From sequence record SRR2962707_5026: a DNA stretch of 45,130 bases; one strand, 5' to 3'. The notes under the pieces are model-generated. The model worked only from the letters and a program-made list of their open reading frames with translations, had not been told where the DNA came from and searched no databases. The translations under genes and the position numbers were made by a program. Below are positions 1 through 45,130 of the stretch, in pieces. Numbering within the stretch: the stretch's first letter is position 1; the number at the start of each line of letters is the position of its first letter.

Positions 1-1
1 A

Positions 2-484
2 ATGAGCGAGTCGAAATACTTTCAGGATCATATGCCGGAAAATGTGTGCTTTGGATGTGGTCACAACCATGAGGGTTTGCAGATCAAAAGCTATTGGGAT
101 GGAGAAGAGGCTGTTTGCGATTGGTCTTCAGAGGAAAAGTACCATGGCTGGAGCGACCTCATGAACGGAGGTATTATCGCTACCCTGATCGACTGTCATT
201 GTATGGGCACAGCGATGGCGGATGCATACAAGCGTGAAAATCGCTCGCTGAATACTGATCCCGAGTACCGATATGCAACGGGTACTATCACAGTAAAATA
301 CCTGAAACCAACCCCGAATACAGAGGTTCAATTAAGAGCCAAAGTCATAGAAGTGAAAGGTAGAAAAACAGTGCTCAAGTGTGATTTCTATTCAAAAGAT
401 GGTGAAAAAACAGCGGAAGCAGATGTTGTTGCCATCCGGGTTTTTGATAGCAGTGTAGGCAGTGATACGCCTTTCAAAAGTTAA
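2..484 (+). CDS. PaaI-family (HotDog fold) thioesterase
   Basis: N-terminal NVCFGCG, HG...MNGGIIATLID active-site helix, ITVKYLKPTP strand; start lies at window edge. Confidence 0.85.
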   Translation: MSESKYFQDHMPENVCFGCGHNHEGLQIKSYWDGEEAVCDWSSEEKYHGWSDLMNGGIIATLIDCHCMGTAMADAYKRENRSLNTDPEYRYATGTITVKYLKPTPNTEVQLRAKVIEVKGRKTVLKCDFYSKDGEKTAEADVVAIRVFDSSVGSDTPFKS

Positions 485-879
485 TCAGCTGGCTCAAAAA
501 GCAATTCTATTCTTGCAAAATTGGTGCTGCTGCTATTTGGCACACCCGTCAAAGTGATCTTGACGTTTTCTCTGACCACCTCATTCTTGTATTCAGTGTT
601 CGAAAGGCTGCCGATTCCAATGTGGGCTACCGTTCCCTCAATTAGTAATTTGGCTACAAATCGTCCTGCCCAGATGCAAACAACATCCTCCGGGCACAAT
701 GAATTTTCTACAACATCCACGAAGGTAATGCGCCATTGATCTGGGCCGACATCCAAAATGGCAGACTGACTAAACATGAGCTCAACCGTATCTCCGAGTT
801 GAACTTCCGGTGTATCTCGCTCTTCCTTGCATCCTACAAGTATGGCCAGTACGATCAATATGTTGAAGATGGTTTTCAT
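481..879 (-). CDS. Hypothetical lipoprotein
   Basis: Lipobox ILVG-C after hydrophobic signal; CPEDVVCIWAG two-Cys motif. Confidence 0.75.
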   Translation of the reverse strand: MKTIFNILIVLAILVGCKEERDTPEVQLGDTVELMFSQSAILDVGPDQWRITFVDVVENSLCPEDVVCIWAGRFVAKLLIEGTVAHIGIGSLSNTEYKNEVVRENVKITLTGVPNSSSTNFARIELLFEPAD

Positions 880-888
880 TTCTTTACT

Positions 889-920
889 AATACAATCAAC
901 GAATCATTTCCCCTACATCC
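889..920 (-). promoter_or_regulatory. Possible ECF-sigma-type promoter for the lipoprotein gene
   Basis: Minus strand GGATGTAGG-N17-TGTATT just upstream of the ATG at 879; pattern match only. Confidence 0.3.
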
Positions 921-965
921 AATACGTGGTGTAAAAGTTATAATTTAGACTAACGAACAATTGAT

Positions 966-1745
966 ATGCATCCGGAATTATTCAGCATCGGCGATTTTAC
1001 CATCCATGTTTATGGATTTATGATCATGATGGGGGCGACCCTCGCTTTCATTTACATGAGTCATTCAGTGAAAAAGGATTTGGGCATAGAAAAGGAGAAG
1101 ATCCAAAATCTGGCTATTCTGATCATCATCTCTGCCTTTGTGGGCGGTAAACTCTTATTTTACCTAGAGGATCCATCCTACTATTTCAGTTCGTTTGCCA
1201 ACTTGAAAAAGAACTTTCGGACAGGATTCGTTTTTTACGGGTCTTTGTTGTTTGCTGTGCCAATTGCTATTTGGTATTTCAGAAAAGAACAATGGCCTGT
1301 TTGGGCCATGCTGGATCGGATCGCCATTGTCACCTGTATGATTCATGGCATGGGTCGGCTCGGATGTTTTTTTGCGGGTTGCTGCTATGGGGTCCCCACC
1401 GACCTGCCCTGGGGTATTACCTTCACCAATCCAGACTCACAAGCCGAGCCGCTCAACACTCCTTTGCATCCGACACAGCTCTATTCTGCTTTTCTCATCT
1501 TCGGCATTTTGGCCATCTTATTAATGTTCAGACGACACAAGCGATTTGAAGGACAGCTGTTCTTTATTTACATCATTTTGTATGCAACAGGCAGGGGCAT
1601 CATTGAGATTTTCCGGGGAGATGAAGCGCGTGGATATATAATTGACAATGTATTGTCACATTCCCAGTTCATCTCCATTGTTGTCATTTCTATCACCATT
1701 TGGGCATACCTGAAATTCAAAAAGAAGGCGGACTTTAAGAACTAG
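966..1745 (+). CDS. lgt: Prolipoprotein diacylglyceryl transferase
   Basis: HVYGFM, GFVFYG, GRLGCFFAGCCYG, HPTQLY, EIFRGD motifs; multiple TM helices. Confidence 0.93.
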   Translation: MHPELFSIGDFTIHVYGFMIMMGATLAFIYMSHSVKKDLGIEKEKIQNLAILIIISAFVGGKLLFYLEDPSYYFSSFANLKKNFRTGFVFYGSLLFAVPIAIWYFRKEQWPVWAMLDRIAIVTCMIHGMGRLGCFFAGCCYGVPTDLPWGITFTNPDSQAEPLNTPLHPTQLYSAFLIFGILAILLMFRRHKRFEGQLFFIYIILYATGRGIIEIFRGDEARGYIIDNVLSHSQFISIVVISITIWAYLKFKKKADFKN

Positions 1746-2616
1746 TCCTGATCTGCAATTTGTCCGGCAACACTTTAATGTGATAAGGTGGCTGGCCCAT
1801 ACGCTCGCCATCAATATGGGCAAAAAGCAACGGGTTTTCCTCCACTTTCACTTCTGTGGTTCGGTAAAAATTGACCGATTTCAATACACCATGTGAACCC
1901 TTCGACAAGCGATGGATATTCAAAAACCTTTTAAGACCTGAAAGCTTTCCAATTTCACACACCTCCAACATGCCATCATCCACTTTTGCCTCAGGCATCA
2001 GCTTGAATCCTCCCCCGAAAGTGGTGCCATTGCCAATGGTCAGGACAATCAGATTTTTAGCGATATGCTGCTCTCCAATTTTATAGACAAAGGACTTCTC
2101 TTTATATCCACCAAGAATCCGAAGCACATGATAGTAGTATGCCGCATGACCGGATAAAAGTGGGACACGCTTAGATGCCATGTCTTCCACAATCTGTCCG
2201 TCAAATCCAATGCCTACTCCATTCACAAAGAGACGATCGTTGCATTGACCCAGATCAATCCGCTGAATTGCACCATTCACTGCTGTTTCAAATTGTTGCT
2301 CTCTGGACTTTCCGATGGAAATATTCTTAATGAAATCGTTGCCTGTTCCGGCCGGTATTACCGACACAGGAATGTCATGTTTTAACCCATTGACAGATTC
2401 ATTGATAGTGCCATCACCACCAATGATGACCAGGTCTGTAAAGGATTGATCCAGTTTATCAGCGATGAGTTGGGTAGCTCCTTTGGTCTCGCGCGTATCG
2501 TGCACCTCGAAAGGATGTGTGTCAGCAAGGAAATGGACAAATTCGTTGACAATCGTTTTGCTTTTTCCTCCGGAAGCAGGGTTCCAGACGATGAATATTT
2601 TGCGAGCTTCAGACAA
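1735..2616 (-). CDS. Diacylglycerol/lipid kinase family (YegS/BmrU/DagK-like)
   Basis: NPASG, GGDGTINE, PAGTGNDF, GIGFDG, HIDGE motifs; TTG start. Confidence 0.92.
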   Translation of the reverse strand: MSEARKIFIVWNPASGGKSKTIVNEFVHFLADTHPFEVHDTRETKGATQLIADKLDQSFTDLVIIGGDGTINESVNGLKHDIPVSVIPAGTGNDFIKNISIGKSREQQFETAVNGAIQRIDLGQCNDRLFVNGVGIGFDGQIVEDMASKRVPLLSGHAAYYYHVLRILGGYKEKSFVYKIGEQHIAKNLIVLTIGNGTTFGGGFKLMPEAKVDDGMLEVCEIGKLSGLKRFLNIHRLSKGSHGVLKSVNFYRTTEVKVEENPLLFAHIDGERMGQPPYHIKVLPDKLQIRTSS

Positions 2617-2620
2617 GTGA

Positions 2621-3571
2621 TTAAAAAGGAAGTTTTGCCAAATCTACATTACCTCCGGTAAGGATAACACCAACTTTCTTCCCTTTGAATACATTTTTGT
2701 TTTTCAACACGGCAGCAAATGGAACGGCGCAAGAGGGTTCTATTACAATTTTCATCCGCTCCCACACCAACTTCATGGCTGCCACAATCTCTGTTTCAGA
2801 AACTGTGAACACCTCTTTTACATGTTCTTTCAAAATCTCAAAGTTCTTCTCACCTACGGTGGTCTTCAGACCGTCAGCTATGGTATTTGCAGATTTATTA
2901 GGAATGATTTTTCCGGCTTTTAATGATTGATAGGTATCATCGACTTCCTCTGGTTCTCCCAGGTAGATCTCCATTGCAGGATCAAGGTAATGGGACACAA
3001 GGGCGGTCCCTGCGGCCAATCCACCACCACCTACCGGGCAGATGATGCAGTCCAGGTCTTGGACGGTCTCCATGAGTTCTTTAGCCGCTGTGGCCTGACC
3101 AGCAATGATGTCGTAGCTGTTGAAAGGGTGAACCATGGTTGCTCCCGTTTTAGCCACCACCGCGTCACAGGTTTGTGTTCTTGATTCATCGTTTGGCTCA
3201 CAAAGCACCACTTCTGCATCATATCCTCTCACGGCATCAATTTTCACTTTCGTGGAATTCTTAGGCATGACGATGTACGCCTTGGTGCCTGCTAATTTGG
3301 ACGCCAGGGCAACTGCCTGTCCATGATTTCCGGATGAGTGACATGCAAATCCATTTACTCGCTCCTCAGGTGTGAAGCTGAAAATGGCATTGGCGGCCCC
3401 CCGCATTTTAAATGCTCCAACTTTTTGGAAATTCTCACATTTGAAAAACAACTCACACCCGGCCATCTCATCGATGTTGCCGGAGGTCATCACCGGGGTT
3501 TGGATAATGTACTTCGCAATACGCTGATGCGCCCGCTTAATATCGGATAAGGAAGGTATGGATTCTAACAC
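2621..3571 (-). CDS. PLP-dependent fold-type II serine racemase/dehydratase
   Basis: FKCENFQKVGAFKMRGA (PLP Lys), HSSGNHG, PVGGGGL, TIADGL, IEPS, TGGNVD; no ACT domain. Confidence 0.92.
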   Translation of the reverse strand: MLESIPSLSDIKRAHQRIAKYIIQTPVMTSGNIDEMAGCELFFKCENFQKVGAFKMRGAANAIFSFTPEERVNGFACHSSGNHGQAVALASKLAGTKAYIVMPKNSTKVKIDAVRGYDAEVVLCEPNDESRTQTCDAVVAKTGATMVHPFNSYDIIAGQATAAKELMETVQDLDCIICPVGGGGLAAGTALVSHYLDPAMEIYLGEPEEVDDTYQSLKAGKIIPNKSANTIADGLKTTVGEKNFEILKEHVKEVFTVSETEIVAAMKLVWERMKIVIEPSCAVPFAAVLKNKNVFKGKKVGVILTGGNVDLAKLPF

Positions 3572-3662
3572 ACACCAAAATTTGACAAAAAGAGGGAATA
3601 AACAAGCAGATTGGATTTAAGAAATTATGAATGGTTAAAATCCACTTTGGATTCTTCTAATT

Positions 3663-4391
3663 CTATCGTTTTCTAAACGACATCAAGAATTCTTCCAGTG
3701 AGTGCATGATTGGTCCATCACTTGTATCCTTTAGCTTAAGTCGGATGGAATCCCCATCGAGTGTTAGGAATTCCATTTCCAGAAAACCCATAGCTTCATT
3801 GTACAAGAAAGTGGCCTTTGTGCTACCAATCCGGGAAGTGGCCGTAGATTCAATGATCCAATAATCAAATTGGATTTTTTCTGATGAGGCCTTCTTTTGT
3901 TCGACGATCTTGTATTCAACATCCAAAAGCAAGCTTCCCGTCCAGCGTCCATCCGACCAGTAATCCCCCACTTTTAACTGGTCCTTCCAGGTAACACCCT
4001 CCTTCAAAGGAAAACTTACATAAGGGAAAGGGCATGTCTCAAGTACCTTGAAAAACCCACTTCTTGGCGGATGAAGCCATAGGTTTTCGGTATTTTCTAC
4101 AATCCCTGTGTTCTCATAAACGCCTAGATCAGGTAAATATGCAACAACTACTTCCGTCTGGCCTTTGTTGGTTCTTTTGGAATTCTTGACTGAAAGAACC
4201 GAATAGAGCAATTGGTTCGGTGCCTCAGAAGCTGCATCGGTTTCCACATCGTAAAGGAATGTTCTTCCCGGAACAAATAATTTGTTGTCTGCATCTGGAT
4301 CCTTCTTATCGCTGATGATAAGTGCATCGTAGGTTTGGGCCTGGATGGAGCAGAGGAAGAAAAAAGTAAGTATTGATAGGTATGTTTTCAT
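3663..4391 (-). CDS. Hypothetical secreted protein
   Basis: Signal peptide (…SIQA-Q); ATG at 4391 overlaps the polA stop (TGATG), preferred over the TTG at 4394; LWLHPPR...CPFPY motif. Confidence 0.7.
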   Translation of the reverse strand: MKTYLSILTFFFLCSIQAQTYDALIISDKKDPDADNKLFVPGRTFLYDVETDAASEAPNQLLYSVLSVKNSKRTNKGQTEVVVAYLPDLGVYENTGIVENTENLWLHPPRSGFFKVLETCPFPYVSFPLKEGVTWKDQLKVGDYWSDGRWTGSLLLDVEYKIVEQKKASSEKIQFDYWIIESTATSRIGSTKATFLYNEAMGFLEMEFLTLDGDSIRLKLKDTSDGPIMHSLEEFLMSFRKR

Positions 4392-7177
4392 CAATGTGCC
4401 TGTAACCAGTTATCACCTACACCAATTCCGATCTCCATGGGAACTTCCAGTGGATGTGCCTCTTTCATGAAGGACTCCACCTTCGACATCAGCAATTCCT
4501 GCTCGTCTTTGTGCATGTCAAACACCAATTCATCGTGTACCTGCATAATCATTTTCGACTTCAGCTTTTCCTGCTTCATCCATTTATGAATGTCGATCAT
4601 TGCAATCTTGATGATGTCTGCCGCGCTCCCCTGAATAGGTGCGTTGATGGCATTTCGTTCATCAAAACCACGCATGGTAAAGTTTCTTGAGTTGATATTT
4701 CGAAGGAATCTTCTTCTTCCAAGAATGGTCTCCACGTATTCGTCTTTCCTTGCCTTTTCAATGGTTTCGTCCATGTATTTTTTCACATTCGGAAACTCCT
4801 TGAAATACGAATCGATGATTTCCTGAGCTTCTCCACGTGGTATGTTGAGGTTTTGCGAAAGCCCAAATGCAGAGATGCCATAGATAATGCCAAAGTTGAC
4901 TTCCTTGGCCTTACGTCGCATGTTGGGTTCTACATTATCCAAGTCCACACCGAATACTTTTGCCGCTGTGTTGGCATGGATATCCCTTCCGTCTTTGAAT
5001 GCCTGCACCATGCTTTCATCCTTCGAAAAAGATGCCATAATCCTTAACTCAATCTGCGAATAGTCAGCAGCCATGATCAGGTGATGGTCGTCTTTGGCCA
5101 CAAATGCTTTTCGAATTTCGCGTCCTTTCTCTGTTCGGATCGGTATGTTCTGCAGATTCGGGTTGTTGGAGCTAAGCCTTCCAGTAGCCGCCACTGTCTG
5201 ACGATAATCTGTATGGATTCTATTGTCAGCAGGACTTATCAATTTGGGTAAAGCGTCCACATAAGTGGATTTCAGTTTTTGATACTCCCTGAATTCAAGA
5301 ATCTTCGCCGCAATCGGGTGTTCGTTGGCCAGCTTGGATAGAATGTCTTCCCCTGTGGCATATTGGCCCGTCTTCGTCTTCTTAGGTTTTTCAACCAATT
5401 TCAGCTTATCGAACAGTATTTCACCTAATTGCTTTGGGGAACCAATGTTGAATTCCACTCCTGCAATCTTGAAGATTTCGTCCTGTGCCTTTCTGCTTTC
5501 CTCATCCAGCTCTTTCGACATTTTTTCAAGTGAATCGGTATCAACCTTCACTCCTTCGTACTCCATGTCTGCAAGCACGAATGAGAGTGGCTCCTCTACA
5601 TCATGAAGCAGCTTTTCTAGCTTGCTTTCGGCAATTTCCTTCTCAAATGTGTCTTTCAATTGCAGCGTGATGTCGGCATCCTCACAGGCATAGTCAGAAA
5701 CTTTTTCTGGTTCTATCTGATCGATGGTTTTCTGGTTTTTCCCTTTTGGCCCTACGAGTGATTCAAAGGAAATGGTCTTGTAGTTGAGGTATTTATCTGC
5801 CAGCTGATCCATGCCGTTAGCGGATTCCGGATCCATGAGGAAGTGTGCGAGCATGGTGTCGAAAATGGGGCCGCTGACATGTACATCATAGTTTCGCATC
5901 ACCTGGATGTCGTACTTCAGGTTTTGGCCGATCTTTCTGATTTTATCATTTTCCAACACCGACTTGAAAATATTGGCTACCTCCTGGGCATTGTCCTGAC
6001 ATGGGACATACCAAGCCTCCCCTTTATTAATGGCAAAAGCGATACCTACTAAGGCTGCCTCACGTGTCTCAAGGCTGGTTGTTTCCGTATCGAAGCAGAA
6101 TGCAGGTTTTTCTCCCAGCTTTTTAGCTAGTTTTTCCATTTCAGAAACCTCACTCACCAAATGATAAGTGTGTTTGGTTGAATCAATGGATTCTTTCCCA
6201 TTGGAAGTGGTGGCTGTTTCTGCTCCTCCACCAGTGTCAAAAAGACCCAATTGTGCGCTAGGAGCTCCTTTCCCAGACGATCCCCCTCCTTTGATGTCAT
6301 TCTCCTCCTGGAAGACCCTTCGCATGATCGTTCTAAACTCAAGTTCTTCGAAGATGGGCTTCAGAATATCTGCATTCGGATCGCCGTATTTCAGGTCTTC
6401 TTCGTGAAATTCGATAGGTGAATCAATCTTGATGGTTGCTAAGTCCTTAGACATGATCCCTTGCTGTCCATGCTCCTGTACACGCTGCTGAAGGGCTCCT
6501 TTCAGCTCATCTACGTGGGCCACAATGTTTTCTACTGATCCGTATTCCTTGAGCAACTTCGAGGCAGTTTTATCGCCAACACCGGGAATGCCGGGAATGT
6601 TATCTACAGAGTCCCCTTTCAATCCAAGTACATCCCGAACCTGATCCACTTTGTCGATATCGAACTTCGCCAGCACTTCAGGGATACCCATGATCTCCAC
6701 ACCATTGCCCATTCTGGCCGGTTTGAAAAGAGAGATGTTTTCGTCTACCAGCTGCGCAAAATCTTTGTCTGGTGTCATCATGAACACCTTGAATCCTTCC
6801 GCTCCTGCTTTTTTTGCAATCGTCCCGATCAGGTCGTCTGCCTCAAAACCGTCCTTCATAAGAATGGGTATGTTGAAGCCTTCCACGATTTTCTTGCAGT
6901 ACGGAATAGCTATCTTGATCTCCTCGGGTGTTGCCTGTCGAGTGGCTTTGTATTCTTTGAATTCTTCGTGTCTAAACGTTGGTGCATCCGTATCGAAGGC
7001 CACACCGATATGGGTCGGTTTTTCTTTGGTAATGATTTCCAAAAGGGAATTGGTAAATCCAAGGATAGCACCGGTATTTATTCCGTTCGTGGTGAGTCTT
7101 GGGTTCTGGCTGAGGGCAAAGTGCGCACGATAGATCAGCGCGTACGCGTCAAGGAGAAAGAGTTTCTTTTCGGACAT
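4391..7177 (-). CDS. polA: DNA polymerase I
   Basis: 5'-3' exo (LLDAYALIYRA, EADD, GDSVDNIPG), 3'-5' exo (FDTETT, YACEDAD), polymerase motifs (TGRLSSNNPNLQNIP, ADYSQIELR, KEVNFGIIYG, QVHDEL). Confidence 0.99.
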   Translation of the reverse strand: MSEKKLFLLDAYALIYRAHFALSQNPRLTTNGINTGAILGFTNSLLEIITKEKPTHIGVAFDTDAPTFRHEEFKEYKATRQATPEEIKIAIPYCKKIVEGFNIPILMKDGFEADDLIGTIAKKAGAEGFKVFMMTPDKDFAQLVDENISLFKPARMGNGVEIMGIPEVLAKFDIDKVDQVRDVLGLKGDSVDNIPGIPGVGDKTASKLLKEYGSVENIVAHVDELKGALQQRVQEHGQQGIMSKDLATIKIDSPIEFHEEDLKYGDPNADILKPIFEELEFRTIMRRVFQEENDIKGGGSSGKGAPSAQLGLFDTGGGAETATTSNGKESIDSTKHTYHLVSEVSEMEKLAKKLGEKPAFCFDTETTSLETREAALVGIAFAINKGEAWYVPCQDNAQEVANIFKSVLENDKIRKIGQNLKYDIQVMRNYDVHVSGPIFDTMLAHFLMDPESANGMDQLADKYLNYKTISFESLVGPKGKNQKTIDQIEPEKVSDYACEDADITLQLKDTFEKEIAESKLEKLLHDVEEPLSFVLADMEYEGVKVDTDSLEKMSKELDEESRKAQDEIFKIAGVEFNIGSPKQLGEILFDKLKLVEKPKKTKTGQYATGEDILSKLANEHPIAAKILEFREYQKLKSTYVDALPKLISPADNRIHTDYRQTVAATGRLSSNNPNLQNIPIRTEKGREIRKAFVAKDDHHLIMAADYSQIELRIMASFSKDESMVQAFKDGRDIHANTAAKVFGVDLDNVEPNMRRKAKEVNFGIIYGISAFGLSQNLNIPRGEAQEIIDSYFKEFPNVKKYMDETIEKARKDEYVETILGRRRFLRNINSRNFTMRGFDERNAINAPIQGSAADIIKIAMIDIHKWMKQEKLKSKMIMQVHDELVFDMHKDEQELLMSKVESFMKEAHPLEVPMEIGIGVGDNWLQAH

Positions 7178-7425
7178 GAGGTAAAAATAGTGATTGGTTG
7201 ATTAGTGAATTTGATGATAGAAGAATTTGATGGTTATGGATGAATCTTTTTTATTTTTCATCAAAAGATCCAAGATCCTTTGCTCCAGACATCAAGAAAT
7301 ATCACCTCGATCAATCACCTGAAATTCCGTTGATCTGTGATGGGATTTTGGGGATAAATCAACAGCTCTGATACTGAGTGTTCGCCTTGACCAGAGGTAT
7401 TCAATGAGATTACAAAAATCCGGTG

Positions 7426-7473
7426 AAAAGAAAAGGTGTACTCGAGCGATTAACCTAACCACTGAAGTACACC
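7426..7473 (-). terminator. Long-stem intrinsic terminator after permease 1
   Basis: Minus strand GGTGTACT-TC-AGTGGTTA-GGT-TAATCGCT-CG-AGTACACC then TTTTCTTTT, 10 bp after the stop at 7483. Confidence 0.75.
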
Positions 7474-7482
7474 CTTAATTTT

Positions 7483-10152
7483 TTACTCATACCTCAGCGC
7501 TTTCACCGGATTGGTTCTGGCAGTGGCCAGTGTCTTATATCCCACCGCAATAAATGCGATTATCAAAACAAGTATCGCCGCGATCAGGAATACTGGAATT
7601 CCAATGGCCACCCTGCTGGAGAAGTTATCCAGCCAGCCATCCATGATGAAATAGACGATTGGCCAGGATATGATATTCCCAATTAGAATAAGGATCATGA
7701 ATTCTTTGGATAGGATCATTACGATCTGAGATATATCAGCTCCGAGCACCTTGCGTATGCCAATCTCTTTTGTCCTTTGTAAGGCACTGAATGATGTAAG
7801 ACCGAACAATCCAAGACATGCCACAATGATGGCAAATACTGCAAACAGCGTGAATGTCTGGCTGAAATTCTGCTCATTCACATATTGCTTGTTGTAAAAC
7901 TCGTCGAGGAAGAAAGTGTCAAAGGGTGAACCGGGGAAGAATTCATCAAACGAAGTTTTGATCTCATCGTAGGCCTGCTGATAGTCATTTGAATTCAGCC
8001 GGACGGTAATGAATCCGGAAACACTCTCAACAAGTGGAAATACAAGTGGATTAATGCTGTTTTTCAGTGACAATTGCTGGTAATTGTCTACGACTCCAAT
8101 GATAGTTCGTTCATCGTTTCCGACTCTTATTTTCACTCCGATAGCCTCTTCAGGAGACGCTATTTTAAGGGACTCCATAGCAGCATAATTTATGAGAATG
8201 TTGGCTGTGTCGGTTGTTACCTGTGGATCATAATTGCGCCCCGCCAAAATATCAATCTCAAGTGTTGGAAAGTAATCGTGATCAACACCAACCAGGTATG
8301 AAATGAAATTCTTGTCCGGTGTATCCGATACTTTACGCATTCCCCTGGTCCAGAAGATTTCATCTCCCGGTACATTGGAGCTGCCCGTGACACCTGTCAC
8401 CATAGTTCGTGATTCCAGATCATCCATGAACGAAATAAGTCGTGTAGCAAAAGTTGAATCTGCGGAATTCGGACCTCTCATGACGAACGTATCGGTCATT
8501 TCAAATCCAAGATCCAGTTTCTTCATGTGACTTAGTTGCTGATACACAATGATGGTACCGGCGATGAGCGTAACAGAAGCGGCAAATTGGAAAATAACCA
8601 ATCCTCTTCTCAAGAATATACCCGAGTGATTGGTCGTAAGTTTGCCTTTCAACACCTGAATGGGTCTGAAAGAGGAAAGGACGAAGGCCGGATATAGACC
8701 AGAGAGCAATGAGCCGCCTATTAACACACCCGCTACTGCCAGCCAAAAGAGCGGCTGAAGAAAGAAATTTCGGCTGATTGCCGAGTCAACCATCTGACTG
8801 AAAATCGGTGTAAACAAAACAACAATGCCAATGGCGATGGAGAGGGCCAGAAAATTCAGCACAAATGATTCTGTCAAAAATTGATAAACCAATTGTCGCT
8901 TAAAGGCTCCCATGGATTTTCTTACCCCGACTTCCTTAGCTCGTTCAAGTGATTTGGCTGTAGAAAGATTGATGTAGTTGATCCAGGCAATGAGTAAGAT
9001 GAATGCAGAGATCATCCCGAGAAAGAAGACTGTATCGCCATCGCCTTGTTCTTGCGGTTCAGACTCTTGCAGGAGATTGGAATACAAATGAATATCCGTG
9101 ATCGGCTGGAGCGGAAAGTCTGCCCTGTAGTCGTATTTTTCAAAGCTTTCACCTCTTTCTTCATACAGCACATCGGCAAACTTTTCATCAAATGCTTTAG
9201 GATCCGTTCCTTCTTTTAGCAGGACGTAGGTGTTAAAATCATACCAACCCCAGTTAGTTTCTGATGAGGACGAACCATCGTCGTTTCTTGTTTGATTATT
9301 AAGTGTTTCGTACGAAACCAACACATTGTATTTCAAGTGTGAATTGTCCGGAACGTCAGCTGTAATCCCGGAAATTTCATAGTTACCGCTCAGCCAGGCG
9401 TGCATTTCAAGAGATTCTCCTATCACATCGGTTCGGCCAAAATATTTCATGGCCGTGCTCTCTGTAATTACGATCTTGTTTGGCTCAGCTAAGGCCGTTT
9501 CAGGGTCTCCCTGAAGCAGTGGGTAATCAAATATTTTAAGGAAAGAAGGATCAGCTACCTGGACCCTCTTCTCCCGGTACTGAATATTTTCCCTTTCAAA
9601 AATGACCTCCATGGGATAAGCCCTCGCAAAGTCAACTACCTCCGGCATATTCTCTTTCATGAAAGGCCCAACTCGCGGCACAGCAGCTGCACAGTCTATG
9701 TTCAGCTCACCAGACCGGTAGACCATGTATTTGACCCGGTAGATGTCTTTGTGTTTTGAATGGAACTTGTCGTAGCTGTATTCATAGTCCACGTATTGGA
9801 TGATGAAAAGACAGGCTGCCATCCCTAGTGCCAGACCTAAAATATTTAATGCCGAGTAAACTTTGTTCTTCGAAAGTGTCCTGAAAGTTGTTTTGATATA
9901 GTTTTTAAACATAGCTCCTGAGTTTATTTGAGTGACCTTTTTTCTTTTTCTTAAGTTGTAGTTTCTGATGGACAACAAAACATCCTTGAAGTAATGCAAG
10001 CGTGCCCTTGTTAAGCCCTTACTCTCCACACGATCCTGAAACATTTCCTGCAAGTCACCATGCACCTCATCGAGCAGCTCGTTGCTGTAAATGAGGCGAA
10101 GTAGCCTGGTTCCAAGCTTTGGAGGGTTGATATGTTTCTCTCCCTGCTCCAC
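7483..10152 (-). CDS. MacB/FtsX-type duplicated ABC permease with N-terminal prefix domain (copy 1)
   Basis: Prefix PPK...GDLQEMF; MFKNY at aa 81; two RAKEVGVRK/RTKEIGIRKVLGA motifs; C-terminal NPVKALRYE. Confidence 0.93.
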   Translation of the reverse strand: MEQGEKHINPPKLGTRLLRLIYSNELLDEVHGDLQEMFQDRVESKGLTRARLHYFKDVLLSIRNYNLRKRKKVTQINSGAMFKNYIKTTFRTLSKNKVYSALNILGLALGMAACLFIIQYVDYEYSYDKFHSKHKDIYRVKYMVYRSGELNIDCAAAVPRVGPFMKENMPEVVDFARAYPMEVIFERENIQYREKRVQVADPSFLKIFDYPLLQGDPETALAEPNKIVITESTAMKYFGRTDVIGESLEMHAWLSGNYEISGITADVPDNSHLKYNVLVSYETLNNQTRNDDGSSSSETNWGWYDFNTYVLLKEGTDPKAFDEKFADVLYEERGESFEKYDYRADFPLQPITDIHLYSNLLQESEPQEQGDGDTVFFLGMISAFILLIAWINYINLSTAKSLERAKEVGVRKSMGAFKRQLVYQFLTESFVLNFLALSIAIGIVVLFTPIFSQMVDSAISRNFFLQPLFWLAVAGVLIGGSLLSGLYPAFVLSSFRPIQVLKGKLTTNHSGIFLRRGLVIFQFAASVTLIAGTIIVYQQLSHMKKLDLGFEMTDTFVMRGPNSADSTFATRLISFMDDLESRTMVTGVTGSSNVPGDEIFWTRGMRKVSDTPDKNFISYLVGVDHDYFPTLEIDILAGRNYDPQVTTDTANILINYAAMESLKIASPEEAIGVKIRVGNDERTIIGVVDNYQQLSLKNSINPLVFPLVESVSGFITVRLNSNDYQQAYDEIKTSFDEFFPGSPFDTFFLDEFYNKQYVNEQNFSQTFTLFAVFAIIVACLGLFGLTSFSALQRTKEIGIRKVLGADISQIVMILSKEFMILILIGNIISWPIVYFIMDGWLDNFSSRVAIGIPVFLIAAILVLIIAFIAVGYKTLATARTNPVKALRYE

Positions 10153-10155
10153 TTA

Positions 10156-10488
10156 TTAAATCCTGATGAATGCGAGCTGAGGTATGCTTTTCCAATATTT
10201 TTCTCGTAAGTCTTTTGCCTCCTGAAGGGTCGCAAATCCACTGTTTGTTACCTGGAAGTAGCGTTTTTTCTTACCTCCTCTTTTCTGTGTTGCTCCACCA
10301 AATTCTGAAGTCAAAAATCCTTTATCCTCCAATCGGTATAAGGATGAATGAATCGCACTGATGTTTGCGACCCGATCGGCCCTGATTTCCAACTCTTCTT
10401 TTACTTTGACCGCATAGGCGTCCTTGCCTAAAGATGCTACCGTCAATAAAATCAGCTCCTCAAACTCACCCAGATTACTTCTTTTCAT
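10156..10488 (-). CDS. PadR-family transcriptional regulator (copy 1)
   Basis: LGEFEELILL, AYAVKVK, LYRLEDKGFL, RGGKKKRYF wing. Confidence 0.92.
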   Translation of the reverse strand: MKRSNLGEFEELILLTVASLGKDAYAVKVKEELEIRADRVANISAIHSSLYRLEDKGFLTSEFGGATQKRGGKKKRYFQVTNSGFATLQEAKDLREKYWKSIPQLAFIRI

Positions 10489-10508
10489 TGTTTGTTAAAT
10501 TGGTTATC

Positions 10509-10558
10509 CTCACAATTGTAAATAAAACCTGATGATAATACTCATGTTTGTAAACAAA
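10509..10558. promoter_or_regulatory. Imperfect direct repeat, putative PadR1 operators
   Basis: CTCA-NNN-TTGTAAA-N-AAA at 10509 and 10541; first copy contains the palindrome ACAATTGT. Confidence 0.5.
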
Positions 10559-10612
10559 AGTTACACATTTGCCGATTTGACCTTTTTATTTTTCATACCG
10601 TATACATGACGT

Positions 10613-11356
10613 ATGAAAGTCCCAAGCCTCCCCATTCTGTTGTTGATCGCCTCATGTACCACCGTTTCAAATGAGTTCGCACAGGAGGGGCCAAAACAAA
10701 ATTTTGAAGAGAATCGGGTGGTTGTCGTAAATGAGGAATGGGAGCTGATTGGAGATCTTCGCATTCCAAATTCAGAAGAACTAGTGCCAGTGATGTTGCT
10801 GCTCAACAATGCCAATGGCAATCGCACGGTGTATGAAGAATTAGCTGGTCATTTGGCAGATCAGGGAATCGCTTCGCTTCGACTAGATCTTCGTGGGCAT
10901 GGAGAAAGTATCAATGCAGGAAAATTCATTCCATATGAAGTGCCCAGGAGCCCGCTCATTTGGGATTCTGAGCAAGATGTAATTGCAGCTATAAATTATT
11001 TGAAAAACCACCCCAAGCTCGATTCAACTCGTATCGGATGTGTTGGCGGAAGCTACAGTGGAGAGGAGATGGCGGAGGCCGGTAGAATTGACGGATATGT
11101 TCAAGTGTATGTCGAGTTATCTCCCGGTTCCTTCAGTGATGAATCCATTGCTGCCATTGATGAAAGTGGTGTGCCTTGGCTTTTTGTAGTCTCCAACAAT
11201 GAACGCCACCTCAAGGAAGTGGCTGCTTTGGTGCTGGAAAAAAGTCAAACCGTGGAATATCTATCGCTACCCGGAACCGCCCACGGAACAGTGATGCTGG
11301 AGGAATATGAAGGTTTTGCCGAACGTATTGCTTTCTGGATTAAAAAGAGGATTTGA
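10613..11356 (+). CDS. Alpha/beta hydrolase lipoprotein
   Basis: Lipobox LIAS-C; DLRGHGES; nucleophile elbow GGSYSG; C-terminal AHG. Confidence 0.85.
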   Translation: MKVPSLPILLLIASCTTVSNEFAQEGPKQNFEENRVVVVNEEWELIGDLRIPNSEELVPVMLLLNNANGNRTVYEELAGHLADQGIASLRLDLRGHGESINAGKFIPYEVPRSPLIWDSEQDVIAAINYLKNHPKLDSTRIGCVGGSYSGEEMAEAGRIDGYVQVYVELSPGSFSDESIAAIDESGVPWLFVVSNNERHLKEVAALVLEKSQTVEYLSLPGTAHGTVMLEEYEGFAERIAFWIKKRI

Positions 11357-11365
11357 CTCTACCAT

Positions 11366-11869
11366 TCAATTCGAAGGTAAATACTGCTTTGGTATAGGAT
11401 ATTTCTCGCTTTCCATCATCCAAAACATGGACATTATCCAATATCGATTTCCGTCCCAAAAGTATTGGTAGCTGGTGAACCCACGACCTTCCGCTGACTT
11501 GTCTTCCATCCAGAATTTATAGGTGCTAATGGACTGGGTTATTGAACCGTATGTCTCTGAAGAAACATATAATTCTTCCTCATAAAACCCTTTCTTGTCC
11601 AGATAGTCAAGTTTCCCAATATATCCTTCAATATCCATCGGCATGAGCACGTTTTTTTGTTGCTCTTCTGACCAATAGCTATAAGTGAGTTTGGCCTTAG
11701 GATGGAATAGATTTCTCAAACGATCAAAATCCCTGGTCTGGCCGATAGGGCCGGAGACGATTTCATAGTAGACTTTCCCAATGGTTTCGATCGATTCTAC
11801 GTCTTCTTCATATTGGGCATTTGCTAAAAAGCAAGTCAACATCAACAGGGCAATTAGTGTGTTTTTCAT
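11366..11869 (-). CDS. Secreted NTF2/SnoaL-like hypothetical protein
   Basis: Signal peptide; YEIVSGP..RDFDRLRNLFHP, RGFTSYQ...YWIMSMFW pattern. Confidence 0.65.
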   Translation of the reverse strand: MKNTLIALLMLTCFLANAQYEEDVESIETIGKVYYEIVSGPIGQTRDFDRLRNLFHPKAKLTYSYWSEEQQKNVLMPMDIEGYIGKLDYLDKKGFYEEELYVSSETYGSITQSISTYKFWMEDKSAEGRGFTSYQYFWDGNRYWIMSMFWMMESEKYPIPKQYLPSN

Positions 11870-11873
11870 CCTA

Positions 11874-12980
11874 TTAATTGTTTTCTAAAACCAACCTATT
11901 CTGAAGGTACAAATACCGGGCATAATTCTCCCAACGGCTTTTCTGTTCTATGGTCATATCATGGGCTTTCTTGAAATGTTCGGTGGCCATCGTCTGGTTT
12001 TGCTCTTTCAAGTAGTACTCTCCAAAAGCAAAGTGGGTCTGAAAATTTTCCGGATAGCGCCTGATTCCTTCGTTTAGAATCTCAAGTGCCTCTTTTTTCT
12101 TTCCTTCTACGGTGTATTTACGCAACGCGTAATAGTAAATGTTAAAACCTCCGGCGTTCGTCCACGCCTCATCGATCAGGTTTTTACCCTCCTTCTTCTT
12201 CCCCATGGATTGTAACAATTCTCCTTTCAAAATCCTGTAATTAAACAAATAGGCTGACCGGTAATATTCATTATCCATGGAATCCAGCAGTGCATACGAT
12301 TGATCGAGGTACTTGATTGCTTTCTCCTTTTGGTCAGGATCTTTTTCCAGTGTACGAATGGCCAGTTCCTGGTAGTCGCTGGAGGACTTGTCTTTCTTTG
12401 TCTCCAGGTCAGTCATAATATTCTTAAGAGCATTGGTTTGCACGCTGAAGGTGACGGCAGTTTCTTCCCATAGCAATTGAATGTCTACTGATTCAGTGGT
12501 AGGATTTATGAATTCATAGCTCAGCCATTCCTGGAAAGGTCCTTTTTGTGTTTTCACTGGAATGCGAAGTACATCATTGGCTTTGTCATAGTTGAATGCT
12601 CCCCAGCTCTTCCCGGATGAAAAGATCAGGGTCCATTCTTTCTCGGAAACAAGGACCAAAAAACCATACGACCCGGAATCTAGTGGCTGACCTTCGATTT
12701 CTACCGGTTGACTGAATTCGATGGTTGTTCGCTGATTGGATCCGGCACGCCAGGGATATTCCTTCCCTTCGACCACAAAATCAAATGGAACAATGCCTCC
12801 GAAAATCTTTCTTCCATTGACGGACGGACTGTGATACTTGATGGTTATGTCGCATTTGCCGATGTTGGCTGAAGTGGTTCTGGACTGACTGATCAGGGTT
12901 TTACCTCCCACATCCTGAGAGAATCCCTTTGATGATACCAAAAGAAGGATCATCGTAAGAAGTTTTGAGCTGTTTTTCAT
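11874..12980 (-). CDS. DUF2911-domain protein with C-terminal TPRs
   Basis: ITIKYHSPSVNGRKIFGGIVP, PWRAGSNQ; helical TPR-like C-terminus; signal peptide. Confidence 0.85.
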   Translation of the reverse strand: MKNSSKLLTMILLLVSSKGFSQDVGGKTLISQSRTTSANIGKCDITIKYHSPSVNGRKIFGGIVPFDFVVEGKEYPWRAGSNQRTTIEFSQPVEIEGQPLDSGSYGFLVLVSEKEWTLIFSSGKSWGAFNYDKANDVLRIPVKTQKGPFQEWLSYEFINPTTESVDIQLLWEETAVTFSVQTNALKNIMTDLETKKDKSSSDYQELAIRTLEKDPDQKEKAIKYLDQSYALLDSMDNEYYRSAYLFNYRILKGELLQSMGKKKEGKNLIDEAWTNAGGFNIYYYALRKYTVEGKKKEALEILNEGIRRYPENFQTHFAFGEYYLKEQNQTMATEHFKKAHDMTIEQKSRWENYARYLYLQNRLVLENN

Positions 12981-13057
12981 CACTAATGTATTTGAGTTTC
13001 AGCTCAATGGTAAGAGGAACCTAAGAGAAGGCGGGACTCATTTGGAGACAAGCTGAT

Positions 13058-14299
13058 TCAAAGCTGTTCATTGTTGTTGAGAGCCACAGGATTGCCACGT
13101 TGGTCCAACAACTCATAGTCTAAAACCTCTCCAAGTCCTTCAAATCGAAAACGCAAGCCTACAAGCTTTCCAATGGTTTCATTGTACCCCTTTGTATATA
13201 CTTCCTCTCCATTGATTGAAACGGTCATGACTTTTTGCCTAACCCTCATCTCAAGATTAACCGGTTTGGAGAAATCCGCATTCAAGGAAGAGAGGTCGTT
13301 TTCTTTTCCGCTTAGGTAGACATCATTCAACATCAGGTTGTTGTCGGAACTGCAACCAATTTTTGAAAATGGTACGATGAAAGCACCGGAAGTGCCCAAA
13401 AAATATAGGCGCGTTCGATGGCAAATGGCCCAACGGTCATCAAATTTGTGTTGGATGGTAGCCTTGAGTGAAAAATTATCTCCCGAGACGTTACCTAAAT
13501 CATCGACAAAATGAAACGTAGAATAAAGGACCTCATTAGAGGTTTTGATGGTCTCGCTGATCTCGGGCGGACAAGCAATTGCCTTTCCCTCTATCATGGG
13601 TGGAAAATACTTAGGTACCGGCTCAAAATTCACCATCCCGAGCCATCCGTTGCTCTTCAAAAAGAGATCATGTTCTAAAACTGACTGACCATCTACCATC
13701 AACTTAGCCCTGAAATAACCGGGATAATAGTAGATGCCTGTGGCCTGGGTTTGATCCCGTTCAATCGACACGGTCTTCGTTGGATCCCAATATTGTTGAA
13801 TGTGAAGACTGTCCGTGCGTAGTGTTGAAGGAATTTTGAAATTGAAGAGTACTGAATTGGGATATTCCATGCTCAACACTTCACTGGAAAATTCGAACTC
13901 TGAAGCATTGATCACCACCTCTGGTCGCTTGTTACTGATCAGGCTGATGGTAAGCAGGGCCAGGACAAACCCAACGGTCATGTAAAATGATTTTCGAGGA
14001 GTCCTAACCAATGGTTTTCTTTTTGGAGCCGAAGTTCTGAAATCACGCCAGTTTTCGTGCCCTGTAAATTGAGCTAGCGCATCAAGTGTGGTAATGCTCG
14101 GTGCTCCGTCATGGTTGACAACCCCAAAAAACCGTTTGAGCGTTGGTACACTGAGCATGATTCCGGTGGATTGAAAAACCTTCTCAGAAAGCTCATCAAA
14201 CATTCTGCTGTGCCAAGTAGATACCTCTCCCCAACCCACGTAATCAGCGATTTCTTTTCTCAAACGAGTAATATCCTTATCTGAATGCCTGGATGTCAT
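13058..14299 (-). CDS. Single-pass membrane protein: N-terminal helical (HTH-like) domain, TM, extracytoplasmic beta domains
   Basis: LSEKVF...LSVPTLKRFFG...PSITTLDALAQF; basic stretch then TM at about aa 105-122; YYYPGYFRAKL (PKD-like) and beta-rich C-terminus. Confidence 0.7.
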   Translation of the reverse strand: MTSRHSDKDITRLRKEIADYVGWGEVSTWHSRMFDELSEKVFQSTGIMLSVPTLKRFFGVVNHDGAPSITTLDALAQFTGHENWRDFRTSAPKRKPLVRTPRKSFYMTVGFVLALLTISLISNKRPEVVINASEFEFSSEVLSMEYPNSVLFNFKIPSTLRTDSLHIQQYWDPTKTVSIERDQTQATGIYYYPGYFRAKLMVDGQSVLEHDLFLKSNGWLGMVNFEPVPKYFPPMIEGKAIACPPEISETIKTSNEVLYSTFHFVDDLGNVSGDNFSLKATIQHKFDDRWAICHRTRLYFLGTSGAFIVPFSKIGCSSDNNLMLNDVYLSGKENDLSSLNADFSKPVNLEMRVRQKVMTVSINGEEVYTKGYNETIGKLVGLRFRFEGLGEVLDYELLDQRGNPVALNNNEQL

Positions 14300-14327
14300 G
14301 TATCAAATGTGCGAAAGATCCTGTAGC

Positions 14328-14362
14328 TGAACAAGCGTGAACCGAAATGAATGAACATGTAA
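14328..14362. promoter_or_regulatory. 10-bp-periodic TGAAC repeats between divergent genes
   Basis: TGAAC 14328, TGAAC 14338, TGAAT 14348, TGTAA 14358. Confidence 0.45.
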
Positions 14363-14413
14363 ATCCCAGATACAGACATCTGCAGAAATGCGTCGTAAGG
14401 TTGTAAAAATGAA

Positions 14414-15526
14414 ATGATCAAAATGAAACATCGAATCAACTTATCCATTCTGTTACTACTCTCAGCATTGCTTGGCGAAGCGCAGATGATCCCTATCGAC
14501 ACGAACACATGGGATATTAATGCACGCGGTTACCTGATTGAGAACCATCGCGGGGTTAAAGCCATCTACCTCCAGGCGGGTTCTATGGCGCTCAAAGACA
14601 TTGTGTTCCTCAATGGCACCATAGAATATGATATTCACCTGAAGAAAGAGCAGGCCTTTCCTGGCGTCCACTTCAGGGTGCAGGACAATGGCAACCGGGA
14701 AGAATTTTATGTCCGCCCCCACCAATCCGGCAATCCGGATGCGAACCAGGCGGCCCCCTCCACACAATACATTACTCCGTGGCAATTGTATTTTGGTCCG
14801 AGGTATTCATTTCCCTATGAGTACAAATACGATGACTGGACCCATATCAAGGTGGTGGTCAAGGATGACAAAGCGCAGGTTTTTATGGACAATAGTGAAG
14901 AACCGCAGCTTTCATGGAACCTGTTTCATTCTCCAAAAGCAGGAGGTATTTCACTGACTGGAGGCAATCAATCCGGATTCCACATTGCCAACATTAAGGT
15001 GTCGCAGGAGGACCCTGAATTGGTCAATTTTTCTCCTATCAAAAAAGAGCCGATCCCGAATCTGGTACAAAGCTGGGAGATTTCGGACATGTTCGCGGAA
15101 CATGCATTGGAAGATCCGTCGAAGCTCGCCAAGCTGATCGGTGAACGAAACTGGCAGGGCAAAATACAGGTAGAAGAAGGCACAGCTGCCAATATCTCGC
15201 GCATTCAAAACCTGGTGGATGGTACAGATGGCAACACGGTTTTTGCGCGGGTCATCATCAACTCCAAGTCTGATCAACTCAAACTATTTGAATTTGGATA
15301 CAGTGATCGTGTAGTGGCTATTCTCAACGGTAAGCCGATCTACTGGGGGAACAACCGGTGGCGGTCCAGGGACTATCGGTACCTGGGCACAATCGGACTA
15401 TTCGATGGTATTTATCTCGACTTGAAAAAGGGTGAAAACGAACTATTGATGGCGGTCTCCGAAGACTTTGGTGGTTGGCTGATCACCGGAAGATTTAAGG
15501 ATGAAAGAGGAATCAACTTTAAGTAG
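14414..15526 (+). CDS. Secreted protein, DUF1080/ConA-like beta sandwich plus jelly-roll domain
   Basis: Signal peptide; NGTIEYDI..GVHFR..WTHIKVVV; C-terminal FGYSDRVVAILNG..LKKGENELL; start may be 14423. Confidence 0.65.
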   Translation: MIKMKHRINLSILLLLSALLGEAQMIPIDTNTWDINARGYLIENHRGVKAIYLQAGSMALKDIVFLNGTIEYDIHLKKEQAFPGVHFRVQDNGNREEFYVRPHQSGNPDANQAAPSTQYITPWQLYFGPRYSFPYEYKYDDWTHIKVVVKDDKAQVFMDNSEEPQLSWNLFHSPKAGGISLTGGNQSGFHIANIKVSQEDPELVNFSPIKKEPIPNLVQSWEISDMFAEHALEDPSKLAKLIGERNWQGKIQVEEGTAANISRIQNLVDGTDGNTVFARVIINSKSDQLKLFEFGYSDRVVAILNGKPIYWGNNRWRSRDYRYLGTIGLFDGIYLDLKKGENELLMAVSEDFGGWLITGRFKDERGINFK

Positions 15527-15536
15527 GTTTAAGTGA

Positions 15537-15566
15537 AAAAGGCCAACCCTCTCGGGTTGGCCTTTT
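15537..15566. terminator. Bidirectional intrinsic terminator
   Basis: AAAA-GGCCAACCC-TCTC-GGGTTGGCC-TTTT between convergent genes. Confidence 0.92.
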
Positions 15567-15588
15567 GATTCTTCTCTAGGCAAGCTAA

Positions 15589-18213
15589 CTACTCGTATTT
15601 CAATGTCTTAGCCGGATCCAGTCTGGCTACTTTCAAGGTTTGATAGCTTACGGTGATGAATGCCAGCACCATCACCACCACTAAAGCAAAGACCAGCGTC
15701 AACCATGGAAAATCAATTCGATAGGCATAGTCGTTTAGCCAGCCATTCATTAAAAAGTAGACTAACGGAAAGCCCAAAACGGCTGATACCCCAATGAGGC
15801 TCAGAAATCCCCGGTAGAAGAGGTAGAGAATCTGCCCCTGGTTTGCACCAAGCACTTTTCGAACGCCGACCTCCTTGGATCGCTGAATCGAAAGGAAAGA
15901 AGCCAGCCCGTATAGCCCAAGAATACCAATGAAGATGGCTAAAATCGAAAAGGTGATAAACACATCGCCAAATCGTCTGTCCTGCTCATACAGCGAATTG
16001 AACCGGTCGTCCAGAAAAACAATGTCCATGGGTATCTCAGGATAAAACTCATCCCATTTCTCAACTAAAAAATCTATCCCTGCCATGTAGTTTTCATCAT
16101 TCAACTCGATGACCAGATTTCTCACTCCCCTCACCGGCCAGTAAACCGTAGGCTCAATTTTCTCTTTCAATGAGGTGCGGTTAAAATCTTTGACGATCCC
16201 TACAATTTTTCTTTTTGTTCCCCAAATATCAAGGATGGCACTGATTGTAGTGGAGTAATCTTCCACGTTGAACCGATCCAAAAATGCTTCATTGACCATG
16301 ATGGCATTGGAGTCTGAAGCCAGCTTTGTATCAAAACTTCGACCGGCCACCATTTCAATATCAACGGCATTCATGAAATCGCTATCATTGAACTGAACAA
16401 ATGTGGTTCCGGATAGGGGCTCGTCCGAAAAACCCATCAACTGAATCTTGTCTGTGGTGGAATTGATATCTGCATTCCCTCCGCCCGGCAAATTGGAAGT
16501 GGCACCCACGGTTTCGATTGCTGCATGGCTTTCCAGCATTCGTTTAAAGCCGTCCAAATTATTCACGTACGCTTCGAATGATTCTCCTGAGTCAGCATTA
16601 CGTTCGGGAACTTCCACACTAATCACCTTATCGATGGAAATACCCAGATCCTGATTTTTCATGTAATTGACCTGCTTGGAAATAATCAGGGTGGATGCAA
16701 TCAGCACCAGGGATCCGGTGAACTGCACTACCACCAGGCCTTTTCGAAGGGAAGTACCACTTTTGGAATTTCTGAACTCTCCCTTGAGCACCGCTACAGG
16801 TCTAAAGCCTGAGAGTACCAGTGCCGGATAGAATCCTGAGATGAAGGCGCCAATGAACCAGAATAGCGACATGGTGATGAGGAGCGTTGGATGATTCCAA
16901 ACATGGATCATGACTTCTTTGCCCACCAGCTGGTTGAAATACGGAAGTAATACCTCCGCTAGAAGCAACGCTGTAATCGCACCGAGTAGGTTGATCAGTA
17001 AGGCTTCAAACAAAAATTGATAAACCAACTGTTTTCGAACGGCTCCAATTACTTTCCTCAAGCCGACTTCCTTGGCCCTGTCGATTGCCCGGGCTGTTGA
17101 CAAATTGGTGTAATTGACCCAGGCAATGATGAGGATCAAAATAGAAATGACGGATAGGAAATCCACCGCCTGCTTGTTGCCCTGCTGTTGAGGTTCGTAG
17201 GTAAAGTCGGATTCCAGATAGATTGATGTGACAGGATGAAGGTCCCAACGGGATTGATTTTCTTCGTCATAATTTTTGATGACCTCTCTCGCCTTCTCAT
17301 TGATTGCCTGCATGTCTGCATTCTTGACGAGCTTTAAATAAACGTAGTGATTGTTGTAATTCCAGGATTTGTAATCACCCTCATCTTTGAAGGTTGGGTC
17401 AGAAATCATCATGTTCACCCGGTAGTGCGTGTTTTCCGGGACATCCTGAATCACACCCGTTACTTTCAGGGAAGCATTATAGGGAGCCACAACCTGAATG
17501 GTTTTACCTATTGGATTCTCATTTCCAAAAAATGCCCTGGCTCTACTTTCTGTGAGTACTACACAGAGCGGTTCGACCAGCATGGATTCTTTTGAGCCTG
17601 CCAGTACATCATAATCGAAGAGCTGAAGAAAGTTGGAGTCAGCCGAAACGACGTATTCATCTTTGATCAACTTGTCCCCGTATTTGAATGTAATCGGATT
17701 CAATTTTTGGGTCACCGTGTGCTGAATTACGTCGGGGAGTTCTTCGTTCAATACTTCTCCTGTCAGGTAAGAAGCCATGGCATCTTTTATGCCATCCAGG
17801 CTGTCAATGACCTCTACCGTACCGATGCGATAGAGTTGATCCGCATCGGAATGAAAGCTATCGTAACTCCGCTCGAACCGAACATATTCGTTGATAAGCA
17901 GAAAGCTGGCCAGTCCTATGGCCAGTCCCAAGACGTTAATGGTCGTAAACATCTTGTGGCGCGACAGATGCCGCACGCTGATTTTGAAATAGTTTTTAAA
18001 CATACCAGTATCCTTTATTATTTGAGTTTTCATTAGTGGTCGTAGGAGTGAAATCCTGAAGAGCAGTATCACATCCATGACATATCGCAGCTGGGCATTC
18101 CTCCCTTCGGCCAAATGATCCTGGTATAGTTCCTCCAAATCACCTTTGATGTCACGGTAATAGTCGGGATGGCAATACCATTTAAATACCTTATCTGCTA
18201 TCTGTTTGATCAT
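15589..18213 (-). CDS. MacB/FtsX-type duplicated ABC permease with prefix domain (copy 2)
   Basis: Prefix KWYCHP...GDLEELY; MFKNY at aa 71; RAKEVGLRK, RSKEVGVRKVLGA; DPAKTLKYE. Confidence 0.93.
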   Translation of the reverse strand: MIKQIADKVFKWYCHPDYYRDIKGDLEELYQDHLAEGRNAQLRYVMDVILLFRISLLRPLMKTQIIKDTGMFKNYFKISVRHLSRHKMFTTINVLGLAIGLASFLLINEYVRFERSYDSFHSDADQLYRIGTVEVIDSLDGIKDAMASYLTGEVLNEELPDVIQHTVTQKLNPITFKYGDKLIKDEYVVSADSNFLQLFDYDVLAGSKESMLVEPLCVVLTESRARAFFGNENPIGKTIQVVAPYNASLKVTGVIQDVPENTHYRVNMMISDPTFKDEGDYKSWNYNNHYVYLKLVKNADMQAINEKAREVIKNYDEENQSRWDLHPVTSIYLESDFTYEPQQQGNKQAVDFLSVISILILIIAWVNYTNLSTARAIDRAKEVGLRKVIGAVRKQLVYQFLFEALLINLLGAITALLLAEVLLPYFNQLVGKEVMIHVWNHPTLLITMSLFWFIGAFISGFYPALVLSGFRPVAVLKGEFRNSKSGTSLRKGLVVVQFTGSLVLIASTLIISKQVNYMKNQDLGISIDKVISVEVPERNADSGESFEAYVNNLDGFKRMLESHAAIETVGATSNLPGGGNADINSTTDKIQLMGFSDEPLSGTTFVQFNDSDFMNAVDIEMVAGRSFDTKLASDSNAIMVNEAFLDRFNVEDYSTTISAILDIWGTKRKIVGIVKDFNRTSLKEKIEPTVYWPVRGVRNLVIELNDENYMAGIDFLVEKWDEFYPEIPMDIVFLDDRFNSLYEQDRRFGDVFITFSILAIFIGILGLYGLASFLSIQRSKEVGVRKVLGANQGQILYLFYRGFLSLIGVSAVLGFPLVYFLMNGWLNDYAYRIDFPWLTLVFALVVVMVLAFITVSYQTLKVARLDPAKTLKYE

Positions 18214-18548
18214 GTCATTTTCAGATCGAGCGCAACTTCAGGAATGGCATTCCATAGTTGCATGCGTACATCCTGTGAGTATTTGAGTGCGTCGCGTCCG
18301 TAGGCAGTGATGGTAAAAAATCGTTTCGGCTTTCCTCCTCTTTTTTTAGTCACCTCTCCCTCCCTGCTTTTCAGGTAGCCTTTCTTTTCCATCCGTCTAA
18401 GTGCGGATTGCAATGCTCCTACACTGACTTTCCGTTTCAGACGCGATTCAATTTCCTGCTTGATTGCCACGCCATATGCCTCGTCATACAAGACACCTAC
18501 GGTCAAAAGCACGATTTCTTCAAATTCACCCAGTTGAAACTTCTTCAT
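18210..18548 (-). CDS. PadR-family transcriptional regulator (copy 2)
   Basis: LGEFEEIVLL, AYGVAIK, RGGKPKRFF; ATGA overlap with the permease. Confidence 0.92.
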   Translation of the reverse strand: MKKFQLGEFEEIVLLTVGVLYDEAYGVAIKQEIESRLKRKVSVGALQSALRRMEKKGYLKSREGEVTKKRGGKPKRFFTITAYGRDALKYSQDVRMQLWNAIPEVALDLKMT

Positions 18549-18621
18549 ATAAAATTCCTATTCGTAGTATTGATGCAACAAATATAAAAAGGTTGCATAA
18601 AATTCCTATTTGTAGTATTGA
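18549..18621 (-). promoter_or_regulatory. Promoter flanked by a 25-bp direct repeat (putative PadR2 operators)
   Basis: ATAAAATTCCTATT(C/T)GTAGTATTGA at 18549 and 18597 (24/25 identical); -7 box TATATTTG on minus strand at 18579-18586. Confidence 0.8.
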
Positions 18622-18676
18622 AATGTGAAAAGAACTGAGCCTATAATTACCTACAGTCTGTCTTATGAGGGTTGGA

Positions 18677-19369
18677 TTAGCTGCGTTTTACTGCCCTAAC
18701 CATTTCCTTTTTGCCCATGGCCCCTTGCAGTGTTTCTACCTCGAATCCCACCTCTACCAGGTTTCGTTTGAATTGGCCCTGTGCACAATACGTGGTGAGG
18801 ATTCCTCCATTTTCCAGCACAGAATGGCATTTTTTCAGGTTGTCCAGCGACCAGACCTCCGGTTGTTTGCTGGGAGCAAATGCGTCAAAGTAGATGATGT
18901 TGAAAGGTTGGGAAGGTGTTAAGGTGTTGAGGTTTAAGGTGTTGAGGTTTTCGAGTTTTGAGGTGGTTTTGTGGAGTTTAATGTAATCTGATATTGTTAC
19001 TTCTTTTTCCCATTCAGACTCATGGATTTTCATGAGCAGTGCCTTCTCTTCTTTAGATTCATGGTAGTTCAGGCGCTCATAAATCTCTTTTTGGATGGGA
19101 AAAGGTTCTAATGAAGTGAAGTGGATTTTCTGATGGTTTTTATCAGCAAATTGGGCAGTGAGAAAGGCATTCAGTCCTGTTCCAAGCCCTACTTCAAGGA
19201 TTCGAACTTCCGCCTGAGGATGCTGGAACAAGAGATATTCCAATCCCTCTTTGATGAATACATGCATGGATTCGCCTCTCGCACCCCTTGTGGAATGGTA
19301 GGTCTCGTTAAGGTCCTCATCGAATAAGCTGTTGGAGCCGTCTTCCGTAGTGATGATTCGAATCTTCAT
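18677..19369 (-). CDS. mnmD: tRNA mnm5s2U34 methyltransferase, stand-alone MnmC-N domain
   Basis: TEDGSNSL..ETYHS..GARGESMHVF, ILEVGLGTGLN, YFDAFAP, GKKEM; ATG 19369 overlaps the upstream stop (ATGA). Confidence 0.92.
   Translation of the reverse strand: MKIRIITTEDGSNSLFDEDLNETYHSTRGARGESMHVFIKEGLEYLLFQHPQAEVRILEVGLGTGLNAFLTAQFADKNHQKIHFTSLEPFPIQKEIYERLNYHESKEEKALLMKIHESEWEKEVTISDYIKLHKTTSKLENLNTLNLNTLTPSQPFNIIYFDAFAPSKQPEVWSLDNLKKCHSVLENGGILTTYCAQGQFKRNLVEVGFEVETLQGAMGKKEMVRAVKRS
18913..18950. repeat. In-frame 15-bp tandem duplication inside mnmD
   Basis: AAGGTGTTGAGGTTT at 18921 and 18936 plus partial AAGGTGTT at 18913; encodes NLNTL-NLNTL. Confidence 0.9.
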
Positions 19370-19908
19370 GGTGCTTGATTCTCTACTAATGTTAAACACA
19401 TCCGATGCATTCCTCTCAATTCTTCCTTGAAAAACGGCACTTCCAATCGGGTTGTGCTGTGAAATTCAAATCCCAATTTTTGATAAAAAGCAATGGCTTT
19501 GTGGTTGGTATCAATGACGCACAGAAAAAACAATTTCTTGCCTCTTTCTCTTACCTGATCGATGATCTGGTTCAAGGCCATCTTTCCAATTCCTGACCCA
19601 CTGAATTTGGGTAAAATGTAGATTTTTTCCAGCTCACAATTATCCTGTTCAGACAGTTTCTTGTCAGACGAATAGTTCATCTTGATAAATCCGACATTTT
19701 CACCATCCATTTCAATAAAGAAATATTCAATCGGTCCCGGCTTCAAATCAGTCTCCAAACGACTCATTCCGAATTCATTCTCCAGGTAAAGATCCAGTCC
19801 GTTTTCAGTCCAATGGTCTGCAAAGGTCTGACGATAGGATTCCGTGCAGATCACATGTAATGCTGTGATGTTGTCGATTTCTGCCTTTTTTAGTGCAATG
19901 GATTTCAA
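19366..19908 (-). CDS. GNAT N-acetyltransferase (PaiA-like)
   Basis: ELEKIYILPKFSGSGIGK acetyl-CoA motif, NHKAIAFYQKLGF. Confidence 0.9.
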   Translation of the reverse strand: MKSIALKKAEIDNITALHVICTESYRQTFADHWTENGLDLYLENEFGMSRLETDLKPGPIEYFFIEMDGENVGFIKMNYSSDKKLSEQDNCELEKIYILPKFSGSGIGKMALNQIIDQVRERGKKLFFLCVIDTNHKAIAFYQKLGFEFHSTTRLEVPFFKEELRGMHRMCLTLVENQAP

Positions 19909-19936
19909 GCCGCTGGTTTCCTGATGTTGGGGTGAA

Positions 19937-20419
19937 TCACTTATAGATCAATACCGTCGCATGTGCAGCCACTCCTTCTTCTTTGCCTACAAAGCCCAAC
20001 TTCTCTGTTGTAGTGGCCTTGATTGAAACATCGTCTTGTGGAATGCCCATCACCTTGGACAAGGTTTTCTTCATCGCAGGGACGTACGGATTGATTTTTG
20101 GCTCCTGCAAGCATATCGTGGAGTCGACATTGCCAACCTTGTAGCCTTTTTCGCCAATCAGCTCAATCACTTTCTTCAGCAGGATTTTGCTGTCGATTCC
20201 TTTGAATTGAGGATCCTTATCTGAAAAATGATAGCCAATGTCCCGCATATTGGCGGCTCCAAGCAATGCATCACAAATCACATGAATGAGCACATCAGCA
20301 TCTGAATGACCATAAGCTCCGTGGGTGTGCATGATCTGGATGCCTCCGATCCAAAAATCTACTCCTTCTGCAAGGGCATGCACATCGTATCCGTATCCAA
20401 CTCGAATGTTAGGTTTCAT
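19937..20419 (-). CDS. ispF: 2-C-methyl-D-erythritol 2,4-cyclodiphosphate synthase
   Basis: RVGYGYDVH, GHSDADV, DIGYHF, KATTTEKLGF; start moved to ATG 20419. Confidence 0.97.
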   Translation of the reverse strand: MKPNIRVGYGYDVHALAEGVDFWIGGIQIMHTHGAYGHSDADVLIHVICDALLGAANMRDIGYHFSDKDPQFKGIDSKILLKKVIELIGEKGYKVGNVDSTICLQEPKINPYVPAMKKTLSKVMGIPQDDVSIKATTTEKLGFVGKEEGVAAHATVLIYK

Positions 20420-20423
20420 GCAA

Positions 20424-21272
20424 TCAAAGATCGCTTTTTTTCCTTCTTCGTCGTACTCTTTTGACCAAAACAACCGCTCCTCCAATCAATATTACGAAAG
20501 GCCAGATCCTAACAGCAAATACGAGAAAAGAAAGAAACCCATTCCAGCCTCCGGAAAACGCATTGGCTATTCGCCTACCAAAGCCCGGTCGTTGCTCCCC
20601 ATCGTATTGATAGGGCAACAATTCGTAAAAGGTCAGATCAATGGTACTGTAGCTGACCTGATGGCTCAATAACTTGAACTGTCCCTGCAGGGATTCAATC
20701 TCACCTCTCACGATGTTCAGGTTGCGTTCTACCTCCAACATGTCCTTCACAGTAACTGCCTTTTTCAGGATATTCTGGTACCGTTCTTCGAGCTTTTGTT
20801 TGTTTTCAATCCTTGATTGGAGGTCATAGTATCTGGCAGTTACATCGTCTGTATTGATCCATCGACTATCGATGGCCTGACCTTCTGAAATCCTCGTGAT
20901 AAGGCTATCAAAATGTCGTGGCGCCACTTTGATCACGACTGAATAATTGACCCGATCATATCCTTTGTTTTCATTTTCTGAAGAGACATATGCATCGTAC
21001 TTCGCAAGCAGTCCTTTCAATCGAAGGTATTCTTCGGAAGTGTTTTCCACCTTGTATGAGAGATTGGCGGTCTTAACCACCTTCTTTTCTATCTCCTTAC
21101 CGGTCGGCTGAGCTGCTGCTCTGGTTGAAACAGGGCTAATTTTCATCTCCATCTCATCGACTTCTTCCATCGGGGCAATGGCCATTACGTCTTCAAAGTT
21201 TTCTGAATGGTTGGAATGAGTTGTACCGCACGAGAATGCAAGCAGTACAAGTAGGATTGGGATCGTTTTCAT
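20424..21272 (-). CDS. DUF4349 lipoprotein
   Basis: Lipobox LAFS-C; KKVVKTANL, DDVTARYYDL, coiled coil, VSYSTIDL, C-terminal TM plus basic tail. Confidence 0.88.
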   Translation of the reverse strand: MKTIPILLVLLAFSCGTTHSNHSENFEDVMAIAPMEEVDEMEMKISPVSTRAAAQPTGKEIEKKVVKTANLSYKVENTSEEYLRLKGLLAKYDAYVSSENENKGYDRVNYSVVIKVAPRHFDSLITRISEGQAIDSRWINTDDVTARYYDLQSRIENKQKLEERYQNILKKAVTVKDMLEVERNLNIVRGEIESLQGQFKLLSHQVSYSTIDLTFYELLPYQYDGEQRPGFGRRIANAFSGGWNGFLSFLVFAVRIWPFVILIGGAVVLVKRVRRRRKKSDL

Positions 21273-21307
21273 AATTCCTGAATTTTTATTCAGGAGCTAC
21301 AATAACC

Positions 21308-22093
21308 TTACCAATGCTTTTGGATCACTTCAAGGAAGGATGGGTGTACCCCTCCACCGGCGACCATCTCCCGCCCAAAAATGAAATCGTCACCGCCTTT
21401 GAAATCGGTCACAGTTCCACCGGCTTCTTTCACAAGAATTACTCCTGCGGCAATATCATATGAATTGAGATTGTATTCGAAAAAACCGCCATACCGACCA
21501 CAGGCCACATAGGCCATGTCTGCTGCGGCACTACCCATTCTGCGCAGGCCCTGGGTGTGTTTCATGAGCTCATTCAGAATTTGAAGGTATTCCTCCAGGC
21601 GATCAAAGTTGTAGTATGGAAAGCCGGTTGCAAGCACACAGTTTCGGATGTCCGGGTCCTTTCGAACGTGTATGGGCGTACCATTCAAAAAAGCCCCATT
21701 GCCCTTGGAGGCATGGAAACACTCGTCGTTGGCTACTTCATACACCACACCTGACACGATTTCTCCCTGGTACATCAGACCAATGCTGACGCAATAGTTG
21801 GGGATGCCGTGCACAAAGTTGGTTGTGCCATCCAGTGGATCAATGATCCAGGTATATTCTTTCCTGCCCTGACTGGTGGTTTCTTCTTCCGTAATGAAGC
21901 CGGCTCCAGGTATGATTTTCTCTAATCCAGAAATGATGGATTTTTCCGACTCTTTATCCACGTAGGAAACCAGGTCGCTCGGGCCTTTCAATTCGACTTT
22001 ATCGTAGGAAAAAGACTTTCTTTCCTTCCGAATAAAAGCTCCGACTTCTTTGGCCAGTACCGCCACTTGACTGGTTATTTCTTCAAAATTCAC
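21308..22093 (-). CDS. suhB: Inositol monophosphatase family
   Basis: WIIDPLDGTTNF, RRMGSAAAD, YDIAAG. Confidence 0.92.
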   Translation of the reverse strand: MNFEEITSQVAVLAKEVGAFIRKERKSFSYDKVELKGPSDLVSYVDKESEKSIISGLEKIIPGAGFITEEETTSQGRKEYTWIIDPLDGTTNFVHGIPNYCVSIGLMYQGEIVSGVVYEVANDECFHASKGNGAFLNGTPIHVRKDPDIRNCVLATGFPYYNFDRLEEYLQILNELMKHTQGLRRMGSAAADMAYVACGRYGGFFEYNLNSYDIAAGVILVKEAGGTVTDFKGGDDFIFGREMVAGGGVHPSFLEVIQKHW

Positions 22094-22773
22094 TTGTTTC
22101 CCTCCAATACGATGACAAATTCTCCTTTTATGGATTTGCTTCCAAAATAAGACAACACCTCCGGGATGCTTCCGGTTATGGTTTCTTCAAATTTCTTTGT
22201 CAGCTCTCTTGAGACAGATACTTTGCGCTCAACCCCCAAGATTTCTTTGAATTGCTCCAGTGTTTTGAGCAATCGGTGGGGTGATTCATACAAAACCACT
22301 GTTCTGGGTTCGTCTTTCAGTGCTTCTATTCTGGTCTGTCGGCCCTTTTTGTGAGGTAGAAATCCCTCATAGACAAACCGTTCACATGGAAAGCCGGATT
22401 TGATGAGGGCGGGTACAAAAGCTGTCGCTCCGGGAAGCGAATCGACCTCAATGTCATTTTCTAAAGCCGCCCGAACCAGCAAAAAACCCGGATCAGAAAT
22501 CCCAGGTGTGCCAGCATCAGAGATCTGTGCGATGTTGGTTCCTGATTGTAGTTTTTCAATTACCTCATTTACTTTCTTGTGCTCATTGTGTGCGTGAAAG
22601 CTCTGGGCAGGAGTGTTGATCTGGTAATGCTTGAGTAAAAAGCCTGACGTGCGTGTGTCCTCTGCCAGAATCAGATCTACTTCGTTCAGCATCTGAACAG
22701 CACGATAGGTCATGTCCGCAAGGTTGCCGATGGGCGTAGGGACAAGGTAGAGTTTGCCTGGTTGGGAGGTCAT
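22090..22773 (-). CDS. rsmI: 16S rRNA C1402 2'-O-methyltransferase
   Basis: LYLVPTPIGNL, AEDTR, SDAGTPGISDPG, YESPHR, RELTKKFEE. Confidence 0.97.
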   Translation of the reverse strand: MTSQPGKLYLVPTPIGNLADMTYRAVQMLNEVDLILAEDTRTSGFLLKHYQINTPAQSFHAHNEHKKVNEVIEKLQSGTNIAQISDAGTPGISDPGFLLVRAALENDIEVDSLPGATAFVPALIKSGFPCERFVYEGFLPHKKGRQTRIEALKDEPRTVVLYESPHRLLKTLEQFKEILGVERKVSVSRELTKKFEETITGSIPEVLSYFGSKSIKGEFVIVLEGNK

Positions 22774-22792
22774 CTAGCTAAGTTAGAGATTT

Positions 22793-22834
22793 TAACCACA
22801 GAGGTCGCAGAGAATGCTGATAGAGAACACATAA
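22793..22834. repeat. Degenerate short CRCAGAG-type tandem repeat
   Basis: AACCACAGAG GTCGCAGAG AATGCTGATAGAG AACACATAAA in the intergenic gap. Confidence 0.5.
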
Positions 22835-22844
22835 ATTTCGTCAA

Positions 22845-23369
22845 CTAGTTCGCTTTGAACTCCAGGGTGTAGTTGTACTTATCAAGTTTGTATACACCTT
22901 TCACGGTTTGAACAGACGGTGGAGAAAAAACACCAAATCCGAGTAAATCATCATCCCCAAGGTATTTCTCAATGCATAAATAATCTCTAGAAGAAGCACA
23001 ATCCCTTAGCTTTTGGTGGTGGATTCTGACAACCGGATCAATTTGCAATTCACTTTGCTCCGTATCTAGTTCGATAAGAAAGAAAATAAACTGAGTATCA
23101 CCATTGGTTGTCACCCAATCAAAATTGGCTTGCATCCTTCCTTTTCTGAAATTGAATTTTTTGGAGAGCTGAGGTTCGTTAAGTGTTAATCCATCGTCAG
23201 AATATGAATAAATGAATAGCAGTAGTTCATCTGACTTAGAAGAAGCGACACTAAAATCTTCACTTAGATCTGTTGATGAAACGGTGATGCGAATAGTATC
23301 TTGGTCGACCTGTGCAAACAAACCAGCCGAATACAACAATGCAGCTACTACTAACTGGATTCTTTTCAA
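22845..23369 (-). CDS. Hypothetical secreted protein
   Basis: Signal peptide starts at TTG 23369, 4 bp after the upstream stop; beta-rich with acidic loops. Confidence 0.65.
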   Translation of the reverse strand: MKRIQLVVAALLYSAGLFAQVDQDTIRITVSSTDLSEDFSVASSKSDELLLFIYSYSDDGLTLNEPQLSKKFNFRKGRMQANFDWVTTNGDTQFIFFLIELDTEQSELQIDPVVRIHHQKLRDCASSRDYLCIEKYLGDDDLLGFGVFSPPSVQTVKGVYKLDKYNYTLEFKAN

Positions 23370-23373
23370 TGAC

Positions 23374-23616
23374 CTAGTTTTTGGATACAAGTTTATCGAT
23401 CTCTGCCGCAAGCTTATGATCCTTCTCTGTCACCACATCACCTGCATCATGGGTGTTGAGTTCGAAACTCACCATGTTGTAGACATTTGACCAGTTAGGG
23501 TGATGGTTCATCTTTTCTGCCACGATGGCTACTTTGCTCATGAAACCAAAGGCCTCCACAAAGTCATTGAATTTGAACGTCTTCTTTAGTTTGTTGTCTT
23601 CTTCAGTCCAACTCAT
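23374..23616 (-). CDS. phhB: Pterin-4-alpha-carbinolamine dehydratase
   Basis: [28 protein letters not shown]. Confidence 0.93.
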
Positions 23617-23625
23617 GCTTGCTTA

Positions 23626-23886
23626 TTAAAGTGAAATGATCCCTTCGATTTTCTTGGCCTCTTTATACACATCCACGACCGCCATGCTGGTTTCCATGTG
23701 GGCATGGATCGTCACGCTCACGTATTTATTTCCCGAACTCGGCTTCAGTTTGATCTCCGCTTCTTCTACCAATGCCTCTACTTTGGACTGGTGCTCCGGC
23801 TTCACAATGAATTTGAACGTATAGTGTCCCGGAAACTCGTGATTGTGTTCCAGCTTTTCTACGAATGCGTCTATGTCCCAACTCAT
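23626..23886 (-). CDS. DUF493 (YbeD-like) protein
   Basis: EFPGHYTFKFIV, SSGNKYVSVT, EGIISL. Confidence 0.88.
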   Translation of the reverse strand: MSWDIDAFVEKLEHNHEFPGHYTFKFIVKPEHQSKVEALVEEAEIKLKPSSGNKYVSVTIHAHMETSMAVVDVYKEAKKIEGIISL

Positions 23887-23938
23887 ATTTTTAATTTACT
23901 TATAAACGATAAGCTTGCCCAATTCATTCCTTACAAAT

Positions 23939-23972
23939 AAAAAAGCCATCCTGATCAGATCAGAATGGCTTT
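23939..23972 (-). terminator. Intrinsic terminator after the PpiD-like gene
   Basis: Minus strand AAAGCCATTCTGATC-T-GATCAGGATGGCTTTTTT. Confidence 0.85.
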
Positions 23973-23992
23973 GATATCTAATTGATCTTTTT

Positions 23993-25825
23993 TTAGAAGA
24001 ATTTGTATCGCATGTCTTCGATCTCCGCAAATTCTTTTACTGCATCGTCAATCTTTCTTGATACGAAGATTCTGAAGTATGACAATGGGAAGTCAGCTAC
24101 TAGTGCATTCGGACCCAATCGCTGACCGGAAACCTGCAGCGCATAAGCTGAATAATCATCCAAATCAGCTGGAATATCTTTCGCGCTAAGCTTGACCACA
24201 ATCACTCCATCCTGAACTGCGAATGCTTGCGTCATTTCTTCTTCGTCAAGAGCGAAAGAGATGCCAATGGCTTCAGGTGCATATCCTACACCAGTGATGC
24301 TATTAGAGAAAAGCTGGTAATCAGCAGATCCAGTTCGTGCACCGTCACCGTAAACAACCGCCATGGACTCCAGATCAGAAGCATCCAGATCATTCAGTTT
24401 GCTCATGATCATGTCTGCCTTTTTCTCGTTTCTTACTTTTCGTTCTACCTGATTTCTAACCTCGTCCAGGTTAGCCACACCTTCTTCCTGCTCAGCAGTC
24501 ATGGCAGCAATCACATACTGGTCTCCTACTTCTCTCACTTCGGATACCGCACCGGTCTCAGCTTGGTTGTATAACCAAAGCACAAGGCCTCTACCTTCGA
24601 TCAGGTTACCCACACGCTGCGCATTCTTTCCAACTCTTGCAGCAGTACGAATGGTTAGGCCTGACTCGTTTGCATTCTTTCTGAATTCTTCCAGGTTTCC
24701 TGAGTTGGCAGCAAACAAATCCGCTTCACGGTAGGTAGCATCGATGGTCTCATCAGAGATGTAAAATTCCTTTTTCATCTTAGCCACACGATAAAGCACA
24801 CTATCAGCAGTGATTTCATCTTTTCTGGAAAGTTTGTAGAACTCATATGCTCCATTGACAATCACAGGGCTTGATACGTATCCAACTTCTTTACCAACAA
24901 GTGAATCAGGAAGGTTGTCTTCCGTGTAGGTAATGAATGGATAAGGATCATCCGAATTGATGTTAACATAGCTTGAATCGTTGGTAGCGGCTGCAAGAGC
25001 CGTTTTAAATTGAGCTACTTCTTCCACAACCACAGCAGTATCATAGCTAGATGGCTTCAACTCAAATACCACGTACTCCAGGCTTCTTGTTTCCTCTCTT
25101 TGGAACTCCGAAGCATTCTCGTTGATGTATGTCTTCATCTCACTGTCAGAAACGGAGATGGAAGAGTCCGCAACACTTAGGAATGGTACGTACAAGTAGT
25201 CGATAGTTGCTGTTGCCGACTGACTCACATATTCGTCTTTTGCTTCGTACTTAGTTACGTAGTTGGTCTTTGCAAACAGGTTATTGTATTTCTCCATCAA
25301 TCTGCTTGGAACCAATGACTGCTCAAATGAGATCCATGAATTTCGTTGCTGAACAGGTGCTTGCTGTAGAGAAGCAAGGAAGTTGGTCACGTTAGCCACA
25401 TCGAATGCGCCTGTTTGGGGATCGCCAAAAAACGATCTGATCTGCGGGCTGATGTTTGACCCTTGTACCATGTCTACCAGCTCTTCGTTGGTTACAGCCA
25501 ATCCCAACTCATCGTATTGCTTCTGATAAGCTTCTTCAAGAATCAACGCGTTCCATGCTTGCACACGAATCTGATCCATTTCTTGCTGAAGTGGGTTTCT
25601 TCCGGAGTTGATTGCGAAGTTGTAGGATAGTTGGTCTACTTTATTTTGGAATCTGGTATTGCTGATGGTCTCTCCCGCGATCTCTGCAATATCCTGGTCT
25701 GGGCCTCCTCCTAAAAGTGAAGAGTTTCCGATAAGGTCAGTTCCGATGAAGGCAACCATGGTCAGCATGATTGCTCCCACCACGATCTTGCCCATCTTAT
25801 TTCTCAGTGTTCCTATTAATGCCAT
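23993..25825 (-). CDS. ppiD: PpiD-like membrane-anchored periplasmic chaperone (SurA N-terminal domain)
   Basis: MALIGTLRNK + TM, IAGETIS, LGLAVTNEEL, ETRSLEYVVF, IEDMRYKFF; start 25825 supported by the upstream -7 box. Confidence 0.8.
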   Translation of the reverse strand: MALIGTLRNKMGKIVVGAIMLTMVAFIGTDLIGNSSLLGGGPDQDIAEIAGETISNTRFQNKVDQLSYNFAINSGRNPLQQEMDQIRVQAWNALILEEAYQKQYDELGLAVTNEELVDMVQGSNISPQIRSFFGDPQTGAFDVANVTNFLASLQQAPVQQRNSWISFEQSLVPSRLMEKYNNLFAKTNYVTKYEAKDEYVSQSATATIDYLYVPFLSVADSSISVSDSEMKTYINENASEFQREETRSLEYVVFELKPSSYDTAVVVEEVAQFKTALAAATNDSSYVNINSDDPYPFITYTEDNLPDSLVGKEVGYVSSPVIVNGAYEFYKLSRKDEITADSVLYRVAKMKKEFYISDETIDATYREADLFAANSGNLEEFRKNANESGLTIRTAARVGKNAQRVGNLIEGRGLVLWLYNQAETGAVSEVREVGDQYVIAAMTAEQEEGVANLDEVRNQVERKVRNEKKADMIMSKLNDLDASDLESMAVVYGDGARTGSADYQLFSNSITGVGYAPEAIGISFALDEEEMTQAFAVQDGVIVVKLSAKDIPADLDDYSAYALQVSGQRLGPNALVADFPLSYFRIFVSRKIDDAVKEFAEIEDMRYKFF

Positions 25826-25855
25826 TTTTCTAAATGCTCTATATTTTGAGGTCGG

Positions 25856-25863
25856 CAAAAATA
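25856..25863 (-). promoter_or_regulatory. Bacteroidota housekeeping -7 promoter box
   Basis: TATTTTTG matches TAnnTTTG, 30 bp upstream of ATG 25825. Confidence 0.65.
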
Positions 25864-25974
25864 AGGAAATTATTTGCTATTGGCTATTCAAGAGAATATT
25901 TCTGAATGGCGGTAATGGCTTGATTCTCAGTGGGCCTATCCTTTCGTGACCGGTTATCCGCGTCAAACTACCAA

Positions 25975-26904
25975 TTACTGCTTTTGACCCGGGGCTTTTG
26001 CCATGGCCAATTCGTTGTTTCTGTTCCAGAAATAGGCCAAACTAAGACCTGAAAGAATGTGCCAAATGCCCCACCAGGCAGCAACAATGGCCATACCTCC
26101 CAGCCCGTTGAAGAAGCTGAAAATAAGGATCAGGCCGAGTCCGGAATTTTGGATGCCCGTCTCGATGGCAATGGAACGACGATCCGATGAGTCAAGTTTG
26201 AAAAGCTTTCCCATCTGATACCCGGCTGTAAGCGCTACAGCATTGTGGATCAATACCAGGAAGACCACCAGGTGTATGTATTCTAAAAATAAATCGAAAT
26301 TGGCTTTGAAGGCCATTAGCACAATGGCAGCAAAGATGGCGATGGAGCTGTAGTGCATCACCGGGTGGAGGCGATCGGCCACTTTTGGTTTGTGGCTTCT
26401 CAGTAGCATTCCCAAAACGATGGGGATAAGCAACAACAACGTGATGGTCTTCAGCAATTCCCAGAAATCCAGACTCACTTCCGTGAGAATGCTTGAGGTG
26501 GGCGCATACAGGCTAGCCCATAGTGTAAGGTTGAGAGGAGTCATGAAAATGGCCAATGAGCTGGATACGGCAGTCAGGCTCACCGAAAGGGCGGTGTTGC
26601 CTCTTGCCATGGCCGACATGAAATTGGAGATATTTCCTCCAGGGCATGAAGCTACCAGCATCATGCCTAAAGCAAAGCTGGGTCTTGGTTGTAAAATCAA
26701 AACCAGTAGAAATGTCAAGGTTGGCAGCACAAAGAACTGAGAAAGAATGCCTGCAAGTGCTGCTTTTGGATTTTTTAATACTAATGCAAAGTCTGACAAA
26801 CGCAGGTTAATGGCCACACCGAACATGATGAAGCCGAGGCTGAGGTTGAGGTAAAATAGGTTGGCCTCACTAAAGTTTAATGTGACCTGGTCAATGGTAT
26901 CCAC
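25975..26904 (-). CDS. Bile acid:sodium symporter (BASS) family transporter
   Basis: IMFGVA, CPGGNISN, GNTALSV, IETGIQNSGL; likely GTG start at 26904. Confidence 0.93.
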   Translation of the reverse strand: MDTIDQVTLNFSEANLFYLNLSLGFIMFGVAINLRLSDFALVLKNPKAALAGILSQFFVLPTLTFLLVLILQPRPSFALGMMLVASCPGGNISNFMSAMARGNTALSVSLTAVSSSLAIFMTPLNLTLWASLYAPTSSILTEVSLDFWELLKTITLLLLIPIVLGMLLRSHKPKVADRLHPVMHYSSIAIFAAIVLMAFKANFDLFLEYIHLVVFLVLIHNAVALTAGYQMGKLFKLDSSDRRSIAIETGIQNSGLGLILIFSFFNGLGGMAIVAAWWGIWHILSGLSLAYFWNRNNELAMAKAPGQKQ

Positions 26905-26928
26905 AAGGGAAAGATAGCTTAAAAAAGG

Positions 26929-27016
26929 AGAGATCCTTCGTTGCACTCAGGATGACATTCACACAGAGAATAGTAAATATCAAAGAATGTCATTCTGAGC
27001 GAAGCGAAGAATCTCT
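26929..27016. repeat. REP-like inverted repeat pair
   Basis: AGAGATCCTTCGTTGCACTCAGGATGACATTC (26929-26960) and GAATGTCATTCTGAGCGAAGCGAAGAATCTCT (26985-27016), 27/32 complementary. Confidence 0.85.
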
Positions 27017-27042
27017 TTCACTTGGGTTCGTAAATCCCTCCC

Positions 27043-27858
27043 CTACTGTTTCCTGATTATAATATCCCCGTTCATGTTTTTGAAGGTGTATTCCGGACCT
27101 CCGCCGTTGATGTCACCAAACACCCAGGCATTGAGGGAGATTTTATATTCGCCATCGTCTGACTTCACCTGTGGTTTGGAACGATCCACAGTCATATCAA
27201 AGTCAGTGAAGATCTCACCTCGGTCAGATTTCATTTTGGCCCTGGCTTTGATGCTGGCGGGGAAAGTCACGTCAACATTTCCATTAAGGGTAACGAATGA
27301 CATGGGCTCATTGGCCGTCACTTGTTTGAAGTTGACGATGATCGCGCCATTCACCGTATTAGAAACCACCGATCCGGATATGTCTTTCAAGGTGATGGGG
27401 CCGTTCACAGCGGATACCTCGTGTGTTCCATTCACACCAGTTATTTCCACTTTACCGTGAACCGTTGACACTTCCAGATCGAAGTTGGCAGGCACCTTGA
27501 TGAAAAGATCGATTGCTTTCTTCCACGAATTCGTTTCGATCCCTACCACATTGTTGTTTTCAGATGCCTCCAACTCCACAGGGCTTGAAGCGATTCTTTT
27601 CATCCCCTCCGGAGCTTTTCTGTCGCTATCATGATCATGATCGCAATCGTCGCAATCTGATTCGCTTCCGGACTTGGCCTGGATGATCACTTCTTTTCCG
27701 TTGTAAACTTCCACTACGATGTTTCCTCGTACCTGGCCCACTTCCAGCTTTCCTTTCTTATCGGGATTGCTGAGGGGTACTGCTATTTGCTCGTTGAATT
27801 CCTGCGACCAGGCCATTGCCGTGGCTGTCAGGAAGAATATGGTTAATAACTTTTTCAT
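27043..27858 (-). CDS. DUF4097 (beta-solenoid, Toastrack-type) secreted protein
   Basis: Signal peptide; repeats STVHGKV, SAVNGPI, NTVNGAI, VTLNGNV, KNMNGDI. Confidence 0.88.
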   Translation of the reverse strand: MKKLLTIFFLTATAMAWSQEFNEQIAVPLSNPDKKGKLEVGQVRGNIVVEVYNGKEVIIQAKSGSESDCDDCDHDHDSDRKAPEGMKRIASSPVELEASENNNVVGIETNSWKKAIDLFIKVPANFDLEVSTVHGKVEITGVNGTHEVSAVNGPITLKDISGSVVSNTVNGAIIVNFKQVTANEPMSFVTLNGNVDVTFPASIKARAKMKSDRGEIFTDFDMTVDRSKPQVKSDDGEYKISLNAWVFGDINGGGPEYTFKNMNGDIIIRKQ

Positions 27859-27889
27859 TGTTTCTATCTATTTATGCGCAAGGCGCGTT

Positions 27890-28717
27890 TTATTCTGATT
27901 TTCTTAAATACACATTTCCGTTGATGCTTCTGAAATTCAATTCAGGGCCTCCTGAACCGATTTCCACACCGGTTTTTGTTCCAATTTTGAATCTTCCATG
28001 CTCATCGCTCTTCTCCACCTTGGGGCTCATGCGTTTGTAATCAAAAGATGAATACATGTCGCCATTCATCGAATCGAAAAACACCTGTGCACTGAAGTTT
28101 TTGGGCAGCTCGAAGTTGAAGTCCCCATTGACCGTGTTGAAATCGATGGATTCAGTGGGGGTTTCCAGAAAGTTGATGGTCACATCCCCATTCACTGTTG
28201 AGGCCTGCAGGACTTTTCTAGCATTTTTGATCTCTACCGAGCCGTTTACGTTGCAGGCTTTCACCGACCCGTCAATGTTTTTTACAAAGACATCTCCTTT
28301 GTTGACGGTCTTGGCTTCCAGGGTAACATTCTTGGGAACCTTCACTTTGTATTGGAATTTGAAATCGTATTTAGGGCCATTTTTGATGTTGTATCCCCAC
28401 CCGTTATTCCAATTGCATCGCTTGATGAAAGGAGCTTTGGTATAAAATATCAACGAGTCGTTGGAAGACTTTTCGCCCAGCTCCAGTTCTTTCTTGGCTT
28501 TTGCCATCTGCTCGTCTGATTTGGCATTAATTACGATCTCCACAGAAAGGTAGACTTTGTTGTCGCTGGATGGCTCCACGATCACATCTCCGTGAAGATT
28601 ATCTATCACCACAACAGTCTCTCCCGGGTTGGCCAGATCGTACGTTTTATTGATCACCACCTTGTCCTCCTGGAGGCTGGGGTTGATCATGGTTATTAAT
28701 ATGATTAATAAATTCAT
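27890..28717 (-). CDS. DUF4097 (beta-solenoid) protein
   Basis: Repeats CNVNGSV, STVNGDV, NTVNGDF, DSMNGDM, RSINGNV. Confidence 0.88.
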   Translation of the reverse strand: MNLLIILITMINPSLQEDKVVINKTYDLANPGETVVVIDNLHGDVIVEPSSDNKVYLSVEIVINAKSDEQMAKAKKELELGEKSSNDSLIFYTKAPFIKRCNWNNGWGYNIKNGPKYDFKFQYKVKVPKNVTLEAKTVNKGDVFVKNIDGSVKACNVNGSVEIKNARKVLQASTVNGDVTINFLETPTESIDFNTVNGDFNFELPKNFSAQVFFDSMNGDMYSSFDYKRMSPKVEKSDEHGRFKIGTKTGVEIGSGGPELNFRSINGNVYLRKSE

Positions 28718-28736
28718 TGTCCTTTGGTTTTGAGTT

Positions 28737-29525
28737 TTATGACTGTCGCAAGCTTTTGATGCTTTGCTCCAGTTTGTCTTTGACTAATTCATCGTTTGTA
28801 TTTTCCTTCAGCTTTTCCATGGTTTCAACTGAAGATTTTTCCTGAATCTGCACAAGTACATCGGCTATTGCCACGAGCATAAGTGGGGAGTCCTGCATTT
28901 GCAAGGCATCCACTAGCGATTGTCGCACCTCCGGCTGATCCACATACCGCACCAATGATTCCAGTGATGCCAGACGCACATTCACATTTTCATCGTTGTT
29001 GAGCGTGGTGACCAGCGCATTGATGACACGTTGATCTGCCCTGGGCAATTCGGCAGCCAGGTTCACCGCACGGATCCGTTCTTGCGCTTTGGGCTGTTCA
29101 ATGAGCGTGAGCATCATCATCTCTTTCATGCTCTGTATTTCATTGCTCAGCTGACGAATATCCTCTTGCTGATTTTGTGATGGAAGCATCCACCAGCCAA
29201 CGAACAAGCCCATGGCCAGTGATGCAAGTCCCACCTGCCAGCTGCGTGTCATGCGCTCCACGATCCAGTCCAATACATTCGGCACAGGTGTTTTCTGCTT
29301 CTCCATGTATGCTGCCATCATGCCTTCAAAGCGTGCATCCATTTGCACGGATGGTTCCGGTCGCTCTATCTCATCGAAGAGCTCCCAGGTTTGCTCCATC
29401 TCCTTGAGCTCAGAAGCCACATCCGGATTCGCCTGAAGAAATTCATTGAGGACTTTTTCATTTTCCTCTGAGATTTCCCCGGCTATCTTTTCCTGCCATA
29501 ATTCTATGATTCTATCTTTTTGCAT
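28737..29525 (-). CDS. Transmembrane anti-sigma factor with C-terminal HEAT repeats
   Basis: N-terminal ASD-like helices, TM (VGLASLAMGLFVGWW), ERIRAV, DENVNVRLASLESL; directly after the ECF gene. Confidence 0.82.
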   Translation of the reverse strand: MQKDRIIELWQEKIAGEISEENEKVLNEFLQANPDVASELKEMEQTWELFDEIERPEPSVQMDARFEGMMAAYMEKQKTPVPNVLDWIVERMTRSWQVGLASLAMGLFVGWWMLPSQNQQEDIRQLSNEIQSMKEMMMLTLIEQPKAQERIRAVNLAAELPRADQRVINALVTTLNNDENVNVRLASLESLVRYVDQPEVRQSLVDALQMQDSPLMLVAIADVLVQIQEKSSVETMEKLKENTNDELVKDKLEQSIKSLRQS

Positions 29526-29561
29526 GGCTTTATCTTTTCTTATTTATTCCGGCAATGCCGG

Positions 29562-30113
29562 TCATACATCCAGTTTTAAATAGGATTCCCGTAATTCTTT
29601 TAATATCCGGTGCACCCGCACTTTGATAGCACTCTCCGTGACACCCATCATCTCGGCTACCTTAGCGTACTTCACTTTTTGAAACCTCACCAGCTCGATC
29701 AATTCACGCTTCTCATCTGTCAGACTCTCGAGTGCCCGTTTCAAATAATTGAGTTCGTCGGATCGTTCCATATCGGCTTCCCGGTTTTCAGTTTCACTAA
29801 GTGTCTGTTCGTAGGGATCCATTGTCTCCTGAAAAGCGTATCGCTTGTTCTTTCGGTAATGATCTTTATGAACATTTCTCGCCATTTGAAAAGCCCACAC
29901 TTCGAAATCTCCTGTTTCCTTGTAGGTATGCTTGTATTTGAGGATGCGGACGAAGACATTCTGTACCAGGTCTTCACTGGTTGCTCCGTCTTTGGTCATT
30001 CCATAGAAGAATCCAAAGAAGCGACGGCTGTATCGCTTGTAGAGCAAGTTGAGTTTCTCAACGTCCCCATCTTTCACTTTTAGCATCAGGTTGTGATCTT
30101 CGAGTTGGTTCAT
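29562..30113 (-). CDS. ECF RNA polymerase sigma factor
   Basis: Region 2 (LYKRY, EDLVQNVF, WAFQMARN) and region 4 (YAKVAEMMGVTESAIKVRVHR). Confidence 0.96.
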   Translation of the reverse strand: MNQLEDHNLMLKVKDGDVEKLNLLYKRYSRRFFGFFYGMTKDGATSEDLVQNVFVRILKYKHTYKETGDFEVWAFQMARNVHKDHYRKNKRYAFQETMDPYEQTLSETENREADMERSDELNYLKRALESLTDEKRELIELVRFQKVKYAKVAEMMGVTESAIKVRVHRILKELRESYLKLDV

Positions 30114-30131
30114 TTGGCGAATTCTGTCGGG

Positions 30132-30159
30132 GAAACTCAGGTAAGTTCGGAAGGTTACA
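30132..30159 (-). promoter_or_regulatory. Putative autoregulatory ECF promoter
   Basis: Minus strand TGTAAC-N16-AGTTTC, about 20 bp upstream of the sigma ATG. Confidence 0.45.
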
Positions 30160-30196
30160 TCGGGATTTAAAATTTCTTTACTAACAGAGTATGGGG

Positions 30197-30220
30197 TATT
30201 TTCGTATTACATTGTAATAC
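30197..30220 (+). promoter_or_regulatory. TA promoter and palindromic operator
   Basis: -7-like TATTTTCG (30197-30204) followed by the perfect palindrome GTATTACA-T-TGTAATAC (30204-30220). Confidence 0.8.
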
Positions 30221-30227
30221 AAATAAT

Positions 30228-30449
30228 ATGAAAACAATTACAATACGGTTGAATGATGAGCTTGACTCAGAACTAAATGACATTGCAAATTCTTCAGGAA
30301 CTACAAAAAGTGAGGTAGTTAGAAAGGCACTAGAAAAACATCTTTTGATCAAAAAAATTGATGAAGCAAGGGAGATACTCAAACCTTACGCAGAGAAGGC
30401 AGGATATTTAACTGATGAGGATATTTTTAATGATCCTGATTTCTCGTGA
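30228..30449 (+). CDS. Ribbon-helix-helix (CopG-like) antitoxin
   Basis: MKTITIRL strand, TKSEVVRKALEK helix, AEKAGYLTDEDIF tail; GTGA overlap with the PIN gene. Confidence 0.88.
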   Translation: MKTITIRLNDELDSELNDIANSSGTTKSEVVRKALEKHLLIKKIDEAREILKPYAEKAGYLTDEDIFNDPDFS

Positions 30450-30841
30450 AGATTTTTACTGATACTAATTTTTTAATTAGTGCTCTTGTCGCTAGAGGGT
30501 TAAGTACAGATTTACTTAAGAAAATTGTCAATAAACATCAGATTATCTATTCTGAAAAAGTACGCACTGAATTTGTCAATAAACTCAAATCAAAATTTGG
30601 TGTCACCAACGATGCATTAGCCGCCCCTCTTTTTATTTTAAGCAAATTCACTCTCGTTCGGGATTCAGATAAAAGTATTTATAGTCTCCGTGATCCTGAT
30701 GATGAGATAATTCTTGCAACAGCAATAAAGGAGGGAGCAGATATCTTAATTACGGGAGACAAGGATTTGCTAACGATGAATAATAAAATCAAAGAGTTGG
30801 AGATATTTACTCCAAGACAATTCTGGGATAAATACTTATGA
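30446..30841 (+). CDS. PIN-domain toxin (VapC-like, PIN_3 type)
   Basis: DTNFLISAL, RTEF, RDPDDEIILATA, ITGDKDLL acidic residues. Confidence 0.92.
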   Translation: MKIFTDTNFLISALVARGLSTDLLKKIVNKHQIIYSEKVRTEFVNKLKSKFGVTNDALAAPLFILSKFTLVRDSDKSIYSLRDPDDEIILATAIKEGADILITGDKDLLTMNNKIKELEIFTPRQFWDKYL

Positions 30842-33699
30842 ATTTCGAGCTGCTTAAAACTTCTTTATCTGGTGAACTTCATACCAATGAAGCCATCAAA
30901 CGCATCTATGCGACGGATGCCTCCGCTTATCGCGAGATGCCGCTTGCTGTAGCCATTCCAAAAACGGAAGAAGACCTAAAAAAGCTGATCCAATTTGCCC
31001 GGGGAAACAAGGCCTCTTTGATCCCCCGAACGGCGGGTACCTCTCTTGCCGGGCAGGTGGTAGGGAATGGAATTGTGGTGGACGTTTCCAAGCATTTTAC
31101 CCAAATCCTGGAAGTAAATCTCGAAGAGGGGTATGCCTGGGTACAGCCTGGTATCGTAAGGGATGAATTGAATCGTGAGTTGGCAGAACATGGTGTCTTT
31201 TTTGCCCCGGAAACCTCTACAGCCAATCGCGCAATGATCGGAGGAATGATTGGCAACAACTCCTGTGGTGCCAATTCGGTGGTATATGGAAGTACAAGAG
31301 AACATCTATTGGAAGTAAAGGCACTTCTTTCCGATGGCTCGGCAGTACATTTCAAGGAGGAGCAATCCCTACGCGGTACCGGCGAGCTTGAAAAAAAGCT
31401 TTATGAAAATATTTCGGAAATCCTGCTAGAAGATGCCAACCTTGAAAGGATCAAAAAGGAATTTCCCAAGCCTAACATTCCCAGACGAAATACAGGATAT
31501 GCCCTCGATCTTCTAGCAGAAATGCAGCCATTCAATCCGGAAGGTAAACCTTTCAACTTTTGCTCCCTGATCGCGGGATCGGAAGGAACACTGGCCTTCG
31601 TCACTGCTGCTAAGATCAAATTGACAAAACTTCCAGACGAGCATAAACGCCTGGTATGCATCCATTGCGACAGCATCGATCAGGCTTTGCGAGCGAACCT
31701 TGTTGCTTTGCAATATAGCCCCTATGCATGTGAGCTGATGGACCACTACATCCTTGAAGCGACCAAACGAAATCGTGAGCAGTCTGAAAATCGCTTCTTT
31801 GTTGAAGGTGACCCCAAAGCTATTCTTGTTGTGGAGATCATCCGTGATACGGAAAATTCGGCTGATCTGGTGGTGCTGAATATGCTGGCAGAACTTGGGC
31901 AGAAACAGTTGGGCTATGCTTTTCCTGTGGTACAAGGACCGGATACTGCCAAGGTCTGGTCGCTGCGAAAAGCTGGGTTGGGCCTACTTTCCAATGTGCC
32001 CGGTGATGAAAAGGCAGTTCCAGTGATTGAAGATACGGCGGTAGATGTGCAGCAATTGCCGGACTATATCGCTGAATTCAACAAGATTTTAAAGAAGCAT
32101 GATCTGTACAGTGTGCATTATGCGCATGCCGGGTCAGGAGAGTTACACCTTCGCCCGATTATCAATCTGAAAACGGCACAGGGCATCAGGCTCTTTCGAA
32201 CCATTGCCGAAGAGATCGCCAATCTCGTCAAGAAATATGATGGCTCCCTTTCCGGTGAGCACGGAGATGGCCGTTTGAGGGGAGAATTCATTCCTCAAAT
32301 GATTGGGAAGGAAAACTATGAGCTGTTGAGATCGATCAAGAAAACCTGGGATCCGGACAACATTTTCAATCCTGGTAAGATCGTGGACACTGCGCCAATG
32401 GACACCTTCCTGAGGTATGAAAAAGACCAGGAAACCCGGGAGTTCGATACGATGCTGGACTTCTCGAGGGATCAGGGTATATTGAGGTCTGCTGAACTCT
32501 GCAACGGATCCGGCGATTGCCGCAAGTCCGCGCTGACGGGAGGTACCATGTGCCCCAGTTACCAAGCCACGAGAGACGAAAAGGACACGACCAGGGCACG
32601 AGCGAACATCCTCCGCGAGATGCTCACACGCTCTGACAAGGAGAATCCCTTCGCCCACCCGGAGATCAAAGAGGTGATGGATTTGTGCCTGTCTTGCAAG
32701 GGCTGCAAAAGTGAATGCCCCTCCAATGTGGATATGGGCAAGCTAAAAGCTGAATGGCAATACCAGTCTTACAAGGAAAATAGTCCATCACTTAGAACAA
32801 AAATGATTGCCAGCTACGCCGACAGCATCCGAAAGTTTGAAGCAATTCCATGGGCATACAACCTAACACGAAACCTCTCCAAACCAGTGTTGGGATTTGC
32901 TACCGAGCGATCCATTCCAAAGATGGCATCCAGGACATTGCGCGCCTGGTTTGACAAGAAATTCCATTCACTTCATAGAGAACCTAAAAAGACAGTCTAT
33001 TTCTTCTTCGATGAGTTTACAAACTACCTGGATGTAGAAATTGGGAAGAAAGCCATTATGCTACTGGATCGCATGGGTTATGAAGTGGTCGCAGCTGATC
33101 ATGGCCCAAGTGGTCGGGCCTATCTGTCGAAAGGGTTTCTGCAAGAAGCCAAAGAACTGGCTGAGCAAAACGTATCACTCTTCAGTGAATTGTTGGATGA
33201 TAAAAGCAGCCTTGTGGGCATTGAGCCCTCCGCTATTCTGACCTTCAGGGATGAATACCCTGATTTGCTGCGTGGTGAGCTCCAGGAAAAAGCCCGCAGT
33301 GTTGCAGACAGGACTTTTACGATTGAAGAATTTTTATCCAAGGAGCTGGATGCCGGGAACCTTCATCCTGAAGACTTTTCCAATAAGAAGAAAAAAATCC
33401 TTGTGCACGGACACTGTCATCAAAAGGCGCTCTCATCGATGGTACCTACCAAGAAAATCCTGAAAGCTGCCGGGCATGATGTCCAGTTGATTCCAAGTGG
33501 ATGTTGTGGAATGGCGGGATCATTCGGGTATGAAAAAGATCACTACGAGGTGTCGATGAAAGTAGGCGAATTGGTGCTTTTTCCTAAAGTAAGGGAGGCA
33601 GAGCTTGACACCATTATCCTTGCCTCAGGGACTTCTTGCCGCCATCAGATTTTGGACGGAACCGGGAAAGTTGCGAGGCATATTGTAGAGATTCTTTAG
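30838..33699 (+). CDS. FAD-linked Fe-S oxidoreductase (YdiJ/GlcD-GlcF fusion; 2-hydroxyacid dehydrogenase family)
   Basis: AGTSLAGQ, GGMIGNNSCG, GSEGTL, SGEHGDG, CLSCKGCKSECP, CCG domains (HGHCHQK, CCGMAGSFG). Confidence 0.93.
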   Translation: MNFELLKTSLSGELHTNEAIKRIYATDASAYREMPLAVAIPKTEEDLKKLIQFARGNKASLIPRTAGTSLAGQVVGNGIVVDVSKHFTQILEVNLEEGYAWVQPGIVRDELNRELAEHGVFFAPETSTANRAMIGGMIGNNSCGANSVVYGSTREHLLEVKALLSDGSAVHFKEEQSLRGTGELEKKLYENISEILLEDANLERIKKEFPKPNIPRRNTGYALDLLAEMQPFNPEGKPFNFCSLIAGSEGTLAFVTAAKIKLTKLPDEHKRLVCIHCDSIDQALRANLVALQYSPYACELMDHYILEATKRNREQSENRFFVEGDPKAILVVEIIRDTENSADLVVLNMLAELGQKQLGYAFPVVQGPDTAKVWSLRKAGLGLLSNVPGDEKAVPVIEDTAVDVQQLPDYIAEFNKILKKHDLYSVHYAHAGSGELHLRPIINLKTAQGIRLFRTIAEEIANLVKKYDGSLSGEHGDGRLRGEFIPQMIGKENYELLRSIKKTWDPDNIFNPGKIVDTAPMDTFLRYEKDQETREFDTMLDFSRDQGILRSAELCNGSGDCRKSALTGGTMCPSYQATRDEKDTTRARANILREMLTRSDKENPFAHPEIKEVMDLCLSCKGCKSECPSNVDMGKLKAEWQYQSYKENSPSLRTKMIASYADSIRKFEAIPWAYNLTRNLSKPVLGFATERSIPKMASRTLRAWFDKKFHSLHREPKKTVYFFFDEFTNYLDVEIGKKAIMLLDRMGYEVVAADHGPSGRAYLSKGFLQEAKELAEQNVSLFSELLDDKSSLVGIEPSAILTFRDEYPDLLRGELQEKARSVADRTFTIEEFLSKELDAGNLHPEDFSNKKKKILVHGHCHQKALSSMVPTKKILKAAGHDVQLIPSGCCGMAGSFGYEKDHYEVSMKVGELVLFPKVREAELDTIILASGTSCRHQILDGTGKVARHIVEIL

Positions 33700-36300
33700 T
33701 TATTCCACCCTGGTTATTTCTATTGGATTAAGATTTGTCACTTTCAAGGACTGAATACCGATCAAGATAAGAATGATCAAAAGTGTTACGCCAAGGTTGA
33801 TAGGCAGAAGCATATACGGTGTGCCAATTCGATAAGCAAAACCGGAAAGCCATTCATCCATCATCCAAACACTTACCCCGCCGGCAATCAGGTTGGCAAT
33901 AAGCACGATGAAAATAAACTCTGTCGAAAGGATTTGGATGATCTGCATTCGGGTAGCACCAAAAATCTTTCTGAGTCCGATCTCACGATAACGTCTCAAA
34001 ATATTGAAAGTGGAAAGACCCAAAATCCCAATGACGGCAATGACCATCGCGATGATCATAGCAAAAGACGAGAGACGACTGACCACACGTTCTTCATTGT
34101 ATGCCTTTTGATACTCATCATCCAGTATTTGATACTTCATATCAAAGAATGGTTCCAATGCAGCATATTCTTTCTCAATCAATTCTATGGACTCAATCGG
34201 GTTGTTTTGATCGTACCGAATGTAAAACGTGCCAGAGTTTTGCGGTTTTACTTCATACAATATGATGGGCATAGGATCATTGTGCAATGATTCCGTGTTG
34301 AAATCCGGAACCACTCCGGCGATTTTGCATGGATTATCCCAAACAGTAATTGTTGTACCTACAGGATTTTCAAGGTTCATTCGTTTGACCGCCGACTCTG
34401 TCAAAATCACCTGATCAGTTGTGTCCACCGGATTGAATCCCCCTCCTTGTAAGAAGTCCATCTCAAAGACTTCCATCAGGCCATTGTCCCCACCAATCAT
34501 CCGGAAGAAGATCTGATCTTCAGTATTTTTCCCACTCCAGGACACCCCATCTGTTGAATAAGTCGCATTGATCATGTTGGCATTGCTGATGCCAATGGCT
34601 TTGATTTGATGATACTGGGTGAGGTTTGTTTTGAAATTATCAAATCCTTTGATGTGTCGATAGGTGGGCTCCAGCATCATTATGCCCTTTCGGTCATAGC
34701 CCAGGCTTTCCTCCTGCAAATACGAAAGCTGTAGGTAGAATACACTCGTCAGAATGACAATGATCCCTGAAATACTGACTTGCGCAATGGTCAGCCATTT
34801 CCTTGCTGATCCTTTACCAGATCCTTTGAAGGGCAGGTTTTTCAGTATCTGCACCGGATTGAACCTGCTCATAAGCAGTGCAGGATAGAATCCAGATAAA
34901 AGAGTTGTCAACATGATGACCAAGGCTATTTGCATGATCATTGTGGCTGAAATAGTAAATGTGATCTCCTCGCTGATGACATCATTTAGCATTGGAAGAA
35001 TTAAGTACGCCAGAAGAAGTGCCAAGCCTGCTGAAAACAGCACTTTCAGCAATGTTTCGAAGAGAAATTGAAGCTGGAGGGTGAATTGACTTGCCCCATT
35101 GACTTTTCTTACGCCTATTTCTTTGCCCCGAATAGATGCCTGTGCCGTAGTTAGATTGATGAAATTGACAATGGACATCACCAAAATGAACAGTGCAAAA
35201 AGCGCAATGATGCGTAAATAGTCTGCCAGGCCGCCGGCTACTTTTCCATTTTCAAATTGCGTGTATAAATGCTCGTCACTCATTGGATGAAGCAAGTGGG
35301 AGAGGTTTTCACGCTTCTCCATGATGTCCAGCTCATTGATCTTTTGCTGAACAATGGATGGATCATCATCTAGTTGGACATACGTGATGAACGAATATTC
35401 CTTAATGTTTTCCGTCTTCACCCCCCAGAGGGTGTAGACCAACTCAAGTGGTGCTATGAACTCGAATTGCAGGGAGGAAGTTGTGGGAACATCTTTGTAC
35501 ACTGCTGAGATTGTCACTTCGAAATAGTTGTCTACCAGGTAGGTTTTGCCCACAGGATTCTCATCTCCATATAGCTTTTTTGCTATCGATTCAGATAGTG
35601 CAATGCTGTTGGGATCTTTCAAAGGATTGGAAGAACCCGCAATGATCTCAAAGTCAAACACCTTAAAAAAGCTGGTACCTGAATAAATCCCCCTGCTGTA
35701 AATACACTCCTTGTTCTTGTCGATCTTGAAGCATTGCTCGGATGGCCACCGCCAATTGGAAATGATTCTGGTCACTGTGCCAATCTCTGGAATTTGATCC
35801 ATGGCTTCCTCCATCACCTCATATACAATGCCATCCTGTGTCTGGATTACCCCATCACTACCGGCACTGTTGGTCATCACCTTGTAGATGGTACCAATGT
35901 TGGTGTGGAAGCGGTCGAAACTTGAGTGATGATTGACCCAAAGCATGGTGAGAAAAACAACACAAAATCCGATGCATAGGCCAACGATGTTGGTGAGGTT
36001 TTGAGATGGGTGACGTCTGAATTGTCTGAAAAAGGTTTTTAAAACGTTCTTGAACATGGCTGCATGGTTTGAAGTGTATCTGTTTTTTTTGATGGCGAAG
36101 GGCCGTAAGAAGTTGAAGACATTTAGCCAGTAGTTAAGCTTCGCGATAATTGGCTTTTTGTTGGCACTGTCTATGAGAAATTGCTCATAGAGATCCCCTC
36201 TGATTGGTTCTACCCACTCATCTCGGCAAAACCAATCCAGAAATCGGTCGGCTAGTTTTGGTGGACTAATCCTTGATTCGGATTTATTCTCCCTGGCCAT
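33700..36300 (-). CDS. MacB/FtsX-type duplicated ABC permease with prefix domain (copy 3)
   Basis: Prefix PPKLADRFLDWFC...GDLYEQF; MFKNV at aa 82; RGKEIGVRK, RYREIGLRKIFGA. Confidence 0.92.
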   Translation of the reverse strand: MARENKSESRISPPKLADRFLDWFCRDEWVEPIRGDLYEQFLIDSANKKPIIAKLNYWLNVFNFLRPFAIKKNRYTSNHAAMFKNVLKTFFRQFRRHPSQNLTNIVGLCIGFCVVFLTMLWVNHHSSFDRFHTNIGTIYKVMTNSAGSDGVIQTQDGIVYEVMEEAMDQIPEIGTVTRIISNWRWPSEQCFKIDKNKECIYSRGIYSGTSFFKVFDFEIIAGSSNPLKDPNSIALSESIAKKLYGDENPVGKTYLVDNYFEVTISAVYKDVPTTSSLQFEFIAPLELVYTLWGVKTENIKEYSFITYVQLDDDPSIVQQKINELDIMEKRENLSHLLHPMSDEHLYTQFENGKVAGGLADYLRIIALFALFILVMSIVNFINLTTAQASIRGKEIGVRKVNGASQFTLQLQFLFETLLKVLFSAGLALLLAYLILPMLNDVISEEITFTISATMIMQIALVIMLTTLLSGFYPALLMSRFNPVQILKNLPFKGSGKGSARKWLTIAQVSISGIIVILTSVFYLQLSYLQEESLGYDRKGIMMLEPTYRHIKGFDNFKTNLTQYHQIKAIGISNANMINATYSTDGVSWSGKNTEDQIFFRMIGGDNGLMEVFEMDFLQGGGFNPVDTTDQVILTESAVKRMNLENPVGTTITVWDNPCKIAGVVPDFNTESLHNDPMPIILYEVKPQNSGTFYIRYDQNNPIESIELIEKEYAALEPFFDMKYQILDDEYQKAYNEERVVSRLSSFAMIIAMVIAVIGILGLSTFNILRRYREIGLRKIFGATRMQIIQILSTEFIFIVLIANLIAGGVSVWMMDEWLSGFAYRIGTPYMLLPINLGVTLLIILILIGIQSLKVTNLNPIEITRVE

Positions 36301-36634
36301 AGGAAAGATTTTTTAGTGCCAATTCGGGAATCTGATCCCACAGGCTATTACGCAATGATCGATTGAGCTCCATGGCACGCTTACCTTCTGCCGTAATCTC
36401 ATAAAGTTTCTTGCGCCTTCCACCACGCTCGTTGGTAGCGTCATCCAATTTGGATTGAAGGAACCCCTTTTCTTCCAGACGGCTCAAGGCAGAATGCACT
36501 GCTCCGATGGCCGCAGATCGTTTGGTTTGCTCTTTGATGGCATGCTTAACCGCCAGACCGTAGGCATCCGGATAAAGTACCCCTACCACCAGTAAAATGA
36601 GTTCTTCAAATTCGCCAAGATGTGTCCCTTTCAT
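36284..36634 (-). CDS. PadR-family transcriptional regulator (copy 3)
   Basis: LGEFEELILL, AYGLAVK, RGGRRKKLY; 17-bp overlap with the permease. Confidence 0.92.
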   Translation of the reverse strand: MKGTHLGEFEELILLVVGVLYPDAYGLAVKHAIKEQTKRSAAIGAVHSALSRLEEKGFLQSKLDDATNERGGRRKKLYEITAEGKRAMELNRSLRNSLWDQIPELALKNLSYGQGE

Positions 36635-36644
36635 GCTATCATTT

Positions 36645-36680
36645 TTCGTAAATGTAGAATAAGTACTCTACAAATACGAA
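36645..36680. promoter_or_regulatory. Inverted repeat, putative PadR3 operators
   Basis: TTCGTAAATGTAGA (36645-36658) and TCTACAAATACGAA (36667-36680), 12/14 complementary. Confidence 0.7.
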
Positions 36681-36702
36681 TTTTGATTGTTGGGGTTACT
36701 GA

Positions 36703-37659
36703 TTAAGTATTTAGCGTAAGAAAGAAGTCTTCTATTCTCCTCAAATACCACATCACGCCATCTTGCTTCTTCGTGAAGCCGGTGTGCCCACCGAACCTTG
36801 GCGTTTCCAGGTATACGTTCGGACTGCTTTCACATAGCTGGTATGGAAAGCATTGCGGGGAAAGCATGGGATCGTTTTTCGCATTTACAATCAATAAGGG
36901 CACCCGTACATTGGGTAAATATTGATGGCTTGACCACTTCTGATAATAGTTGTCCATGGAATCATATCCGTGTAGCGGCAACACATACTTTTCATGGATA
37001 TCTTGAAGGGAATCGATTTCATCCAACTCGCTTAAGTCAAATAGCTCAGGATACTGATCCGCTTTACTCGTGATTTTTCGTTTCCACTTTTCGAGAAAAC
37101 TCTTTTCCAGTCGTTTATTGAATCCTCTGGACAGCTTTTCTGTGGATGCTTTCAGATTCATGGGTGCCGAAAATGCCATTCCTCCTTTTACTTTTTCCGA
37201 AGTGTAATTGCCCAGATAATTGATTACCATGGTGCCTCCCATTGAAAATCCCAGAAGAAGGATGGTCGTGTACTTTTCCTCCACATATCGAATCACTTCA
37301 TCCAAATCAGCTATATCCCCGTGTTCGTAAAATCGAGGCAGGCGATTCATATCTCTGCTGCAACTTCTGTAGTGCCAAACCAGAATATCATATCCTTTAT
37401 CATACAAAAAAGCCGCGGATTTCTCAATGAAATGATCCTTTGCATTCCCTTCAAATCCATGAGAAATCAGCACCAATATGTTTCCTCCTGATTTTTTCCA
37501 ATCCAGATCCAGAAAGTCGCCATCTGCCAATTCCAATCGCTCACGTTCGTATTTTACCTGGTTCACTTTGGTAGTGAAATAAGGCACCAGGGTTTCCAGG
37601 TAGGAATTAAAGTAGAAAAGCGGTCGCTTGGTGTAGCCGGATTCTTTTATAATTGGCAT
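36703..37659 (-). CDS. YheT-family alpha/beta hydrolase
   Basis: RERLELADGDFLDLDW, HGFEG, GFSMGG, NAKNDP, GGHTGF. Confidence 0.92.
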   Translation of the reverse strand: MPIIKESGYTKRPLFYFNSYLETLVPYFTTKVNQVKYERERLELADGDFLDLDWKKSGGNILVLISHGFEGNAKDHFIEKSAAFLYDKGYDILVWHYRSCSRDMNRLPRFYEHGDIADLDEVIRYVEEKYTTILLLGFSMGGTMVINYLGNYTSEKVKGGMAFSAPMNLKASTEKLSRGFNKRLEKSFLEKWKRKITSKADQYPELFDLSELDEIDSLQDIHEKYVLPLHGYDSMDNYYQKWSSHQYLPNVRVPLLIVNAKNDPMLSPQCFPYQLCESSPNVYLETPRFGGHTGFTKKQDGVMWYLRRIEDFFLTLNT

Positions 37660-37692
37660 AGGAAATTCCTTATCTGTCAGGAGCTTTCAAAT

Positions 37693-38526
37693 ATGTTTCA
37701 AAATACCCTGAAAATCATAAAGGCACTGCTTTATACCATCCGGCCCTCTGCCACGCTGGGTGCTTGTCTGCTGGTATTGGCCGCCTTCAATCCTTCGGGC
37801 ACAACATCCAACACCACAGCAGCATTGTTTATCTGCTCGTTCTTCGGGGGGGCATTTTGCTTTTTGATCAACGATATCTATGATCGTGAAAAAGATTTAC
37901 TGAACGACAAAAAGAGACCCATCGCAACAGGTGTTATTCCGCTAAAAACAGCTATCAGGACCGCTGCTTGGTTTGCGCTCATCTTCATTGTTGCGGCTTA
38001 CTTCCTCGGAATCGTTCCATTCATTCTTTCCTTCGTGTTTCTGGGAATTACTTACGGTTATTCATTCATCAATGCCAAATCAGGCTTGCTGGCCAATGTG
38101 ATCGTTGCGTTCATCGTTTCCGGTACACAGTGGGGGGTGATGATCATTAAGCCGGACGAATTGCTCATTTGGAGTTCGCTGTTTCTGTTCTTTTTTACCA
38201 TCCCACGAGAGCTCCTACTCGACTGGCTGGATCAGAAAGGAGATAGAGCTATTGGGAAAAAATCGTCTCCTTTAAAAAACTCGGTAAAGATGAACGTGAT
38301 TCTTGTGATCGTGCTGTTGCTGATTTCGACTTACTTTCTGGTGAGTATTTTCTTCCAAACACCGATCGATTCTTTATCTGCTTTTCTTTTTGCTTTCGCC
38401 ATTATTTCTATCTGGGGCTCCTTCATTCCATTTCTGCTCAAGCCCGATCATTTCAACGCCCTGCTTTCGGTTCGGCTTTCACATAGTACGTTTGCGTTGT
38501 TCATTCTGGCAATGCTGCTGCGATAG
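37693..38526 (+). CDS. UbiA-family prenyltransferase (DGGGP-synthase-like motifs)
   Basis: INDIYDREKD..KRPIATG and RELLLDWLDQKGD Asp-rich motifs; multiple TM helices. Confidence 0.9.
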   Translation: MFQNTLKIIKALLYTIRPSATLGACLLVLAAFNPSGTTSNTTAALFICSFFGGAFCFLINDIYDREKDLLNDKKRPIATGVIPLKTAIRTAAWFALIFIVAAYFLGIVPFILSFVFLGITYGYSFINAKSGLLANVIVAFIVSGTQWGVMIIKPDELLIWSSLFLFFFTIPRELLLDWLDQKGDRAIGKKSSPLKNSVKMNVILVIVLLLISTYFLVSIFFQTPIDSLSAFLFAFAIISIWGSFIPFLLKPDHFNALLSVRLSHSTFALFILAMLLR

Positions 38527-39663
38527 ATGAAGAAACTCCGATACATACGACCATTCGTTTATGGAATGTTGCTCTGCTGGTCATTTGCTGGCGTTGGACA
38601 GCTTACAACAGACAAGGTGATCCGTCGCATTCATGCCTTGCAGGTGACCGAAGATGCATTCTATGATCCGGGGCTTTTTCCAAGCCAGCGATCATGGAGC
38701 TTTTCAAGGGATTGGGTGGAAGACAACACGATTTTCTTCACAGCTTCTATTGTCACAACGTTGCGACAGCTTCCCGAAACAGACAATCAGGAACTAATCA
38801 ATCAGATCATTGATCGAGCAACTCCTGTTTACACCAAGTACAGCAGTCGAAACAGGGAAGCAACCTACAACTTCTGGCAAACAGTGGAGCCGGATTTACC
38901 CTTCCCAAACGGAGGGCGGCTGATCTCTAATCCGAAAATGCGCCTTCCGGACGATTATGATACTTCCTGCCTGATCGCCCAGGCAACAGCCAGCGACAGT
39001 CTGGATGCATGCCTTCGTGAAAAAATGGTGGCTTATGCGGAAAGAGAGGAGCGAAGCGAAAACGAGCCCACCACATTGAAGGCTTATAAAACTTCTCAAG
39101 CTTACGAAGTTTGGTTTGCCAAAAAAATGCCTCAGACCTTCGACATCTGTGTGATGTCCAATCTGATGTATTTCATTTTTGATCGGGGTTTCGGGCTGAA
39201 TCAGACGGATAGCGCGACCATCCAATTGATCAAAGACATGATCTTGAATGATGATCATTTCAATGAGACAAAATTCATCTCACACCATGCGGCCTCTCCT
39301 GCTTTGATCCTGTACCATGTAGCTCGTATGATGAGCAAAGATTCTAATGGCCTCTTCAGCGATATAAAAGAGAAAGTCGCTGGCGATCTGATTCAGCTGT
39401 TGGAAGAGCCTGAAAGCGAGATGGAGAAGGTTTTGATCCTTACCTCACTGATCCGTATGGGTGAAACACCAAATATCAGACCTGATTATGAGGTGCTGGA
39501 GGCAGATCTGAAAACGTTCGTTTTCTTCTCTGTAAAACCATTTGGTAGTGGCTTCAGCTCGCTGAAAATGGATGGTATCTCCCCTTCCATTGACTGGTAT
39601 TCGGAAGCGTACAATTGGACGCTGGTGTATGAATACTTGATTTTGGCAAACGAGGTGAAGTGA
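38527..39663 (+). CDS. Secreted helical protein resembling a class II terpene cyclase beta domain
   Basis: Signal peptide; TYNFW, LPDDYDTS, FDICVMSNLMY, SPALILYHVAR; ATG immediately follows the UbiA stop. Confidence 0.55.
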   Translation: MKKLRYIRPFVYGMLLCWSFAGVGQLTTDKVIRRIHALQVTEDAFYDPGLFPSQRSWSFSRDWVEDNTIFFTASIVTTLRQLPETDNQELINQIIDRATPVYTKYSSRNREATYNFWQTVEPDLPFPNGGRLISNPKMRLPDDYDTSCLIAQATASDSLDACLREKMVAYAEREERSENEPTTLKAYKTSQAYEVWFAKKMPQTFDICVMSNLMYFIFDRGFGLNQTDSATIQLIKDMILNDDHFNETKFISHHAASPALILYHVARMMSKDSNGLFSDIKEKVAGDLIQLLEEPESEMEKVLILTSLIRMGETPNIRPDYEVLEADLKTFVFFSVKPFGSGFSSLKMDGISPSIDWYSEAYNWTLVYEYLILANEVK

Positions 39664-39717
39664 CAGCCGCAATCAAGCATTGGGCATGAAACTTGTTTTA
39701 TGAGGTTAAAACATGTC

Positions 39718-40791
39718 ATGAAGCTTAACCTAACAACCCTCCTTTTTCTTGCGATATCCATCTGTATGGCACAAAATGAAGAGCCTTCTCCTGAGATGTT
39801 TACCGGATATTACTATGTAGGTACTCATCCAAAAAAGCCCTTTTTCCTAAGCCGGTGGTATACTCGAGAAGATCAATTGTTCATCATTTTTGATTCAGAC
39901 ATTGATCGTCCATTGCAACCGAACAATGTAGGCAAGGATATTCCTGATATTTTCTACAATGAAGAAGAAGTACCACCTAATTATCCTGATTCCATTCCCT
40001 ATTTCATCTTTACACTTAAGGATAACAAGCTCGAAAAGTTCAAACTAAGGAGGAACCGGAAGGAATGGAGCACCGACCTCTATGGGCAAAGAATTCACAA
40101 ATGGGATGCGCTGGCAGTAGATACCGAAGCGCTCTTGACGGATTCGGTAGTTTCAGCACATTTTACGATCCGGGCAAGTGAAACGGACATCACGCAGGCA
40201 AGGAGCTTCTCTAACAATCTGGAAGCGCGATATCTTGAATTGACTGAATTATTTGGGATTGAAATGGATCCAACAACCGTTTATATCTATCCCGATCTCG
40301 ATACCTATCACAATGCGGTCCTTAGCCCACAGGCCCCAGCATGGCAAATGGGGCGTGCCTGGACTGAGAATGAAATCCGGATGGTATCGCCAGAAGTTGC
40401 CATTAAAGATCAGCCATTTTCAGATGAGTTGGTCGTGCATGAATTTATTCACTGCATTCACCTGACGATGATTGAGTCAACCAAAAATCTGAAACCATGG
40501 CTGTGGGAAGGAGTAGCCATGTATAAAGGATGTTGTGCCTTTGCGCATCCGTCCACACTCGATTACCTGCAAAAAGGGAAATACCCTTCTTTGAAGAAAA
40601 TTGAATCCAATGCCGAAATGAAATATGAGCTTGGGTATTACCTTGTCGAATTCATAGATCAGAAATGGGGCTGGTCCAAAGTTTTAGAGCTGATCAACTC
40701 GAATGCAGATTTGGAGCAGAGTCTTGGAATAAGCTCAAAAGAATTTGAAACAGCATTTTATCAGCATCTCGAAGCAGAATACCTGAAATAA
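39718..40791 (+). CDS. Secreted gluzincin (peptidase MA-like) metallopeptidase
   Basis: HEFIH plus PWLWEGVAMY third ligand; signal peptide from ATG 39718. Confidence 0.8.
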   Translation: MKLNLTTLLFLAISICMAQNEEPSPEMFTGYYYVGTHPKKPFFLSRWYTREDQLFIIFDSDIDRPLQPNNVGKDIPDIFYNEEEVPPNYPDSIPYFIFTLKDNKLEKFKLRRNRKEWSTDLYGQRIHKWDALAVDTEALLTDSVVSAHFTIRASETDITQARSFSNNLEARYLELTELFGIEMDPTTVYIYPDLDTYHNAVLSPQAPAWQMGRAWTENEIRMVSPEVAIKDQPFSDELVVHEFIHCIHLTMIESTKNLKPWLWEGVAMYKGCCAFAHPSTLDYLQKGKYPSLKKIESNAEMKYELGYYLVEFIDQKWGWSKVLELINSNADLEQSLGISSKEFETAFYQHLEAEYLK

Positions 40792-40876
40792 CCAGATTTA
40801 AAACTGAAGTTGGAAGATTCTGCCTTTCACATAAAAATCGTAGGAGATTTGCCCAATTGATTGTTATTTCCATATC

Positions 40877-41686
40877 ATGATTGCAGGAATCTCTATCAAC
40901 AAGGTACTTCTCCACGAAAACACTGTTCGTCGTGGGCTAATGGTGATGCTTGCATTCCTTATGACTCACCTGATCAGCTATCAGAAACTGCCCTTTTCCG
41001 CCTCGTATCAATTCCCAATCGTTCCCTTTTCCATCTTTATGATCTATGGGCTATTTATCTGCGAGATGAACACCCGCAACTACAGAAGACTGTCCGCCAG
41101 ACTCGGTGATCAGCTGGATGTATCCAGAATCTGGCTCATTGTGAAAGCCAATATAATCTCCTGCACGATCATTTTTGCAGCACTCACCCTTCTTCAAATG
41201 GCCGTCTTTCAGTATGTGATGAACCCGTTTCGGTTTGTGGGCCTTCTTTCTGTTTGCCTGATGATCTCGCTGATTGAAACAGGTGTCTTCATCATCCGGG
41301 GATATCTCAAGCAAAAAAACCGACCGATCACACTCAATCGGATGGCGACAGAATCCAAGCCGCTAACCATTGTCCGAAACAATGAACTCATCGCTTTCCC
41401 GGAAAACAAAGTGGCTTACCTGATTCATGAGAACGGGTGCATTTTCCTTATCGACAAAGAAGGCAAACGCTACACCACCCAGTTTGAATCACTGAGTGAA
41501 GTCGAGCAGCAAGTCTCTTCATCGTTCTTTCGGGCCAACCGGCAGGCGCTAGTCACACGGGAAGCCATTCGGTCCATACAAAAGGATGTAAACAACAAGC
41601 TAAAGGTGTTTCTGGAGCACACCAGAGAGCCACTGACCATAAGTCGCTATCGTAGCAAAGAGCTCAAGAGCTGGTACAAAAACTGA
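40877..41686 (+). CDS. Membrane-integral LytTR regulator (no receiver domain)
   Basis: About 4 N-terminal TM helices; C-terminal SLSEVE..FFRANRQALV..ISRYRSKELK. Confidence 0.88.
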   Translation: MIAGISINKVLLHENTVRRGLMVMLAFLMTHLISYQKLPFSASYQFPIVPFSIFMIYGLFICEMNTRNYRRLSARLGDQLDVSRIWLIVKANIISCTIIFAALTLLQMAVFQYVMNPFRFVGLLSVCLMISLIETGVFIIRGYLKQKNRPITLNRMATESKPLTIVRNNELIAFPENKVAYLIHENGCIFLIDKEGKRYTTQFESLSEVEQQVSSSFFRANRQALVTREAIRSIQKDVNNKLKVFLEHTREPLTISRYRSKELKSWYKN

Positions 41687-41740
41687 CTATTCAACAGCAA
41701 AACAGCTACCATTCAGCCGAACATCTTCCAATATTTCATC
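41687..41740 (+). promoter_or_regulatory. LytTR-type direct repeats
   Basis: CTATTCAAC 41687, CCATTCAGC 41709, TATTTCATC 41732 (22-23 bp period). Confidence 0.55.
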
Positions 41741-41779
41741 TGACACCACTTTGGTTCGCGTACGATTGCCCGAACCAAA

Positions 41780-42409
41780 ATGAATTCAATCATGAAAAAA
41801 CTATTATGCATGCTATTGCTTGCCGGCGTGTGGATTACTTCCTCCTCATTCGGGGATGAGTCGGAATCGCTGACGAAAGAAGATCGCAAGATGTTGACCA
41901 AGTACATGAAACAAAGCAAGGCCAACCTGATCGACAAGATCGAGGACCTGACACTTGAACAGTGGAATTACAAACCTGCTCCGGATGTTTGGTCGGTAGC
42001 AGAAATCTGTGAGCACATCTACAAAGCTGAGCCCGGTGTATTGAAAAAAGCCTCGGAAATTGATCAGCAGGAATACAAGCCTGGTCAAATGGCAGAATAC
42101 AAAGCACGGGGGGAAGAAATCAAAACCTTTGTGACAGGCAGAACGGAAAAATTTCAGGCACCACCACCAATCAGACCGGAAGGTGCTTTCGATTCTCCTC
42201 AGGCATTTATCGAAGATTTTGTAACACGACGAGATGCCACCATTGATTTTGTGAAAACAACCGACAAACCACTAAAAGCTTATTATGAAGTTTTTGGGCC
42301 TGTCGGAGAAGTCAATGGCTATGACTGGCTAATGATCATCGCCGCGCATACAGTAAGACATACCAAACAGCTGACGGAAGTGCTGGAAGATCCGGGGTTT
42401 CCACTGTAA
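41780..42409 (+). CDS. Secreted DinB-family protein
   Basis: WNYKP..WSVAEICEHI and AAHTVRH His triad; signal peptide. Confidence 0.9.
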   Translation: MNSIMKKLLCMLLLAGVWITSSSFGDESESLTKEDRKMLTKYMKQSKANLIDKIEDLTLEQWNYKPAPDVWSVAEICEHIYKAEPGVLKKASEIDQQEYKPGQMAEYKARGEEIKTFVTGRTEKFQAPPPIRPEGAFDSPQAFIEDFVTRRDATIDFVKTTDKPLKAYYEVFGPVGEVNGYDWLMIIAAHTVRHTKQLTEVLEDPGFPL

Positions 42410-42431
42410 CCAAGACAAGTAGTTTTGATCT

Positions 42432-42463
42432 GGGGCACTGTACGAGTTGCAGGGCCCCTTTTT
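42432..42463 (+). terminator. Intrinsic terminator after the DinB gene
   Basis: GGGGC-A-CTGTA-CGAGT-TGCAG-G-GCCCC-TTTTT. Confidence 0.65.
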
Positions 42464-43115
42464 ATTTCCGTCCTCTTTCCATATCCGAATTGATGATGGC
42501 ATCATACACATCCTGGGTAAGGAATTGAGGAGAATAAGTGCCTCCCGCATTCTCAATGTTTTTGACAAACGATCTCAAATGGTTTCGTGAGCCCTTCATC
42601 AGGTTCTCAAACACGATGGTGATGTCTGCATTGTCTACATTCTGATCCAATTCATTTTGCAAGTCCCGGATGTCTACATCTTCAATGGTAGCACCCACTT
42701 TCAATGCCTCAAGCAGACTGGCAGACCCCTGATCAATCAGCTGATCGTACATCTGCTGAAGTGCCTCATTTTCAAAAACACCGGCAGCTTTATCTGAAGC
42801 AGGGTCATCCAAACCGTATTTATTCAGCAAGCTCAGGACGGCATCCATGTGTGTCTGCTCACTGGAAGAAATGTTGTTGAAAATGTTAAGTGACCATTTA
42901 GTGTATAAAAAGTCATACACATCTCTGGCCATTTTTTCTTCCTCTCTCATTAAAAAGAGGGCTGTTTCTTCTGAATCACTTAGCGGTTCGGCTGGAAGGT
43001 TATCAATTTGTAAAATGATCGGATTGGCTTCTTTCACTGCCAGATCATTTGTGGCATCATCACATGACACGGTAGTCATCGAGAGGCTCAGGAGGGATAT
43101 CATTAAATATTTCAT
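42462..43115 (-). CDS. DUF2202 ferritin-like lipoprotein
   Basis: Lipobox TTVS-C; MREEEKMARDVY, SEQTH, IEDVDI, GSRNHLRSF. Confidence 0.9.
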   Translation of the reverse strand: MKYLMISLLSLSMTTVSCDDATNDLAVKEANPIILQIDNLPAEPLSDSEETALFLMREEEKMARDVYDFLYTKWSLNIFNNISSSEQTHMDAVLSLLNKYGLDDPASDKAAGVFENEALQQMYDQLIDQGSASLLEALKVGATIEDVDIRDLQNELDQNVDNADITIVFENLMKGSRNHLRSFVKNIENAGGTYSPQFLTQDVYDAIINSDMERGRK

Positions 43116-43140
43116 TGCTTTAATCTTTTTGTCTAATGGT

Positions 43141-43166
43141 TAGACGATTTGAAATCCCGCCTGTTG
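43141..43166 (-). promoter_or_regulatory. Putative ECF-type promoter
   Basis: Minus strand CAAC-N16-CGTCTA upstream of the DUF2202 gene. Confidence 0.5.
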
Positions 43167-43185
43167 GTAACATTAGTTACACTTC

Positions 43186-43986
43186 CTAAGTAGCTATGCT
43201 GATTTCTCCTTCGAGATAAGTCACCGCATTGCCGGCGATCAATACGCGATCCCCTTTGTCGGTGCAATTCAGATAGCCCTTTCGCTCCGACAGTTGGTAA
43301 GCGACCATTTCCTTTTTTTCCAACTTTTCAGACCAATAGGGAATGAGCGAACAATGAGAAGAACCTGTGACCGGATCTTCAAACACGGATCCGCCTGGAA
43401 AGAAAAACCGTGAAACAAAATCCACCCCTTCATTCTCACCTTCGGCCGTACAGATGATGCCTCCTTTGTTGAATAATTCTGGATTCAATACACTTGGATT
43501 CACCTTCAGTGAGCGTACTTCCGCCTCACTTTCGTAGACCAGCACATAATCCCGAGACTTCAACACTTCTTTCGGCTTGATACTAAATGCCTCCATTAGC
43601 ACACCCTGCATGTCGGCCGGTTTGGGCATGCGGCTCGGAAAATCGAGCTGCAGCAACCCATTCACCCGTCTGACCACCAAAGGGCCACTCATGGATTCGA
43701 AATGGATCTCATCTTTATCGTATCCAAGGTGCTTGTAGATCACATGTGCAGACGCAAGAGTAGCGTGTCCGCACAGGTCAATTTCAAACTCAGGTGTAAA
43801 CCATCGCAGCTCAAAAATGTCACCTTGCTGCTGGAAGAAAGCGGTCTCCGACAGGTTGTTTTCAATGGCAATCTTTTGCAGGATGTCATCCATGGGCCAC
43901 TCGTCCCCGATCGGGACAACTGCCGCGGGGTTGCCGGCAAAAAGGTGGTCTGTGAATGCGTCGACCTGGTAAATCGTAAGTTTCAT
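43186..43986 (-). CDS. PhzF-family isomerase/epimerase
   Basis: QVDAFT..GNPAAV, NLSETAF, EIDLCGHATLA, EDPVTGS. Confidence 0.95.
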   Translation of the reverse strand: MKLTIYQVDAFTDHLFAGNPAAVVPIGDEWPMDDILQKIAIENNLSETAFFQQQGDIFELRWFTPEFEIDLCGHATLASAHVIYKHLGYDKDEIHFESMSGPLVVRRVNGLLQLDFPSRMPKPADMQGVLMEAFSIKPKEVLKSRDYVLVYESEAEVRSLKVNPSVLNPELFNKGGIICTAEGENEGVDFVSRFFFPGGSVFEDPVTGSSHCSLIPYWSEKLEKKEMVAYQLSERKGYLNCTDKGDRVLIAGNAVTYLEGEISIAT

Positions 43987-44083
43987 GTGGTTTCGTTTAT
44001 CTTTCTATAAGATAGTCAAAAACGTTCAGCCCATTAAATTCACTGATCATTAAACCTTTGCTCTGTTGAGTTGTCTGAGATAC

Positions 44084-45130
44084 ATGCGCATACTTGTACT
44101 TTGTCCCTTGTTGCTGTTCATGCATTGCAACAAGTCCGATCAACCTATACCTGAGGAAACCTCCATGTATTTCCCTTCGGTGGGGTCATCAACGTGGGAG
44201 ACGGTCAGCATTTCTGAGTTGGGATGGAATGAAGATGTGATCAGCCAGCTTGATGATTTTGTCGAAAGCACAAGCACGCGGGCACTTTTAATTCTCAAAA
44301 ATGGACGAATTGCCTATGAGAAATATGCCGGCACCAAATTGTCAGGGGATCAGCCCTTTGATGCTGACAGCTACTGGTACTGGGCCTCAGCGGGTAAAAC
44401 GCTTACCTCCTTCTTGGTCGGACAGCTGGAGGGTAAAGGGATGCTGGCACTTGATGACCCTTCCTCCACATATCTGAACCAAGGGTGGACTAGTCTTACG
44501 ACAGCCCAGGAAGATGCCATCACGGTGAGGCATCAGCTAACGATGACCTCCGGGCTTGATTATTCCGTGTCCAATCCTGATTGCACAGATCCGACATGTC
44601 TCGAGTTCTTGAATGATCCCGGCACCTTCTGGTATTATCACAATGCGCCTTACACCAAGTTGGATGGTGTGATCGAAGGTGCAAGTGATATGGATTTCGA
44701 TGCATATTTCAATCAATCCCTTAGAGATCCCATTGGCATGGATGGTTTCTGGAGCTATCTCGACTACAATCATGTCTTCTACAGTCCTCCTCGTTCCATG
44801 GCGCGATACGGGTTGCTCATCTTAAACAAGGGCAATTGGGATGGTACGCCGATTTTAGGAAATGACACCTACTTTGAGGACATGATCAATCCTTCGCAAC
44901 AGTTGAATCCCTCCTACGGTTACCTGTGGTGGCTCAATGGTCAAGGTAGCTTCATTCCACCGGGCCTGACGATCAAAATCAATGCAGACATAACTCCGAA
45001 TGCCCCTGATGAGATGTTTGCGGCAATGGGCAAAAACGGGCAACTGATCAACATTGTGCCCAGCCAGAATCTGGTGATCGTGCGCATGGGTGACGACCCG
45101 GATACCGGCCTGGTGCCCTTTACTTTTCAG
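44084..45130 (+). CDS. Serine hydrolase, beta-lactamase/AmpC-like family (3' truncated by window; absent from the ORF track)
   Basis: Translated by hand from ATG 44084: MRILVLCPLLLFMHCNK..., WASAGKT (SxxK), HQLTMTSGL, WYYHN (YxN), YGYLWWLN; probable lipoprotein. Confidence 0.9.
   Translation, partial: MRILVLCPLLLFMHCNKSDQPIPEETSMYFPSVGSSTWETVSISELGWNEDVISQLDDFVESTSTRALLILKNGRIAYEKYAGTKLSGDQPFDADSYWYWASAGKTLTSFLVGQLEGKGMLALDDPSSTYLNQGWTSLTTAQEDAITVRHQLTMTSGLDYSVSNPDCTDPTCLEFLNDPGTFWYYHNAPYTKLDGVIEGASDMDFDAYFNQSLRDPIGMDGFWSYLDYNHVFYSPPRSMARYGLLILNKGNWDGTPILGNDTYFEDMINPSQQLNPSYGYLWWLNGQGSFIPPGLTIKINADITPNAPDEMFAAMGKNGQLINIVPSQNLVIVRMGDDPDTGLVPFTFQ

Follow-up and report, generated by a model that had tools for sequence, protein, structure and literature searches.

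A UbiA-family prenyltransferase gene coupled to the gene of a predicted exported, monodomain class II terpene-cyclase-like protein in a marine Cytophagales member

Overview

An Ekhidna-like member of the marine Cytophagales carries a module of two translationally coupled genes, which encode a UbiA-superfamily prenyltransferase and a stand-alone protein that resembles the beta domain of class II terpene cyclases and is predicted to be exported. A natural fusion of the two proteins and synteny within one clade support their functional coupling. With a little more belief than doubt, we read the sequences and structure models as pointing to a pathway in which the UbiA protein makes a prenyl lipid that the exported cyclase then cyclises. 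The product of the pair is probably a ring-bearing membrane lipid that is so far undescribed. The enzyme activity of the pair, its substrate and acceptor, the order of its steps and its extracytoplasmic site are features that we infer.

In the proposed mechanism, UbiA would take a prenyl diphosphate and attach its chain to an acceptor on the cytoplasmic side, leaving a prenyl lipid embedded in the membrane. The single-beta-domain cyclase, a homologue of the cyclase domain of HAD-fused drimenol synthases, would be exported by the Sec route. Acting from the outer leaflet of the inner membrane, it would use D145, backed by D143, to protonate the double bond at the end of the prenyl tail. The final product would be a cyclised lipid of the meroterpenoid type.

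Architecture of the locus

The module was found in a 45,130-nt stretch of DNA, termed the window, whose relevant features are as follows.

36703..37659, minus strand: YheT-like alpha/beta hydrolase of 318 aa, divergent from UbiA (Pfam Abhydrolase_1/Hydrolase_4)
37693..38526, plus strand: UbiA-superfamily prenyltransferase of 277 aa (PF01040), TAG stop codon at 38524-38526
37870..37896, plus strand: first Asp-rich motif, NDIYDREKD, UbiA residues 60-68, end of TM2 (sequence reading)
38221..38244, plus strand: second Asp-rich motif, DWLDQKGD, UbiA residues 177-184, end of TM6 (sequence reading)
38524..38529, plus strand: TAGATG junction read from the DNA, the UbiA stop directly against the cyclase start (translational coupling)
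38527..39663, plus strand: beta-monodomain class II terpene-cyclase-like protein of 378 aa, predicted to be exported; ATG at 38527, TGA at 39661-39663
38527..38601, plus strand: predicted Sec signal peptide, cyclase residues 1-25, with a basic n-region and a hydrophobic core
38944..38967, plus strand: LPDDYDTS, cyclase residues 140-147, holding the proposed protonation motif D143-x-D145-T-S
39142..39162, plus strand: DICVMSN, cyclase residues 206-212, a conserved inner-helix segment and counterpart of AsDMS D382...N388
39283..39327, plus strand: HHAASPALILYHVAR, cyclase residues 253-267, holding H254, A255, Y263, H264 and R267

Translation of the open reading frames bore out the coordinates of the pair and the abutting TAG and ATG codons that a sequence-only reading had described. 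The motifs quoted there are likewise all present, YNFW at cyclase residues 114-117, LPDDYDTS at 140-147, DICVMSN at 206-212 and SPALILYHVAR at 257-267, as is the second UbiA motif, RELLLDWLDQKGD, at UbiA residues 172-184. ORF coordinates at six related loci give either a 4-nt overlap of the UbiA and cyclase reading frames or a spacing of 2 to 9 nt. The start codons of the hydrolase and UbiA genes are separated by 33 bp, and a scan for promoters and terminators performed no better than on shuffled sequences.

Six short contigs from metatranscriptome library X1, 90-99% alike, cover parts of the UbiA and cyclase genes; none spans the junction between them, and DNA carry-over could account for these contigs. 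A complex prediction for UbiA and the mature cyclase (score 0.00, mark 0.34) weighs neither way.

The downstream protein is modelled as a class II cyclase beta domain

The 378-aa protein matches no Pfam or NCBIfam model, and the same scans agree with the earlier statement that it lacks a HAD domain. Its AF2 model is of high quality (pLDDT 90.4, pTM 0.90) and has the fold of the beta domain of class II terpene cyclases, with the TC-beta domain of drimenol synthases as its nearest counterpart, as had been proposed. The best Foldseek match is the drimenol synthase AsDMS (E 5e-9), whose TC-beta domain is also the top match by structural alignment (VIA Z 29.6, rmsd 2.5 A over 285 residues). Other class II cyclases follow at Z 20-23, squalene-hopene cyclase (SHC) and MstE among them at Z 23. 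A glycosidase-type barrel, an outcome that would have spoken against a cyclase, fits less well: non-cyclase barrels (sugar epimerases and glycosidases) reach Z 18 or less, compared with 29.6 for AsDMS. MstE (Z 23.0, Foldseek E 6e-4) ranks clearly below AsDMS and gave no match at the sequence level. The modelled cyclase domain begins at about residue 26, right behind the signal peptide.

Sequence comparisons point the same way when they draw on the whole family. Searched against the PDB, family profile A4 found AsDMS (E 4.6e-7) and the fungal enzyme AstC (E 0.0057). The single window sequence returned nothing useful, and profile A2, which covers only the N-terminal half, gave chance matches such as cembrene A synthase (E 0.087). 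The name PF28380 (AstC-like_C) is carried in the Atlas by a distant cluster.

The acid motif is kept and its surroundings are remodelled

In the HMMER alignment, obtained only with the broader profile A4, LPDDxD[DT]T of the family falls on AsDMS F328-P-D-D331-L-D333-T-T, such that D143-x-D145-T-S of the window cyclase aligns with the catalytic D331-x-D333-T-T. The resemblance to a PDDxDTT motif, noted earlier, is thus real at the level of the family profile. The AsDMS variants D333N, D331A and D331N have lost all activity (PMC12365925; PMC9128629). Among 283 family members, position 143 is Asp in 282 and position 145 in 274. Residues 143, 145, 146 and 147 read DDDT in 186 members, DDTS in 26 and DDTT in 13, and a distant subfamily retains D-x-D-[CD]-T. 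Downstream, AsDMS D382, N388 and R439 align with D206 (Asp in 278/283), N212 (Asn in all 283) and R267 (278/283); Y263 (280/283) and H264 (277/283) are also nearly invariant. Conservation on this scale shows that the motifs did not arise by chance.

The acid-activating residue differs. In AsDMS, Y427 is hydrogen-bonded to the catalytic Asp and activates it, and the Y427F substitution kills the enzyme. The positions of AsDMS Y426 and Y427 are occupied by H254 and A255 in the window cyclase; the Tyr equivalent to Y427 is present in 242 of the 283 members and missing in 41, the window protein among them. In this respect the earlier interpretation needs qualifying.

These changes raise the alternative that the cyclase-fold protein of this clade no longer cyclises and serves as an exported binder or carrier of prenyl lipids, or as some other acid-base catalyst. 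The missing acid-pairing Tyr would fit such a role, as would the Asn, Glu or His found in place of D145 in several members of the UbiA-linked clade; the D145 column departs from Asp in nine of the 283 proteins, eight of which belong to UbiA-linked clades. A precedent of a kind is a Streptomyces protein annotated as a terpene cyclase/mutase, exported as a candidate Tat substrate and given no known cyclase role in the available part of its report (PMC10924467). We nevertheless regard loss of cyclisation as quite improbable, given that both Asp residues are so widely kept, the window protein included, and that the aromatic residues F116, W117, F126, Y193, Y263 and F334 stay conserved in the family. 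Moreover, the replacement of Tyr by His254 is consistent, with a His one residue before the Tyr column in 38 of the 41 Tyr-less members. The catalytic acid of squalene-hopene cyclase is partnered by a His.

A second set of substitutions concerns the substrate. AsDMS Y373, R378 and R380 bind the diphosphate, and Y373 and R378 are essential (PMC12365925). They align with W196, M201 and T204 of the window cyclase. Across the family these columns hold Trp or Phe at 196, Met at 201 in 253 of 283 members and Glu or Asp at 204 in 224 of 283. Because the diphosphate-binding residues of AsDMS are not conserved, the substrate appears to be something other than a free diphosphate.

This replacement of Tyr and Arg by W/F, Met and an acidic residue or Thr argues against a reversed order of steps, in which the cyclase would turn FPP or GGPP into a cyclic prenyl diphosphate (drimenyl or copalyl diphosphate, for instance), like AsDMS and the Sorangium mono-beta cyclase, and UbiA would then transfer the cyclic group. 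That order has in its favour that the closest characterised relatives cyclise FPP (PMC9128629; preprint 10.1101/2025.09.20.677545). We consider it highly improbable, since the signal peptide and the position of the fused domain behind TM9 (see below) would place the cyclase on the side opposite to prenyl diphosphate synthesis.

Export and a natural fusion

The N-terminus of the cyclase, MKKLRYIRPFVYGMLLCWSFAGVGQ, is shaped like a signal peptide, with a Gln after the hydrophobic core, and cleavage would probably fall after AGVG and before this Gln (Q25 or a Q26-type Gln). Both its shape and our own hydropathy rule, on which all export predictions given here are based, make the signal peptide noted previously likely. 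By this rule, 121 of 283 family members have signal-peptide-like N-termini, and none is called in 153, about half of the family. At a stricter threshold, 118 signal peptides are called, 89 of which have Gln at the junction, directly behind a small residue. A Gln at this position agrees with the Q-rule of the Bacteroidetes (PMC5837995).

One family protein, P0098 (623 aa, present on two contigs), joins a UbiA domain to a cyclase domain through a linker of 13 aa. Its UbiA domain is 43% identical to that of the window, and its cyclase domain sits behind UbiA TM9 with no signal peptide. The fusion is one of 287 family proteins in a search that extended to about 700 aa, and no DNA encoding it was found in the metagenome contigs searched.

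The structures of ApUbiA and AfUbiA place the canonical active site on the cytoplasmic side. With nine helices and a cytoplasmic active site, the C-terminus of UbiA, and hence the fused cyclase, should lie outside. From this topology and the signal peptide together, we infer that the cyclase is located outside the cytoplasm.

The prenyltransferase and the DGGGP synthase alternative

The upstream protein belongs to the UbiA superfamily, with PF01040 above its cut-off (82.8 bits versus 34.2, E 3e-23), two Asp-rich motifs and nine transmembrane helices. In its AF2 model (pLDDT 95.8), nine long helices are seen, with one motif at the end of TM2 and the other at the end of TM6. Among 37 subfamily members, N60, D61, D64, K67 and D68 of the first motif and D177, D180, G183 and D184 of the second are invariant. 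The subfamily is discrete, comprising 67 proteins with names only from Ekhidna and Cyclobacteriaceae.

The second motif had been read as resembling DGGGP synthases, raising a glycerol-ether lipid as an alternative product. The fold favours this view in part: the structure search matched 6m31, 4tq3 and 4od5 over the full length, and the nearest structure is the DGGGP synthase of M. jannaschii (6m31, E 2.3e-10, TM 0.77 full length), followed by AfUbiA and ApUbiA. The same enzyme (PDB 6M31) is the nearest solved relative by sequence (E 4.9e-8), with a first Asp-rich motif of similar form. However, the best NCBIfam matches (PRK12884, DGGGP synthases) are all far under their cut-offs, and the DGGGP synthase equivalog thresholds are missed widely (PRK12882, 53.3 bits versus 296; PRK12883, 52.4 versus 353). 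In addition, DGGGP synthase needs GGGP as its acceptor, and PcrB/GGGP synthase (PF01884) was not found in three related, module-bearing genomes (G001-G003); it was found in G004 and G005, both of which lack a UbiA orthologue. The glycerol-ether alternative is thus weakened.

Linkage to UbiA is confined to one clade

The cyclase family comprises 356 clusters at 50% identity, so far from Bacteroidota only and always labelled hypothetical. The genome-level results that follow rest on genomes related to that of the window. UbiA orthologues with at least 38% identity are present in nine of 42 cyclase-bearing genomes and absent from 33. UbiA lies directly upstream of the cyclase in eight of 42 loci, and the two genes are adjacent in eight of the nine genomes that have the orthologue; among 119 neighbouring reading frames at the 34 other cyclase loci there is no UbiA. 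The cyclases of UbiA-bearing genomes (11 long enough to place) form one clade with the window protein (support 0.968), and UbiA orthologues are restricted to genomes of this clade among the 42. For at least 27 of the 67 UbiA-subfamily clusters, the longest contig is the same size as that of a cyclase match. When 401 evenly sampled Bacteroidota genomes were scored for the UbiA orthologue, the centre genome was the only one to have it. A weak match in another genome (G348) proved to be a histidine kinase.

The proposed coupling therefore holds in part: one-clade synteny and the natural fusion speak for it, but only eight of 42 loci across the family adjoin UbiA. The homologues are mostly not beside UbiA, and by the criterion set in the sequence-only reading the coupling is limited to the window's own clade.

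The same distribution fits a cyclase that works independently of UbiA and whose substrate is a common isoprenoid of the membrane (a polyprenol, a carotenoid or the side chain of menaquinone, for example), with adjacency reflecting a looser link or synteny inherited within one clade. Besides the 34 loci and 33 genomes with a cyclase and no UbiA, the two genes are unlinked in G003, where UbiA and the hydrolase share one contig and two cyclase genes lie on another. UbiA-less cyclase genes usually sit amid housekeeping genes (M42 peptidase/FKBP, SIR2/ribonucleotide reductase, T9SS plug/SBF), and the existence of both exported and cytoplasmic forms would suit a lipid that can be reached from either leaflet. 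On balance we judge this explanation unlikely. It sits poorly with the fusion P0098, with the abutting or overlapping start and stop codons of the window and of six related loci, and with the confinement of UbiA orthologues to one cyclase clade. The remodelled active site of the UbiA-linked clade is moreover what a change of substrate would be expected to leave.

Neighbouring genes and a possible acceptor

The divergent hydrolase matches NCBIfam PRK10985 ('hydrolase') at 166.7 bits, under the cut-off of 267, and has no signal peptide. Its orthologue accompanies the UbiA orthologue in all eight UbiA-linked loci, and also in L050. The hydrolase remains with UbiA, away from the cyclase genes, in G003, and has shifted to just downstream of the cyclase in L004. 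The Peptidase_MA gene downstream of the pair is conserved in no related locus, and was consequently left out of the module.

No acceptor-pathway or prenyl diphosphate synthase genes lie beside the pair, a Pfam scan of 31 window reading frames and six around the pair found no aromatic-acceptor genes, and no canonical SHC/OSC (PF13243 above cut-off) was found in five related genomes. A possible elaboration, which we offer tentatively and with more doubt than belief, is that the DGGGP-synthase-like UbiA prenylates a lipid at the inner face, the product flips, and the exported or fused cyclase closes rings in its tail outside. The conserved hydrolase next door might release a lyso-glycerolipid to serve as the acceptor, and the cyclase, either Sec-exported or joined to the outward-facing C-terminus of UbiA, would act in the outer leaflet.

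Relation to known systems

AsDMS (Aquimarina spongiae, PDB 9M7D/9MHS) and AstC share with the window cyclase the TC-beta fold and the P-D-D-x-D-T-[TS] motif. Unlike it, they carry a HAD phosphatase domain, whereas the window protein has no such domain and begins with a signal peptide. Identity to AsDMS is about 15%, and Y373, R378, R380 and Y427 are not kept. The partner of the window cyclase is a UbiA enzyme, while that of the drimenol synthases is a phosphatase.

The mono-beta cyclase of Sorangium cellulosum (WP_129572421), compared here by description only, is likewise a stand-alone beta domain of the drimenol synthase type, with its DxDVT motif (134-138) at almost the same residue number. 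In contrast, it keeps the diphosphate-binding Tyr and Arg and cyclises free FPP, and the available part of its report mentions neither a signal peptide nor a UbiA partner (preprint 10.1101/2025.09.20.677545).

In the merosterol pathway of Scytonema, UbiA-type prenylation is reportedly followed by the monodomain cyclase MstE (PDB 6SBB-6SBG). The combination of a single beta-domain cyclase with a UbiA-family prenyltransferase is common to that system and the window pair, and the fold is shared (Z 23). MstE is structurally farther from the window cyclase than AsDMS, the window lacks genes that would supply an aromatic acid as acceptor, and its cyclase is exported, by our prediction, or in one relative fused to UbiA. 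That monodomain class II cyclases are functional is a recent finding, the examples being MstE and the Sorangium enzyme. To our knowledge, class II terpene cyclases are cytoplasmic or inner-face enzymes. Within a limited collection of literature, no description was found of the family or of a class II cyclase that is exported and has a UbiA partner.

A large Bacteroidota family of beta-domain cyclases, for which Pfam and NCBIfam have no model, thus becomes visible. In one of its clades, which appears to be exported, the acid site is remodelled and the cyclase is tied to its own UbiA subfamily, once by gene fusion. If a cyclised prenyl lipid is made outside the cytoplasm, this would establish a new compartment for terpene cyclisation and a new class of lipid or meroterpenoid in marine Cytophagales, and biocatalysis would gain a group of cyclases that work independently of a diphosphate. 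Should the more specific route through an inner-face lipid that flips also be correct, the window protein would represent the first class II terpene cyclase outside the cytoplasm and its product, in these bacteria, a new class of polycyclic envelope lipid. In that case the wider family in Bacteroidota would hold a stock of monodomain cyclases that do not depend on a diphosphate, and the cyclase domain of bacterial drimenol synthases may well derive from it.

A class II cyclase-like protein encoded beside a UbiA prenyltransferase

Two abutting genes on the forward strand, and a hydrolase gene that diverges from the first of them, are arranged as follows:

36703-37659, reverse strand: YheT-like alpha/beta hydrolase, divergent from the UbiA gene with a 33 bp gap
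37693-38526, forward strand: UbiA prenyltransferase, 277 aa, TAG stop at 38524-38526
38527-39663, forward strand: cyclase-like protein, 378 aa, with an ATG at 38527 that abuts the UbiA TAG

The coordinates, the abutting TAG and ATG and all motifs quoted in a sequence-only reading of this DNA were confirmed in the sequence. Specifically, the 378-aa protein carries YNFW (114-117), LPDDYDTS (140-147), DICVMSN (206-212) and SPALILYHVAR (257-267), and RELLLDWLDQKGD is located in the UbiA protein.

Neither Pfam nor NCBIfam yielded a match for the 378-aa protein, even at E 1. Its predicted fold and the profile alignment identify it as a beta domain of the class II cyclases. An AF2 model built from a 49-sequence alignment (pLDDT 90.4, pTM 0.90) was searched with Foldseek, and the first ten hits were AsDMS/drimenol-synthase chains (E 5e-9 to 7e-8), AsDMS being the Aquimarina spongiae drimenol synthase. 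Monodomain squalene-hopene cyclase (SHC)-like proteins, the Streptomyces drimenyl diphosphate synthase and MstE, the monodomain class II cyclase of the merosterol pathway, formed a second tier (E ~1e-4 to 1e-3), followed by GH76, GH88 and similar barrels. In VIA-align comparisons, the cyclase (TC-beta) domain of AsDMS was the best match (Z 29.6; 285 residues at an rmsd of 2.5 A, pairing model 24-375 with chain 228-526), ahead of SHC and MstE (Z 23) and of cellobiose epimerases and glycosidases (Z 18 or less).

The first profile of the Bacteroidota family of homologues reached AsDMS at E 0.011 through the C-terminal half, and a broader profile that includes a distant subfamily matched AsDMS at E 4.6e-7 and its fungal counterpart AstC at E 0.0057. 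The profile alignment equates the family motif L-P-D-D-x-D-[DT]-T with AsDMS F328-P-D330-D331-L-D333-T-T, bearing out the likeness to the PDDxDTT motif of HAD-TC drimenol synthases first noticed by eye. AsDMS numbering corresponds to chain index plus 10, which was checked on Y373, R378, R380, R425, Y426 and Y427; with this alignment, D143 is equivalent to AsDMS D331 and D145 to D333. The D333N, D331A/N and Y427F changes are reported to abolish AsDMS activity (PMC12365925; PMC9128629). Asp is present at D143 in 282 and at D145 in 274 of 283 family members; position 146 is Asp (205/283) or Thr (44/283), position 147 is Thr (228/283) or Ser (48/283), and D-x-D-[CD]-T is retained in the distant subfamily.

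A dedicated UbiA subfamily

The 277-aa protein passes the Pfam UbiA cut-off (82.8 bits versus 34.2) and reaches none of the NCBIfam equivalog cut-offs. AF2 models it with nine long helices (pLDDT 95.8); of its two Asp-rich motifs, NDIYDREKD lies where helix 2 ends and DWLDQKGD where helix 6 ends. The earlier impression of a DGGGP-synthase-like enzyme holds for the fold, as full-length superposition ranks the M. jannaschii DGGGP synthase first (E 2.3e-10, TM 0.77), followed by AfUbiA and ApUbiA. It does not extend to family assignment: the best NCBIfam matches, PRK12884 and two DGGGP synthases, score 53 bits against cut-offs of ~300. A search of three module-bearing relatives found no PcrB/GGGP synthase, which makes GGGP a less likely acceptor; the enzyme is present in two Flavobacteriales that lack the UbiA orthologue.

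The subfamily is discrete, with 67 proteins at E 1e-10 or better that are all at least 35% identical, and its source names are only Ekhidna and Cyclobacteriaceae. Among 401 evenly sampled Bacteroidota genomes, only the centre genome scores as having an orthologue (396 bits), and all others score 104 bits or less.

Linkage and fusion of the two genes

The linkage of UbiA to the cyclase, surveyed in species-representative genomes, is real and limited to one clade. A UbiA orthologue lies directly upstream of the cyclase gene in 8 of 42 loci (L001-L006, L039 and L041), and in six of these eight the two reading frames either share 4 nt or are separated by 2 to 9 nt. A whole-genome search located the orthologue (38-58% identical) in nine of the 42 genomes, namely the eight linked ones and G003, in which UbiA sits beside the hydrolase on one contig and two tandem cyclase genes are elsewhere. 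All 11 cyclases of UbiA-bearing genomes with enough sequence for the tree (the partial L039 was omitted) form one clade with the window's protein (support 0.968).

No such linkage was seen at the other 34 loci, where Pfam found no UbiA among 119 flanking ORFs and the cyclase contexts are varied housekeeping genes. Such contexts bring up the alternative that the cyclase has some general membrane isoprenoid as its substrate, independent of UbiA, a reading that we regard as rather unlikely beside the linkage in the UbiA clade and the natural fusion described below.

The fusion protein P0098 (623 aa, JGI, on 2 contigs), known here from its protein sequence, comprises a UbiA domain (5-271, 43% identical to the window's) and a cyclase domain (281-617). 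A 13-aa linker follows the last helix and the signal-peptide core is absent, so plain read-through from one gene into the next does not account for this protein. P0098 is the only fusion among 287 fetched family proteins.

Predicted export and proposed mechanism

In the ApUbiA and AfUbiA structures, both Asp-rich loops are cytoplasmic. A nine-helix UbiA oriented in this manner would have its C terminus outward, and the P0098 cyclase domain behind helix 9 would therefore also be outside. The N terminus of the 378-aa protein resembles a Sec signal peptide, with basic residues, a hydrophobic core and ...AGVG-Q. By our own hydropathy rule, 121 of the 283 family members have such an N terminus, 153 lack one and 9 are ambiguous. 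In 89 of 118 calls made at a stricter threshold, a small residue and then Gln occupy the junction, in agreement with the Bacteroidetes Q-rule (PMC5837995; PMC10653852). The signal-peptide and UbiA-topology arguments thus agree on a predicted location outside.

We propose that UbiA would prenylate some acceptor at the inner face, and that the exported cyclase would protonate the terminal double bond of the lipid tail via D145/D143 and then cyclise it. On balance, we judge it probable that UbiA makes a prenyl lipid whose tail is cyclised by the exported enzyme, both steps being proposed.

Remodelling of the active site

Residues Y373, R378 and R380 of AsDMS hold the diphosphate, and Y373A and R378A variants are described as nearly dead (PMC12365925). 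The family alignment places W/F196, M201 and T204 at these positions; across the family, position 201 is Met in 253/283 and position 204 is Glu or Asp in 224/283. Because these residues are replaced, the family is unlikely to bind a free prenyl diphosphate in the manner of AsDMS. A cyclase that acts first, on FPP or GGPP, has a precedent in a Sorangium stand-alone DMS-type domain reported to cyclise FPP (preprint 10.1101/2025.09.20.677545); for the window's pair, we consider this order very improbable.

The partner of the catalytic acid, AsDMS Y427, is retained as Tyr in 242/283 members. In contrast, the Ekhidna-type subclade, to which the window's protein belongs, has Ala, Ser or Thr, and in 38 of the 41 members without Tyr the preceding residue is His. 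The UbiA-linked clade comprises two types: type B has PDDxDDT and Tyr, and occurs both in Cyclobacteriaceae and in L002 and L007, there as the second of the tandem copies; the derived type A, which includes the window, has PDDxDT[ST] and His-His. At the D145 place, 9/283 members carry Asn, Glu, His or Ala, and eight of the nine fall within UbiA-linked clades. This remodelling fits a changed substrate and leaves room for loss of canonical activity. That the UbiA-linked clade no longer has cyclase activity appears improbable to us.

Tandem gene copies suggest that the window's cyclase type arose through duplication. Tandem paralogues occur in L002 (5004-6167 and 6109-7320, both downstream of the UbiA gene) and L007 (4995-6143 and 6140-7297), with one copy of the Ekhidna type (DxDT[ST], His-His) and the other of the ancestral type (DxDDT, Tyr).

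Genomic context

The hydrolase orthologue accompanies the UbiA orthologue in all eight linked loci and in G003. This pairing is retained in every UbiA-bearing relative, even with the cyclase elsewhere, and in L004 the hydrolase is relocated to just downstream of the cyclase; it may be a member of the module. No other terpenoid-related genes were found near the pair (IspF is 17 kb off), and no canonical SHC/OSC domain scored above cut-off in five relatives.

Other genes in the window include:

7483-10152, 15589-18213 and 33700-36300, reverse strand: three large MacB/FtsX-type permeases (866-889 aa)
21308-22773, reverse strand: TP_methylase and inositol-monophosphatase pair, ~16 kb from the cyclase
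27043-30113, reverse strand: ECF sigma factor, then a HEAT-repeat protein and two DUF4097 'toastrack' proteins, resembling an envelope-stress type operon
36284-36634: PadR regulator preceding the third permease, which it overlaps by 17 nt
39700-40791, forward strand: Peptidase_MA_2-like protein, predicted to be exported (signal peptide ending ...CMA-Q), 36 bp downstream of the cyclase and conserved in 0/42 related loci

The PadR-permease pair lies between an FAD-oxidase/Fe-S gene and the hydrolase, which adjoin directly in several related loci. In L007 (3456-4918) the TP_methylase and inositol-monophosphatase pair is directly upstream of the cyclase genes, and this different placement suggests that the surroundings of the module have been rearranged locally.

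Breadth of the family

A HMMER search of 1.84 billion representatives with the family profile returned 356 clusters (E 0.001 or better), of which 126 reach E 1e-30 or better. All named members carry the label 'hypothetical', and every named source belongs to the Bacteroidota. The Atlas neighbours of the 378-aa protein are unnamed Bacteroidota clusters, and a SQHop_cyclase/AstC-like_C cluster appears no earlier than rank 29. Of the 401 sampled genomes, 14 have a strong family match and five carry the distant subfamily.

Members of the distant subfamily (profile E 1e-13 to 1e-17, ~365 aa, motif D-P-D-A-D-[CD]-T) lie next to ribonucleotide reductase genes (L045:2865-3968, reverse strand; L046:2437-3525; L047:2391-3485; L043:2479-3555; and L044). 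Four of the five genomes have, on other contigs, a UbiA paralogue scoring ~100 bits to the window's subfamily, a co-occurrence that may reflect mere shared taxonomy. On the Rhodothermales contig L040, a partial cyclase homologue is immediately preceded, on the opposite strand, by the gene of a geranylgeranyl-reductase-family flavoprotein (3673-4926, reverse strand; FAD_binding_3, GGR_cat). No other isoprenoid-related neighbour was detected outside the UbiA clade.

In merosterol biosynthesis, a UbiA-made prenyl arene is reported to be cyclised by MstE (PMC12414744 and PDB titles). The parallel with MstE drawn in the sequence-only reading survives as a shared theme of UbiA plus a monodomain cyclase; the window's enzyme is itself a closer relative of the drimenol-synthase TC-beta domain than of MstE. 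The literature searched contains no description of this cyclase family. What is new here is the predicted export, a dedicated UbiA subfamily together with its fusion, the lost diphosphate site and how large this unnamed family is.
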